From Raillietiella orientalis (lineage: Eukaryota), in the NCBI GenBank assembly GCA_036172245.1, contig JAYWIR010000010.1:1860001-1924000 (forward strand): 64,000 nucleotides of DNA, given 5' to 3'. Shown here piece by piece: positions 1 to 64,000 of this stretch; positions within the stretch are counted from its first letter, which is position 1; each line of letters opens with the position of its first letter. Both the position numbers and the translations under genes were made by a program. Under the pieces are notes generated by a model. It did not search any database, was not told the origin of the DNA, and was given only the letters and a program-made list of their open reading frames with translations.

Positions 1-349
1 GGTGTTTCGGTACCTGACTGGTGTTGGTGGGCACGGTTCCAACATGGAATGGCTCTTTACTGCACTTGGAAAAAAAACTCTCCACTGCGAGTCAACGGAG
101 CACTGCTTGTCAAGAACGTGCCTTTACGCGGAGCGCGCGAAAGTCAACCGGCGTGCGTCTCCTGCCTCGTTGGGGGCACCATCAGGAAACGCTCGCGATA
201 CAGAGATGGAAGGAAATCCCTCAAACACAGCTGTTCTTTTTTACCTTCCAACTCCTTTTCCTTTCGAGTTTCTCTCTTTGTTTTGGGATGTTGTTGAGTG
301 CCTCCTTACAGGAGTAGGGAAGAGGGGACTCACGAAGCGATAGTCCCCA

Positions 350-960
350 ATGCTGCCCATGCCACCCGAAGGCGTGTTCCACGCTTTGAGTTTGGCAGTA
401 CCCCAGAGGGAGGACCCTTTGAAAATCCCAGATGGCTTCATTCTTCTTACACTTCCTAATGGAAAACTTCGTAGGAAACCATCCGCTTAATCTGAATCCG
501 AAGGGGAAAGGGCTGCTTGTTTTGTCTCCGCAGAGAACCCTCTAGGGAAGCGCATCTTCTTTTCTCCGCTGAAGGGAACCCCGAAAGGACTCCTCCGCAT
601 TTCTCCGTAGGATCGCCTTCCGAAGAAAGCAGTGCACTTATTGCGTCTCTGGAGAAGCTGCGGAGGTATCCATCAACTTTGTTCATTCCTGGAAAGAATT
701 CCCCATTTACCCCGGAGCGGCATTACCAATTCCCAATTCCCTGCGATTCCCAATGTCGGCTAGTGAACGAGTGCATACGGTTTCCGGGATTCACCAGTGC
801 CATCGTACCCGAATAGACCCATTGGAGTCATCCTGGAGGGCGGACTTCGAGCCCAAGAAGCATTCAGTTTCCAGCATCAATCTTTCCTCCCGGTGGGATT
901 CGAACTCGCAACGCTTCGTACCACGCACGGAGACCGCAGCCAAGCGGCCTCCGAAGCAGA
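350..960 (-). mobile_element. tRNA-derived SINE-like element, copy 1 (diverged)
   Basis: Minus strand begins ctgcttcggaggccgcttggctgcggtctccgtgcgtggtacgaagcgttgcgaGTTCGAATCC (A-box-like and B-box). The body aligns by eye with the copies at 42720-43510 and 55565-56995 (e.g. aacacgccttcgggtggc vs aacacgcaccccgagtggc). Ends approximate. Confidence 0.65.
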
Positions 961-1628
961 CGGACGATGATCACTTCCTTTTAACCAGAACAATTTTTGC
1001 ATGAAGTTTTTTGTTTTTCTTATCTCTTTTTCTCCCCTCCCTTCCCCACCTGCTCCCCACCCTCCTGCCCTTCTCCCTTATTCCTCTCCGTTGCCGTTGC
1101 AGACCACGTGTGCATGGCCCAAGCAGTGTTCCACTCGACCGAAATCAGTCCAACAAGTCCCATCCTCGGCGCGATCGAGCGATAATCCCGTTCTTGCAAC
1201 TCGAAGGCTTGAATCGTTCCCTCGGCCGGAGGGGGAAGCTGCGTCTCACTGACAGTAGCCATCTCGCGCCTGCGCGCCTTGGAGAGGCGACTTGCGTGTG
1301 CATCGCGCGCGCCTGGACCACCGAGTCGAACCTTACGAGTTCGAAGCTGGACAGCTTTGCGCTCGAGGCGCTTTCCGCTATGCGGTTCGCAGTGCTCGCG
1401 TAAAGGCAGCACCATCAAATCGCTCGAACAGAGGGAATCGCATGCGCACGGCCTCGGGAAGCGGCCACGCGACAGTACCGGAAGTCCAACCACGGTGACG
1501 ATGTTGCCAGATTGCCCTGGAAAGCACCAACCGACGATCACGTTGCAAGCTGGCCAACGGTCACATCGTGCGATATGGCCGTCAACGAAGCTGGGAAGTG
1601 ATTTAATCGTTTTCAAAACTCCATTCGT

Positions 1629-4600
1629 TTAGCGAGAATGATCCGAGCCGCCGTCACTCTTTTTCCGCAGATGTCCCGCAGATTGCTTGAACGTCCTGAA
1701 GGAGTGCTTGTACCGGATGTTAGGTTGCCGATCATGCGAAAGATCGGCCTCGTCTGAGGCATCTTCTGCTTTCAACTGCGTTCCGTTATCTCCGTTGGAA
1801 AGGGACGCATCCTTGAGACGAGGCGTGCTGCAGTGTTCGCTGGCTTCCTCATAAATCGGCCCTACGGCCGGCTGACTCACTATCCCCGCTTCTTCAATAT
1901 CGTCGATTGCTATCTCGTGCCTAAGAAGAAGCAACTTGCAAACGTACTTCCGAACCAAGATAGTCTGGCAAAGACGTTTCCAAGGGGAAACAGGCTGAAC
2001 AGCAACAGTACCTCCCAGGCGTGGCATACCAAGAAGTTCATGACCCCGATCGAAAGGAGAAGGACCTGAAATGGGAAAATTGGTGTGTCGTTAAACTCCA
2101 GCAAGGCATCCAGCTTCGGAATGGGAGACAGGAACATGACTGAGGCGATCAAGGCGCAACTGGTCAACCAAATCACCAGGAGCCCTCGAGAACGGATGTC
2201 ATCCCGGTTTGAACTTCCCCGACTACATACTGTTATGCCAAAACTCTTCTCTGTACGGGCTTCCCCAGCTGAAGATCAGGGCAGCAGTAGGATAAGTCCA
2301 GAAGCTGACCAACATCAGCGATCTCATCTCATAGGAGTAGACGGACGACGGCTGGCTTTCGAACCTGTGTCCACGGGAAAATTCTGTGGAAAAGTACTTT
2401 TCCCTTACCATGGCTGGCTGTAGGTATACATCCAAGAGAACACGTAGAAACATCCTTGAATCACAGCGAAGCTTATAATCGAGAGGAAAATGGACATCCT
2501 GTTCAAAAGTCTGATGGGAGGGTTTCCAAGCTTGGTGTCCGGTTTGGTTGCGCAGAGACTTGCGGACGGAATGATTACCATGAACGACGTTATCAGAACG
2601 TATTTTATATCAGATGGAGCGTATCCACTCTGTTTTTTACTGCACAGCAACGAAAAATCAGGATGCAAATCGACTTACGTGGTACACGAATAAGACTAGC
2701 AGGAATATACACATGTATATCCCAAAGCTGTACTTGATGACTTCGACAGCAGAGACATATGCGGCTTGACCTTCAGTGACAAGAGTTTTCAGGCTCTCCA
2801 GCGAGTTGTTTACTGAGGTGAAGGTTGCAGGAAGATGCATTCCAGGAGTTGTGAATAACAATCCCATCTCCGATAAATTAAGAGCTTCATAGTCATCAAG
2901 AGTACTACTACACATAGCAATACCATGTCTGCTTGGTACGGAAACATCTCGTTTTTTACTCGTGTACGGATTCTTTTTTTTTTTACCCCATTTCTTGCAA
3001 GGACTTTATCAGCTCCGTTTTCTGCCTGGGGAGCATCTTGGCGAATATTCTTCCGCGACACAAAATTTTCTTCAGCTTCTCCGCATCGTTCTCTTTCAGC
3101 AGCTGCAGCGTGTGGCCTTCCAGCGCAAATATGTAATCTTTCTTTCGGGATCGCACCAGTGAGAGTCTTTGGTCCTTCCTTCTTTCTGGAAGGAGACTCA
3201 CCGATTTACCAGGCAGCTCTTTTTTGAAAGTCAGGAGCACACGCTTGGCTGCCACCTCGCTCGGAGGAAGAATCTGCACCGCCACCGAATACACCGTTTC
3301 CTCGAAAAAGGAAGGCCTGCTCTCCTGAATCATCCAGAAAGCCGTCTCGAGATTGGATTCTGAAAAATTCGACCTCTCCGCTGCCACCTCCAAGAGTGCT
3401 TGCGCTTTCTATCTACCTGTCACCATGATCACCCTCAGGTGTTTGGGCAGGTCGGGGACCGAACATTTCATCGAATCCTGATACACCAGCATACCGATAA
3501 AATCCAAGCCTTCTGGGTGTCTCTGGTGTGCATCGCTTTTGCCGACGCCTTCGCAGTGAGCCATGGCGATCGCGCGCTTGCCTGTCCTTTGCAGCTCTTC
3601 AGAGACCCTTTCAAGGTCGTTCGGCACTGCAGATGACCAAAAGATAGGATGCCTCCAGACCGAGTCTCCCGTTTTTTTACATGACTCCGGTCTGCAGGCC
3701 TTCTTCACGAATTCCACTTCTCCTGTCAAGTAGAAATCCGTCCGGCTCCCACCGTTTCTTCCGACGAGGACACCCGTGTTTTCACTCGATCCGTAATAAA
3801 ACGTCTTGATTTGTTCCAGCTCTTCCGATCCTCTGGCAAGGACGACGGACCCATCATCTTTCACAGATATGCTCTGCACGTTTTTTCGAAATCCTCAGTA
3901 ATAATACCTGCACAGAAGTTAGGACAAAATCATTACCCATCCGACAGCGTTAAACATGCACAAGTCCCTGAAGGATCCCACTAGGCTGCCATCGGACTGG
4001 ACGATGTGATGGCACGTCGCCATGCAGGATGCGACGAGTGACTTAGCCGGAAGTAGCTTCGGACTGATTATCTCGTGACCGAGTGTTTTTCCAGATGGAA
4101 TGACTACTCCACATTCTTCATGTGTGCCCGAGGTCAGTGTTCCTGCCTTCGTTCCGTCAGCATCCCTTTATCATTAGTGTGCCTCACACTGACTGTGTTG
4201 AAGCAGATGGTATCCACGTATGCACATGAAAACAAGTGGAATGGATCGCTGCAGTGAATGCCAGATCTCTTGAGACGCCTTCGACTTAGAACCATGACGA
4301 TCCTCAGGGAAGTCAGCATAAACGGTGGCACACACCAGATGGCTACGTCCAAACAAAATAGCATGGTTAAAAAAATGGGAACCTGGAGGGAGAACAAGTT
4401 TTCCAGGTTGAAGATATCCGTCGGTCTTTTGCCTTCTTGTTGCTCCACAGGTAGGCTGAGTAGGCTATCCCTAGGACTCCGAGAATCAGGAACAAGGCGA
4501 ATGACTGTTTCAGCTGAAGGGCAAGGTCGCTACTCCTCTTCTTGCAGTGCAGCATGCACCGTATCATTTCTCCGTACTTCGTTTGGAACCCTGGCGGTCC

Positions 4601-7600
4601 GAAATGGGGAGTGGGGAGACCGCGCAAGTGGGAAAGCCATCACCAACCTGTCCTGACAACCAGAAGTTTCACCGAGGATTCGGTGCTTCGGATTTGCAGG
4701 ACGCGTGAGCCGTAGCAAAGAAGATGCAACTGGTGCAGGTTGAAATCGAACAGCAGATACTGTTCATTAGGAAGCGCAGTCTTGAAAGAAGGGCAAAAAG
4801 CGTGTTGGCATCTCTATGGTTTGTAAAGGATTACCTTAAGAACAGGATGCGTTTGTCCGTTCAGAGCTGATTCGTCGACAAACACGTCGCCTTCCAGCAA
4901 TGCTGCATCGCATGGGAGGATGTGAGAAGCGTCATTTCGAAAAAGGAGTATGTCTCCAGGCACCAGAAGATTCGAACTCAGATAAGTCTCTAAAGAGCAG
5001 CAGCAACAGTGGAACATCGAGAAGACCGCTTTGAGGTGCTTATCGTATAAAACAGATCCGATATTTCAAGAAAAGTGCAGATGCATAACGTGCAGTATAG
5101 GAGGAATAAAGTAATTTGCATTGATCTCCATGGCAAATTGTATCGTGAGCAGCTATAAATTCATTCTACACGTCGAACAAAAATACGGCGTTTCTGACAG
5201 AGCGATGCACGCATGTCGAATGGAGGTCAAAATTTATCGTGCTTTCTCTTGGTCGCATCAATGTTTAATCGATTCCTTTCACATACAAATTCGAGATTTC
5301 TTCTTCCTTGGAGCTGGACCCAGGGATTTTCGTACTGTTATTGCAACGAAACACGAAGCCAATTAGAATTCTTCTTCGTCTAGCGGATCTTCAAGAAACC
5401 CAAGAACAAGTCTTCATGCTTTTTGCAGCCCAAACATCGTCTCGGCCACAGCCAGATCAAATTGAAAATCTCGCAAACTGTCTCGGGAACAAGAAATCCA
5501 AACGGTCGAACCGAAAGGATTACCGTCAAGAGAAGGAAGAAAGAGCAGGGAGGAAGATAAAAACGGAAAATCAGATGTTGGTTGAAACATCAACGAGAAA
5601 ATGAATCGCTCGCTCGGCTGGCAATATCGGGTTTTGCAAATATCAGCTGCCACGTTCTATAACCTCGGATGGAGCATTCCCTGCGCGTTACCACCAACGG
5701 TCAGCTTTTCGAATCCGCGCACTGCAACCGCGAAAGAAGAATTCTCCACCTTTCCCGTCTCGAAGTGCACGCACGAGCTCGTCTCGCCTCGATAGATTGG
5801 CCATTTCCCGCTCTTTCTGGAAACAGATTCAACAGTAGCATCCCCCGTCAAGACACTCCGATCTCACTTTCGTCGCTTCCAGCATGGCGAAGATCACCGA
5901 CGACAGGGAGCACAGAGCTATGAGTGCCGCGAAACACCAATACTGCAAACAGATCCCCATGAAGATAGAATACGCTAGGAAGAACTGGAACGGGTTCCAT
6001 ATCTGAAAGGGATAGGCGTGTGTTAAAGGCATTGCAGCTCCAAGGCATCCGGGATTTTGCCTGCTTGAGCAGCAGACTCCAGATCGATGCACTCTTGGTC
6101 ATCAGAGTGTTGCATCCATAGTAAGCAAGTCTCTCGTTAGCTTCCTGGGTAAGCAAACCGTTTTTCATGTTGTGCATCTCGGATAAAAATAACTGGTCAG
6201 CATCCAGGCCGCTGAAACACGGAAGCCGGATTGAAAGAAGCCGTCCTCCTCTTCCCTGCTCCCACCTTATCTTTAGAAAACTGCATTTTTCCTTGCTCCA
6301 CGTGTATTTGATCTTCTTATTCCAGAAATACATGAGATTCCCATTCTTATGTATGTTTTCCACAAACATTGTTCCAGAGCTGTCCTGTTCTGGATTGATT
6401 TCTTTCTGCTACAATCTTTCGTTACCTGGAGAACGATGTAATCTGACTTTTCGAAGCAACAAGGCCTGCAAGTTAATCTAACTCTCCAGCTTGGCTTCCA
6501 GCTTAGAACCAGAAGGAGCATCCCTGCGCTCAAGATGGTGCCTCCAATGATAACAAGGTACTTCCAGAAGCATTTCTGATAAACCCAAGCGATCTAGAGT
6601 ATGAATGACAGTCCTGTGACTTTCACTTCGTGCAATTTTCTGTTCTGACTATTGCCAATAAAGGCATCGTTGCTTTATGAAATCAGCATGCATTATCACA
6701 ATTCTTGTTATTATCCCCTTTTGTCTTTGTTTTCCCATTTCAGATTGGAAGTTGGAAAGTCACCCAAGGATGTAAAAACATTTTTAACGTACATCTTCAT
6801 TTATTTCTGAAATTACCAGCTCGAGCGGTTAATAGAATGCTTTCCACCTCGACCCAGAAACGCTTGACTGCAAATCTCATACAGGATATAGGGGTTCTAG
6901 AAGGCATTGGAATTTCGAGACATATGAAACTATGGCAACAGAGTAGCTACAAAGTCGCCTATGGGGAACTTTGTTCTTCTAAGAAGTGTGCTACAAGCAG
7001 CAGCTATTTCAAAAAGAACGAAAGCTCAGCTCCTAAGATTCGATATTTACAATATTAGGCCGTTATTGTTGATGATGGCAGTGGGGATGGACTTGATTCC
7101 TAATTTCAGCGGTCCAGAGATTCTGTGAGTTCTGTTCCCAAATTGCCGAACGGGTTCAAAACAGAATGAACAGGAGGGTTGGAACAGGGTGTTCTTCCGT
7201 GTCCACTGCTTCCGTGTCTTCGAGCAGAAGACACGGAAGCAACAGTTAACGATCAGCACCAAACGAAACAGTTGTGTAGGGGAAGCAAAAGATAAGTACT
7301 CATCTGGGTCGAATTTCTGAAATTCCGAAACGGTCTCGGGAAACGTGACAGGGGAAAAGCTCCGCACGCCTCGCTTGGCCCGGGGACTGCAAGTTCCTCC
7401 GATCCCTGCTTCATGTTGACGAATAAGTCTGACCGAGCCCCACGCTCGAAGTACAGCAAGAAACGATTTTCGCCCTTTGCTTTTTCTTTTCCCTTAGGCC
7501 TGCTTGTCCCTGCCTTTCCGGAATCGCAGGACCGGCCTTCCGTGGCCACTTTCGATACACTCAGCTCGGCCGTAAAGAGCACCTAGCCCCCCCCCCCCCT

Positions 7601-7819
7601 CTTCCCTCCTCGAGGAGAAGCAGATTCCCCTTTCCCAGGGGAATCTGCTTCTCCTAAGTGCAGGGTGCGCAGTCGGCGGGAATGCGGAGCGGCACCGGAC
7701 ACCAGCGCCTCCCACCTCAGCAGTCGCCTAGCATGCAGCAAAGCAAGACTCACCATTTGCTCTGAGGTGCCCTCATTTACAATTTCCACATTAATTCCTG
7801 CGAACCGATACTTCCCCAT
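1629..7819 (-). CDS. P5B-type (ATP13A/CATP-like) P-type ATPase homolog, multi-exon, catalytic motifs degenerate
   Basis: Exon 1 7819-7754 MGKYRFAGINVEIVNEGTSEQM joins exon 2 from 6593 (IAWVYQKCFWKY...WKPSWRVRLTCRPC, P5 N-terminal domain). Downstream: RLAYYGCN, IWNPF, LLVPGDIL...LPCDAALLEGDVFVDESAL, VVRTGFQTKYGEMIR, VPP (TM4), CMATCH, IFAKMLPRQKTELIKSLQ, then C-terminal TM exons and stop at 1629. The junctions I traced keep frame; not every exon was traced. Confidence 0.9.
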
Positions 7820-9730
7820 GGAGTTTCCCACCAGAAGTCGAATGGAACTGCCGCGAAATGTCGATATTTAGTAGAGGAGATACCGTCCGGTGAAACCAAC
7901 TGACTTTCGAAATTTTGTGACCAACATTGGGACGTCTTGCATGTGCGGGTGGGGCCACAAATGAGCAATACACTAAGGATAGGGGACAACCGGTAATGGA
8001 ATCGCGACTCCCAGGTTCTCTACTCGCTTCTCTCTTCCGCACTCATTCAGCTTCTACAAAGTCCCCACCTCCTCCTTCCGCTGAAAAACGCCCTCAATGG
8101 CACAAGGAGCAAATTTTCTTTTTTCTACAGTCTCTCGCCACTGCCTTCTCACTGCTTCTGGAATGAGAGGGAGTGATATGTTCCTTATCTCTGCGGCCTT
8201 GAACGAAAGCTGTCCGATATCTCAACGTGCAGATCACCAAAGAGCACGGTATTCCAAGTTCCTCTATCATTCGATCTGTACTATCGTCGTGAGTAATCCA
8301 TCTCCTTATTGGTCCTCTGTGTCATGGATAACAACTCTCCTGTACAACGCTCCTTTTTATCTTTTTTTTCCCGTTTTGCCTCTAGGAGTCATAACCGTTT
8401 TTCATATCGAAGGACTAAGATTTGCATGCGTTCACAGAGAATGAGATGCACATATTGCCGCTCCATGAAGTCACATTCAGAATTTGCAGCGCTTTCAGGA
8501 TCAGCAAGATCTTCCCAAGAAAGATCGATGAATAGAATGGTCCCTTTGCATATTTTCATCTTAACCCTACAAGAAGTGCAGATACAGATTTGAGAAGGCT
8601 TTCCTCCAAACAAAAATGCATTTCTAATTGGACATTTCGCTAAATCGGACTGTTGGAATTTCCTTTGAATGCAGTCTAATTTTGCGCATTCTCAGAAAGA
8701 TAATATGGCCGAATAGAGCAGGAATTCTGATGGTTGCACTCGACAGTTACTGGAAATTGCTATCTGCCTTTTATTTTCATCCCGTCATAATTCGTTCATT
8801 GCAGTTCTCCTTTTCCTGCTACTATTTTTTTTCCCATGAAAACAAAGGAAAGTTCCTGGAGTCCAAGAACGCCAGCATGCCGAAACACCGAAGTCAATCA
8901 ACGAAGATCATTCTTCTATCTCAAGATGCAAAAGACAGTCGGAGCAGCGCCTCATTTTGATACTTCCGGAAACTGTGATTTCCTGGTTGGAACTGACGTG
9001 CAGCGGGCCTCCGTACAACACGGGGAATACGAGGTTATACGAGGTTGTACAAGGATAAGGTGCTTAGAAAAAATATAAAATGCATCTCAAACATCGTCAT
9101 GGTGGAATACTTCGTATTCACCTTCCGGTACGTCCACTATGTTACGACTTATCTAAGCTTACATCAAAGCGACGGGCGATTTGTAATCAACGATTATTAT
9201 ATTCGATTTACCACTCTTAAATAAATTTACAATTCAATCCTATTTCAATATGAAATTACATACGTATATCCAAATCTAAAATATTGTAGTTCATTCAAAT
9301 TATTCTTTTTCATTGCTGCATCTTGATTAAAACTTTTAATTACTCTTTATTAAGAAAATTAATTACTCCTAAATAATAGGGTTGTCACAGGAATTTCCTT
9401 TTATAACAAAGGGAAAAATTAAGCGTTAATTCGTGATTTAACCTGAAGTTAATAAAAAAAAAAAAATCCCTCAGAGTTCGTATTTAATCAGCTTAAACAG
9501 TTCTGTAGTTTCAGCTCCATCGGTTTCGTTGTAGTCAGCGTAAGTCTTGGTAGTCAGTTTTTGATTCTAATGGATCCTAATATTGTGATTCTAATACCAT
9601 GAATCCCAAATATACCGTCAAAATATTTGCAATCAAGTGCCAAGTCAAAATCCTAAAATGGAAGCCACAGATTCCTCCCCGACCACCACCACCACCATCA
9701 CCACCCACTGTGTTTACTCCCACCCGTCCA

Positions 9731-12724
9731 TCACATAGGGCATGATATCTCAAAAAGACATCTTCGGATACGAAGTAGGCGGAGTTCACCGATAAGGCAA
9801 TCGCAAATCTATGACACAGTTTTACTGTATCTGGATTATGTCTACTTTGGAAGATGTATTTCAATTCGTACTGCCCTTTGGTACTGGGAAAAAAGGCGAT
9901 GAGAATAGCAAGAATATGTTGCATAGTTTGCTTCAGGTTTGTAGGAGGCGGAAATTTCACATGGCTCTTCGGTCAGTGGATCCAAAAAGTTCCTCAGTGG
10001 GCAAATCAAGGGAAAAGACATTTGACTTTGGAAATTTTTCCTTGCTCTTCTTCCTCGATGAATCTGTGCAGATGGAAACAGCATTCAGACGAGCATTGCA
10101 ATTTCAAGAGAACGCTTATCAAAGCAGCTAAAACGCTGTATCTTAAGAATGTTGCAAACTCAAAGGAACCAATGACTCGAAATAGTTCTTTGCGAAACGG
10201 AAGTGGACGGAAAAAAAAAAAAAAAAACATCTCATTCAGAGGCAATAAGAGTCGCGTAAACAAAGAATTTGAAGTATATGGATTTGTGGAGTACTTGGAT
10301 CATAGTAAAGTATCTAAAAAATGCAAGAAATAAACTCCATGGAATTAAATCCAGATAATACGAAAATGGACTATGGAAATATCAAAATGGATTTCATTAA
10401 AAATGTATCTGTTCTCTCAATTGACGGCCGAATGTTTCCTTTTTTAAGCTTCTATCTTCCAGGCAGGTTTTGCATCTTCGCAAGAAATTTCAAAGAACAC
10501 TGAAGGCACTTGAGCTTCGAAATGGAGAAGATAGGCTGCTGCAAAAGATACTCAAGAATACTTATTATCTCGCATCTAGAAGAATCAACAAAATTTCGAA
10601 AAATTCCATAACGAGGTATGGTGTCTCGACATTTTTGCAGCAGTTTTCATCTCCCTGAAAGCAATATCGGAAAATTCCGAGAACTGTGAGATGTAGTTTT
10701 CCAATTCATATTTCAGTTGACCATACGATGAATGATTTCCACCGATTCGCCAACAGCTACATACTTGTTCTTCATATGACCTGATCATTTCCAAAAGCCT
10801 GTCTTCTCTAACGTATCGATAAAGTGCCAATATCGTGGCATGCAGAGTTTGCTGACCAAGGTACACTTTAGATTTTTTGGAGGATTATTCCACTATAAAT
10901 TTTTGCGTGGAAAGCATGGGTGGAAATCAGTCATCTGATCCAGCAATATAATAATAGCTTGAATATTTAATTTAAATAGCTCTTAAAATCAATGATTTCG
11001 TCGAGGAAAGTGCCCTTTCCTTTTCCAGGAAATGCGCAAACATTGTGGCACTCCTCGAGACTCCAAGACCATTACACAGAATACGTACATACATGTAAGT
11101 CGTTGACTATTTATTAGCAAGTATTCATCGGTTGATGCTGTTTAGGAGGCACAGATAATGAAACTTGGATGCAGAAAGCATTAAGTGAAAGCATTAAGTT
11201 CAAGGTGTAAAAGGCTAAAATGGATGTTGATTCAAATGTCTATTGGAATAGACAAAGCATCCTCCTCTTTCCCCCCTCCCCTTTTTTTTTTCCTTTTTTT
11301 TTTTTTTTCATCCTGGGGAGACAGATTTGTGAACACACAGCTCATTTTCCTTCTGTCTCCGGAGTACGAGTTGTTGTATCCTTATGAATAAACGGTACAA
11401 TTGCTCGCAGTGACTAGAAAATTAAGCAGAAGTATGACATTGCAGCTTGTGTGGATTCCACACAAGAACCTAACAGAACCTACCTTACAGAAACCAGAAC
11501 TGTAACGGTTATCGGTTGCTATAAGAGAACTGTTACATTAATCTCTCTTTTATAAGTTGTGATGACAACACGAATTTATAAACCTCACCCAGAGCTGGCA
11601 TTAAGGAACGAAACTGATTATTCTACAGTCACTATACATAAACAAGTTCGTGAAGGTCACTTTATTTCAGGAATTCCTATCTTTGATGTGCTTCTAGGAA
11701 ACGAGTCTTTGAGATTACTCAGAAATGGTCATCTAGTATTCAGGAAGCACTGCAAATTCGCTCCATCCGTACAGTCCACCTTGGGACAAAATTCTTCTCC
11801 CAAGTCCTTGCATGGACTCGGAAGACATGGACTCGAGGCTAGAAGATAGGATAAGAAATAAATGAGATCCACTCTTGGAAAATAGGAAGCGAAACTGCAG
11901 AAAATGTCATACGTACTTGACATATGTAACTTATCCGAGAGGAGAAAAAACACCATGACTGACCATATATGTGACCATTCATTCGTTACTCAACATGGTT
12001 CACAGTAAATGGATTTTACAGTCGAACTCTCATCTTCTAAGCCATTCCGTCCATTCATCCAAAAATGCCTTCACGTTCGGAAACCCGCCTTTTTTCCAGT
12101 ACTTGGATGGGCGAACGCCTGGGAATCCCTGGTGCCGTGGACCATTTTGTTCTTACTATAAGCTTCACGGATCACTATGGGTATTTCCTCACTATAAGTG
12201 TATAGAGAATTTTACTTCTAAAACCATGTTTCTCATGATTTTTCACCTTCCAAATGCAGAATTGATGAGAAAGATATCATCTGAACAAACACTTTAAAAT
12301 AGTATACTAATGGAGATACTCAATTCACAGTTTGGGGGACTGAAATCGGAATCACAGTCCTGATTTTGTCTATTGCCCCAATCTTTTCCGGTACCAGGAC
12401 TTTCATTACAAGGGCCTCCTTAGCAACTATACAGTGCACATGGTTAAGAGAAAGATTTTCAATGCTTTCAGTTTCTGATATATTTATCCCGAAGGTAGAT
12501 GTTTTGTAAACTACAAAATAATAAAAATAATGACTCGCGCATAAATTGACCTTCAAAATAATCATTGTGTGTAAATAAAAGCCACACTGATTCTTGGAGT
12601 TTAGGCTACAAAATTGGAAAATCCCAGTAAGCAATTTTGTAATAGCATTGAGTCATACGATGGAGAATTTCCAACTCGTTGGTTTGTTAAAAGAGATGTG
12701 CAGTTTCATAAGGAAAGAAGCCAT
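9731..12724 (-). CDS. Possible multi-exon gene of unknown function
   Basis: Several exon-like blocks flanked by AG/GT, e.g. ~10763-10866 YLGQQTLHATILALYRYVREDRLLEMIRSYEEQ|gtatgt, ~9870-10064, ~9731-9810 ICDCLIGELRLLRIRRCLFEISCPM*, ~12090-12280. No recognisable homology and no complete model. Confidence 0.25.
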
Positions 12725-13480
12725 GGAAACAGTAGCATTTTATCTCGCGTTGCCTGCATTACTGACATGATGAGAGATTAAGTTCAAACTGTACTGCTTG
12801 CCTGTTTGTGTTCAGCAAACTCGGTCGCGAAAAATGAATTCCTTTCTTTCCAAGACTTTTCTCTCTTTCTCCCTCTCTCTCTCGTGTGAGGCGAAAACTT
12901 TGGCCTTGTGATGGAGCGGTTGGAACTGCAATGTTGTCCCTTAGACGTAATACAAAAAAAAAAAGGAAATATTTGCGAGATGCTGTATAATTTCTTTGCA
13001 ACTCAAGTTCAGTTGATAAATTAAATTATCCTAAAACTATTTATTGGCAATTACCCTGACAACTAACCTGCTACTCAGTAGGAATACATGTGAATTCAGA
13101 TAAAGCTTCTTTTAAACTCGAGATATGTTTCTTTTCAATCACTCATTTTTTACATGAATTTAATTGATTATTCCATTCGTATGCTAAATGTAGTCGACAT
13201 GAAAAGATTCTGGAAGTGTTTTCGACAGTGGTTTGAATCGTCTCACTTTATCCGAGAAGAACACTGCATTTGCCAATCCTGAAAGGAACGAGATTCGAAT
13301 GCAGCTTTATTTTTGTGGTGGTGGTGTCTCGGTCCAAGCTATGTGATTAGGAATGGAACGGAGGCAATGCCTGTAACTTCGCATGCCGCTATTTAAGGGA
13401 AAAAAAACCAAAGCACCAGTATTTATTCGTTATTTGATTTCTCGTGTCGTGAGCTTGGGATAGTAGAATTGCACGTGCAG

Positions 13481-14114
13481 ATGGAAGAACTTCGAGTTTT
13501 GGTCCAGCGGCTTTTGGAAGTAAAAACGGAACTCTATGCATGTGAGAATCGAAGCATGCCAAGTATTGAGGAAATTGTTTTCAGACCAGCGTATGATGGA
13601 GATCGATCCCATCAACGAGTCTCTTGAGAAGTTAAGCAGTGATAACTTGGTATTGCACTATTTATTAGCCAAAGATGAGGCACTGTATGATTTTGAATCC
13701 TTTACTTTTTCTGAGTGCCCCAAGTAAGTATTTACTATGATTCACCAACATATTTCACTGCATTAAAAGTCCAGCTGAGGAAGAAACAGGAGACACTATG
13801 AATCAGTTGATTAAGAAGATACAAGATAAGAAGGAGCAGCTGATATTGTGCAAAGGAAAAATACATGAGCAACTGCTGAAGAATTCAAAGTTACAAAAAC
13901 TGGATTTTAGAGACTCATCGGCACCAAGGTATGCCATGCAAAATACTGTGTTTATAATTAACTGTTTCATTACAACAGTTTCGAAGAGAAATCTTGGCGC
14001 CATGAGTTATTGAATCTGCTTTTGCAATTAATGCTATCAAGTTGTACAGAGGATTGGTTCTCTGATGAAAATAAACGGGCAGTTATATTCAAAGGGATGA
14101 CCCAGTTCTTGTGA
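13481..14114 (+). CDS. 164-aa coiled-coil protein with CENP-H-like C-terminus
   Basis: Exons 13481-13541, 13585-13723, 13770-13928, 13979-14114. GT-AG introns of 43, 46 and 50 nt keep frame and AATAAA follows the stop (~14120). Protein MEELRVLVQRLLEVKTELYAYQRMMEIDP...MNQLIKKIQDKKEQLILCKGKIHEQLLKNSKLQ...RHELLNLLLQLMLSSCTEDWFSDENKRAVIFKGMTQFL. Gene structure is well supported; the identity is tentative. Confidence 0.7.
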
Positions 14115-14915
14115 AACCTAATAAATACTTTTAAAAAACTTGTATATATTTGATATATTACACAATGCAAGAGCAGGTGATGCAATATTCAATAGGGCAC
14201 AGTCCTGTTTGCAAGTATTCTTCCAAAGATGGCACCTACAAGCAGTAGCACCTAGCAATAGCAAGCTCCAAGTTAAGTTTCAGATTCTATCATGTTCACT
14301 TTTTAATATATATCCGATTCTTTAAGGGTCATGTAAGAATAGTGTTGAATTTCAAACTGTCAAGGTAATCATAAGCTTTACATGCACAGTTTGTAACATA
14401 GAAGTTAATAAAACAACACACAGTATAAGGGACACAAAACTCATTGTCACTAACTGTACAAGATTTTTCTTTGAATAGATCACTAGAAGTACATTATTCA
14501 GGAAGAATAAAAAAAATTGCAATACTTCTTTGCTACATTGCATTTTGAAAAATACATTAAAATAAAACAAAAAAGTGAAAAAATGATTATTTAATGTAAA
14601 CATGCCCACTACTTGCACCTGCTACAACTACTGCATCACTTTACCTATCAAAATTGAATTGTTTCTTCTATTACAAACAATTCTTGAACATTTTTAAACA
14701 TGCACTTAATCTTCAGAATCAAAATTGTAACATGAATATACTTATTATAGAACACAATACATCTGATGAACATGGTACGTTGCATAATATCAGGCATTTG
14801 GAACACTTATTTAGTATGTATCAATAAAAACAAAAATGGAAGTCATCTAGTGATTATTCATGTGATTCAAACACATCTATATAAATGCTCAGCAGAAATA
14901 CATGAACAGTATTAG

Positions 14916-15708
14916 TCAATATCCTGGACTTCCAAGAGTTTTATCCATAAACCTTCTTTTTGCAAAACATGTCCACCATTTACTTGGTTTTCCGTTTTCC
15001 AGAAACACTTTTTCACACAACCTACCACCTGTCTCTTGTCTTAACTGCATTAGATAATGCCTCATATTTTCTAAAAATTCAGAATACAAATTTAATAACA
15101 ATTGGAAAATCGAAATTAATAAAATACAAAATGAAATAAAACAAAAATTCAAAACAAATAATGAAACTACACCTGCTTCTTGAGAGTTCGCTGGTTTGCT
15201 GTAAATTGCATTTAGTGGAAATCCTACATCACCTGGTAAACTGAATTGGACTACTGCTAAATAGGCCATTTGCTGGATACCCTGTGCTTTGTTACGACAA
15301 CTTTGCAATCTTTTCAAACATTCTGTTATGTACAAGGTCAAATAGATTAGCACTCTATCAGCTTCACTCTGATTAATCTTTTGTTAGCGTTGAAACAACA
15401 AATAAAATTACCTTTATTTCATAATTTCGAAAAAATACATTTGCTTTGAAATAAGCAAGTGCTTCATCAATTATATCAAAACCACTTTCTAACTTTGGTG
15501 CTGGTCCTCTAAACATAGTTCTTATTGGGATTACAGGAATATTGCCAATAAGAGTATACTCATCCATGAATTGTGAATGGTATGCCTTCAAAAACAAACA
15601 TCATTAGGTTACTATGCAAAAGTGCAAAGGTACAAAATCACACACAACTGGACATTAATTTTCAATTTAAACAGCATGCCACAAAAAAATAAAATGACTT
15701 ACAGGCAT
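14916..15708 (-). CDS. ARPC3: Actin-related protein 2/3 complex subunit 3 (p21-Arc)
   Basis: Exons 15708-15703 (MP), 15585-15412 (AYHSQF...[22 protein letters not shown]), 15368-15173 ([21 protein letters not shown]...[18 protein letters not shown]), 15070-14916 ([21 protein letters not shown]...[18 protein letters not shown]). All introns GT-AG; the motifs are those of ARPC3. Confidence 0.97.
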
Positions 15709-18700
15709 TTCAAATGGCTGTTGATTCTGGCATGAGTCTTTTCAATTGACTGTAATAACAACAACAGGCAGAAAATTGCTCTTATCTTCTTAGGATTACG
15801 TACTGGTGTAAATCATTTATGTTTGGTTGAGAAACTCACTGAAAAATATACACAACTTCAAAAATCACGGCCATCCGAAAGAATTGCGTGAAATTTAAAA
15901 TCATGCCATCATATCGAACAGAACTTCGAAATCAACAATAAACTGCTTTTAAATACGGCATGGATACTCTCCTTTTCGTGTATTCTTTTACTACTTGTGT
16001 CAACCACTTGATACAGAAACTTATGTAATTAACTGTGTTTCCGATAGAAACTTTATTCAACGTTACTCTTGAAACTCGAAAATCACGAGATCACGAAGGC
16101 TGAAAATTTAACATACAACTGCTCGTTGTCGCTGTAAGATCTATGGAATAGATTTCAATTCAAGATTTGTGCTCTTTCAAAAACTGTGCGATCGCCTGTA
16201 CACTTTGATGTGCAGCTGAGGCACAGCGTACGCTAAACAGAACCTCACCCATGGGAGACCGAATAAAACGTCATCTCGAACACACGAAAGAACACATTTG
16301 GATGGGTGCAATAATCTTCCACGGTTGTGAGCAAGTGGTTCTTTGAAAAGTTAAACGAGTCGGCAGCAAAGTAATGAAATAGAAGGAGGGGGGGGGGGAA
16401 CGTGTACGCAAATTTAAAAAAAAAAAAAAAGTTGAAAAAATAGGCTGGAGAAAGAAGTTGCCACACATTCCTGAACATGAGAATTGCAACTTGACCGGTC
16501 TGCTTTTATCCACAGCCGTCATCCTCTTTCCAAAGCGCCGTACGTCTTCACGAACGCCATGTGCAGGCATCCACGGCAGACATATCTTTAGGTGGAACTG
16601 GAAGTGCCAACACCCAATGCCTACAGTTGCAACTCGGTAAAACACACATCTGCTGCATGTGTATCAGTTTTCTGCAACGCGTTTTGGGAGAATACTTGGC
16701 GATCCGACTAAAACTACAAGAGCATCTCAAGAGTAACTGACGTTTCTCACTCAAGTACGGGCACCGGGCAAACTTTCGACGATCATTTGACCAAACTGCA
16801 TTGCAGTGCCTGCTTTTGGCTTCCAACGGTCTGTTTGTCACTTTGCTACACTGTTTATGCCATAAGCAATGGCACCGTGCTCTGTAGCGAGCAGTCCATA
16901 TATATGTATACGAAACACGTGTACATACACGTTTGCAAATAGATTCCTGCGTAGCAGATTGTATACTAGAGCATAAACGCATATGCACACATGAATGTAT
17001 CTGTACACGCTTAATGCACACATAATGTGCACATCAGGAATTATATATTCCCAATTCCTAGGATTCGTGTCGATGCTCTCATGTACACAAAGCAATAAAA
17101 CGAAAAAATTGCCTGCCACACGGCGAGGACGTGTGTGGGCATAGAATGCATTTCTTCGAAGCCACGAGAAAAGGAGCACTTAAAGCCATATTTTGACTTT
17201 CTGGAAAAAAAAAAAGGGGCAAGTTTCCTGCGCGCCTTTCAAGCAAAGTTTACAAGGAAAATTGCTTTGGATCGACCAGGGCCGGTGACCTGATGCGGAG
17301 AGGTGACACATCAGGAGAAAATTCGACGCTGTGATGCTCACGTGAAATGAGATAACCCGTTAACCAGCCAACGCTTCCATTAGCTCACCGTTCTGTGTTT
17401 TCCCTACAGGTTGCTGCCTACTTGCCATTTTTCTAAATATGGAATTGATCTTTATCTTCTCATACGTGGGTAATTGCAAGAGTTGTTTCTTTGTTTTGTT
17501 GGATCAAATGAAGCTGTGTGGCAGTTGAAAGCTTCTCCTGTGATTTGTTTTAATGTGAAGGGTTTTCGGTTTGAAACCTGAAAAGAAATCTTAAGCGTAA
17601 TTGTTACTGGATTTCGTTTTGTTAACAGTGATTTATAGTTAGTTTTTTTTTTTCTTTTCGCTATAACTATGTTTTCCTCTTATATATAAATAGCAGCCAT
17701 CTTAGTTTTAAACAAGGAAGTTTCTTGGTTCATGACATTTATGCAGTGCATTCTCACCTGAATTTTTCATTTGTTCTATTGGTTGCTCGTTTTCATTTTA
17801 GAATTCTATTATTTTCCTCGAAGTTCAACAGTTCAAACGTCTGACTACACAGAGGTAGCTCTTTAATTGACGTGGCTTCCGTAGCTCGGTTTCCGCTTCT
17901 TAATGGGAAAGTGCTGGTCGAATCACATGGGGCGCTTTGTTTCTCTTCCAAAGGGAAGCTGCTGAGCAATTGGGAAACTGCCCTTGTGGTCGTATCAAAT
18001 TTGGTTTTGTTTGTTATCAGTTAAAGCGCTTTGGGTGTGCTTAATTCTCATTCATCGTCATCTAAGAGAATGTTTGTTTCTTTTCGGAAATCCATTACTC
18101 CTTTCGATTTTTAAGTTCCTGTTGGCTTGGATTCCTTGCAAGCTAAATGTGGGCGATCAAGGACTCGCGAGTACGGAGTATGGGGGATAGATTATCTTTG
18201 GCTATCTTTTGTGTACATTATGAGTTTATCATTATGTAAAGCAGGCAAGAGAAGTCCAGCTGGCCTGTTTGCGAATGATCTTGCTCGGAGAAAGACGCAC
18301 TCCGCCTGCAATGCACTTTCTGAGATTAGAGGCTTCAGGGGAAAAAGGAGGGGGGGAAGTGGAGGGGGAGGACTAGCGACTCGCTATGATGGTAAGAATT
18401 CCAGTAGCTGATGGGCTTTTTTTTAAAAAAAAAAAGAAAAGAAAAGGAAAGGAAACGCCATGTATGTTGTTTTCCAGAATAGTCGTTTCGCAATGCATGC
18501 GAAATTCGCCAGAAACTCGACCTATGATGACCCTACCACATCCCCTAAAGCGCGGCCGCAGCAAGTCTATCCGCTCGAATTTCCATTTCCCATTTGTGAG
18601 CTGCAAGGAATTCTTCGTGCAAGCTTAAACCCATTCGTTTCTTCCTCCTTTCAGGTCTTCCTCAGGATCTCTTATCGGAGGCGCTGATATCCCAGTTTGT

Positions 18701-21700
18701 TGATACTGGAGATTATGAGCACAGTGCGTTCCTTCTTCCTTTTTTGGCCAACTCGCTTGTTTGCCTAGAGGTTGCCTGTCGTTATCACCCTGAAAAGGTG
18801 GTGGTGGCGGTGAGCCAAAGTTCATGCATCAGCTTTTTTACATAAGCCTTTTCTGTTTTTTCTTCTGCTTTGGTTTGCGTCAAGAAAGATAGTGTTTGAA
18901 GGAATATATGAAGCATTCAAGTGTTGCAAATACTTTGGTGGATCAAGAGTTGCTAAGAGAATGTTTTGTCAAAACAGCATTCCCAAGGGAAGTTGAGCAT
19001 TGCAGTTGTGTATTTCTTTCCACTCATTCACTTTGGATCGATTCACTTAATTGTGGTTGACCAGGATAGCTTTCACACACAAGGTAACTAGTCCAGGTTT
19101 CTTGTTTTACTCGAAAATCATCAGAAAGGCAATTGCATGATAGATGCTTTCAAGTCCTGTATTGGATTTACCTGGAATTTGGTTCTCCCATCTAATAGAT
19201 TGCAAACGGTTGTTGTTATGGTTGGAAGTTGTAAGGAAGCAACCGATGTTTCTACTTTGCAATTTTATTTTTAGAAACGCGAAGAAATTTAATGCTCAGT
19301 AAAAGAAATATTTGATTTAAAAAAAAAAGCGAATAAGGTTCGATATTTATTTCATTACTATATCACATTGTAAGTATTGTGATAAGCTTTTCAATCAAAT
19401 TACTACAGCTGAAACTACTTACTCCTAATTAAAAAAGCTTGCCGTGGGCTTTAGACATTAATACTGGCCGAGCATGGCGCCGTGAAATTCTATTTATTCA
19501 CTAATTTCACAATGTATATAACTAAAAAAAAAAAAAAGCTCTTGCTCTTGTCGGAATTGAGAACATGAAGATGTAAACGACCTGACTGTTGCAATTCTTG
19601 GCAAAATAGCAAATGGTCACTCGCAACTAAATGCTGGTTTCAGCACATCCCGACACATTTCGACGTGTTTTCGTTCGTGTGAACTGCTAATAGTCATTGA
19701 AAACAGTAATCACATACAATTCTGCTTCCCTTTGAATCTGAAAGGCAGACTGTTCGAAGAGCAAGTTGCCAGACAGAATGATAGAAAAGACCGAGATGGG
19801 AACAGTACTGGATTATCGGGCTTCCATTATATCTAGTCTACGTGTTCTTATAGATGGGTGGTTTGTTTTGGTTTCTTGAGAGGTTCTTACGATAGCAAGA
19901 TTTCACAGTAACATGGCTATAGCAGCACGCGGTTACTTTGGTACTTACTCCTACACTGATTAGTTTCATGGTCAACCGCCTCTGATGTTTTTGTCTGCTG
20001 AATCTCAGAGAGTGTCGTGATTTTTTGTGTGTTTTCTTTGACATTCTTTGTTGTTTGTGATAGCAAAATTGCATTCCGTCGTCTGTGTGCTCTCTTATTT
20101 TGGTCTGCTTGCTCTTTCCGATTCTTCTTTGTTTTTGCAGCATATCGTTCGCTGCAATTTTGTAGGATTCTTTCGCACTATTCAGCCCTTTTGAAGGAGC
20201 CTACAGTAACCAAGGTGTTCGGACGGTAGTTCATGGACTTGGCCGTGACACTGAGCTAAGAGAGGTTAATTCATTCCGAGAGTCCTTCATGGCATAGAAA
20301 GATGCACTGCCTGAGGACAATTTTGGAGCGGTACAGGAAGCAGAGAAGCGTCTGAAACATCCCGCTTTTTGACAATGGACTTTTGATCCGAAAGAATCCT
20401 GCCAGAGACGTGGAAAAGAATGGATTTGCACTATCACAGGCGGTGTGATCCCTGGATTGTTTTATGTACTGATGCTGATTGTGCAGAGGGTGACATATGT
20501 AGGTCCTCGGGGCTTTGCAGAGAGTCTCGGAAGTGTCAGTTTCAGTCAGCATATATTGATTCGACGTTACACTGTATGAATAAGGCTACGCATGATCTTT
20601 GTGTTAAAGATGATGGCGGCTGATACTGAAAATGATAATATTTGATAGAGAACAGAATATCAACTTGAAAATTTGTCTTATTGTTTATTTTCATTGCAAT
20701 TGGTGCTCTGATTATAATAAAATAGTTACTTTTCAAGAAGTAATGGTATCGGAAATGGCTCTTGGCGATAAGAACAGATTGACTGGTTTTGAAGGCAAGC
20801 CTTTTTTGTTAAATGCATTATCCCTGTCTTCTTGGAACGAGCATCCAGATTCATGTATTGATTTCATAATGCAGCGAGTAACAGAATCGTTGATTGATGT
20901 ACACACGTTTTACTAAGCAAAGATATGGTTGCGTTTCAAAAGAAACAATAATCAATTTTGAAAACAGCGTCTGGAAAACAGCATTTTCAAAAGCAATGAT
21001 CCATAGGATTTTTGTTCTGCAACTAGTGAAGATTTATATTTAAACACAAATCTTTCCGCAGCCTCTTGGGCCAATTAATCCAAGAATTCAAACAACGCAG
21101 TGTGCTCTATGTTTACTTTCTGTTTAAATGTATTCATAAATTCTTCGCAAGAACAACATTGTCTGAACATCTGTGATCTGCATCACAGGCGAATTAAGAA
21201 TCTCACAAAGACATCCCTTGTACACATTCAAAGTTTAATATTTATTTGTGTGTGTCCCAAAACTATCAGGTCGTTTCAATTATGCGTTATTCCGAGTAGG
21301 GATGGAATTTGGCTGCCCGTGAGGCGCTAACCGGAAATTGCGGAATAAGTTAAGCCGCATTTTTCTTGAGGAATTCCTTTTCCTTAAGGCAAAAAAAATG
21401 TTTCGCCATCACTGGAATTTATAGTGCATCCTTTGCGGTGTCATCAAAGAACTGCCTGTGAGGTCAAAGACGAAAATGAAGTTCAATAGTCATTTGTAAG
21501 GGAATGCTGGAAGTCAAGGATGATGAAAAACCTTCTTTTCCCTCATCTCTGGAAAAATAAAACAGAAGAATGTGTCCAATCCCCAGAGATTGCTGGTCAT
21601 AGGAAGAAGTGACCGGCTTTACCTTTTGTTACTACTAACAAAAGTAGTCAAATGAAGAAGAGCAGGCAGCTATGAATGATCATGATCGTAGTTAGATCTT

Positions 21701-24059
21701 TGCGGAGAAGCAATTTGCTGATCACATGCTGCGAAACTTCTCATCTGTCCCTCCATACTTATTAGAAACATGGTTCGATCAAAATGCATTGTGGTTTTGA
21801 AGTAGGCTTTGCGAGAAAAGCTTCCCCTTACAAAAAGGAGCCGCAGCCACGCAGCGCGACTACAGGGTAGCTGCTTTTGGCAACACCGTATTAGGCAGAT
21901 GCGACATCCGTGGCGGGCTGCGTGCCCGCCACGGATTGTTTTAAGCTTTGGTCCCTCGTCTGAATTGAATCGTGGTTCTTCGGAGCGGTCAGTAACACTA
22001 TGTCTGCCGGTCATCACTACAGTGTTTGACAAGCGCTAAGGCGCTCGAAGCCATCGACAGAACTGCGATAATGCTTAATCTCAACTGAAAACTCTGCGTT
22101 GCTCATAAATGACAAGGTGAATCCTCACGTAGCGTTCTGTTCCTTCCAAATTGCACTCTGTGGTATATTCCTCCTATTCTTCTTTCTCCCGCCCACCCAC
22201 CCTACACTCTGCTTTTTCTCTTCATCTTCTTTCTCGGTCTTTCTTCATGCTCTAGCACTACTATTCGAGCACCTCCCAAATGAAGCGATACTCCTCACTA
22301 GTGGACACTTTAGAGTGCCTTTCCTGAGTTCACCTAGTCCACAATGGATTTTTGTTGGAGACACTTCGAGCACAGCATTCCCCAAGAGTGACAGCCTGCT
22401 CCCATTCTTCACACATACGCTCATTTGCCTCACTAACTATTCCACTCTCTGAAACTTTAAGGCGCATCCACAGGAGGATTCCCTGCCTATTCATGACTGC
22501 AAGTCCCCAAAAGAAGCTAACAGCCGTATGTTCCAGATAAATGGCGCAAGATGGAGGCATCAGAAGTTGGCGATACCTTTTGAATGAAAAGGGGAGGGAT
22601 AGGGAGCGAGGGTATCGTCTCCCGGATTCAATGACCCAGGTGTAACCCTGCATGCCAGAGGTCACAGTGCGTTCTCGCTTACTTTTTATCCGAGAAACTG
22701 AGTAGTACATGGTTCCTCGAAGTTAAAGAAGACCGACATCATAACAGGCAATGTCTTCGACCGGGAAAACCAACTGCAGTCGATCAAGGACAGGAGAGCT
22801 GTAATGGTGCCACGTTTAGCAAAGAATGTTCGTTGTCTCTTGCGGATGAATCTCACGTCAGAGTACTTCTTCCTTCATCTTCGCGGCGTAGCTCAAAACG
22901 AAGCATTTGGCTCTGAGCTCCATTCTAGGAATGCTTAAGCCTTTGTAGCCATTCGCTACTGAAGTCAATATTCCCTTTTCCTCATCCTCTGCCTGTTCCT
23001 TGGTGCTCACATCTGGTGAGCAGCTCTGCTGTGATGCAAAGCATCGCCATGGTAGCAGAAGTAGGTTGGCAGCCCTTATGTTCGAGGATGTTTTGCAAGT
23101 ATCTAGCAGATGTAAAAAAACTGATGTAAAAAGAAGAGCTTTCCCGGCATACGTTTACACATGGACTTCCTGGGTCTAGGAGCCGTGTAATTTTTTTTTT
23201 GTTCGAGTCTAAAGACTTTAAAGAGCAACAGAGGGACGATAGGTGTACTTTGCTTCGTTTTTCTCACAATGCGTTTGAAATCCTAAGGAATTAGACCTTT
23301 TCAAGTGGGAATCGGCGATCATGAGACCCGTCCCTGCAGTCCCATAAGGACCGCAGAAACTGTCTTCTAATGAAAGCAGATATACGTGCAGGGTCCAAAA
23401 TGCGCAATTTTCGCATAACGTGCAAGATTCACACCGTTGTTGCAGGCAACAAATCAACTTCCATTACTTACAAGCAAAAACAAAATCCTTGGAATGCTGA
23501 ATGCGGATTATAAACATAAGCTCAAGCGATGTCCCGCAGTTTCTACTTGTCCCTTACCGCACCTTCAGCTGCCAACATTCATCCAAAGCATGATTTTAAA
23601 ACTGTTGCCAAATGTTGATGATGGTTTTAAAGTCATTTAATATGCAGCTTAATTTGAAACCCAAATTTACAGGTTCAATGAAATGTAAAATCAATCGCAA
23701 AGGCTTATTTATTGGTAAAACCTACTAATCACATTTAAGTTTAAACCATATACTAATGAATAAATGCAATATGCAATGGAGCCAAAAACTGAGGTTCAAT
23801 AAAAATTTATTAAATAAGTTACGTTAATGAAAAAGTATTGATCACAATTTGAAAAACAAAAAAATTTTTTTCCTTCAAAATGTGCAATCTTGCATAAATG
23901 CTGACTCGAATTTATGCTCAAACTGACAACTGGGATGGCTGAATGCACTGTCACAATAATTCAAAGTAACAATAATACAGGTTTGTACTTTTTGCTGAGT
24001 ACATTTGGCTTCTACAATCTTTGAATGTAGGTATTCCCAAGTTTCAAAACCACATATAA

Positions 24060-26570
24060 TCATATGGCTAACTGATAATCATAATTTGGAGTTAAACCAA
24101 GATCATCACTATCCTCCAGCATTTCATCATCATCATCATCAATGGATTCAGGGCCAGGAGCCAAAATAAGCACTTTTGAACCTGTAATGGATGACACACA
24201 TTTGCCATTCCGATGCTGTAAGTAGTCCAGTTTGAATCTATCTGAACCAAAAGGCAAACGAGCTGAACACAGATAGCACCTGTAAAATAGTTTCTGGCCA
24301 TGGGTGCGACAATAATGGATAGACAAGCTGAGACCCAGTTGAAAACGTCGTGGACACAACTTGCAAGCAAATTCTACAAAAACATACACAGAAACAACAA
24401 AGAGAAACATACTTTTGTGCCGAACTTTCTTGAAGTGATGGACACAAGAGGGCTGTTGTTGCTGTGCGGAGATGCTGCTGGGTGGCGGCTGTTGCTGTTG
24501 CAAGCACATACTAGTAGACTGCTGCTGCTGCTGCGAATGCATACCAGCTGGTTGCTGCTGTTGCTGCTGTGAACATGCATTAGTAAGCTGCTGTTGCGAG
24601 CGTACAGTGACAGTACTCTCTGAAACAAAAAAGTGGCATCAAGAGTTAAGATGGCAAAAGATGTTAATTACCTGGAGGAATGGCAGTAGATGCCAATGCA
24701 GTTGCATCCATTTCTGGATCAAGAATAGCGAAAAATGGCCCTTCATATGGAGAATGTATCTGAGATCCTTCAGATTCTGTTGTTTTAGCAGAGACAGGTA
24801 CAAAGGCTGGACGCATGCCAGCATATGGGTGAGGAACCATTTGGATTAGCTGCATCTCTTGAGGTCCATCTGCAGTAGATTACATATAATAATTATCAAG
24901 AGCATTTGCAACCTACTAGACATCCTCTTGGAAACTTCTCTGGCAGTGGGGACTTCATATGGATCCACTAAAGGCATTGTCATATATTGGACAGAGCCAG
25001 CATCTCCTGAGATTCCAGGCTCTAATATATGCACACTCTCAGGAAAATGTGGAGGCAAAGGATTCTCTAAACTGAGATGGTTGCGTTTAAGTAAATCATC
25101 TACAATAGCACCATGTTGGCGCCGATGTGCCAAATAATGGTCTAATAAAACATCTTTCTGAAAGAACTCAAACAGAATGCCACAAAGGGGGCATCTTTGC
25201 TGGAAAAAGTGTAACATGTCAAAGAGAACATTTTCCATAGGGAGCTCCTCAACATGATTAGTAAGTATGGGCAACATTTCCCATATGCTTTTTGCTTTAC
25301 TTGTGCGTGGTGCTGGAGCGGTAGTCTGCATATCACCATTAGATGTAACAACTGCAAGAAGTTGCACTTTGGCAGATGAAATTGGAAGTTCAGTTTTGAT
25401 ATGTCCTGTCTCACAAGTAGATAAGGAAGTAGGCAACTGCATGTTCAAGTTTGGTGATGGATTTTGGGAGATGGATTCCTGAGATGATGATATAGTCACA
25501 GAACTAATAGGTTCCAAAGTAGAAATGGGAGCTGTGTGCACAGTGGCCAAAGAGAATGGTTTATAAATACTGGCAGCTGACTGCATCTCATATGAATTAG
25601 TGCATAAATGGGATGTGTGGGAGCTTATTGGAGATTGCAGAACACATGAGCTAGAAGCCAGCAACTCTGAAGATTCCTGCAGACAAGAGTTGGTAGATAA
25701 TAATGGTGCACTTGAGGTTCTAGATAGGTGACTTGATGCAATTGTGGATAGGTTCATAGTAGTATTTCCAGACTGGAAACTTGAGGAAAGTGAAGAGCAA
25801 CTACTCACTGAGGAAGCAATTGTTGTTACAGCCAAGAAAGATTCTGGAGTGTGATCTGGAGGAGGTTGCTTGATTGTTACTAAGGAAGGTGCACTGCTTG
25901 AGTCTACTATGAGAGGTGAGAGAGAATTAGCATTTCCCGTATTTGGAAGTTGAGCATTCTGATCAGGCACAAGAGCATCATTTACATTCATGAACTGTGA
26001 GGTGCTGACCACTGGAAGAGGACTGTTCGAGGTCATAGGGCTAGTGGATTGGGAATATTCCTCAGGAGATGACATCAACACCTCCAATGATCGAGTTTCT
26101 TGGACGGGAGCATTGCTTGCATCAGTAAACACAGAATGTGAATCTTTCTGCAATGCACGTTCATAGGGCATACATCTGTCTTTCTCAATCATTGATAATT
26201 GACTTTTTTCACACTGACTTTTCTCAACTTTAGTAGAATCAGGTATCATGGGAGATGGGGTAATCTTTTTGGAGACTGTAGAGTAAATGGGCGATGGAGA
26301 TATTTCAACAGGAAACTCAATCCCATCAGCCTGCAATCTTTTACGGGTCTCCACTTCTCTATAAAGGCGAACGTTCTGCTTTGATGCACTACGTGCTGTA
26401 GCTAATAGCTCACATTTATCACAAGCACAGTTACGAAATGGACAAATTAATTTGTGATCTTTTAAGGGTTGCTCAATACCATGAATGCGGCAATTGCGAC
26501 ATTTCTGAATCTGTCTACAGCGAGGAGCAGATTTATTGGCCTCCTGCACAGTTCCCTCTTTGCAAGACAT
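24060..26570 (-). CDS. DM-domain (Doublesex/MAB-3) transcription factor with C2H2 zinc fingers and polyQ
   Basis: N-terminal CRNCRIHGIEQPLKDHKLICPFRNCACDKC is a DM domain. It is followed by a Ser-rich linker and finger CPLC...HYLAH. Introns 24916-24870, 24671-24620 and probably 24412-24374 (in-frame, 39 nt) join it to a Q-rich exon and fingers CKLC...HYCRTH and CYLC...; stop at 24060. Confidence 0.88.
24452..24600 (-). repeat. Coding CAG/CAA repeat blocks (polyQ) in ~33-36-nt degenerate units
   Basis: ACSQQQQQQPAG / MHSQQQQQSTS / MCLQQQQPPPS / SISAQQQQPS. Confidence 0.8.
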
Positions 26571-29500
26571 TTTCCTAGAAAGTTGAAAACACAGTCTGCA
26601 ATCACCAAACAGTGTATCAGTATGAAATCAAACACTCCCATGCACAATAAGCTCTCAAAGATACCCCAAAGTCCACATGCGATTAGGTGACCCAGAAGTC
26701 TCAAAATAATGAAAGATTAGAAAAAAAATTAGTTACATTTATCAGCAAATGCATGGTATTAGAAGTTTCAAATACTATTGCAGTAAAAAGTTATTCCTGG
26801 GAATGAGTACACAAAAAATAAGAAAACAGAGCATCAGATGGGAATGCCATGCAGCTTAAATGCATTTATCTGGATGATGACCCATAAAACAAACACATAA
26901 GCACATAAAAGCAGAATGCTAAAACACACACAATAAATAGAAAATCACCACAACTGGGCACAAGAAAACAATGAAAAGAAGATAAACACAACTAAACCTA
27001 ACTGGTTAATCACATTTCACTTGCAGCTAACAGAAAGAGCATGGTAAACTCATTTTCATTTATTTCATCATGATACCACTTCCATCCAAAAGAAATGGCA
27101 GAGTATTACAAACATAATACTGTTTCTGTCCCATGTAAGACAATGGGTGCACAATCTCAAATTTGATATATTGTGAATGCTGAGCAAATGCTTTAATTAA
27201 TACAACTGGTGACATAATGACACAAATATTTGCATAATCTCTTTTAAACAGTGGCCTCCAACATAGTTTAAATCAATAGCAATTATCTTATACTCTCCAC
27301 AAAACAGTTAAGCCCAGGATGAAGCATAATTCTTAAATTCCTAGATAAACTGAAAGAAAAAATGAAGATCGTACAGAAAGATGTACACATAGGATATAAA
27401 CGGTACAATTATCAGTTTTATTATTAGATTATAACAAATCTAAAAACATCTGAAAGCAATACAAGCATTAGAACTTTTGGACAGCTGATTCCATTTTCTG
27501 CCATAATGTAAGTTACCTTTACAAAATGAGAACTTGCAAAAATAATGATGATAACAAAATGATATATTTATCAACAAAAATGCAAAGAAGCATCATAAAT
27601 TTTAATAATGCTGAATAACTAACCGAAGATCCAGAACATTCAGTAAAGAGATGAATATCTCCTGTACACGGTAAAATAGTATGAGGAAGGAAAATAGGGA
27701 AAGAACATCAAAACTATAAAACATGAATTTGGATAGATGTGAAGAGAAATGCAACCCATGTGCAAAATCACCAAAGCTATTAAATGATAAATCTGTTGCA
27801 TTCCTAAAACTCATGAATTAAATTCATAGCATAAATTTCAACCTAGATTTAAAATGTATATTTACTTAAATGGTGTAGGCAAAAATACATTTCAATAAAG
27901 TTCTCAAACACCAAGTCAACAATAAAGCAATTAAAAAAAGAACAAAAATTAATAAAAATCTATTACTACATTCTAATGACCAATGAAGAAATGATTCTAA
28001 TTATTTTCAGATGGAAGATGGCACAAGATTAAAAACAAACCTTGCAAGATAATTTGACCATAACAATTTTCAAGTAATTAAGTACCAGGCAAAGAAAAAC
28101 TTAAAATCTATTTAATCCATAAATATGCCCCACTGAAAAACAAAGAATTCAATTTAGGGATTCTTATCACATGGAGTAAGCTGCTAATTGTTCAAAGAAA
28201 TTAAGACTTGTTGGAATTAAGACTAAATTAATGCACTTGTTTGGATCCTGATGTCTACACAAATATGAACCTTCATCACACAATAAAGGCATACCTTTAG
28301 ACATACTCAATAATTATAGAACAGTAACTAACAAAATATAAATGAAAACTGCATTAATGCAGTTTTCTTATTTAGAAAACTGGGGAAAACCATGAAGAAA
28401 TCATTGCAGAATTCAAACTATATCATTGAATAGAACATGAAAAGCATATAAATTAAAAATAGAACAAATGATGGCACATTAAATTTACATATGCAGCACA
28501 AAACTTTTTTAATACTCACCAACTGAATAAACAATGGTTAGTTTATCTTTCAATCAATTTTAACCAATGATAATAAAAGAGGAAAACCAATGCTTACGGC
28601 TTTCAAGTTAGCATCATAATAATCTGATACCTCTATTAAATCATAATATGCAGTAATTAGCAAAAAATTTTTTCTGCTTAACAGATGTAAGGTTTCAGAT
28701 ATTTGTTGACAAGAAAAATTACCAAAAAGCAGAATATGGAAGAAATGACAGCTTCTATTAATATGTACCTTCATTTCTACACATTCGGTGCAACTACACC
28801 ATTATGGAAATATCAAGCTTTCTACTATTCTTTATCTTTGTTGGATCCTAAATTAATAAGGTGCATGCTTTCTCACTTCTTCTTCAGTATCAACTTTACG
28901 TAGCTCATGATAAAATAATCTATAGTTTATGAAGTATGATATATCTAGGAAAAAATAATTTTGCCTCTTAACAAAAAATCATAATCCATCTTAGTTAACA
29001 TTAAAATGCTGTCCCATGATTCTCATTTTGGAAACAAAATGAGAACACTCACAAAATGTTACTTGATCAAATAGAATTTTTCTGTGTGATCAAAAAATCT
29101 CTCGTTTTGTGATCAAACAGATCTGCTTCAAAAATGATCAATTTGCGAAAATTAGTTATTATTATTCCATAATCAACCATAGGTACAGTAAATCTAATTA
29201 TAATTTGATTTACTTAATCACTAAATTTTTGATACAAGATCTTAAATTGAGAATACAAGTGTCTCATTTACAATTTAATGCCCCCAAAATCTTACATAAA
29301 AACTGTTGCAGCATCAACTAATGCAGCACAGTTAAATTAACTGAAAAAGCAAGTTTCACAAACCGATATAAAAAATAAAGCCGATATAAAAAATAAAGCG
29401 CGCAAAATAAAATAATTGTATGAGATGCACAGCTCCAGATACCAATTGAACAAATAATTCCGCTAAGCCCAATCTTATTCTAATCGTAAACGTCATTAAC

Positions 29501-32034
29501 ATTCACATGCAATTTTAGTTTTCATGTACGTATGTGTGCACAATGATGCCTGCATATATACACATAATTTATATATATAAGTAGTTTGCAAACACAGAAA
29601 TACTAAATAACACAGTATGCAGAAACATCACTAAAAACAATGTATGTTTATCAAAAAGACACACATTACTTATTATCGCTTATTAAAGTCACATTTGTGC
29701 AAAAACCTCGGACTGAAAAAGATTTGTACTTCCTGCTGAACCTATAATATTTACTGACGCACGACTTCAGTTACCATTTTATGCATACTTTTTTTGAACA
29801 CACATACACAAAATGAAGGGATCGCACCCTAAACCGAAAGCAATGAATTTTCCAATCATATCAAATACAATTAAATAAACTTTACGCAAAACCTACAAGA
29901 AAATCAGCACACAAACTATGAAGTTTAAATGAATCTCCGGGATACATAAAAACTGAATTTCTCCAACAGATTACTGTACGAATTATGCCGCCAACATATA
30001 ATCACCGACGTCACATGCCTTATGATAACTGACCAAAACAATCACCACACAATTGTCAGATTGCCCGCAAACACGTTCTACTAGCTTTACATAACTTAAA
30101 ATGTATTAAACATTCCGATTGAAGTTTCATACATTCAAGTTCCCTATCTTTCGTATCAGCATGGGCAAATACCCCAATAGGCCATAAATAAAAGATTAAT
30201 TTTTATGTGTTTTTGGCTTCTACAAACGGTGGCCTGCAGACGCACCTCACGATACATTCGCACATAACACAGCTAATGTTCTTAAGCACTTCACCCGCAT
30301 TGCCAGTAATACCTTAGTTACACAAGCATACAAATGCCCCCCTGCCAACTTTCAGTACATTAAGATTAAATTACTTTCGTCAGTGTTACGGATCATAAAT
30401 TAGCAATATTATTTTTATGAGAGATGAATTTCAGGTCTAAATTTTTATCCCATGCTGCCGAGAACTTTTATCCAAAATTCAGATTGTACGACAGTTATGA
30501 ACGAACTACATAAGAAAAATGTATCTCATTTTTCCAATTTCATGTTATTTTTTTCAATTTTAGTCATCTCATTTGTTTGAAATATAAATGAATGCATCAA
30601 TAAAGCAATCGCTGATCATCACTTTTCCAGAGGCTTTATACAGATTTCTTGAACTCAAAGTCTGTTATTTCAGCATTTATCACATTTGATTCTGCATCCT
30701 CCTATTCGATAAGAATCAAACTTATAGAGTAGAAAAGATAACATTGCAGCAGACCTTCATGTAGTTCCAGTGACTTACGAAATCTATTCCAACCAACGAT
30801 AGCTAATACATTTTTGCTTCCTTTTTTCATTTAAGCTGCTTGCTCAGTGATAGTTATGAAAATACTCTAGTTTCATTACTCTTCGTACTTTTTTCGATAT
30901 TTACAAACCCCTACTATTTTACTTGTCCAATTCATGGTCCGACAAAGGAATTTGTGTATTTTGTTTAGTTCTGACAGTATTCTTAATTTTAACTCTATTC
31001 CAAAATAAAGATAAATTTCAGCTTATATTTGTGCCTTTATATTAGTGTGTATAGCTTTTGTCAACTTTCAAATTTCCATTTCTTGAAAGATAACAGTAGG
31101 CTCATTTGAATTTTTTTTGTAGAATCCCATGCTTTTTGGAGTAATTCTTGGAAAGCATTCAGTTAGAATATTGCCAGAAGTCAGAAGACAATAGCATGAA
31201 AAACTGAATTTGTTCTAACACTTGGAAATTACAAAAAAAAATCGTTTCACAGCTTTTATAGAATTTCGCTCTTTACCTTGCTCAATTCATGTTTCATTTC
31301 TATAAGAACATGTTTCCCTCTAGACAAAAACAGAAACTTCGAAACAAATATGAAACACTTGAACTTAAATAGTATGAACATTTCCACGATTTCATTGAGT
31401 GATGTATTATAAAGATTGTAGGACTCGCAAAATTTCATTAAAGATGCCCTCTTCTTTTGTGAAATTGCAGTATAATTTATTCGACATATTCCTAAATTGT
31501 TTACATCTCGTTTTTCCTGTTATTTAAACATGAATTTCGGTAAAAAAGGAAATTATCTAAAATTATTTTTTCCTAGAGCTTTAGATGTTAGTTGTGTATC
31601 CGTTGCAACTAAGAGTTTAGTTCCCATTTCCAGATATATTCTGAAATACGAATAGTCACCCTATCAAGTTCCGTAACTCTGCGATGTCCCTATTATAATG
31701 CATTTGCTATGTATTCTACGAGTCACGTTGAATCATCCAAGAGTAAAGAATTAGAGTAATTTATTGCTATGTGATTTTATGAACTGATATTCAGTAGAAA
31801 GTTCATGAATTTTTCTTTTTGTTTTGATTGTGGCATATATATTACTTATGAATAGGACATATATTTATTGCTTACATCTATTTGAGTAGTCTCTGCTTTA
31901 AAAGCAATCTATTTGTTTTTTAAACTTTACAGAAAATTGTTTTACCACATTAATTATTTGAGTCAATTTGGATTTTCCGAAAATTCTGAATGTTTTGTCT
32001 CCAAACAATAATTTACCATTTATCACTTCTCTGT

Positions 32035-32091
32035 TCAAAATACGATAATTGATTTTTGTTGTTAAAACAAAAATCAATTATCGTATTTTGA
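32035..32091. repeat. Perfect 26-bp inverted repeat with 5-nt loop
   Basis: tcaaaatacgataattgatttttgtt-gttaa-aacaaaaatcaattatcgtattttga. Confidence 0.95.
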
Positions 32092-34085
32092 CTATTTTAA
32101 CGTAGGACTATCAGCTAATAAAGATACAATGCATGTTTCATAACCCATGATTTAGAAAAAAGTTCATCAACAAAGAGAAAATACAAAGCTGAAAGTCTAT
32201 TTATGGAATATTTCAATCCATGATGAAGATCATGTTGATAGTCAACTCCAAACAATAATTATTCCATATGATCAAGAGAAATGTAGAGCATTTTTGTAAT
32301 GAAAGGAGATTTATACTAATATATATCCTGTGATTTAGAATTAGCGAAAAAATAAAATTGAAATTATTGTCAGGAAAATTACCTTCCATGGGTTATTAAG
32401 GAGATCACAACAAAGAAGCCATTCTAATCCAGAATATGAAGAAAAAAAAAAAGATTATTAGGACTTGTAGCTGATCCCAATTTTGGACCGTATCTTATAA
32501 GATGTAAACGATTAAGTTTAGTGAGTGATGAGAAGGGCGTAGGAAATCATCAGAAACAATCATTGTACTTTGAAACCTTTGTAGGTTCTTTGCTTAATGT
32601 TTTATTTATAAATATTTTGAGGGTCTTAGGAAAGACTAAAAAATCTGACTAGGTAGGTACTCAAATTTAGAAGGATATGGTGATGACGTTGTACGTGACT
32701 GTCAGTCTTCTGTAAATCATTTTTTGCCATATCTATTAATTAATGATTTCTCCTTTCTGGCTCATCTTTTGTGCTTTATTCAGTAAAGAAATTAATATTC
32801 GCGCCGGTCACGTGATGCAATTAATGGAGTAATCTTGTTAGAGTTATTTGAACACAATGGGAATAATCGTGATCATCTCATTCGGATAAATTGAATTAAT
32901 TGGCATCAACACTTGGAATTTTCCTTCTACGTTGATATTCCGTTTACTAATGTTGACATCACATATCAAGCTGCAATATAGCCCTGCGAAGTGGGCATCA
33001 GACAAGTTTTACTTGATCAGGGCATGTAAAGTTTTAAAATATTTCGAGCATCTTTTGCGTGCATCTGTGCTCGAGTTTGTTTGTAGTTTATTTTGGGATC
33101 TTTAGTGCTTCTGTATATCCCTGCAGATGCGTTTCTACTGCTTCTTTCACACTCGACATAAGTTGGCCCTTAAGTATGAGCATGCGTATAGTATATACGA
33201 AGGTGCGGCATCAAATTTTGCATCTGTGCTTTAGAATTCGGACGTACTTGCTGGGCAGTTTTTTAAAATCTGATTATAGGTATTAGAATATTAATTAATT
33301 TCCTTTGATTCTATTATGCCATGTTTTAATCTTCTTACTTGAGGGTAATCAGCAGACTGTTAAATGAGGTTTTGAAAGTGTAAACGAAAAGATAAAATCG
33401 AAGAAATAGCAACCGTAACAGTAAAATGAATCAAGGAATGAGGATTCAGTCATCAATTTTCACAAGACTGCACTGACATAAGTGCAAAAAGATTAATTCC
33501 AAAAAAAAATGAATGCTCGCAATGAAACTAGGAAGAACACCAGGTAACCTGGTGTAACATACCACGGATCACTTTGTAATACCGCTGTAAAACTACGTAT
33601 CATTGATTTCATTCTACATATTAGATGAAAGCGCATACATTGTTTGAAGTAATATAATTCCATAAGTATGCAGATAAGAAAACTGAGCCCGCATGAATCC
33701 ATTATTTATTTCTTATAAGGGTTTTAAATTCCAAACCTGCTGCTGAACCGAATTTTGATTCAGTTTTCTGATTGAGAGCCTTCTGATGTGACACAAACAT
33801 TTTGTTTCCATGATATCTTATGCAGTTATTGAAATAGTCATTAGCATGAAAAGTTGCAAAGTATTTGTTGCTATTCGACTTCAATACGCTTTTAAATAAA
33901 GATATATCAACACATGTAGTAATCAGATAACATTATGTTTATATTTTCCACAATAATTTCATTGAATACTTTATAATAAACAAATGTCTATTAGGTAGTA
34001 AAGAGAAGTTCAATGGTATTCATTTACAAGAGAAATAGCAGTATTTATGTTTGGCTGTTTCACCTGGTGAATTAATGGTTTTTCA

Positions 34086-34393
34086 ATGGTAAGCATGGGT
34101 GTAATGTGAGTTAATTTGCAAAACTATATGTCTAGGGCACACCTGGTCAGGACGAAATGGCAAAACCCAGTAAAACCTACATCTGCCTTCAATGTCGCAA
34201 TGAAAAAGGCCCAAATATTAATCGCTGGAGTGCTTGGGAATTCTTAGAACATTTGAATCGTTGTCATGGTTCCAAAATGTACACAGTACAGTGTCGAGTG
34301 TGTGCTCAGACTTTCCCTTCATGTATTGACTTTGCCAACCACTACTTAGGAGTACATGGACCTACATCAGAAGGAAACATGCTGCAACAGTAA
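34086..34393 (+). CDS. Small two-finger C2H2 zinc-finger protein (~86 aa)
   Basis: ATG at 34086, a 47-nt GT-AG intron (34089-34135), then GTPGQDEMAKPSKTYICLQC...EFLEHLNRCHGSKMYTVQCRVCAQTFPSCIDFANHYLGVH. The stop TAA overlaps AATAAA. Confidence 0.75.
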
Positions 34394-34416
34394 TAAAATT
34401 ACATGCAGTTTCAGCC

Positions 34417-37400
34417 CTAGACAACAGAAAGATCTTCTTCTGAAGGTGATCTAGGAAGCTTTGATAGAGTAAGAGCAAGAAGTTCTTTCTTCTTGCGTGT
34501 CTCAATTACCTGATTTTTCATATAAGAATCTACCAGCTGCATATCAAGTACCTCAATCTCTTGGAGTGTGTGTTGCATTTTTTTCAGTTGAGCATTCAGT
34601 AATGTTTGAACACATTGAACTTGGCGGGCTACATCCTTCAAACCATCTTGAGCACTTTGTGGTTGTCGAGGCCACATTAGGCAAGGAGCAAAAATCACAG
34701 CAATTGCTGTGACATTCATCCGGTTATGATTTTCATACATGGCCACACAAGATAGATGATAAAGAAGTCTTTCTATCAAATGGTAGTGGGCTTGGGGAAG
34801 AAGTTTGATTAATGCCAAAATAGCTGACAGACGCTCTCTTTCATCAGGATCATCAGATGCATGTAAGAATTCAGCATAAGCTCTTGAAGTAAACAGGGGA
34901 TCGGGCAGGGCACGCAGAAATGACTTTAGCAATGTAGTAAGGGCATGTATGGGATAAGATGTGAGATCCAACTGAGGATGGGTATTCCATCTGAGAGTCA
35001 AATGACGAACCAAGGAGGCTGGAGCGGATTTTCTGTATAGACCCTCTGTGCATAGACCTCGTTGCTCAATGTTTTCAATCAAATGACTTACAGGAGTAGG
35101 AATGGTCACATCAGAAGGTAGTGACAATTCCAAAGAAATGCCAAGTATATGGCCTTTCATTAAGTCAATTCTTTGGAGATCACCATTAGCACATGTAGGG
35201 GGGGCATTGGTGACACATCGTTTATGACATGTAAGTCCACAGTGTTCGCACACATGGGCACGTTCCAGCAACCATAGCCATGAACCACACACTTCACAAG
35301 CTGTGGGCAGAGCTGCCAGTTGTGGTGTCATTTTGTGTTTAACAGGTGATGGTGTGCATGGTTGGTTCAAGGGAGGGGAAACATGAGACTTCTCAAAGGA
35401 ATACCTCCGTCTAAACTGCTTTAACATGTCTTGGAAGATGGGAGCAATATCATTCAGACAGGTTCCCTGAGGTTTCAAAAATGTTTCCAGCTGACGCCAC
35501 AAATCAATCTGCAACGTGGACATTTCATTGGACGCACTCCTTAGTATCACGATATTTTTCTTGAGATCACACAAAGCTTTGCATAAAGGAAGAGTAGACT
35601 GAACATTGGAGCTTTCCAACCTGCATATCTGAAAGGAAAACTTTCCATCCTCCTCCCGTCAAGCTAACCTGAATAGCCAAGAATTCTTCCAGATGACTCA
35701 GTTCCTCAGCACCCTTAAAAATATAATTATCGAGATTCAATGTGTCAACGTCAGCAGTATTAGGTTTGAGGCAAGGAACTGAAGCAACTGTGGAAGCACA
35801 ACGCTGGTGGAAAACACGTAGACAAATGCGGCACTGTCGTGCAGGACCAAATATTGAAGGTAGAACTTTGTTGCAGCCAGCACACACTTCTCCACGTTGT
35901 GGGCGTACTGTCCGTTCCAGCTGGTGAGAATTTGATGTACTTTGAGTTAGCGGAGAAGTGTGCTGAGGAAAGGGTAAAGATCCCTCTTCATTATATTTTG
36001 GCAACCGAAAATCCTTGGGTGATACCATCGACGGTTCATGGATCTCGGCACTAAAAGGCCAATGATGCATAAAATCAGTGGTATCCTACCTCAGATAGCT
36101 TCTTTGCTCTCGCATTTTTTGGTATCGCCGTCTTGCCAGAACACCACGACCGAATGCTTGCAATCCAACGACCGCATTCTGCAACCGAAGATACCACTGG
36201 CGCACACGATGTCCACGCCAATGTTTCTGAATGTTTGTTGCCGCTTGATGGAGTCGTTGTCTAATGCTTGATGTCCGCTGCTGAGCAAGAAAAGTTCGCG
36301 CGTGCGTCTGCAGGCCGAGAACCAACTTCCTGAGTCGGAGGAAACGGCGTCTCGCAAGCCGAGCCCGAGTCCACCGCTGTATGTTGACAATAGTGTACAT
36401 GAGGGTGTAGTGAAGATAACGATCTAACGCAGCGCGGCAGTCGGTACGCAAGAATACCCGTGTACATCCCAGCTGGTAGTCCTTTTCGGATGTCATGCCG
36501 ATACGCTGCAGAAGTTCGTTCACAGAGTTCGGATCACCCTGCGACCCTGGTGGGAAAAGCACGCGATATGCCTGGACGAACTGTTGATACGTGAGGCGAA
36601 CAGGATACCCTGCTCGTCTAACGCGGACCGTTTCCAAAGTGCCGGTGTAGCGAAGCTGACGTCGGACGGTGGTTTCGTCCCACAGAAAGGGCATCTTGTC
36701 TGCGTTGGACTTGATGCACCGTAGGAACATGGGAGAAGTGGAGCTCAGGGTCCGCAGCAGGTTGCGAAGCGATGCTTGGAACTGTGAAGTCACTGTCCTC
36801 AGGCGGGTCCTGCGGTGACCGGAAAATGGCGGCAATGACGAGCAGTCGGAGATTCTCATCATCTTGGTTCGACTGGAAAGCGATCTGATAACAGCCAGGA
36901 AGTGAGCGTGAGCACACAGAAACCGAGCGGCCTACCCACCGTGGGCTCGTTGGGGAGAAATCGGCCGACCCCTGCCTGGTGCTTTTCGATGCCTGGTGTG
37001 ATGCCTTCGTGTTGCAAAACACTGCCCAGGCCATGAAGAAAGCGCGCAAGACGGACCAGCGCCATGCGGCTTGCGGGTCCCCTCTAGCGAGCTGGCTCAC
37101 AAGGGGGACGCTGCTGGCTTTCAATGTTTCCAGTACTCCCGGACTTATCAGGTCGAGGTTCTTCTCACGGAAGTCTTCTATCTGGAACCCCGGCCGTCCT
37201 GGCCCAAGATGCGCTGGGAACGATGACCTCTTACCTCGTACTTGACGTCGCCTGCGTAGTGGCGGACGATGAAGACAGATTCGTGGGGGGGCGGCGGAGC
37301 GTGGTTCGGATGACCGCGGTGCGAGTCGTGAAACTTCTTGAGGAGAGTCTGATACGTGGCTCCCGGCATGCTGCAAGAAGAGCACGCAACGGTCGGGGGG

Positions 37401-40400
37401 AAGCAGTTCGACGCGGGGAGCGCGTTCCGCTTACTGACTCTGGTCGTCCAGAAGACATAGAAGGCCACGTGGTCGATTCTCCAACAGTTCCAGACACGAA
37501 GCGTTATCAGTGAAGGACACTTCCTGCCAGCGCAGTCCTTCGCTGACGTACTCTCGCTGCTCCGCGCGGAATACGTGCTCGTTAAAGAACGCGTGAAGGT
37601 GCTCATTGGCATAGTTGATGCATAGCTGCTCCAGCCCGTTACGGTGAAAATTCTCGAAACCGAAAATGTCCAGAACGCCGACGAAAAGCTGCGCGGATTC
37701 TGACGTCGCTCCTCGTATGTGCAAGGCCGCGTTCAGACGCAACACGATCCAGTCGAAAAGTCCGGCGTACAGACTCTTCGCAAGGGCATCGCGCGCGGAG
37801 CAGGCCTCGGACATACGGTACCCGATGACCAGCTGCTCGCCTCCTCCGGTGCGGGCTTTCTTTTGGATAAGGGCGGCTTCCATCGACTCGTAGGACAACC
37901 CAAGCAGCTCCGCTATCTTTCGAACCGTCTCCTTGTCGGAGACAGCGACGGATTCGTCATGACAAAGTGCCACCGCCTTCCTCAGTTCGAAGTCCACGTT
38001 TCCGAGGAGCAGCACCGCCGACAAGACTCCGAAAAGGGCCTTCTGCGTGTTGGCGGAGAAGCCGACCAGCTCCATGGACTGGCGCAGGCGACGCATCTCT
38101 AGGCGTTCGTCCGCATCTTTCGGAGCGTCCAGCTCGTTCTGCAGACAGAACATCAGCAACGGTGAGAAGGGAAAAGCCTCAAGATAACCTGATTGAGATA
38201 ACGATACTGTGATGAGGGCAGAAGGTGCAGCGATGGCCATTCGTAAGCATCCGCCAACAGGTAGTAGAAGACATGGTAATTGCGTTCGTTGCTACCTTGG
38301 TGACAAACTCGCGATTTCTCCAACAGGTATTTGTGTACCTTAGCCCTGAAGAGTAAAAATCGCGTAGGACGTTTCTCTTTTGATTTGGATGCTAAAAAAA
38401 ATACTCTAATAGATACTTTTTGATATGACTCAAGATATCGTCCGAGCAACGAACAGTAACTGCGTGCAGAACTGTGTGGTTAAGCAATCATCCTTCCCAA
38501 CCCGTAGCAGAAAGCAAGATGAAAAATTATGCATTCGAGTTTAATTTTTGGAGAGATTCCACGAACGGCTTCTGTTAGGACCAGAGAATCCTTTAATCAC
38601 ACCTTAAGCAATTTGCTTCATGGTTTGATCGATCTTTGTAAAATCGACCTCTCCAAACACCACTGCCAAAGTCCACTAACAGTTTCTTCAAAAAATCAAT
38701 GTGACTCCAGGCACACAGACACGCATCCAACGATAAACCTGTTGGAACAACGTAGCATGTTTCCCTCTTGGTGACGGAACTGTTTCAGGAATTATTTTTT
38801 CCGATGGTTTCGATAATGTCACCTGTGGATGTTGCATCTTCGAACACACACACACACACACACAAAGCATACAGAAATCCTATGTGGATAGGAAAACCCC
38901 TCATTCAAGGTTGAGAAATGACTGCTGGAACCCAATGACACGGTAACAGCCAGCAAGACTAAAAGCGTTTTTCTTCTAGCAGTCATGCTTTTAGGCAGAC
39001 CCCAAGTAACACCGCTGGGCAGACAGCTAAAACCACTGCTTCGTATACTGACATGAAGGGAAGAAACCAGTGTTTTACCAACTCTGAGATGCTGGACGCC
39101 ACTGGTTTCCACAAGACGCATGAAAGTTCAAGGGATATTTCCAGAATTGGGATTGTCGTGAGATGAAAACGAGAAACACCCGACTGGATTGAGAATTTTC
39201 CACTTGCCGCAGTCGAAGAATCGCGGACCCCCACTGGGGAGGATTCGAACGAAAATTCGGCATCCAGGATACACCATTCTGTTGGAGTTCAAAAGAGGGT
39301 CATGACAGAAATCACCACGGAAGACTCAGATTCACCGACATCGAAAATGTCTCCTCAGTCACACTTTACCTACCCACAGACCATTCCATTTTCTCGATAG
39401 TTCACCTGGATGAATTTTCCGAAACGGCTGGAGTTGTTGTTGTGTAGGGTCTTTGCATTTCCAAAGGCCTAGACAAAAGTTGGTTAATCAGTGTGACAAA
39501 AAAGCCCCCTTTAAATTGTACGATTACGTCTGAGGTGGACTTAACTTTCCCGATCTATCGAAATTCGGGAGAAATAACGGAACCACTAACAAGGATTCCC
39601 TAATCAACTTAAACGTCAATACCGAAAAAAAAAAAAAAATTTTCTTCATTTTCTTAGTGAAAGATTTGTTGCATTACTCATCAAGGAAGACACTCCATCC
39701 GCCAAACCGGAAACGGGTGGAAAAGCACAGAATAGAACACACCGTTCGCACTTTTTAGACGATGCAGGAAAAAAAGCAACAAATCGAAGCTCAGGGAATC
39801 TCAGTGACCACTCGTCGATTCGTGACTTCTTGAGAACTCGCTTTTTGAAAGACCGCACACGGCAAGGAAGAAAAGCTATTGGAATCTCCATATGTACTAT
39901 GAGTTTTAAAAGATTTTCGCGGATCACCGTAGAGATGCAAGTACTGTAGCTCCATGCTTCCTCCAAAGAGTAATTTACCTTGCCAGTGTCGATTACTTGG
40001 CAGAGATACCCAAACATCATCTCGTGTTTGAGACATTTTGAGCATGAAAAGGCAAAACGGTGGGACGTAACAGACCTCATCGAAGGAAACCCACAGTAAC
40101 GTCCCAAATTTCTTCTAAGAACAAACTCTCACTTGCTGCAACTGATTCAACCTCGTGACTGCCCTTGTACGAACTGAAAACTGGAAATTTCTCCCCCCCC
40201 ACCTCAAAGTGGCTACGGAAGTCGCAAGACAAAGAAATTAAATGTTACAAAATGGCCCATAGCATGATATACCTGCCATCCTCTTGTCTTGCAGTGCATG
40301 GCCTACAGTCTTTGGTTTGATATTCAGATTACTTCCAGGACCAAATTAGAACGAAAGCTGATTCTCGAATGCCGTGGAGTTTCGAAACAAAGAAAGAAAT

Positions 40401-43400
40401 TGAAAGAGTATGGCAGAGCATCCCATAAACTGGCATCCTCATATGCGACCTTCCTTTGTTCTTTGCACACTTCTTCAGAAAGAGCTTCTGAATCAACTCG
40501 AGGAGAATACGATGTGTTCTTCAGCTGGGCAGAAGAAAATTTCGCGTTGATTTCACCAACGCAGGGGTTTGAAGAATACATCAAACTGGTGGACAAGGCG
40601 GCTGCACCGACCCCATGCACGAAGAAAACGCGCCCAAGCATCCGCTGGCATGCAAATTTCATTTCGTCCTCTGGCAATGTAATTGATCTCTTTGTCGGAA
40701 ACCATAAACTGCAACCAAGGGTCTCCCTTTCTGAAGAAGATAACGCTACTTCACTCGGACTTTCATGTCCGAGATGACCTATCTCGAAGACGCAGTCGAT
40801 AACTATCCTCGACAGGTTCAAGTTCTGCAATGGGACGTAAGGAGGGGCGATCCTCGACTTGAGTCTTGTTCTGGAGTATGAATTTCGTCGATCCCATCTG
40901 TTTTTGCCTTCACAAACATTGTGGCGTTTGTCTGTATTTTCAACACAAAATGAGAAGAAGGAAAAAAAGAAAAAAAAAAAACAAGCCCACCCGGTTCTCC
41001 AGCTTATGGAAAACGCCCCAGCTGCAGCACCCTTCGAAATAAAAGAATACGTAGGCAACTTGAGTCATGGACCCAATCTGGGACGGAGAACTCGAGAGAA
41101 CCAAAGACAAACTCGGAACTGACGAAAGTGCCATATCGAAAAAAGCAATGGATCACAAAAGTGCGCACCACCACAGTCCTGCGATGCCCGTTTCGTTTTC
41201 GCTTCGCCTCGCTGGATCTTCAGGGAATCCAGAAAACTGGGAGAAAAAAGAAAAACCGCTGCCACGGACAAGGTCACCAGCATGGATTTCTTATAGAACC
41301 ATTCGTTACACGAGAAGGAAGAGCTGTTCCGAACAGTTCGCCTCAAAAATCAACCCATCACCGCGCGAAGTCGACAACGAAACCACCCTGTAAACTGTCA
41401 GAACATCCGTCAGCATAAAAAGGGAGTAACAAAAACCAACCTGAAAATCTGCTGCTGCTGACGCCGTGCCCCCCCCCCCCCCCCCCCCCCAATACCCAAA
41501 TCAAACAAACTATTGAAACACATGATTGCCGTAGGAAAGCGATCCTCGGAAGAAATGCGCCTGAAGTTGCTCCTGACCATCCCACGCTTCTTCCAGTTTC
41601 ACAACACGACCGCCCACTCATCCATTCTACGAGGCGCATTCCAAAAGTAGGAGCCGATCACATAGAAAGGAAGAACGAATAAGGGAAACAAAAACGTGTT
41701 AGTGGTTCGGAACACATACATCCCCCTGCCATTTTTCTACGTAATCACCATTTTTTCCCCAAACACTTTTGATACCGTGGAACACGCTTTTCGAAACCCT
41801 CGGTGTAAACGTCACTCGGCGGGACTTTAAGGTGGGCGATCAAAAAGCTCCCATTCGAATTTCCGAATTGTCTGGAATGTGACGACGGCAGTGTGTCGGA
41901 CCAAAAGGGTGCTCTTTTGGAGGACCTTATGGAGCCAGGAACAACCATCTACTGTGCGCAAGTCTACTGTGTAGAAACACTTTCAAAGCTGCGGCGTGCC
42001 ATTCGGAACCGACGACGTGGGATGCTGAGAGATCAGGAAGTGTTCTTCTCCTTCACGACAACGCGCACATGCTGTCCCCACATCCCGGACAATTCGGAAA
42101 TTTAAAGGGGAACTTTTGATCATCCACATTACAGTCCTGCCCACTGACTACCACGTCTTCCTGCGCCTCAAGAAGTGGCTCAACGATTCGAGGGGGAAAG
42201 AGAGGAGTTGAAAACCGCAGTGCTGCTGAACCGACTGAACTCCCAGGCGGCGGAATTTCATGCAGACGGTTCCAAAAAACTTCTTCCGCGGTATCAAAAG
42301 TGTTTGGAAAAAAAAAATGGTGACCATGTAGAAAAATGACATGGGGATGTACGTGTTTCGAACCACCAATACATTTCTGTTTCCCTTATTTGTTCTTTCT
42401 TTAGATCCGATTCGCCCTTACTTTTGAGATGCGCCTCGCACAACCTTGCACAAATGTGTGACCGCTCGAAATCGAGAGGAAAAAATGCACATTTTCCGAT
42501 TTGCGGCACGAAAAAAAACAAACAAACAAAAACAAAAAGAACGTAAACAAGTACCCACAAATGTCATTCCTCCTCACCACTGCCTCTAGAATGCATGGAC
42601 TTATGAGATTGCACACCTTTTCCATTTTTTGTTAGTTTTGGAACATAAGGTTCCCACATGAGGCCAGAATAGGCATCCATGCAATACTCATAAAGATGAG
42701 TCACTCAGCATTACGACAACACAAGAAACATCCGGAGAGAAGTTTTCGGATTTGCGGTTTTTCACGAAGTTTTCAAGAACCGAAGAGTTCTCTCAGGATT
42801 GAACTCTTCAAGATGGAAGATATCCTAAGAGGAGACCACCCTATGAACCCAGGAAGGGCTCCAGAGGAGGGAGTCCCGTTCCTCTCACGCCTGGGGAGAG
42901 ATCGTCGAAGAGAACCCTCCACCTTGGTTGTCTCTGAAGGGAATCTCCTCCTCCTTATTCTCTTTGGAGGGACCCTGGAAGGTGGTGGAGCTCCATTGTT
43001 TCTTCTACGAAGGGAACCCCGAAAGGAGCCGCTCCTAGAATTCCTTCTCCGGAAAGAACCCGCAGGGGAACCGGTCCCTGTTCCTCCTTTAAAAAGAAAG
43101 GCGAAGGAACGCTTTCAAATTTTCTCTGAAGGGTCCTCCCCAAAGGGAGCAGCACGCTTCTTGCACTCTGGAGAGAAGGATCATCAAGCTACTAGCTCCA
43201 TGGTACGACCCGCTCCTTTACACAACTGGAGAGGAATCCCCAAGGGAATCGGATCCCTTGATTCAGTTCTTGGAAGGATCCCGGAGGATCAACTCCCAAT
43301 CCCAGCCACTCATCGGGGGCATCCAGTTTTAACCGCCACCGGTGCCGCACCCGAATGAATAAAGGCGAAGCGGCGTCATCTTGCAGGAGGAACTGGAACC

Positions 43401-44971
43401 CACGACTCGCACCCATCTCTCGCAGTCGATCCTCCCCCCAAGGGGATTCGAACCCGCGACGCCTGGTGCCACGCGCGGAGACCGCAGCCACACGGCCACC
43501 AACGCGGCGGTAATTCCGCGGGAGAACCACACGAGGTTCACGCGGCAAGTTCGTTCCGACCGACCCCATCTCCAGTCTTCCGACAACTATTAGTAGATAG
43601 AGTAGTAACCGAATCAAGGGAATCGAAGCTTGCTGCATGAGTGCTAAACGACCAGAGCGAACCACGGAACGCAACACTTGAGGACACACGATCCGAAGCC
43701 TCTTCTATCCTTCGGGATACATCACCTCCGGGTAAACACACAAGAACACCGGGAAAGAGAACGTAGCTGTTTCATCACATCTTTTTATAAGAGAAGACAC
43801 AGGAAGCGATGACCCAACAGACCACGCTCACGCCCCAGAAACCAGTCATCTCTTCTTTGTTTCCACCTCTTCCTCCACAGAAATCGCTGCGGAATGAGGA
43901 GAGAAAGCAAAGGCTACGTGCGCTTCACACATGTGCCTACGCAGTTTCCGGATAGTCACTGCTGACGTCAGTGGAAACGTTAGCTGCGAATCGCGGCCCC
44001 TTTGCTCCCAATTCATCCCAAATCAGATCATTTTATTATTATTAAATCTATCAAGCACCCATGTGCCTGGCAACGCGGAGGGCAACATGGCTGCAGTTGA
44101 AAAACCCTCGCACACGGAAGCAGCAGACACTCGGAAGACGAGTTCACGGAACGATGCCGAATCCACCTACCTCCAGCACAGGACCAGCTCCCAGAACAAT
44201 GCGTTCGATTCCAGAACCATGGGTTCCCTTGGGACTGGAAGCAGTCATATGGTGCAAGAGAAAGTTGGTACTCTCTGTTTTCCCTGATCCCGATTCTCCG
44301 CTGATCACGATGCACTGGTGGCGGCGTTCGTCGATCATCGAATGGTACACATAGTCCGCCAGGGCAAAGATGTGTGGGGGCAACTCTCCCAACGATCGCC
44401 CTTGGTACAGCTTGAGAAACTTGGGATTGTAAATGGGGAGGAACCGGAATGGGTTGATGGCGATGAGGATGGTGCCAATGTAAGTGTAAATGCATCCAGC
44501 TTCGAAACGCTGCCTCAGGCTGAACGACAACGACTCTTCAGACAATTCTGGTAGCTGGCACAAGTCCGGGTACGGTAGCTCGGGGAGAGGAGACGGCAGA
44601 AGGCGCCACAAGGGTTCTGGGAGGAGATCCTTCAAAGGATTCGACTCCTCTCTTTGCTTCCTCAGACAGAAGTAGTAGGAAGCGCATCGTTCGCATGCCG
44701 AAGGCCAGACTAGCTGAAGAGCTGCGGGAGTCTCAAAGTCCGCCAGCCGCCTCTCCTTGCAAATTTCCCCATCGGCAGTCCGGATGACTTCGAAGAACTC
44801 GTACCTCTGTGTACGGTCAAGTTGCAACTTTTGCACGATCCGATCAATCACGTCGCGGGTGGAGCAGTTCTTGATCACTTGGATGGTCGTCAACGATGGA
44901 GCGTCGTCAAGTCCACTGGTATCCACATCCAGAGAGTACATCACGACGCGCTGCCGCTCTGAAAAAGACAT
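34417..44971 (-). CDS. MYO9: Unconventional myosin class IX (RA domain, motor, IQ motifs, two C1 domains, RhoGAP); hum-7/MYO9 ortholog
   Basis: Exon 1 44971-44171: RA domain, [16 protein letters not shown]-loop GESGSGKT. Exon 2 39468-39374: [19 protein letters not shown]. Further: [25 protein letters not shown], class-IX loop-2 insert [25 protein letters not shown] motifs ([23 protein letters not shown]), two C1 domains, RhoGAP with GLYRKS arginine finger and NRMN...IFAP. Confidence 0.96.
40328..40777 (+). CDS. Possible terminal exon of a gene nested antisense in myosin IX intron 1
   Basis: ttcag acceptor at 40327 followed by a ~149-codon open frame with protein-like composition ([23 protein letters not shown]...); no homology recognised. 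Confidence 0.25.
   Translation: MTSRTKLERKLILECRGVSKQRKKLKEYGRASHKLASSYATFLCSLHTSSERASESTRGEYDVFFSWAEENFALISPTQGFEEYIKLVDKAAAPTPCTKKTRPSIRWHANFISSSGNVIDLFVGNHKLQPRVSLSEEDNATSLGLSCPR
41700..42370 (+). mobile_element. Degenerate mariner (Tc1/mariner) transposase remnant plus inverted copy of its 3' end
   Basis: 41893-42340 (+) gives fragments [53 protein letters not shown] and [15 protein letters not shown], typical of the mariner catalytic/C-terminal region, with frameshifts. 41700-41790 is a diverged reverse complement of 42285-42368. Confidence 0.85.
42720..43510 (-). mobile_element. tRNA-derived SINE-like element, copy 2 (best-preserved head)
   Basis: Minus strand: gcgttggTGGCCGTGTGGctgcggtctccgcgcgtggcaccaggcgtcgcgGGTTCGAATCCcc (Pol III A and B boxes), then a ~700-bp body homologous to 56468-56995 and 350-880. 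Confidence 0.75.
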
Positions 44972-44973
44972 AG

Positions 44974-44980
44974 CTGAAAA
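44974..44980 (-). promoter_or_regulatory. 3' splice/trans-splice acceptor (TTTTCAG) 2 nt upstream of the myosin IX ATG
   Basis: Minus strand reads ...ctgTTTTCAG ct ATG TCT, matching the nematode acceptor consensus. Cis versus SL trans-splicing cannot be decided from sequence. Confidence 0.5.
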
Positions 44981-47900
44981 CAGGTTCAAGGCGGACATCC
45001 GCGTTACTAGGAAAATACTGACATCAACACGCAACGGGGGGGGGGGGGGGAAGGTAATAAATCCGAGAAATACTCAAAGATGAAATCTGTGGGCAAAGAG
45101 AAAGAAGATTCGCTGGATCCAAGATAGCCTAAGAGGTTCTGGAAAGCCGACGTACTTCTGTCATTTGCCGTCGTTCTTTCAACTTTTGTAAGTTTTACAT
45201 CCGCCGCGTTGGAAATCCGCTGGATGGCAAAAAGATTTTGGGGGTTAGCTGATTACTTTGCTCGTCTTTCCTACGCTTTCCCCCCTCCTCGCATCAAAAC
45301 CCTGAACTGTGCTGCAGAATAGGAACTGGGTCTTCGATTCACACCTCCATCACAGAAGCCTTCCCGGCCCATTCACGAGGTTTGTGCTATCTGGATCGCC
45401 GCTCTTCACCAACAAACTTCATGGATTCGTCTCCCCTGCGGCTCGCTTGTGCACTAACGGACACCTCTCAGCTGAAAAGCCTCCTTGCACTTTCAGTTTT
45501 CGGTCTTCGGGATCAGAGTGATCTTTACACTTCTCGTGGACCCTCGAAAAAAGCGGGAACTGCATGGAGACCGTCCGCAGCGGTTCACAAACCGACGTCC
45601 GTTCGATCTGCTTCGGAGGCGTGAAAGCTCAAATCGCCGAAATGTGATTTGAGTCTTCATTTAGAACTTTCCGTGATCTCCATTATCTTCTGTTATCGGT
45701 AAAATACTCTGATGGCTTAAACGTCACACAGGCTGTCGCTGCTCGGCTACCCTACGATCCATTGCCCGTTCATTACCACCTGCCTGCTTTCATCGAGATC
45801 ATCTTTACAGTGCAAGAAGTTTCCTGCGATGCTGCCGACCTCCTGTCTCTATGTTCGACGACTCGGATCTGTTCCCGACAACGAACCAGCACAACAAGTC
45901 CAGTGTCCAATGATGCACTCCTGTTCTCTACCTTTCCTCCGTCCAGGCATTTTGGTGTATCCACTTACACGAGCGATCTAGCATGGATTCAGGAGACGAG
46001 AAGACAGGATTGTTTTCCTGAGTGTTCGGAAGGCTCAAGGTGAACTGGTGCGTGTTAAGCACGAAACCAAGAACATGTGGAAGTGCTGCCAGCACAATTA
46101 AAAAAAAATAAAAAAAAACACACACACACACACACACATTTCAACATCGGGGGAAAAACTTTGAAAGTTGTCTTGGAGTTTAAGGAATGCTGGTTACGGA
46201 TATAAGCGTATGCACGCTGACGAGAGCAAGATTTGAAAACTTTTCTCTGAAGGAATAAAACTCCTCTCCGTGTCCCAGTACCCCTCCTATTAAAGTAAGT
46301 ATAAAGCAAGATTATATAAGATTGCTCTCAATAGATGACCGAAACATCGAGCACGTCTTTCCCTTAGACTGAATGTTTAGTTGGCCAGCAACTTAAAAGA
46401 AGCTTGAGCTGGTTTATGAGAGAACTGTTGTTTTGGACTGGTCCCTCCCGTCTCTCCCACACCCCCACACCCCTTCATTTCATACGAACTTTCTCAAAAA
46501 TCCGTCAAAATAGCTACGCCAGATAGTTGTGCAAGAAGAAAAGAATCTGCAGCACGTACATACACGGTGATCCTACATAATTACCCAAACTGTTAGAAAT
46601 AGGGGTAGCTGATCTGGGAATGAAGTTGCACGCGCATTCCACCTTCCTAGGGTTTTCAAGATGATGAAGATGGTTTCCTTCAGTGATATCAACCGAATGC
46701 CAAGAAGAACGCACAGCGTCCTCGCCGTCCACGCTTTTTCCCGCCACGTTTGGGTGAATTTGCGGCGCAAGTTCTTTCATGGCGGCCTTGATGAGGATGC
46801 TGAATCGGACTGCGAAAGCTTTCCTAACACAGGCAGAAGAAAAATTCCACAGAAAACGCTTTGGTACTTTTTATGGGATTTTTCATCTGCTCCTACTTTC
46901 CCTGGATGCAAACCTGTGCAACGTTCCGTCCAGTTGTGTACGGGCATTGTCTAGTTGGGCCCACTCTACTCAAAAGCTGCACGCTCAGTCATCTATGCTG
47001 CCCATTCAAATGGCATATTTTGCAACCACTGTTCACTTTTATGGTTGCATACCGAGAAAACCGAAGTCGCTTATCTTGTATTTCCGCTTACTTGAAGACA
47101 GAAGGATCTAATTTTAAAAATTCACTGCTTGCGCAACAAAACTTAGTAAGCAGGAGAATACGGTTGGCATTAACGACAAAAAGTGCACGCAGCATTCTCA
47201 ACAGTGTTGAAAACACGCTGAAGGATGCTTAAGGAGAGATCACTGTTGTCAAGCAGAACGTGCTTCAGGACCGAACAGTTACCAGGTAATCAGCGGTGAA
47301 GCGTCACAAGCCTGCTTATATCGCTGCAGCCACCAACTTCCTGTTTCCTCCCTAGTGTGCCGCACGCTGGACCCCTATTGCAATCCCACCGCCACGGATA
47401 CGACTAAGGCACGGGAATAGGGCAGGGATGGCTGGGCAATCGTTATTTGTAACCGATGCGGAATTTTGTCCCAATTCTTCTTTTCTTTCGCTGAGTGTGT
47501 GCGGATTCTTATCTATCTACTCAAAGTTTCGACTTTAACATTCACGTAGAACGAAATCCTAATCTCCATTAAAGCAAAATTCATGGTACGTTTATGAAGC
47601 AATACCAATTATCTGAATATCATGGGACTTGACTCTTGATTTTTAAATCTTGGATCTCGATCGTTTTCCCTCTGTGATTAAAAAAAAAAAAATCAATAAA
47701 ACGTAAAGGAAATCTCAACACACAAAAAAATGTCCTTGGAATGCCTTATTCTTTTTGCAAATAATATGCTGAAAACACCTTATTTTACGCAAGACAAAAA
47801 AAAAGTGAGGCTGTTTATAAGAATTCGATCCATTTTAACGTACTTTCTACAGCAGCCATCTATCTGGACCCAACAAACCAGAATATTGTCGACAGAAATA

Positions 47901-48140
47901 AGAGCAAATGAGACAGGAAATGGGAGGACTGTTTTGAACAGGCTACACAAAATTAGTTGAAAATGGTGCGGAAACTGAAATGCCGATCTCCGCTACCTGA
48001 AGACAGACTTTCACTTTTCTTTCATATGAGAAGGATTTGTATCAGAGCTATGTAATAACTTGCTAGCTAGCAAGAGCACTTGAAACATCTCATAAAATCA
48101 GCATTCCATGTCAAAAGGGAGTGTGCATCCGAACGCATTA

Positions 48141-48370
48141 TTCCTGCCGACTGCAGAACGTGGACCGTCGCTGTCGCTTCCGCTTCCACTTCGGATCCAG
48201 TGGTCTCAGAGCGACCGGAAAGCACTCCAACAAGCATTTTCGAGCGCGCCTTGTTTGCAGACACCAACTTGTTCGAGTGTTCGAGAGGCCGTTTCCACAC
48301 ACGAGTCACGTGAGAATTCGAGTGGAGACGGTTGCTACTTTCGTAGAATGGCAATTCTATCTGTATACAT
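48141..48370 (+). repeat. Dispersed ~225-bp repeat, copy A
   Basis: Nearly identical direct copy at 51664-51886 (ttcctgc.gactgcagaacg...agaatggcaattctat.tgtatacat). Confidence 0.95.
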
Positions 48371-49764
48371 AAACGGTAAAGTGTTTATTATCATTTCTTA
48401 GCGATTTTGAAATCGTTCGCAGATCGGAGTCCTCACTCGAAAAAAAAACAAAAAACTCGAGTTAGCAGTTGCTTGAAATTTATAAGGTATTTTTTTTAAT
48501 CTATCTTTCAAAACCCTGACACGGAACTTCGCGACCACATACCATTTCTACATACCGGAGAATCGGAACAAATCCGAAATGGCGCCAGGAAACACCTGGG
48601 CCCAAGTGGGCACAACGTGTGCTGCGGTATGCCCAGTGCAAGAAACACCTAAGGAGCGGGGGCGGGAAAAAAAAAAGACCAACGACACCCCACAATAAAT
48701 ACTCAGCGTGAGAGTAAACTGAATCCGACAACCAATTTAAAGCCTCTGCAGCACAATTTATGCAACAGTAAAATGTGTAACTTGCGCTGGTCTTCAACGG
48801 AAATGACTAAAGCAACAGGAAGGGGAGGGGAGGGGGGGGATTATAATCTAGCTGCTACAAAGAATCCATTTCTTCCCTTGAAACCTGTCGTGGCATCTTA
48901 ATCGACTGGACTTCAGTTCAGGTTTTCAAAACCATTTTTTAGAAAACAAAAAAAAAACAAAAAAAAACAAAGAAAAAATGCTTGCAAAATGAAAAACTTT
49001 CAATTTAAAGTGCTCGACATTCTTTACTGGAGGAAAAGGAAAACCATAGTCGTAAATCAGAATGATTGTCAAAATGGCTACATACATCAGCACCAGCAGC
49101 ACTCTTGAGCGCAAAGCCAAAAAACAGAAACGCGACTGGCATTCACCGAGTCCTAATTCCCCTTCAATACACTCGAAATTCCCTGCGCTTTGGGGACATG
49201 CGTGAAATTACAGTATTTCAAAGAACGCAAACTGATCCAACAAGCAAAGTGGACCACTTCTTTTTTTTTTTTCCTCTCTCTCTCTCTCCCTCCCCCCCCC
49301 CCCCTTCTTGGAACGATTCAGTGCACTCGGGAAGCGAGGTGTCAGGGAGAGAGCCACAACAGAAAACCACTTCAGGAACGAAGTAATAACTACGAAGGAC
49401 AGCTTACATTTGGTGCGTTGGTGCAGGCAATCCTCCCCATGGTGAACCGCCACCTCACTCTCGCAAGTTTCAAACACATCGCTTCCCACGCACATTGCCC
49501 GCCGCCTTCGAAGCCGCCACTGCCTCGAAGACTGCAAAAAGGGGGAAGAGAGGTGGCACTACTTTTTTTTTCCTTGGAGCGAGTTTCAGCACCCGGAGGA
49601 CGGCTGCAGGCACGTGGGATTCGTGCAAGACGTACGAGGAAGCGAAAAGAGCGCGTGATGACGAGGGAGGTTTTTTCCTCCCCCCCCCCCTTTCGTTTCC
49701 GAGAACACTTTAAAGCGTGGAGTTCTATGACCTTCTTCTCCTTGTGTCCTTGTCAGCTGATTAG

Positions 49765-50623
49765 ATCATCCGAAGGAATCTGCAGTAAACGCAAACAAGG
49801 AAGCGATTCCCCTTTTCCAGCGAGTGCTGTTGCAGGGTGAGCAAGCTGCGATGGTCTGCCAAGGTGGGGACGGAAGTGGATTTTTTTGCACGTGATTCAG
49901 CGATTCGAAACATTCGAGTTCGTTTCTCCTCTCGCGTGTGCACGGTCTGGTTCCAGCCCGGCTTTCCCGATGGACCGAGAAAGGGAGACGGGCTCAAAGT
50001 AGGGAGCCCGATGCTCGCATGGGCCCCCACTTCGTGACGGAGCTAACGGAGGTGCTGTTCCGGATGCCCCCACGGAATTGCGAACCCCCTGCCGGGAGTG
50101 GGCGTCGTGGTCGGGAATGTTTGCACGCGTCCACTCGGAAAATTCGCGGCGACCGACACACATCCGAGCCGGCGGCTCGCCTTCGATGACGAGGACTGCG
50201 TGCCAAATCAGTGGGAACAAAACCTCTTGTAAATAGCAGCTCGTGGGTGCTCGTCCTGCATTCTTCTCCTTTTCACCCTTTCATCCATCCTGCGCATCTT
50301 AAACGTAGATCGCGTACCACCGTTCCGTTCCATGTCCTTAGTGTACAGGAATCGAGTTTCAGTCCTCAGGGTGATTCAACCGAAGGCAAAAATGAAAAAT
50401 TACGGTAAGCTATCGTATTACGGAATTTTCGGATGCATTGGGTGGGTTGTTGGTGGGAGCACTCCTGCAGCCTCCAATTATTCGAGCGGCACATCAAATG
50501 AAACCGATAATAATGGCGGAATTTATTTCGTGTTGACCTCATAGTTGACTCATAGATGCACCAGGATATGAACATTTTTCAGCAAGGGATAAGATTCCTT
50601 CGAAAGTTAATGAAGAAGAATAA
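49765..50623 (+). CDS. Possible 3' exons of a small unknown gene
   Basis: Exons 49765-49836, 50309-50404, 50556-50623 join through consistent phase-1 GT-AG introns (gtgag, gtaag donors): ..HPKESAVNANKEAIPLFQRVLLQDRVPPFRSMSLVYRNRVSVLRVIQPKAKMKNYDAPGYEHFSARDKIPSKVNEEE*. No homology, 5' end not found. Confidence 0.3.
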
Positions 50624-51663
50624 GGCTTTTTTTTAATTATTATTATTATTAATGAGAAGCGCTAGACATGAGTGAGTGCATTTTGAATGTCTTCGTGAAT
50701 GCTTCTCGATCCTTCACTCCTGGGACACAGAATATGGGACCACGTTGGAACATATTTTTAGCAAGGCGTTTGAACTCTAAGGATAGCAGAAAAGTTTCGA
50801 AAGAGCGGCTCCACACTTATCTGGTATGTGCTTGATTTTCCGGATACCTATCTCTGTAACGCCGTGATATTTTCTCTTTAGAAGTCTCGAAAAGAAGCGA
50901 CCAGTCAATGGGAAGCAAATTTTCATCCAGAGATTCAGTATCCTGATGACGTAATGCGGAAATTGATTGCAGTCCGGAAGCTGCTCCCCCAAATCTGACC
51001 ATCCGGCAAGATCGAGTGAAAAATAAAGCACTCGAATCGACGTACATGACGAGCTTGGGCTTCATCCGCCAGGAGCATTCCAGCCTGGGAAACTCTCGAA
51101 GTTCCTGTAAATGCCTTTCAGATATCTTTTTAACGCTCGACTTAAGCATGGGGAAAAAAGAGATTTATAAGTGTTAAGTACAAAGAGGAGAAGAAGCCAG
51201 GTTTAGGCGAATTCAGTTCCATCCATCTCAGAGAGCTTCAGCTTTGTCATGTGCGTTTGTGTGTGCCTTTAATCGGAATGACGTCCTCAAGGAAGAGGGG
51301 GGCAATCTTCAAGAGAGCGCCCGAACCAACATTGCCATTGAAGAATTCTTTGTTACGGAACAACGAGAACTGATTTTGCTCCTTCGGTTCCGATGTTTTT
51401 TCAACAAGACAAGTGTTTGTGTCTGGTTCCAGAGGATCGACTCAGAACCGACAACACAAGGCGGGGAATCCGTGAGGCTTCCGTGAAGAGAACCATTCAC
51501 TGCCTGTCCTTTTGATGCGCTCCATAAGCTCCAGGCCCTGCGGGAAGCTGGGAATGTACCAACGAGCTCTGTGTGATCTTCAGTGATCCGCCGAGGTCCA
51601 ATTCAGAAGCTCGCTTCTTTCGTTGATCTGCTCACAGTTGCATCTCCAAACTACCGTTCGCTG

Positions 51664-51886
51664 TTCCTGCTGACTGCAGAACGTCGCTGTCGCTTCCGCT
51701 TCCGCTTCGGCTCCAGTGGTCTCAGAGCGACCGGAAAGCACTCCAACAAGCATTTTCGAGCGTGCCTTGTTCGCAGACACCAACTTGTTCGAGTGTTCGA
51801 GAGGCCGTTTCCACACACGAGTCACGTGAGAATTCGAGTGGAGACGGTTGCTACTTTCGTAGAATGGCAATTCTATTTGTATACAT
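51664..51886 (+). repeat. Dispersed ~225-bp repeat, copy B
   Basis: Matches 48141-48370 except for one short indel and a few substitutions. Confidence 0.95.
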
Positions 51887-54800
51887 GAACTATATCTGAT
51901 CATTATGGCGCTGTAAGACATGCCTCCAGAAAAGCATTTCTCTGGGCAGTGGTCTCACTGCATTGTCTAAATGCGCATATGCACAAGATGTACAATGGTT
52001 GTGTACTTATCGACTAGGATTTCTTGTCCGGATATTCTTTGGCGCAAAGAGTTTCACACAACGAATTTTGCATTTTGACCTCTCAATTATCAGACGGTTC
52101 CAAAACTTGAAATGGCGCCAATGTCAAACGCCAGTCACCCTACTTGCAAGCAGTTGGTACAATTATGCAGTGGCCAAGCTTGTTTATTTTCTCCGTACAG
52201 AAATCCCCGTATTAATAAGCTTCGGTAATAAGAATTGCGAAAGGTCAGTTTTGAACCTTTTACTTGGCAAAATTCAATTAACGTCAATTAAGTTGGCATT
52301 TCACTTGAATGCTTTCTTAAAGTGCCAACAGCGTATATGCATAGACATCACCGTGGCGCAAAACGCTTGGACTTTGCTACACTTCTGCGATTTGGGGATG
52401 CGGCAGTCTGCACAGATCAAATGGCTGGACGTCCCTGCCGTAAGCGAATTTCCTGGACGACTCTGAATGCAATTAATACTTTGTTTCGCCTGTGCGCATG
52501 CATATATCAGTAGGTATTCAGTTATTGCAGTTTACAAGGATCACAACAACTAATTTTCTGTGGGATCTGGAAAGCATCTCATTGCCCTTCCTCTGAAAGT
52601 GATTTCCGCTGGAGCCCATCGCTCCGCAGCGGAAATTCACAGACGGAATCGTCCGACCGATTTGCCATTTTCTTTCTTTTGCCAGCAGCATGATTGCCAG
52701 ATGTGTAAAACAGATATTAGATGGAGCGATCATTTTTACGAAAGCTGGTAAGGGATAAATGGGTGATAAAGCCCGAGTCGTAGTCGTTCGAATAGTGGAA
52801 AAAAAAAAAAAACATAAATCGAAATTTCCATCCCTAGTGGAGCCTTAACAGGTGCATGGCTATAAAGAACAACTTTCCAGGAATGACAAGACGCAAGGAA
52901 GCAATGGAACAATTCGTCGAACCTAATCTGCTCGTGATTGCACGCTTTCCTAGAAGGAACTCACAAGTAGGTGTCCAGTAGGGTTACCAATTTTCGAACT
53001 TTCCTCGTTAAGAGTGTAGAGTTAGAATCAAAGGGTATCGCATGTTTTGTTTTGCTGTTGTTGTTGAAGAAGAAAAAAAAAAAGAAGAAGAAGAAGGCCG
53101 ATGTGTTGCTTGTAGTCTGTCTCGCTTGATCTATCAGGTGAAACAAAGCACGAATCAACAAGCATCACTCCTATCGGTGGAACCAAGGGCATGCACGCAT
53201 CCTGACTTCTACTTGCTCTCGTTCGCGCCCTGAACCTTCGACCCGACGCGGAAGTGGCCTGCAGTCGGAAGTGACAAAAATAGCGCCAACAGCAGCGAGC
53301 TGTGTGCCATTCGTTTTCGCATGCTCACCGCATTGTATTCCGTTTCCTGTGTTCCTCACGGCATCTTGTTGCTGTTTCTCTAACCTTCCCATTCTGGTCT
53401 GGTACTTTAATTAGGGAATTAGGAACTGCTGCCCGAACCTCTCATTAAGTGTGTGCGCTGTAGAAGTGGGGTGCAGTTCCAGATAGCGTTTGTTTTATAC
53501 ATACATTATGGTGTCCTCAATCGAAAAGCGTTTCGCTAAGAATGTAAGCTGTTGATTAATTTATATGGAGATTAAAGGGACGTAATGACTTCTAAATAAA
53601 GTAACATAATGAATTCGTTCCAACGATTGATGATGCGATTTCGTTATCTGTCACTTCGGATCCAATGCTAGTTCCCCTGTGTGCACCATCCACGACATTA
53701 ATCGGTGGATGCTTCGGGCAGATCCATTCTAGTCTCGTAAGACCCGTGGAATCCTTGCCCACAATCCTCAATTAGTGTCTGTGTCAGCGGGGGGGGGGGG
53801 GGAATCGCGTAGTCCTCCTCCGAATCCAGGGGATTATCGTGTCGCCTACTTAGCAGTATCGACCGAAGGAAGTCCAATTTGAAATACCTGACCTGAGAAA
53901 CGTACAGTTTCGGTTTTTTATTTTGTTTAAAGAAACCCGAATAAATGGTGTACCTCGTACACCGAATTTTCTCTGAATCAATGGAGAGAACATTCGCTTC
54001 CTTCACACTTTTCAGCGGACCTCGAATGGTTCCGCGCCTGCTTGTGCCACCGGTGAGGCCTATTTCTTGTCTCGCCGGTGCCTTGTCGTTCGCTGAACAC
54101 GCCACAGGGAGCTTTTCCTTCTGAATGCCATCGTCTTTCAACTTCCAGCGTGTGGAAACTCTTCTGTGCTGTCGATCACGAGTGTTTGAAGCAATGCAGA
54201 AGATCATCCTCAATTTTTGTTGTTGCTATTGCTCTTTGCTTCCCTCTGGGATTTTCGCGAAGTGACTCAATTATTGGAGGGATGCGAGATCGTTGCTTCC
54301 CACTCCCACGTCTCTCTTCAAGCACGGAAGATTCGAACGTTTCCATCTTTCTTTCTTTCATGCTACTCAGAATAGTCAACGTGCTACTAGCCAGAGAGAA
54401 TTTTGGTTTGGTAATGGGATCGTGAGCAGAACGTGCTCTTCACTTGCGTTCCAGATTCCCCCAAAACCCGAGAATCCATTTGCACACCGCGTGGTTCCCA
54501 TCTCTTGACCCCCTCTGCGGCAAGTGCCCGGCCATCGCATCCTCCTTCGCGACTTCACGGAAAGCGCGTCGTCAAAAAGACTTCCCTAGGAAGCTGCCTT
54601 GAGTAACGGGTGGGAATGACCAGCAGCAGGAGCAGCAGCGTGAACCGAGGAAGTCGTTTGTTTCCAATAAATGCGCCCTACCTTTCCCGACAGATGGAAG
54701 CTCATGGACCCTCTTCCCGATCCTCCACAACCGGAACGTGGTCGAACCTTCATCAAGCAAGAGCACCTTGATAACTACGTGCAGGGCATCGCAGCAGCAG

Positions 54801-55564
54801 CAGCAGTTTCGTTTTCCATCAGAAGGAGCACACCTAACAATACAAACGTGTTCCGTTCCGTTCACATATTCACACACGAATCTTCGGCTTTCGGAAAATC
54901 ACGCGCCAAGCAGCTCTTCCCCCCCCCCCTCCCCCCGATACTTATCGTGCCGTGACGTCATGTATCTTTTATCGCTGCTTGCCACCGGAAATTTCTCATT
55001 GCCTTCAGACGCATTGCATTCCTGCTGTCTCGGGTATAGGTCTTTCGCCTAGGAACCTGCCTCGCGTCCTTAGATGGTTTGTCAAGATCTGGAGGAAGCA
55101 GATCAGGTGCTTCCGGAGGGTCACCTTGTGGAAGCTACAGCTCCACGTAGGTCCAGTGAGGGCGATGCTCTTCTGAACGGCTGGCATTCCTCAGTGGACA
55201 TCCCCCTCGGAGAGTGAGGCACGTTTTCTTGATGTGTTCTCGGGAATCCGTGGTCCCTGCTGTGACTTTCGGGGCTTCCAAGGACACGAGCATCCACCTC
55301 TTCCGAAGAGACAATGACCAGGTGTGGGTTGATTTCCAGGAGGTCCCAGCGCATGCACCCTGGTTGCAAGGAGATGGGAATTCTGAAAAGATGAGATGAA
55401 ACCAGGTGAGTGGCTCAAAGCGAATACACGTGAACATTTCTCGACCACGCACACAGACGCACACACATGTATGTATATATGTCTATATACATACCATGGA
55501 AAACATCAAAAAAGATGTGTATCACTGTATTAATGATACGTTTGACATACTGCATCTAACCTCA

Positions 55565-56995
55565 CCTGCGTTGGAGACCATGTGGCTTCGGTCTCCTCAC
55601 GTGGTACCAAACGTCTCAGGCTCCCGAGGAATCCCACTCGAGGAAGGAAGGATCGGTTCTTCGAAATTGGAGTGCGTCGTGGGTTTCGAGTTTCCCCGCA
55701 AGATGACGCTTGATGGCCTATTCGGGTGTAGTGACACCGGTTGATATCCGGTCACGCCAGGAAGTTTATTTATAAAATAAACATCCATGTCTGTGGCGGG
55801 ACGTTTCATCCTGCCACAGACAGGAGGAACTTATAAACACGGGGAGGACTCTGCCGGGAACTGGCACGCAGGCCAGCGGGTTCGCCTCGGCAGCACAGGA
55901 GAAGAGGAGACAAACAAAAAGAAAAACAAAAAACATACAGTCAAGAAAGGGGGATGTGATGTGAAGGGATGTAAGGTAAAAGGGGATGGGAAGAGATCCT
56001 TGTGTTCTGGAGGGTGTCCTCCGCATCCTTGTAAGGATGCCGGCAAGTTCTTGTTTGATGACTCCCAGATAGGGCCATCTTGACCATGTCCTCATGAAGA
56101 CGACAGCAAAATAGATGGCGTCCCTGTCGTTCTGGCCTTCTCTGGCGTTGCTCCATGCAGCCACGATCCCGCGTAGGCAGCAAAGTGCTGCTAGGGACGC
56201 GGCCTGACGTCATGAGGGCATCGCGCAGGAAGAAGCACTTCAGAACGCCTCTGGAGTTGCCGCCGGGGGTTCCAAGGGTCGCGGCAAAGCGTCCCCAAAG
56301 GAGCTGGAGGGCAGTACAGTCCAACTAGGAGGTGCAGGAGGGATTCTCTCTCCCCGCACCTTGCACAGTTTGGGTCCACCCTCCCTCATGTCCTATGATG
56401 CCGGCGAGCATTGCATGGGAGGCCCCAGTGCAGCAGCATCAACGCCGACTCCTACCACTTTAAGGGGAGGGTGCGGCACTGGCGGAAGTAGGAAACCGAA
56501 TGCCCCTATTGGCTGCCCGGGATTGCGAGTTGATCCTCCGGGATCCTCCCAGCCGGTTCCTTTCGGGGTTCCCCATCTGGTTGTGAAAATGGAGCGGCAG
56601 TACCCGGAGTTGCTTGTGTAGGTGCTCTCCTTTTGGGGAGAGCCCTTCAGAGAAAGTGGGAAGCATCCCTTCGGGGTTCTCTTCAGAGGAGGAAAAATAA
56701 GGAGTGGATCCTTTCCTGGTTCCCTTTGGAGAAGAAATGCTGAAGTGGCCACCTCCGGGAGGCCCCTCCGGAGAGAATAAGCAAGAGATTCCCTTCGAGG
56801 CTCCCTTCAGGCGCAACCAGAGTGGAGGGTTCCCTTCGGAATTCCCTACCAAACGTAAGAGGAACGGACTCCTCGCTCCGGAGCTTTCCTGGATTCATCG
56901 GGTGGTCTGGGGTTGCCTCCTAAACTGAAGAGTCAACACGCACCCCGAGTGGCGTCAAAGAGCTTCGCGAGCCCCCAGGCGGAATGTTTCTTCAG
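55565..56995 (+). mobile_element. tRNA-derived SINE-like element, copy 3, split into head (55565-55755) and body (56468-56995)
   Basis: Head ctgcgttggagaccatgtggcttcggtctcc...gtcgtgggtttcgagtttccccgcaagatgacgc aligns to the copy 2 head. The body resumes at gggtgcggcactggcgg...gagttgatcctccgggatcc, a motif shared with copy 2. Confidence 0.7.
55760..56470 (-). mobile_element. 3' fragment of an L1/Tx1-like non-LTR retrotransposon (zf-RVT domain), degenerate
   Basis: Minus translation LPLKW*ESALMLLHWGLPCNARRHHRT*GRVDPNCARCGERESLLHLL/(frameshift)LDCTALQLLW matches the CxxC...E..HLL..C zinc knuckle at the end of L1/Tx1 ORF2. A pyrimidine-rich 3'UTR and AATAAA (55770-55765) follow. Confidence 0.75.
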
Positions 56996-59900
56996 TACTC
57001 GGCAGAGACACACGTTGCGCTCGAAGGAGGAAAACGTTTCCGCGGAAATCATGAGCCCTCGTTCCGCGCCTGGAAAAAATCCGGCTGCACCTTGGCCAAC
57101 CAAGCAAAGCCATGCAAGAATGGCACGAATATGCACTCTGTTCTCTGAGCAGGTCCTCCGTTGCAGACGTCTTGCACCGACCGGCGAAGCGGTGTTGTGA
57201 GAATGAGGTTGTTGTTGAACGCGCCTTCCGAGAAAGGGGACGGATCAGAGACTCCTGTTCGGGGAAGCGAGGCTCGTTATGGAGAGAAGACAACAAGTCC
57301 GCCAGGTTGTTTACTTTGCAGGGTATCCCCCGATGACGTCACACTACGTTGAGAGGAGCAGTGGGAAGGGAGGGTCCCCATTACGTGACCTCTGCTGCGG
57401 ACCTGCCCACGGTAAATAGCAAAATGCTCATGTGGGACATGCTTAGAAAGATCTTGGGACGCTGAGGGGAAAGAGCTCGTGCACACTTTTTTTCTTTTCG
57501 CTCAAACAGCAGCCGACTCCAAGGTTTCCCACATCCAGGAGGTTGTCTCATCAATACAAAAGGAAGGTCTTCAGTAGTTAAACAGCACAAGGGAGGAAGG
57601 AATCTTTCTTGCACGCTTTATGAATAAAAACATGATATAGAATGCCATTTTGGTGCATGTGTTGCGTTCTTTGCTCTCATCGCAGCTCTTATTCTATCGG
57701 GAAGAACTGCATCATTCAAAAAGTTCCAACTTACAGTACTCGTGGCAACACTCATGAGCGGTCGCTCAGTATGTTGAATCCGCATTTTTCTTTTCTCGAT
57801 CAGAGATCTTTCTCCAAAGCCGAAAATGTTGTCTGTGTAGCTGTTCCGGGCCAACTTGTCTATGCTCGCGCCACTTGTCTATGTGATTGCCATCTGCCTT
57901 TCGACCTTTTGCCACCTGGGAAAAAAAAAAGACTGTATTGTTGGTAAAACTCCTTTGAGATCAGAGCCGCCACTACATAACCTCGTCACCACCTTTCCCC
58001 CATGAATTTCTTCTTGGCTGGAGTAAAGAGATAAAGAGTCTGACGGATCTGAGTCGAGATTCTGTGGTGGATAGAGTTCGCGGCTGCTGTTCACGGAGTG
58101 GTGTGCGGTCTTTCGTTAGCGAACACGAGAAAGGTATCTTGCTAAGCGTCCGTGAAGTGGCACACCGTAACACAGAACAGAATAACGCGGAACTCTCATA
58201 CACATCCAAGACACACGTTCACGACGACGACACGGTGGATAGAAGCAAAGGTGGACTCTGGGGAGAACGGTGACACCTCCAGAAGAAGGCATCAGCTTCG
58301 GCCCGGACGATGTGCTACTTCACGGCCGCTTAGCTTCAGCCATGATGCACCCGGCAACGTGTGACTCTGTCAAGGCGACGCCGAAACCATCTGGAGGAAG
58401 CAGTTCAAGATACCTTTCTCTTGCTCTGTGTTGCCTCCCCGTTTTTTCCCTAGTTATGAATTCGATGGCAGGTCTCCGTGACGCACTTCACTTGAACGCC
58501 ATTTTGAACACCGCCTTCATCCGAGATGGCCGGGAGAGAAATTTCCTGAAACGGAAAATCACAATGTTTACAAATCATGCGCGGAAACTCTCACCTGTGT
58601 TCAGCCCACGAAGGAAATCTGAAGGAAAATGGAATGAATTTCCGAATTGGTCATTTATCAACAATCTCATGAAAGCAACTTTTTCCCTCTCTTTTCCTGA
58701 CTAAAATCAGAAAATCTGGTGAAATCTTTGGAAAATTACATCGATCCTTTGCCAGAGTGTTGATTTCGCAGTGATAACCGTGCAATAAACGAAATTCCTA
58801 TTCCAGTGCAATTTTTGGTGCAAACGGGCATGCAAAGTGTTCCTTAAGAGTCTGGCATTCTTGTTTTCCAGGGTGTTTTCACTGCTTGCAAGACCTAAAG
58901 TGGATTTTCTATCAAGTTTTCCAATTATATGAAATTCTAACTAATTTCTGGTACTTTTATGTCTCCATTGCAAAGTAGCATCGTACGAAAGAACATCAAA
59001 AATCGAATTACCCTGGACAGCGTAATGCCACAAGCAAACTTCGGTGGTCTTTTCTGCCGTAAGCATCATGCCGTAGAACTATTTCTTCTGCCATATTCCC
59101 TTGCTTTCGGTTAAACAGCACTAAACTACACCTTCCTGAAACGAAACCATGCCAGATGATGAACGAAACAGAACATCAAGAGGATCAAGGTTTTTTTCTG
59201 TGCTTGCAAGCAGTCTCTTGTTTCAACGATCCTTCGTACAACCATTTAAAAAAGACATTTGCCATTGCATGGTGAACTTCTCTGATTACAAAAAGGAGCA
59301 CAGGAAGTATGAATTCATACGAAACAGGAAAACTCGGAACCATCAGCGAATTCATTATGAAATATCAAAAGCAAAGCAGTAAGCCATATAAAAAGGAAGG
59401 AGAAATGTTATAAAAGGTTGGAACGCATGAGATTTGAAAGTTAGGACCTTAGAAATGTCAAAGACAATGGTTGGGAATTCTTTGTTCAGTTGCCTAGGAC
59501 TTTTAGCAACCTTCAAAGGGAAGCCAGTAGAATATCCCTGTCATTACTGCTGCTGCTTAAGCGACAGCAGCAATGTCTTCATCTGAAGCTTCCTCATAAA
59601 GAGGGCGAAGCTTCGGAATGGTGCGCAGGTTACAGCACAAGACATCCTCATAGGAGTCCCCTAAAAAGAGAGATTGGCATATGAGGTTGCGGCAGAGTTC
59701 CAGCCTGGACTACTCGCTACACTATCCAAGAAATTCAATGATCCTAAACAGTAAGTGCCACACTTTCAAGTTTGTTCCTCGCCTACCACTTCCCTGTGAA
59801 TCGGCGCCAAGCAGGAACAGCGTGTTTTCCTATTATGAATTCTATAGCAGCATTCAGTTTTCTCCATGACCTGTGACCCGGGGAATTCACGAGAACTCAT

Positions 59901-62900
59901 TCATTCTTCTGTTGTGTATTGCTTGTTGTATTTTCGAAATGTGTTCACCCCAAGGCTGGTCGGACTGAGGAAAAGTTGCCTGTTGTATTGAGGATGTGAA
60001 GAGGCTGTTGTATCGTACCCGTGGATTACTTAATCCTGAAACATGGTACTCGTTGTTGGTACTTCATTGCATTTCACTACGGTGTAGGTAAAGGCAGAGT
60101 ACTGCTCTAGAGGTATTGATCATGTTCATACAAAATACAGAGCGAGATTGTTATAAAATAATGCAGGAAGTTTTCCTGTAAATTTGAGGATTGGAAACTG
60201 AATTCACTGCCTTCGATCTTGAGATTTTCACGGAGAGGATGAACTCACCGTGATGCCTCTTTCTTACAGCAATTTCTCACCTGAGTTCCATTTTGGTTTC
60301 GGCTACTTTCGTGGCTGAAAGTCAAATAGGTCATTGCATAGTCGGGAAATGAAGCAACAAAGATTTGCTTTAGTCGTGTAGATTTGTTACACTGAGATAT
60401 TTAATGGAAATTCAATGTACATCATTACCATAGCATGTGCAAAACAAGTACTTGCCTAACAAGTCCCACGTAAAATCTTTCTTAAGGAAATGAAAAACTG
60501 AATGTTGAAACCTATACTTGAGTTATTTCGATATTTTGATGCCTGAGGTACAATTTCGAGTCACTGGGATATTATCAATGACTATTTTTTCTCATTTACG
60601 AAGTACTGGCAACACGGGAATTACTTAATTCGATACAGTAGGCAAAGCTCTTGAAATTAACTAACAAATGAAACTTGAACCCTTCTTGCGATATCAGCTT
60701 GCATCCGCTAATTAATTTCATTTTCTTGCTGATCTTATACTTGTATTATATTCGTCCAGAACAAGAGATGGAAAGACGCGTATCGCAATAGAGTGTAACT
60801 TTCCCGAACATTTGAACTAATTCATCGCTTTGGGCACCTACAGAAAACACAAAGAATTTCCTTTCTTTTCGGTACTTTTTTATTTTGAAACATATTTTCT
60901 CTTTCCGTTTAACAGTTTTCGTAAAAAAGAAAAAAAAATCCTTTGTGATTATCCATTTACCTTGAAAATTTGCTACACTTATCTCTATATTTGAGAACCA
61001 TGTAAGCAAACATGAATTGCAAGCATGTTATGTAACGAAATGCATGGTTACTGATATGATAAGGACGAAATTCACCGCACTAACAAATAATAGGGGTTTG
61101 AGCAAACCACTGCACTTGCTTTTTTTTTTCTTCTTTTCTTTCTCTTTTTCCTTTCTAAACAATCATCTGATTGATACAAACACTTGTTGAATTACAGATT
61201 TATTCCAACGTTTACCTAATTTTCGCGTGTCGAGGAGAGCTCTTTACACAGCATCGACATTCCACGAGTGCATTCCAAAAATGCTGATTCCAATGAGCTG
61301 CCGGGACAACTCGGTGAATTTTTGATAGAGGAAAGCATGAAGTGTTCAGACATTTTCACTATTGAGGTGTTTATTGTGATAGCTTATGCAATTATCTGGA
61401 AAATGAAGCATTTTCAGGCACCTGTGATTTGGAGGTGGCAGTAATGCACATGTTCAAAGAATATTCGAAAATTCAAACATGAACTGTGTGCAAAGTATTT
61501 GGTGGCACGTGGATCCCTCGTGTTTGGGGGGATGTGAACAGGATTGGTGCAAACAACGGAATGACATTGACAGAATCAAATGCATAAAAGACAAACTTAT
61601 GAGTAGTTTCCGAAAACACTTTCTTTGAAAAGAGTTTGAACTCCAGAAATGTGATCAGAATGGAACTCTGTGAATACTATTAACAAGAAAAACCAATACA
61701 GATGATATATATGTTCCTCCTCGGAAATATAAAATATGAAAGAGATAGAACCCCGAAATCTGAAGGGGGGGTGGAAGTCAGCCCCCCTTCAGATGCTGAA
61801 CTCTTGTCATTAAACAAGAAAACATTGCTAGTTCCACTCGAACAGAGGAAATAGCTGGTCATCCTTGGAACAAAAGAACATTCCATTAGGAGGATTTTGT
61901 TCTGCAGCACCTGGACCAGATGTGCTCACACACGAATATTGTGAATGGCAGATGCCAACGTCCGCTCTACATCCATAGAGTGAGAAGCACATTTCTCGCT
62001 AAACCTGCAGTTTGCAAATGCAGTGATAGATTGATGTTTGTAGTTTATACACAGTTAAGTATGAAAAACCTTAGTTTTACATTCATCGGCTATTTCTCGT
62101 AGCAAAAGACAGTACACCAGTGCCATGCAAGTCTGTTATGTCGTCCGCGGATGTAACGAGTTCAATGGTAGCAACCATCAGAACTGAGAACAAAAGCAGC
62201 AAAACAGTTCATTCGACTGAATTTATATTCGTGTACCATACTGAGAATCATGGTGGCTGTTAGCTGGTGGAAGTCCGCTCTACGCGTTGTAAAAACAGTT
62301 TTAACATGCGTCGATTTATATTCCAATTTTGATTAATTGCATCGTAATTTAGGCTCATAATTTAGGCTCTTCCATTACTAATGGAATCTTAATTGTCATC
62401 CATGATTTCAAATACAGAAGCTCATTTTCTATGAACTTCATCCAAATACCTTATAATTTTGCAAATGAAGCCTAATGAAATCGCTTTGAAAACGCATAAA
62501 TTTGCTTGGTGAAATGCTATTTGTAGGCGAAACCACAGATTTGTAAATCTGATTTTCGAAAACTTCCTTGATCATAAAAGTTTTCACTTATAACTGAATT
62601 ACTGAAAACATTACATGATTCTTTATAGCATATGGCAATACAAGTTTGGGACTCTCTAGTTAGTGATAATGTCTACCAGCAGAGCTATTAACCAGTAGGA
62701 GTTTCTTGTAACTGAAGGCATGTATCTATTTTATTATTTATGGTTCTTAATAGATCATCAAAAATTACTTGATGTTTTCTAATAAAAGCATATCTTATTC
62801 AAATACGAAAGATGTTGGAAAATTAGCAAACCAGTTTTAAGATTGAGTTCATGTATGAAACCAAGAAATGAAGTTTCCATAAATATCGACAGCAGTGGGA

Positions 62901-64000
62901 AATTAATACCACTCTGGAAGTATCTGAGGATTCTAATTTTTTGGTTCAAAGTATGTTGGGTTACCTCCATTCGTATGCCGATGATAGTCTACGTAGTGCT
63001 ACTCATGTTTTTTTTTTTTTCAAATAGTTAAAAATGATTCGTAACCATAATTGATTTTCGAAAACATGTTGCTAATCCCCAGGGTGATGACAACTGAGTA
63101 CAAATCAGTGTACGTCTATTGGACTGTTCTTACGCTAAGACTTAAAACAAAAATCCGTAAATTTTGCCTTCCTAAGGTATGAAGTCCGAGAGCACCACTG
63201 CGACTCTGAGACGAAATTCCAACTCAGAATGTGACGACTGTAAAGACTCCCCCTGAGTCACTCATGTGACTTTGCTTTGGCAACCGTTGGGACACTATTC
63301 CGTTGGGAAGCTTTACATCATTCGATGTTATGGTAAAGTACTGTAATAGACTCACAGATCCACGTCCTCTGGTCAAAGGAAGCCCGTTGGGAGCCTGTTA
63401 CTGAGAATGATAAGGATATGAAAAATCAAATGTAACGGTAGGCTGGCAGGACGAACGGATTCAGTCGCACTGGAATTGTCAAGAGATGAGGGCTGCAGTG
63501 AGTAGAACACTAAAGTTCCCGACAGAAATCCCCTTTCAAGTTACCGATTTTATCCTGCATACTCAGCAAAACATAAAATTGTACACTGTGCTTGAATTCT
63601 TTATTGTACATTGGAGGTGCATGGTGATTTCGAATCTTCGCGAGCGAAAGAAATCGTAAACGCACATGAAATATGTGTTAGAAGGTAAGCGGAGATTCAG
63701 ATGGAAAATATTTCGTAAGACCTTTCAAATGAGTTTCACATAAATTCTAGCTAGTCTTTCATAAACATAGTCATTGAATCACATCAAGGCACAGTATATA
63801 TTTGTATAGTGTTTTTCGATAAATCATTCCACTGGTCTGGTAATACCCAGAATTTCTATCCTTCAGTGTGAAGAAAATGACAGATCAATTGGAAAGATAC
63901 TGGATGTACACTTTGATAAGTATGAAGCCATGAAATGAAGTTCTTTTAAGAATATGGATAAAGCCTTGAGGTTAATCTGCACGCAGTGATTTAGAGAACT

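Follow-up and report, generated by a model that had tools for sequence, protein, structure and literature searches.

A predicted catalytically inactive descendant of P5B ATPases encoded in the genome of Raillietiella orientalis

Introduction

Two published accounts give DKTGT as the defining motif of P-type ATPases (PMC13466520, PMC10763278), and at least one published inventory of these proteins drops sequences that lack it (PMC10763278). When recognition is based on DKTGT, dead members of the family can be missed systematically. The question bears on human ATP13A2 (PARK9), a P5B ATPase and Parkinson-disease gene for which transport-independent scaffolding is under discussion (PMC7962109). 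An Asp-to-Asn change at the phosphorylation site is reported to abolish autophosphorylation both in ATP13A2 (D508N) and in yeast Ypk9p (D781N) (PMC5837089). ATP13A2 D508N is described as correctly targeted and as keeping some transport-independent effects (PMC5837089, PMC7962109); its effects on polyubiquitination and on the externalisation of alpha-synuclein persist and are interpreted by the authors as scaffolding (PMC7962109). Natural cases have been described in other P-type groups. In the P4-ATPase modules of guanylate cyclases from alveolates (P4GC), the fold is kept but other residues stand in place of the Asp that is phosphorylated and the Glu that serves dephosphorylation; degenerate DKTGT/DGET examples are given for Cryptosporidium, P4GC-beta, gregarines and Tetrahymena (PMC13466520). 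C. elegans CATP-1 is a precedent for a P-type ATPase body that acts without pumping (PMC11631496, citing Ruaud and Bessereau 2007). In the literature that we searched, we found no stand-alone dead P5B.

Here we describe a gene from Raillietiella orientalis, located in a 64,000-nt stretch of contig JAYWIR010000010.1 that we refer to as the window and to which all coordinates belong. The predicted product resembles ATP13A2 and the other animal P5Bs (ATP13A3-5 and, in a comparison that rests on family membership only, CATP-5/6/7) in carrying an N-terminal P5 hairpin, an A domain, M1-M10 and P and N domains in the same order. It also has the structural motifs LVPGD, PCDA, VRTGF, MATCH and FA.M.P.QK in common with ATP13A2; that these persist had been proposed, and all of them are present in the alignment. 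Unlike active P5Bs, to which it is only 27 to 28% identical, it retains 53% of the invariant columns, compared with 91.6% or more in each of 60 active members, and DKTGT, TGES, TGDN, GDGAND, the Lys of KGxPE and PPALP are all replaced. Its phospho-acceptor change is identical to that of D508N and D781N. However, those engineered proteins are one residue away from an active pump, whereas the protein described here is natural, has none of the other catalytic motifs intact and appears to be missing half of its substrate pocket. The closest precedent, the degenerate flippase module in the protist guanylate cyclases, is likewise natural and folded; in contrast to that P4-type protist module, whose fused cyclase supplies the function, the present protein is P5B-type, stand-alone and encoded in an animal genome. 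CATP-1 differs in having all catalytic motifs and in belonging to the Na/K-pump group.

Gene structure

We rebuilt the gene model independently and obtained a minus-strand gene (7819..1629) whose 20 exons splice into a coding sequence of 3381 nt, or 1126 amino acids. It starts with the ATG at 7819, its single stop is the terminal TAA at 1631..1629, and there is no frameshift across 3.4 kb. The two other frames of the spliced sequence hold 65 and 38 stops, so a stop-free frame of 1126 codons cannot be due to chance. The original prediction held that the exons it had traced keep frame; this extends to the full 20-exon coding sequence, as the previously untraced exons contain neither stops nor frameshifts.

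Seventeen of the 19 introns are GT-AG and two (introns 4 and 9, both beginning GCAAAA) are GC-AG, leaving 36/38 splice dinucleotides canonical, with both exceptions being GC, the one tolerated variant. The splice sites, earlier called intact, are usable at all 19 introns, although two introns are not of the GT-AG form. The pair of GC donors could represent incipient splice-site decay (P = 0.015 for at least 2 of 19 at an assumed GC-AG rate of 1%). Intron length is 41 to 63 nt in 17/19 cases; intron 1 (1160 nt) and intron 6 (760 nt) are longer. Read-through is blocked by 16 of the 19. Against the family consensus, the alignment is ungapped within 7 residues of 12/19 exon junctions, and at the remaining seven the gaps sit in loops that vary across the P5B family. 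Exon 1, intron 14 and the last intron were placed by homology or frame only.

All exons lie on the minus strand. Exon 1 (7754..7819) comprises 22 codons from the ATG, and its junction is gapless against the N-terminal consensus of the family. The P5-specific N-terminal domain hairpin is encoded by exon 2 (6426..6593), which matches the Pfam P5-ATPase N-terminal domain PF12409 at 50.3 bits (cut-off 22.7), aligns to ATP13A2 residues 56-90 and has human ATP13A2 as its best PDB match. Exon 3 (6266..6384) follows a 41-nt intron (6425..6385), again with a seamless junction, and exon 4 (6061..6211), which matches Pfam Cation_ATPase_N at 32.5 bits, is followed by the first GC-AG intron (6060..6003). 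M1-M2 fall in exon 5 (5868..6002), and exon 6 (5750..5816) precedes the 760-nt intron. The A domain occupies exon 7 (4835..4989; Pfam E1-E2_ATPase, 32.1 bits), where LVPGD and PCDA are retained, and exon 8 (4648..4780), where VRTGF is retained. M3 lies in exon 9 (4433..4590), after which comes the second GC-AG intron (4432..4383).

Exon 10 (4194..4382) carries M4 and the beginning of the P domain. The 47-nt intron that had been placed next, at 4193-4147, proved exact, with GT..AG ends. Exon 11 (3937..4146) supplies the remainder of the phosphorylation loop, AGTLT, together with MATCH. Exon 12 (3681..3873) belongs to the N domain; exon 13 (3417..3626) leads from the N domain into the P domain and ends with MVT and a single base of the following codon, which is completed in exon 14 (3202..3359). 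FA.M.P.QK, including its conserved Lys, is retained in exon 15 (2987..3141). The hinge and M5 are found in exon 16 (2679..2928), M6-M7 in exon 17 (2409..2629), M8 in exon 18 (2231..2364) and M9-M10 in exon 19 (2012..2184). Exon 20 (1629..1964) encodes the C-terminal tail and is preceded by a 47-nt GT-AG intron, the least certain junction of the model: were it retained, the frame would run to a stop at 1910, and the chosen splice is gapless against the consensus. An ATTAAA variant of the polyadenylation signal (1602..1607, minus strand) occurs 22 nt past the stop, which is weak evidence alone.

Catalytic motifs

Motif coordinates were worked out manually using the exon table, then checked against the window sequence. 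Aligned to active P5Bs, the product bears out all seven motif readings of the original prediction. CFDKTGTLT reads CFNT|AGTLT across the exon 10/11 junction, where AAC at 4199..4197 encodes Asn, and so lacks the phosphorylatable Asp of DKTGT. TGES, which falls in columns with conservation of 95% or more among 60 active P5Bs, reads NGQT (4861..4850, exon 7). In exon 10, the M4 signature of P5Bs is absent, PPALP being replaced by PPFML (4328..4314). GDPLD has become GSFRD (3978..3964, exon 11), and KGxPE has become TGEVE (3726..3712, exon 12), without the Lys that binds ATP in the N domain. MVTGDN reads MVTESN over the exon 13/14 junction (3426..3417 and 3359..3352), and the hinge motif GDGAND reads SSTLDD (2909..2892, exon 16). 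TGDN and GDGxND serve in Mg2+ and phosphate coordination. The seven changed motifs are spread over six exons, and several differ by two-nucleotide replacements.

Because an Asp-to-Asn change kills autophosphorylation in ATP13A2 and Ypk9p, and because the motifs for dephosphorylation, Mg/ATP binding and the hinge are gone as well, it is a safe inference that the product is catalytically dead, as had been predicted. The accompanying statement that every catalytic motif was lost applies to motifs, all of which are altered, but not to every residue within them, since G449, T450, T452, T651, K745 and D768 persist. The picture of a pump in which only the catalytic motifs have been knocked out turned out to be too narrow: decay is protein-wide and seems to include half of the substrate pocket. 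The contrast between core catalytic residues (about 10/15 lost) and other invariant residues (about 90/199 lost, both by hand count) is too weak to support specific targeting of catalysis.

Descent, fold and substrate site

An HMM built from P5Bs scored 543 bits against the product, aligning HMM positions 16-1134, and the A, P and N domains are collinear with P5B ATPases along the full length. Both results agree with the earlier view of a full-length P5B-derived product. PDB matches ranked human ATP13A2 first, then yeast Ypk9, then P5A; the best PDB match for exon 10 was 7n74_A, an ATP13A2 chain that also reads CFN at this point. When Pfam was searched exon by exon, the P- and N-domain exons had no match. 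In a feature atlas, used for leads only, exon 16 (hinge) and exon 12 (N domain) resembled generic P-type ATPase clusters. The atlas also returned an unnamed cluster of 71 members whose sole recorded phylum is Platyhelminthes.

Hydrophobic segments share alignment columns with those of active P5Bs at the N-terminal hairpin, M2-M7, M9 and M10, while M1 and M8 are under the hydrophobicity cut-off that we chose. PPALP is described as a P5B signature and part of the substrate site (PMC10654040; as a signature also in PMC5856429), and polyamine in ATP13A2 is coordinated by W251, D254, D463, D960, F963 and D967 (PMC8564547). We mapped these positions through ATP13A2 rows from a marsupial, a bird, a sturgeon and a frog rather than the human sequence. 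The equivalents of D463 and D960 (the latter being the first M6 Asp, in exon 17) are retained and that of F963 is Tyr. The equivalents of W251 and D254, the polyamine-entry Trp and Asp of exon 5 (roles: PMC8564547), are Gly and Leu, and the equivalent of D967, the second M6 Asp, is Thr. On this mapping the substrate pocket is apparently half lost.

These observations bear on the idea of an ATP-independent carrier or channel, in which the transmembrane domain would passively conduct or bind polyamines or cations, with the dead headpiece reduced to gating or anchoring. In its favour are the hydrophobic segments retained at most P5B transmembrane positions (M1 and M8 excepted), the M4 Asp and first M6 Asp, which make up two of the four acidic residues that coordinate spermine, and the M6 Phe-to-Tyr change. 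However, the substrate-site signature (PMC10654040) has been replaced by PPFML, and Trp and Asp in M2 have been lost along with the second M6 Asp. Moreover, the membrane regions are the worst preserved, M3-M4 (6/15) and M5-M10 (12/27) retaining the lowest regional shares of invariant columns. We know of no P-type ATPase that is a natural channel without a toxin, and we consider this explanation unlikely.

Divergence and selection

Defining invariant columns as those at least 95% conserved across 60 active P5Bs, we found that the product retains 114 of 214 and has changed at 100; each of the 60 active members retains at least 91.6%. Its terminal branch in a P5B tree measures 4.14 vs a median of 0.22 (about 19-fold), where it joins at an unresolved base and long-branch effects make its position meaningless. 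Losses are uneven: the N-terminal domain, the pre-M1 region and the A domain together keep 35/51 invariant columns vs 79/163 elsewhere (p = 0.015), although even the best-retained domains hold only 66 to 80%. The decay is gene-specific: a neighbouring myosin gene scores 218 bits over one exon, with P-loop and switch-II strings visible in the translations.

Among the 212 invariant columns with a residue in the model, 98 have changed, which needs at least 135 nucleotide steps and implies about 0.28 substitutions per site. In simulations of neutral drift to 44% amino-acid change, a mean of 25 stops was gained, and at divergences of 0.1 substitutions per site and above, none of 400 simulations was free of stops. 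The replacements are milder than neutral (mean BLOSUM62 -0.30 vs -0.70 +/- 0.14), a value reached in 8/2000 simulations. Invariant Gly and Pro residues are retained at 30/42 positions vs 84/172 for others (p = 0.0097, hand counts). GC3 is 59.7% vs 47.5% in short introns. The open frame set against simulation, the usable splice sites, the transmembrane hydrophobicity and the Gly/Pro retention with conservative replacements make the reading frame look maintained by selection. This argument draws on one sequence and takes drift at the changed invariant sites to have lasted roughly as long as in the gene overall. A dead paralog that was selected for a long time and silenced recently would look identical.

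An unprocessed pseudogene, that is, a duplicated and functionless P5B drifting with a frame left open by luck or by the choice of splice sites, would account for the loss of the catalytic motifs and of 100/214 invariant columns, the very long branch, the P- and N-domain exons without a Pfam match and the two GC donors. It is hard to reconcile with the 0/400 neutral simulations that remained open well below the implied divergence, with 3.4 kb free of frameshifts, with splice dinucleotides that are canonical or tolerated, or with the conservative pattern of replacement. Nor were the introns invented to hide lesions, since the junctions match up seamlessly with the family consensus. Divergence of the observed size would have broken the frame in neutral simulation, in agreement with the earlier claim that this is not a freely drifting pseudogene, and we judge that explanation quite improbable. 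A still-active pump that was mis-modelled, in which a different splice form, use of an alternative exon or correction of a sequencing error would bring back DKTGT and the other motifs, is more improbable still. The splice model comes from sequence alone, and introns 1 and 6 are long enough to hide exons. Against this, the Asn codon sits 3 nt within exon 10, where the frame runs on unbroken from M4, and none of the alternative donors gives Asp-Lys-Thr; all seven motifs are changed, across six exons; the junctions beside the long introns are seamless; and tblastn with three active P5Bs found no second copy of any P5B region in the 64-kb window.

Relatives

A word-indexed protein search restricted to longer proteins, with the N-domain ORF and exon 7 as queries, returned no match. 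An exhaustive search of representative proteins with exon 2 alone revealed no close ortholog; its 44 matches, mostly short N-terminal fragments, had top identities of 41 to 51%. Among the 122 animal P5B homologs compared, none truly lacks the DKTGT Asp. One apparent Asp-less homolog, P0077, was rejected as a gene prediction with a retained intron. An Rfam scan of the window gave 0 matches.

Discussion

The explanation that we favour is that this is probably a protein-coding gene retained by selection, descended from a P5B of the ATP13A2 (polyamine) type and unable to run the pump cycle. Such a protein would form no aspartyl-phosphate intermediate and would be locked out of E1P/E2P cycling. Active polyamine transport would be lost, and the protein would work as a non-enzymatic membrane protein. 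It might act within the endo-lysosomal system as a scaffold or a regulator, relying on its best-conserved parts, namely the N-terminal domain that faces lipid and the surface of the A domain. By analogy with the reported behaviour of ATP13A2 D508N, we offer this endo-lysosomal role as a tentative hypothesis. A broader proposal, also tentative, is that in an animal lineage a lysosomal polyamine pump was converted to a stand-alone membrane protein without enzymatic function. Having kept the lipid-facing N-terminal domain and the general shape of the pump, it would act as a scaffold, a sensor or a regulator, and what it regulates might be active P5B pumps or sorting in the endo-lysosomal system. 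This would make it the first natural "pseudo-P5B".

If true, the locus would be a natural experiment that separates the debated transport-independent functions of ATP13A2 from transport. A natural protein with the body of a pump but no engine would reveal which surfaces are needed for scaffolding functions, and it would offer a case for studying the order in which catalysis, the substrate pocket and lipid sites are lost.

A complete 20-exon gene with an open frame

The original prediction of an intact P5B gene (ATP13A2-type polyamine P-type ATPase) was upheld. Exon ends, located by script on the minus-strand reading of window 8100 to 1400, define 20 exons that run from an ATG at 7819 to a TAA at 1631..1629, giving a CDS of 3381 nt (1126 residues) in which the sole stop is terminal and no frameshift was seen; the two alternative frames of the same CDS hold 65 and 38 stops. 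Seventeen introns measure 41 to 63 nt; the two long ones are intron 1 (1160 nt) and intron 6 (760 nt). Within intron 1, at about 7575-7660 on the minus strand, a short palindrome precedes about 12 consecutive G, and the feature may be a small inserted element.

Seventeen introns are GT-AG and introns 4 and 9 (window 6003-6060 and 4383-4432, minus strand) are GC-AG; of the 38 splice dinucleotides, only two depart from the canonical form, both of them GC, the one donor variant that spliceosomes tolerate. Each of the two introns starts GCAAAA, the T-to-C form of the GTAAAA donors at introns 12 and 15. Two GC-AG introns in 19 exceed the expectation from a 1% share (p = 0.015): GC donors may be frequent in this genome, or the donors of introns 4 and 9 may have been weakened.

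Retaining an intron would shift the frame or introduce a stop in 16 of the 19 cases; the other three, introns 3, 12 and 14, have lengths divisible by three and lack stops. To test if introns had been picked to mask lesions, we compared the junctions with the family consensus, looking for gaps at most seven residues away. Twelve of the 19 were gap-free within this distance, and at the remaining seven the gaps fall in family-variable loops; the residues joined across intron 2 (41 nt) and across each GC-AG intron match the consensus directly. The least certain junction is that of the last intron (2011..1965), which was picked among alternatives because homology continues across it.

The gene derives from a P5B ATPase

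Pfam matches were found for exon 2 (P5-ATPase, 50.3 bits), exons 3-4 (Cation_ATPase_N, 32.5 bits) and exon 7 (E1-E2_ATPase, 32.1 bits); no Pfam match at E <= 1 was obtained with the exons of the P and N domains. For exons 2 and 10 the top solved-structure matches ranked human ATP13A2 above the yeast P5B Ypk9, and both above P5A pumps. Among 122 fetched P5B homologs, the best match to the spliced protein scored about 366 bits; the spliced protein is roughly equidistant from the crustacean, mollusc and vertebrate proteins in that set. Against an HMM of the family, trained on 60 non-redundant full-length P5Bs, the spliced protein aligned over HMM positions 16-1134 with 543 bits; for the 122 homologs the median score was 1725 bits and the lowest 764, low values coming from the shortest proteins (654-1268 aa) or from garbled entries. 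Judged by these comparisons, the gene is a full-length, very diverged P5B derivative. In a quick maximum-likelihood tree its end branch measures 4.14 substitutions per site, compared with a median of 0.22, and it attaches at the unresolved base, so that the parent clade cannot be named. Protein searches using contiguous window translations as queries found no close relative.

Seven conserved motifs are replaced

The catalytic motifs had been predicted to be lost, and a 61-row alignment agreed with each motif reading: TGES is replaced by NGQT, PPALP by PPFML, CFDKTGTLT by CFNT/AGTLT, GDPLD by GSFRD, KGxPE by TGEVE, MVTGDN by MVTESN and GDGAND by SSTLDD. Autophosphorylation is reported to be lost in the ATP13A2 mutant D508N and the Ypk9p mutant D781N (PMC5837089), and the Asp-to-Asn change in our model is identical to this laboratory dead-pump substitution. 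The top PDB match of exon 10, 7n74_A, is an ATP13A2 chain that also has Asn at the phospho-acceptor. An alternative splice restoring DKTGT was ruled out, the Asn codon being part of exon 10 and read in the M4 frame. A tblastn search with three active P5Bs found no second copy of any P5B segment in the 64-kb window. The defining features of a functional P-type ATPase or P5B (DKTGT, TGES, GDGxND and PPALP) are absent from the model, in which tests of P5B descent and of fold were positive; catalytic death is supported, with the acceptor Asp changed as in the dead mutants.

Decay extends beyond the motifs and is specific to this gene

The decay is general and not confined to the motifs. The model keeps 114 of the 214 columns that are at least 95% conserved among the 60 active P5Bs (53%); in a leave-one-out control the active P5Bs each retained 91.6% or more (median 98.9%). 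Retention is 6/8 in the N-terminal domain, 4/5 in pre-M1, 25/38 in the A domain, 8/14 in M1-M2, 18/33 in the N domain, 11/23 in P1, 24/51 in P2, 12/27 in M5-M10 and 6/15 in M3-M4. The N-terminal parts and A domain together retain 35/51, compared with 79/163 elsewhere (p = 0.015).

Six spermine-contacting residues of ATP13A2 have been named (PMC8564547). Among their equivalents, two are unchanged (the M4 Asp and the first of the M6 Asp residues), and Tyr takes the place of the M6 Phe; the M2 Trp (to Gly), M2 Asp (to Leu) and second M6 Asp (to Thr) are lost, and the predicted substrate pocket is half lost. Of the lipid sites, the LBS1 Lys and two of three LBS2 Arg are recognisable and LBS3 is not.

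The decay is specific to the P5B-derived gene, with a neighbouring myosin-IX-type gene as internal control for ordinary conservation in the genome (window 34417-45073, minus strand; long exons; RA, myosin motor, IQ, two C1 and RhoGAP). One motor exon of this gene scored 218 bits, and P-loop and switch-II strings, visible in translations, are intact.

Elsewhere in the window, a DMRT-like open frame of 593 codons (24846-26627, minus strand) encodes a DM DNA-binding domain (Pfam, 46 bits), and an adjoining frame at 24060-24638 has many Gln runs. A 73-nt direct repeat (885-957 and 43433-43505, 79% identity) resembles the T-arm end of a tRNA, which suggests a possible tRNA-derived SINE; arms related to it are found at 43271-43329 / 56493-56551 and 42981-43031 / 56554-56604. 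A 224-nt direct repeat (48151-48374 and 51667-51890) has 95% identity between copies 3.5 kb apart. GC ranges from 29% to 56% across 2-kb windows of 1-64000, with gene-rich parts at about 45 to 56%, and no Rfam family scored above threshold over the same span.

Frame and fold point to selection after the loss of catalysis

Changed invariant sites give a minimum time since constraint was lifted at these positions. Of the 212 invariant columns occupied by a residue in the model, 98 are changed, requiring at least 135 nucleotide steps, and 34 of these sites require two or three. We simulated neutral evolution of the CDS (K80 model, kappa 2, no indels, 400 replicates). At 0.28 substitutions per site, 44% of residues had changed and a mean of 25 stops had been added; none of the 400 replicates remained open at 0.1 substitutions per site or more, and 0.25% did at 0.05. 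Indels, left out of the simulation, would add frameshifts, of which the CDS shows none.

Replacements at invariant sites are more conservative than expected under neutrality, with a mean BLOSUM62 score of -0.30 as opposed to -0.70 +/- 0.14 (8 of 2000 simulations reached the observed value), and the retained share is higher for invariant Gly/Pro (30/42) than for the other invariant residues (84/172; p = 0.0097, counted by hand). Hydrophobic peaks share alignment columns with active P5Bs at the N-terminal hairpin, M2-M7, M9 and M10, with M1 and M8 below the cut-off used. Third-position GC is 59.7%, compared with 47.5% in short introns. Frame survival relative to the simulation, the splice sites, the conservative replacements, Gly/Pro retention, hydrophobic peaks, third-position GC and gene-specific decay argue, from a single sequence, for a frame and fold maintained by selection after catalysis was lost; the non-neutral retention proposed in the original prediction is supported, since simulated drift breaks the frame. 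A very recent silencing of the gene is compatible with the same results.

Comparison with known systems and a possible role

The phospho-acceptor Asp is truly missing in none of the 122 animal P5B homologs. A prawn ATP13A2-like record, P0077, was rejected as a dead pump: its apparent loss of DKTGT and PPALP is a gene-prediction artefact, with unrelated residues between DK and TGT that are typical of a retained intron. In another homolog, P0016, the C-terminal half is garbled. Full-text literature searching, mostly at listing or abstract level, returned no stand-alone dead P5B. Some alveolate guanylate cyclase flippase modules are described as natural P-type ATPase bodies that have lost the Asp and Glu (PMC13466520), although these are reportedly P4-type and fused to a working enzyme, and C. 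elegans CATP-1 has been discussed as acting independently of pumping (PMC11631496).

Having lost the acceptor Asp, the TGES Glu, the Asp residues of TGD and GDGAND and the Lys of the N domain, the protein would neither form nor hydrolyse an aspartyl phosphate, and its Mg-ATP binding is probably poor; with PPALP gone and the pocket half lost, polyamine occlusion is not expected. The remnant would span the membrane several times and combine a P5-type N-terminal hairpin domain with a cytoplasmic headpiece in the shape of a pump. The N-terminal and A domains are its best-kept parts, and catalytically dead ATP13A2 is reported to retain targeting (PMC5837089) and some effects that the authors termed scaffolding (PMC7962109). 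Given these retained domains and this precedent, we favour a role as scaffold or regulator, with a passive carrier or channel as the less likely option. On its sequence, the protein should be classed as a P5B-derived pseudoenzyme and not as a P5B pump.
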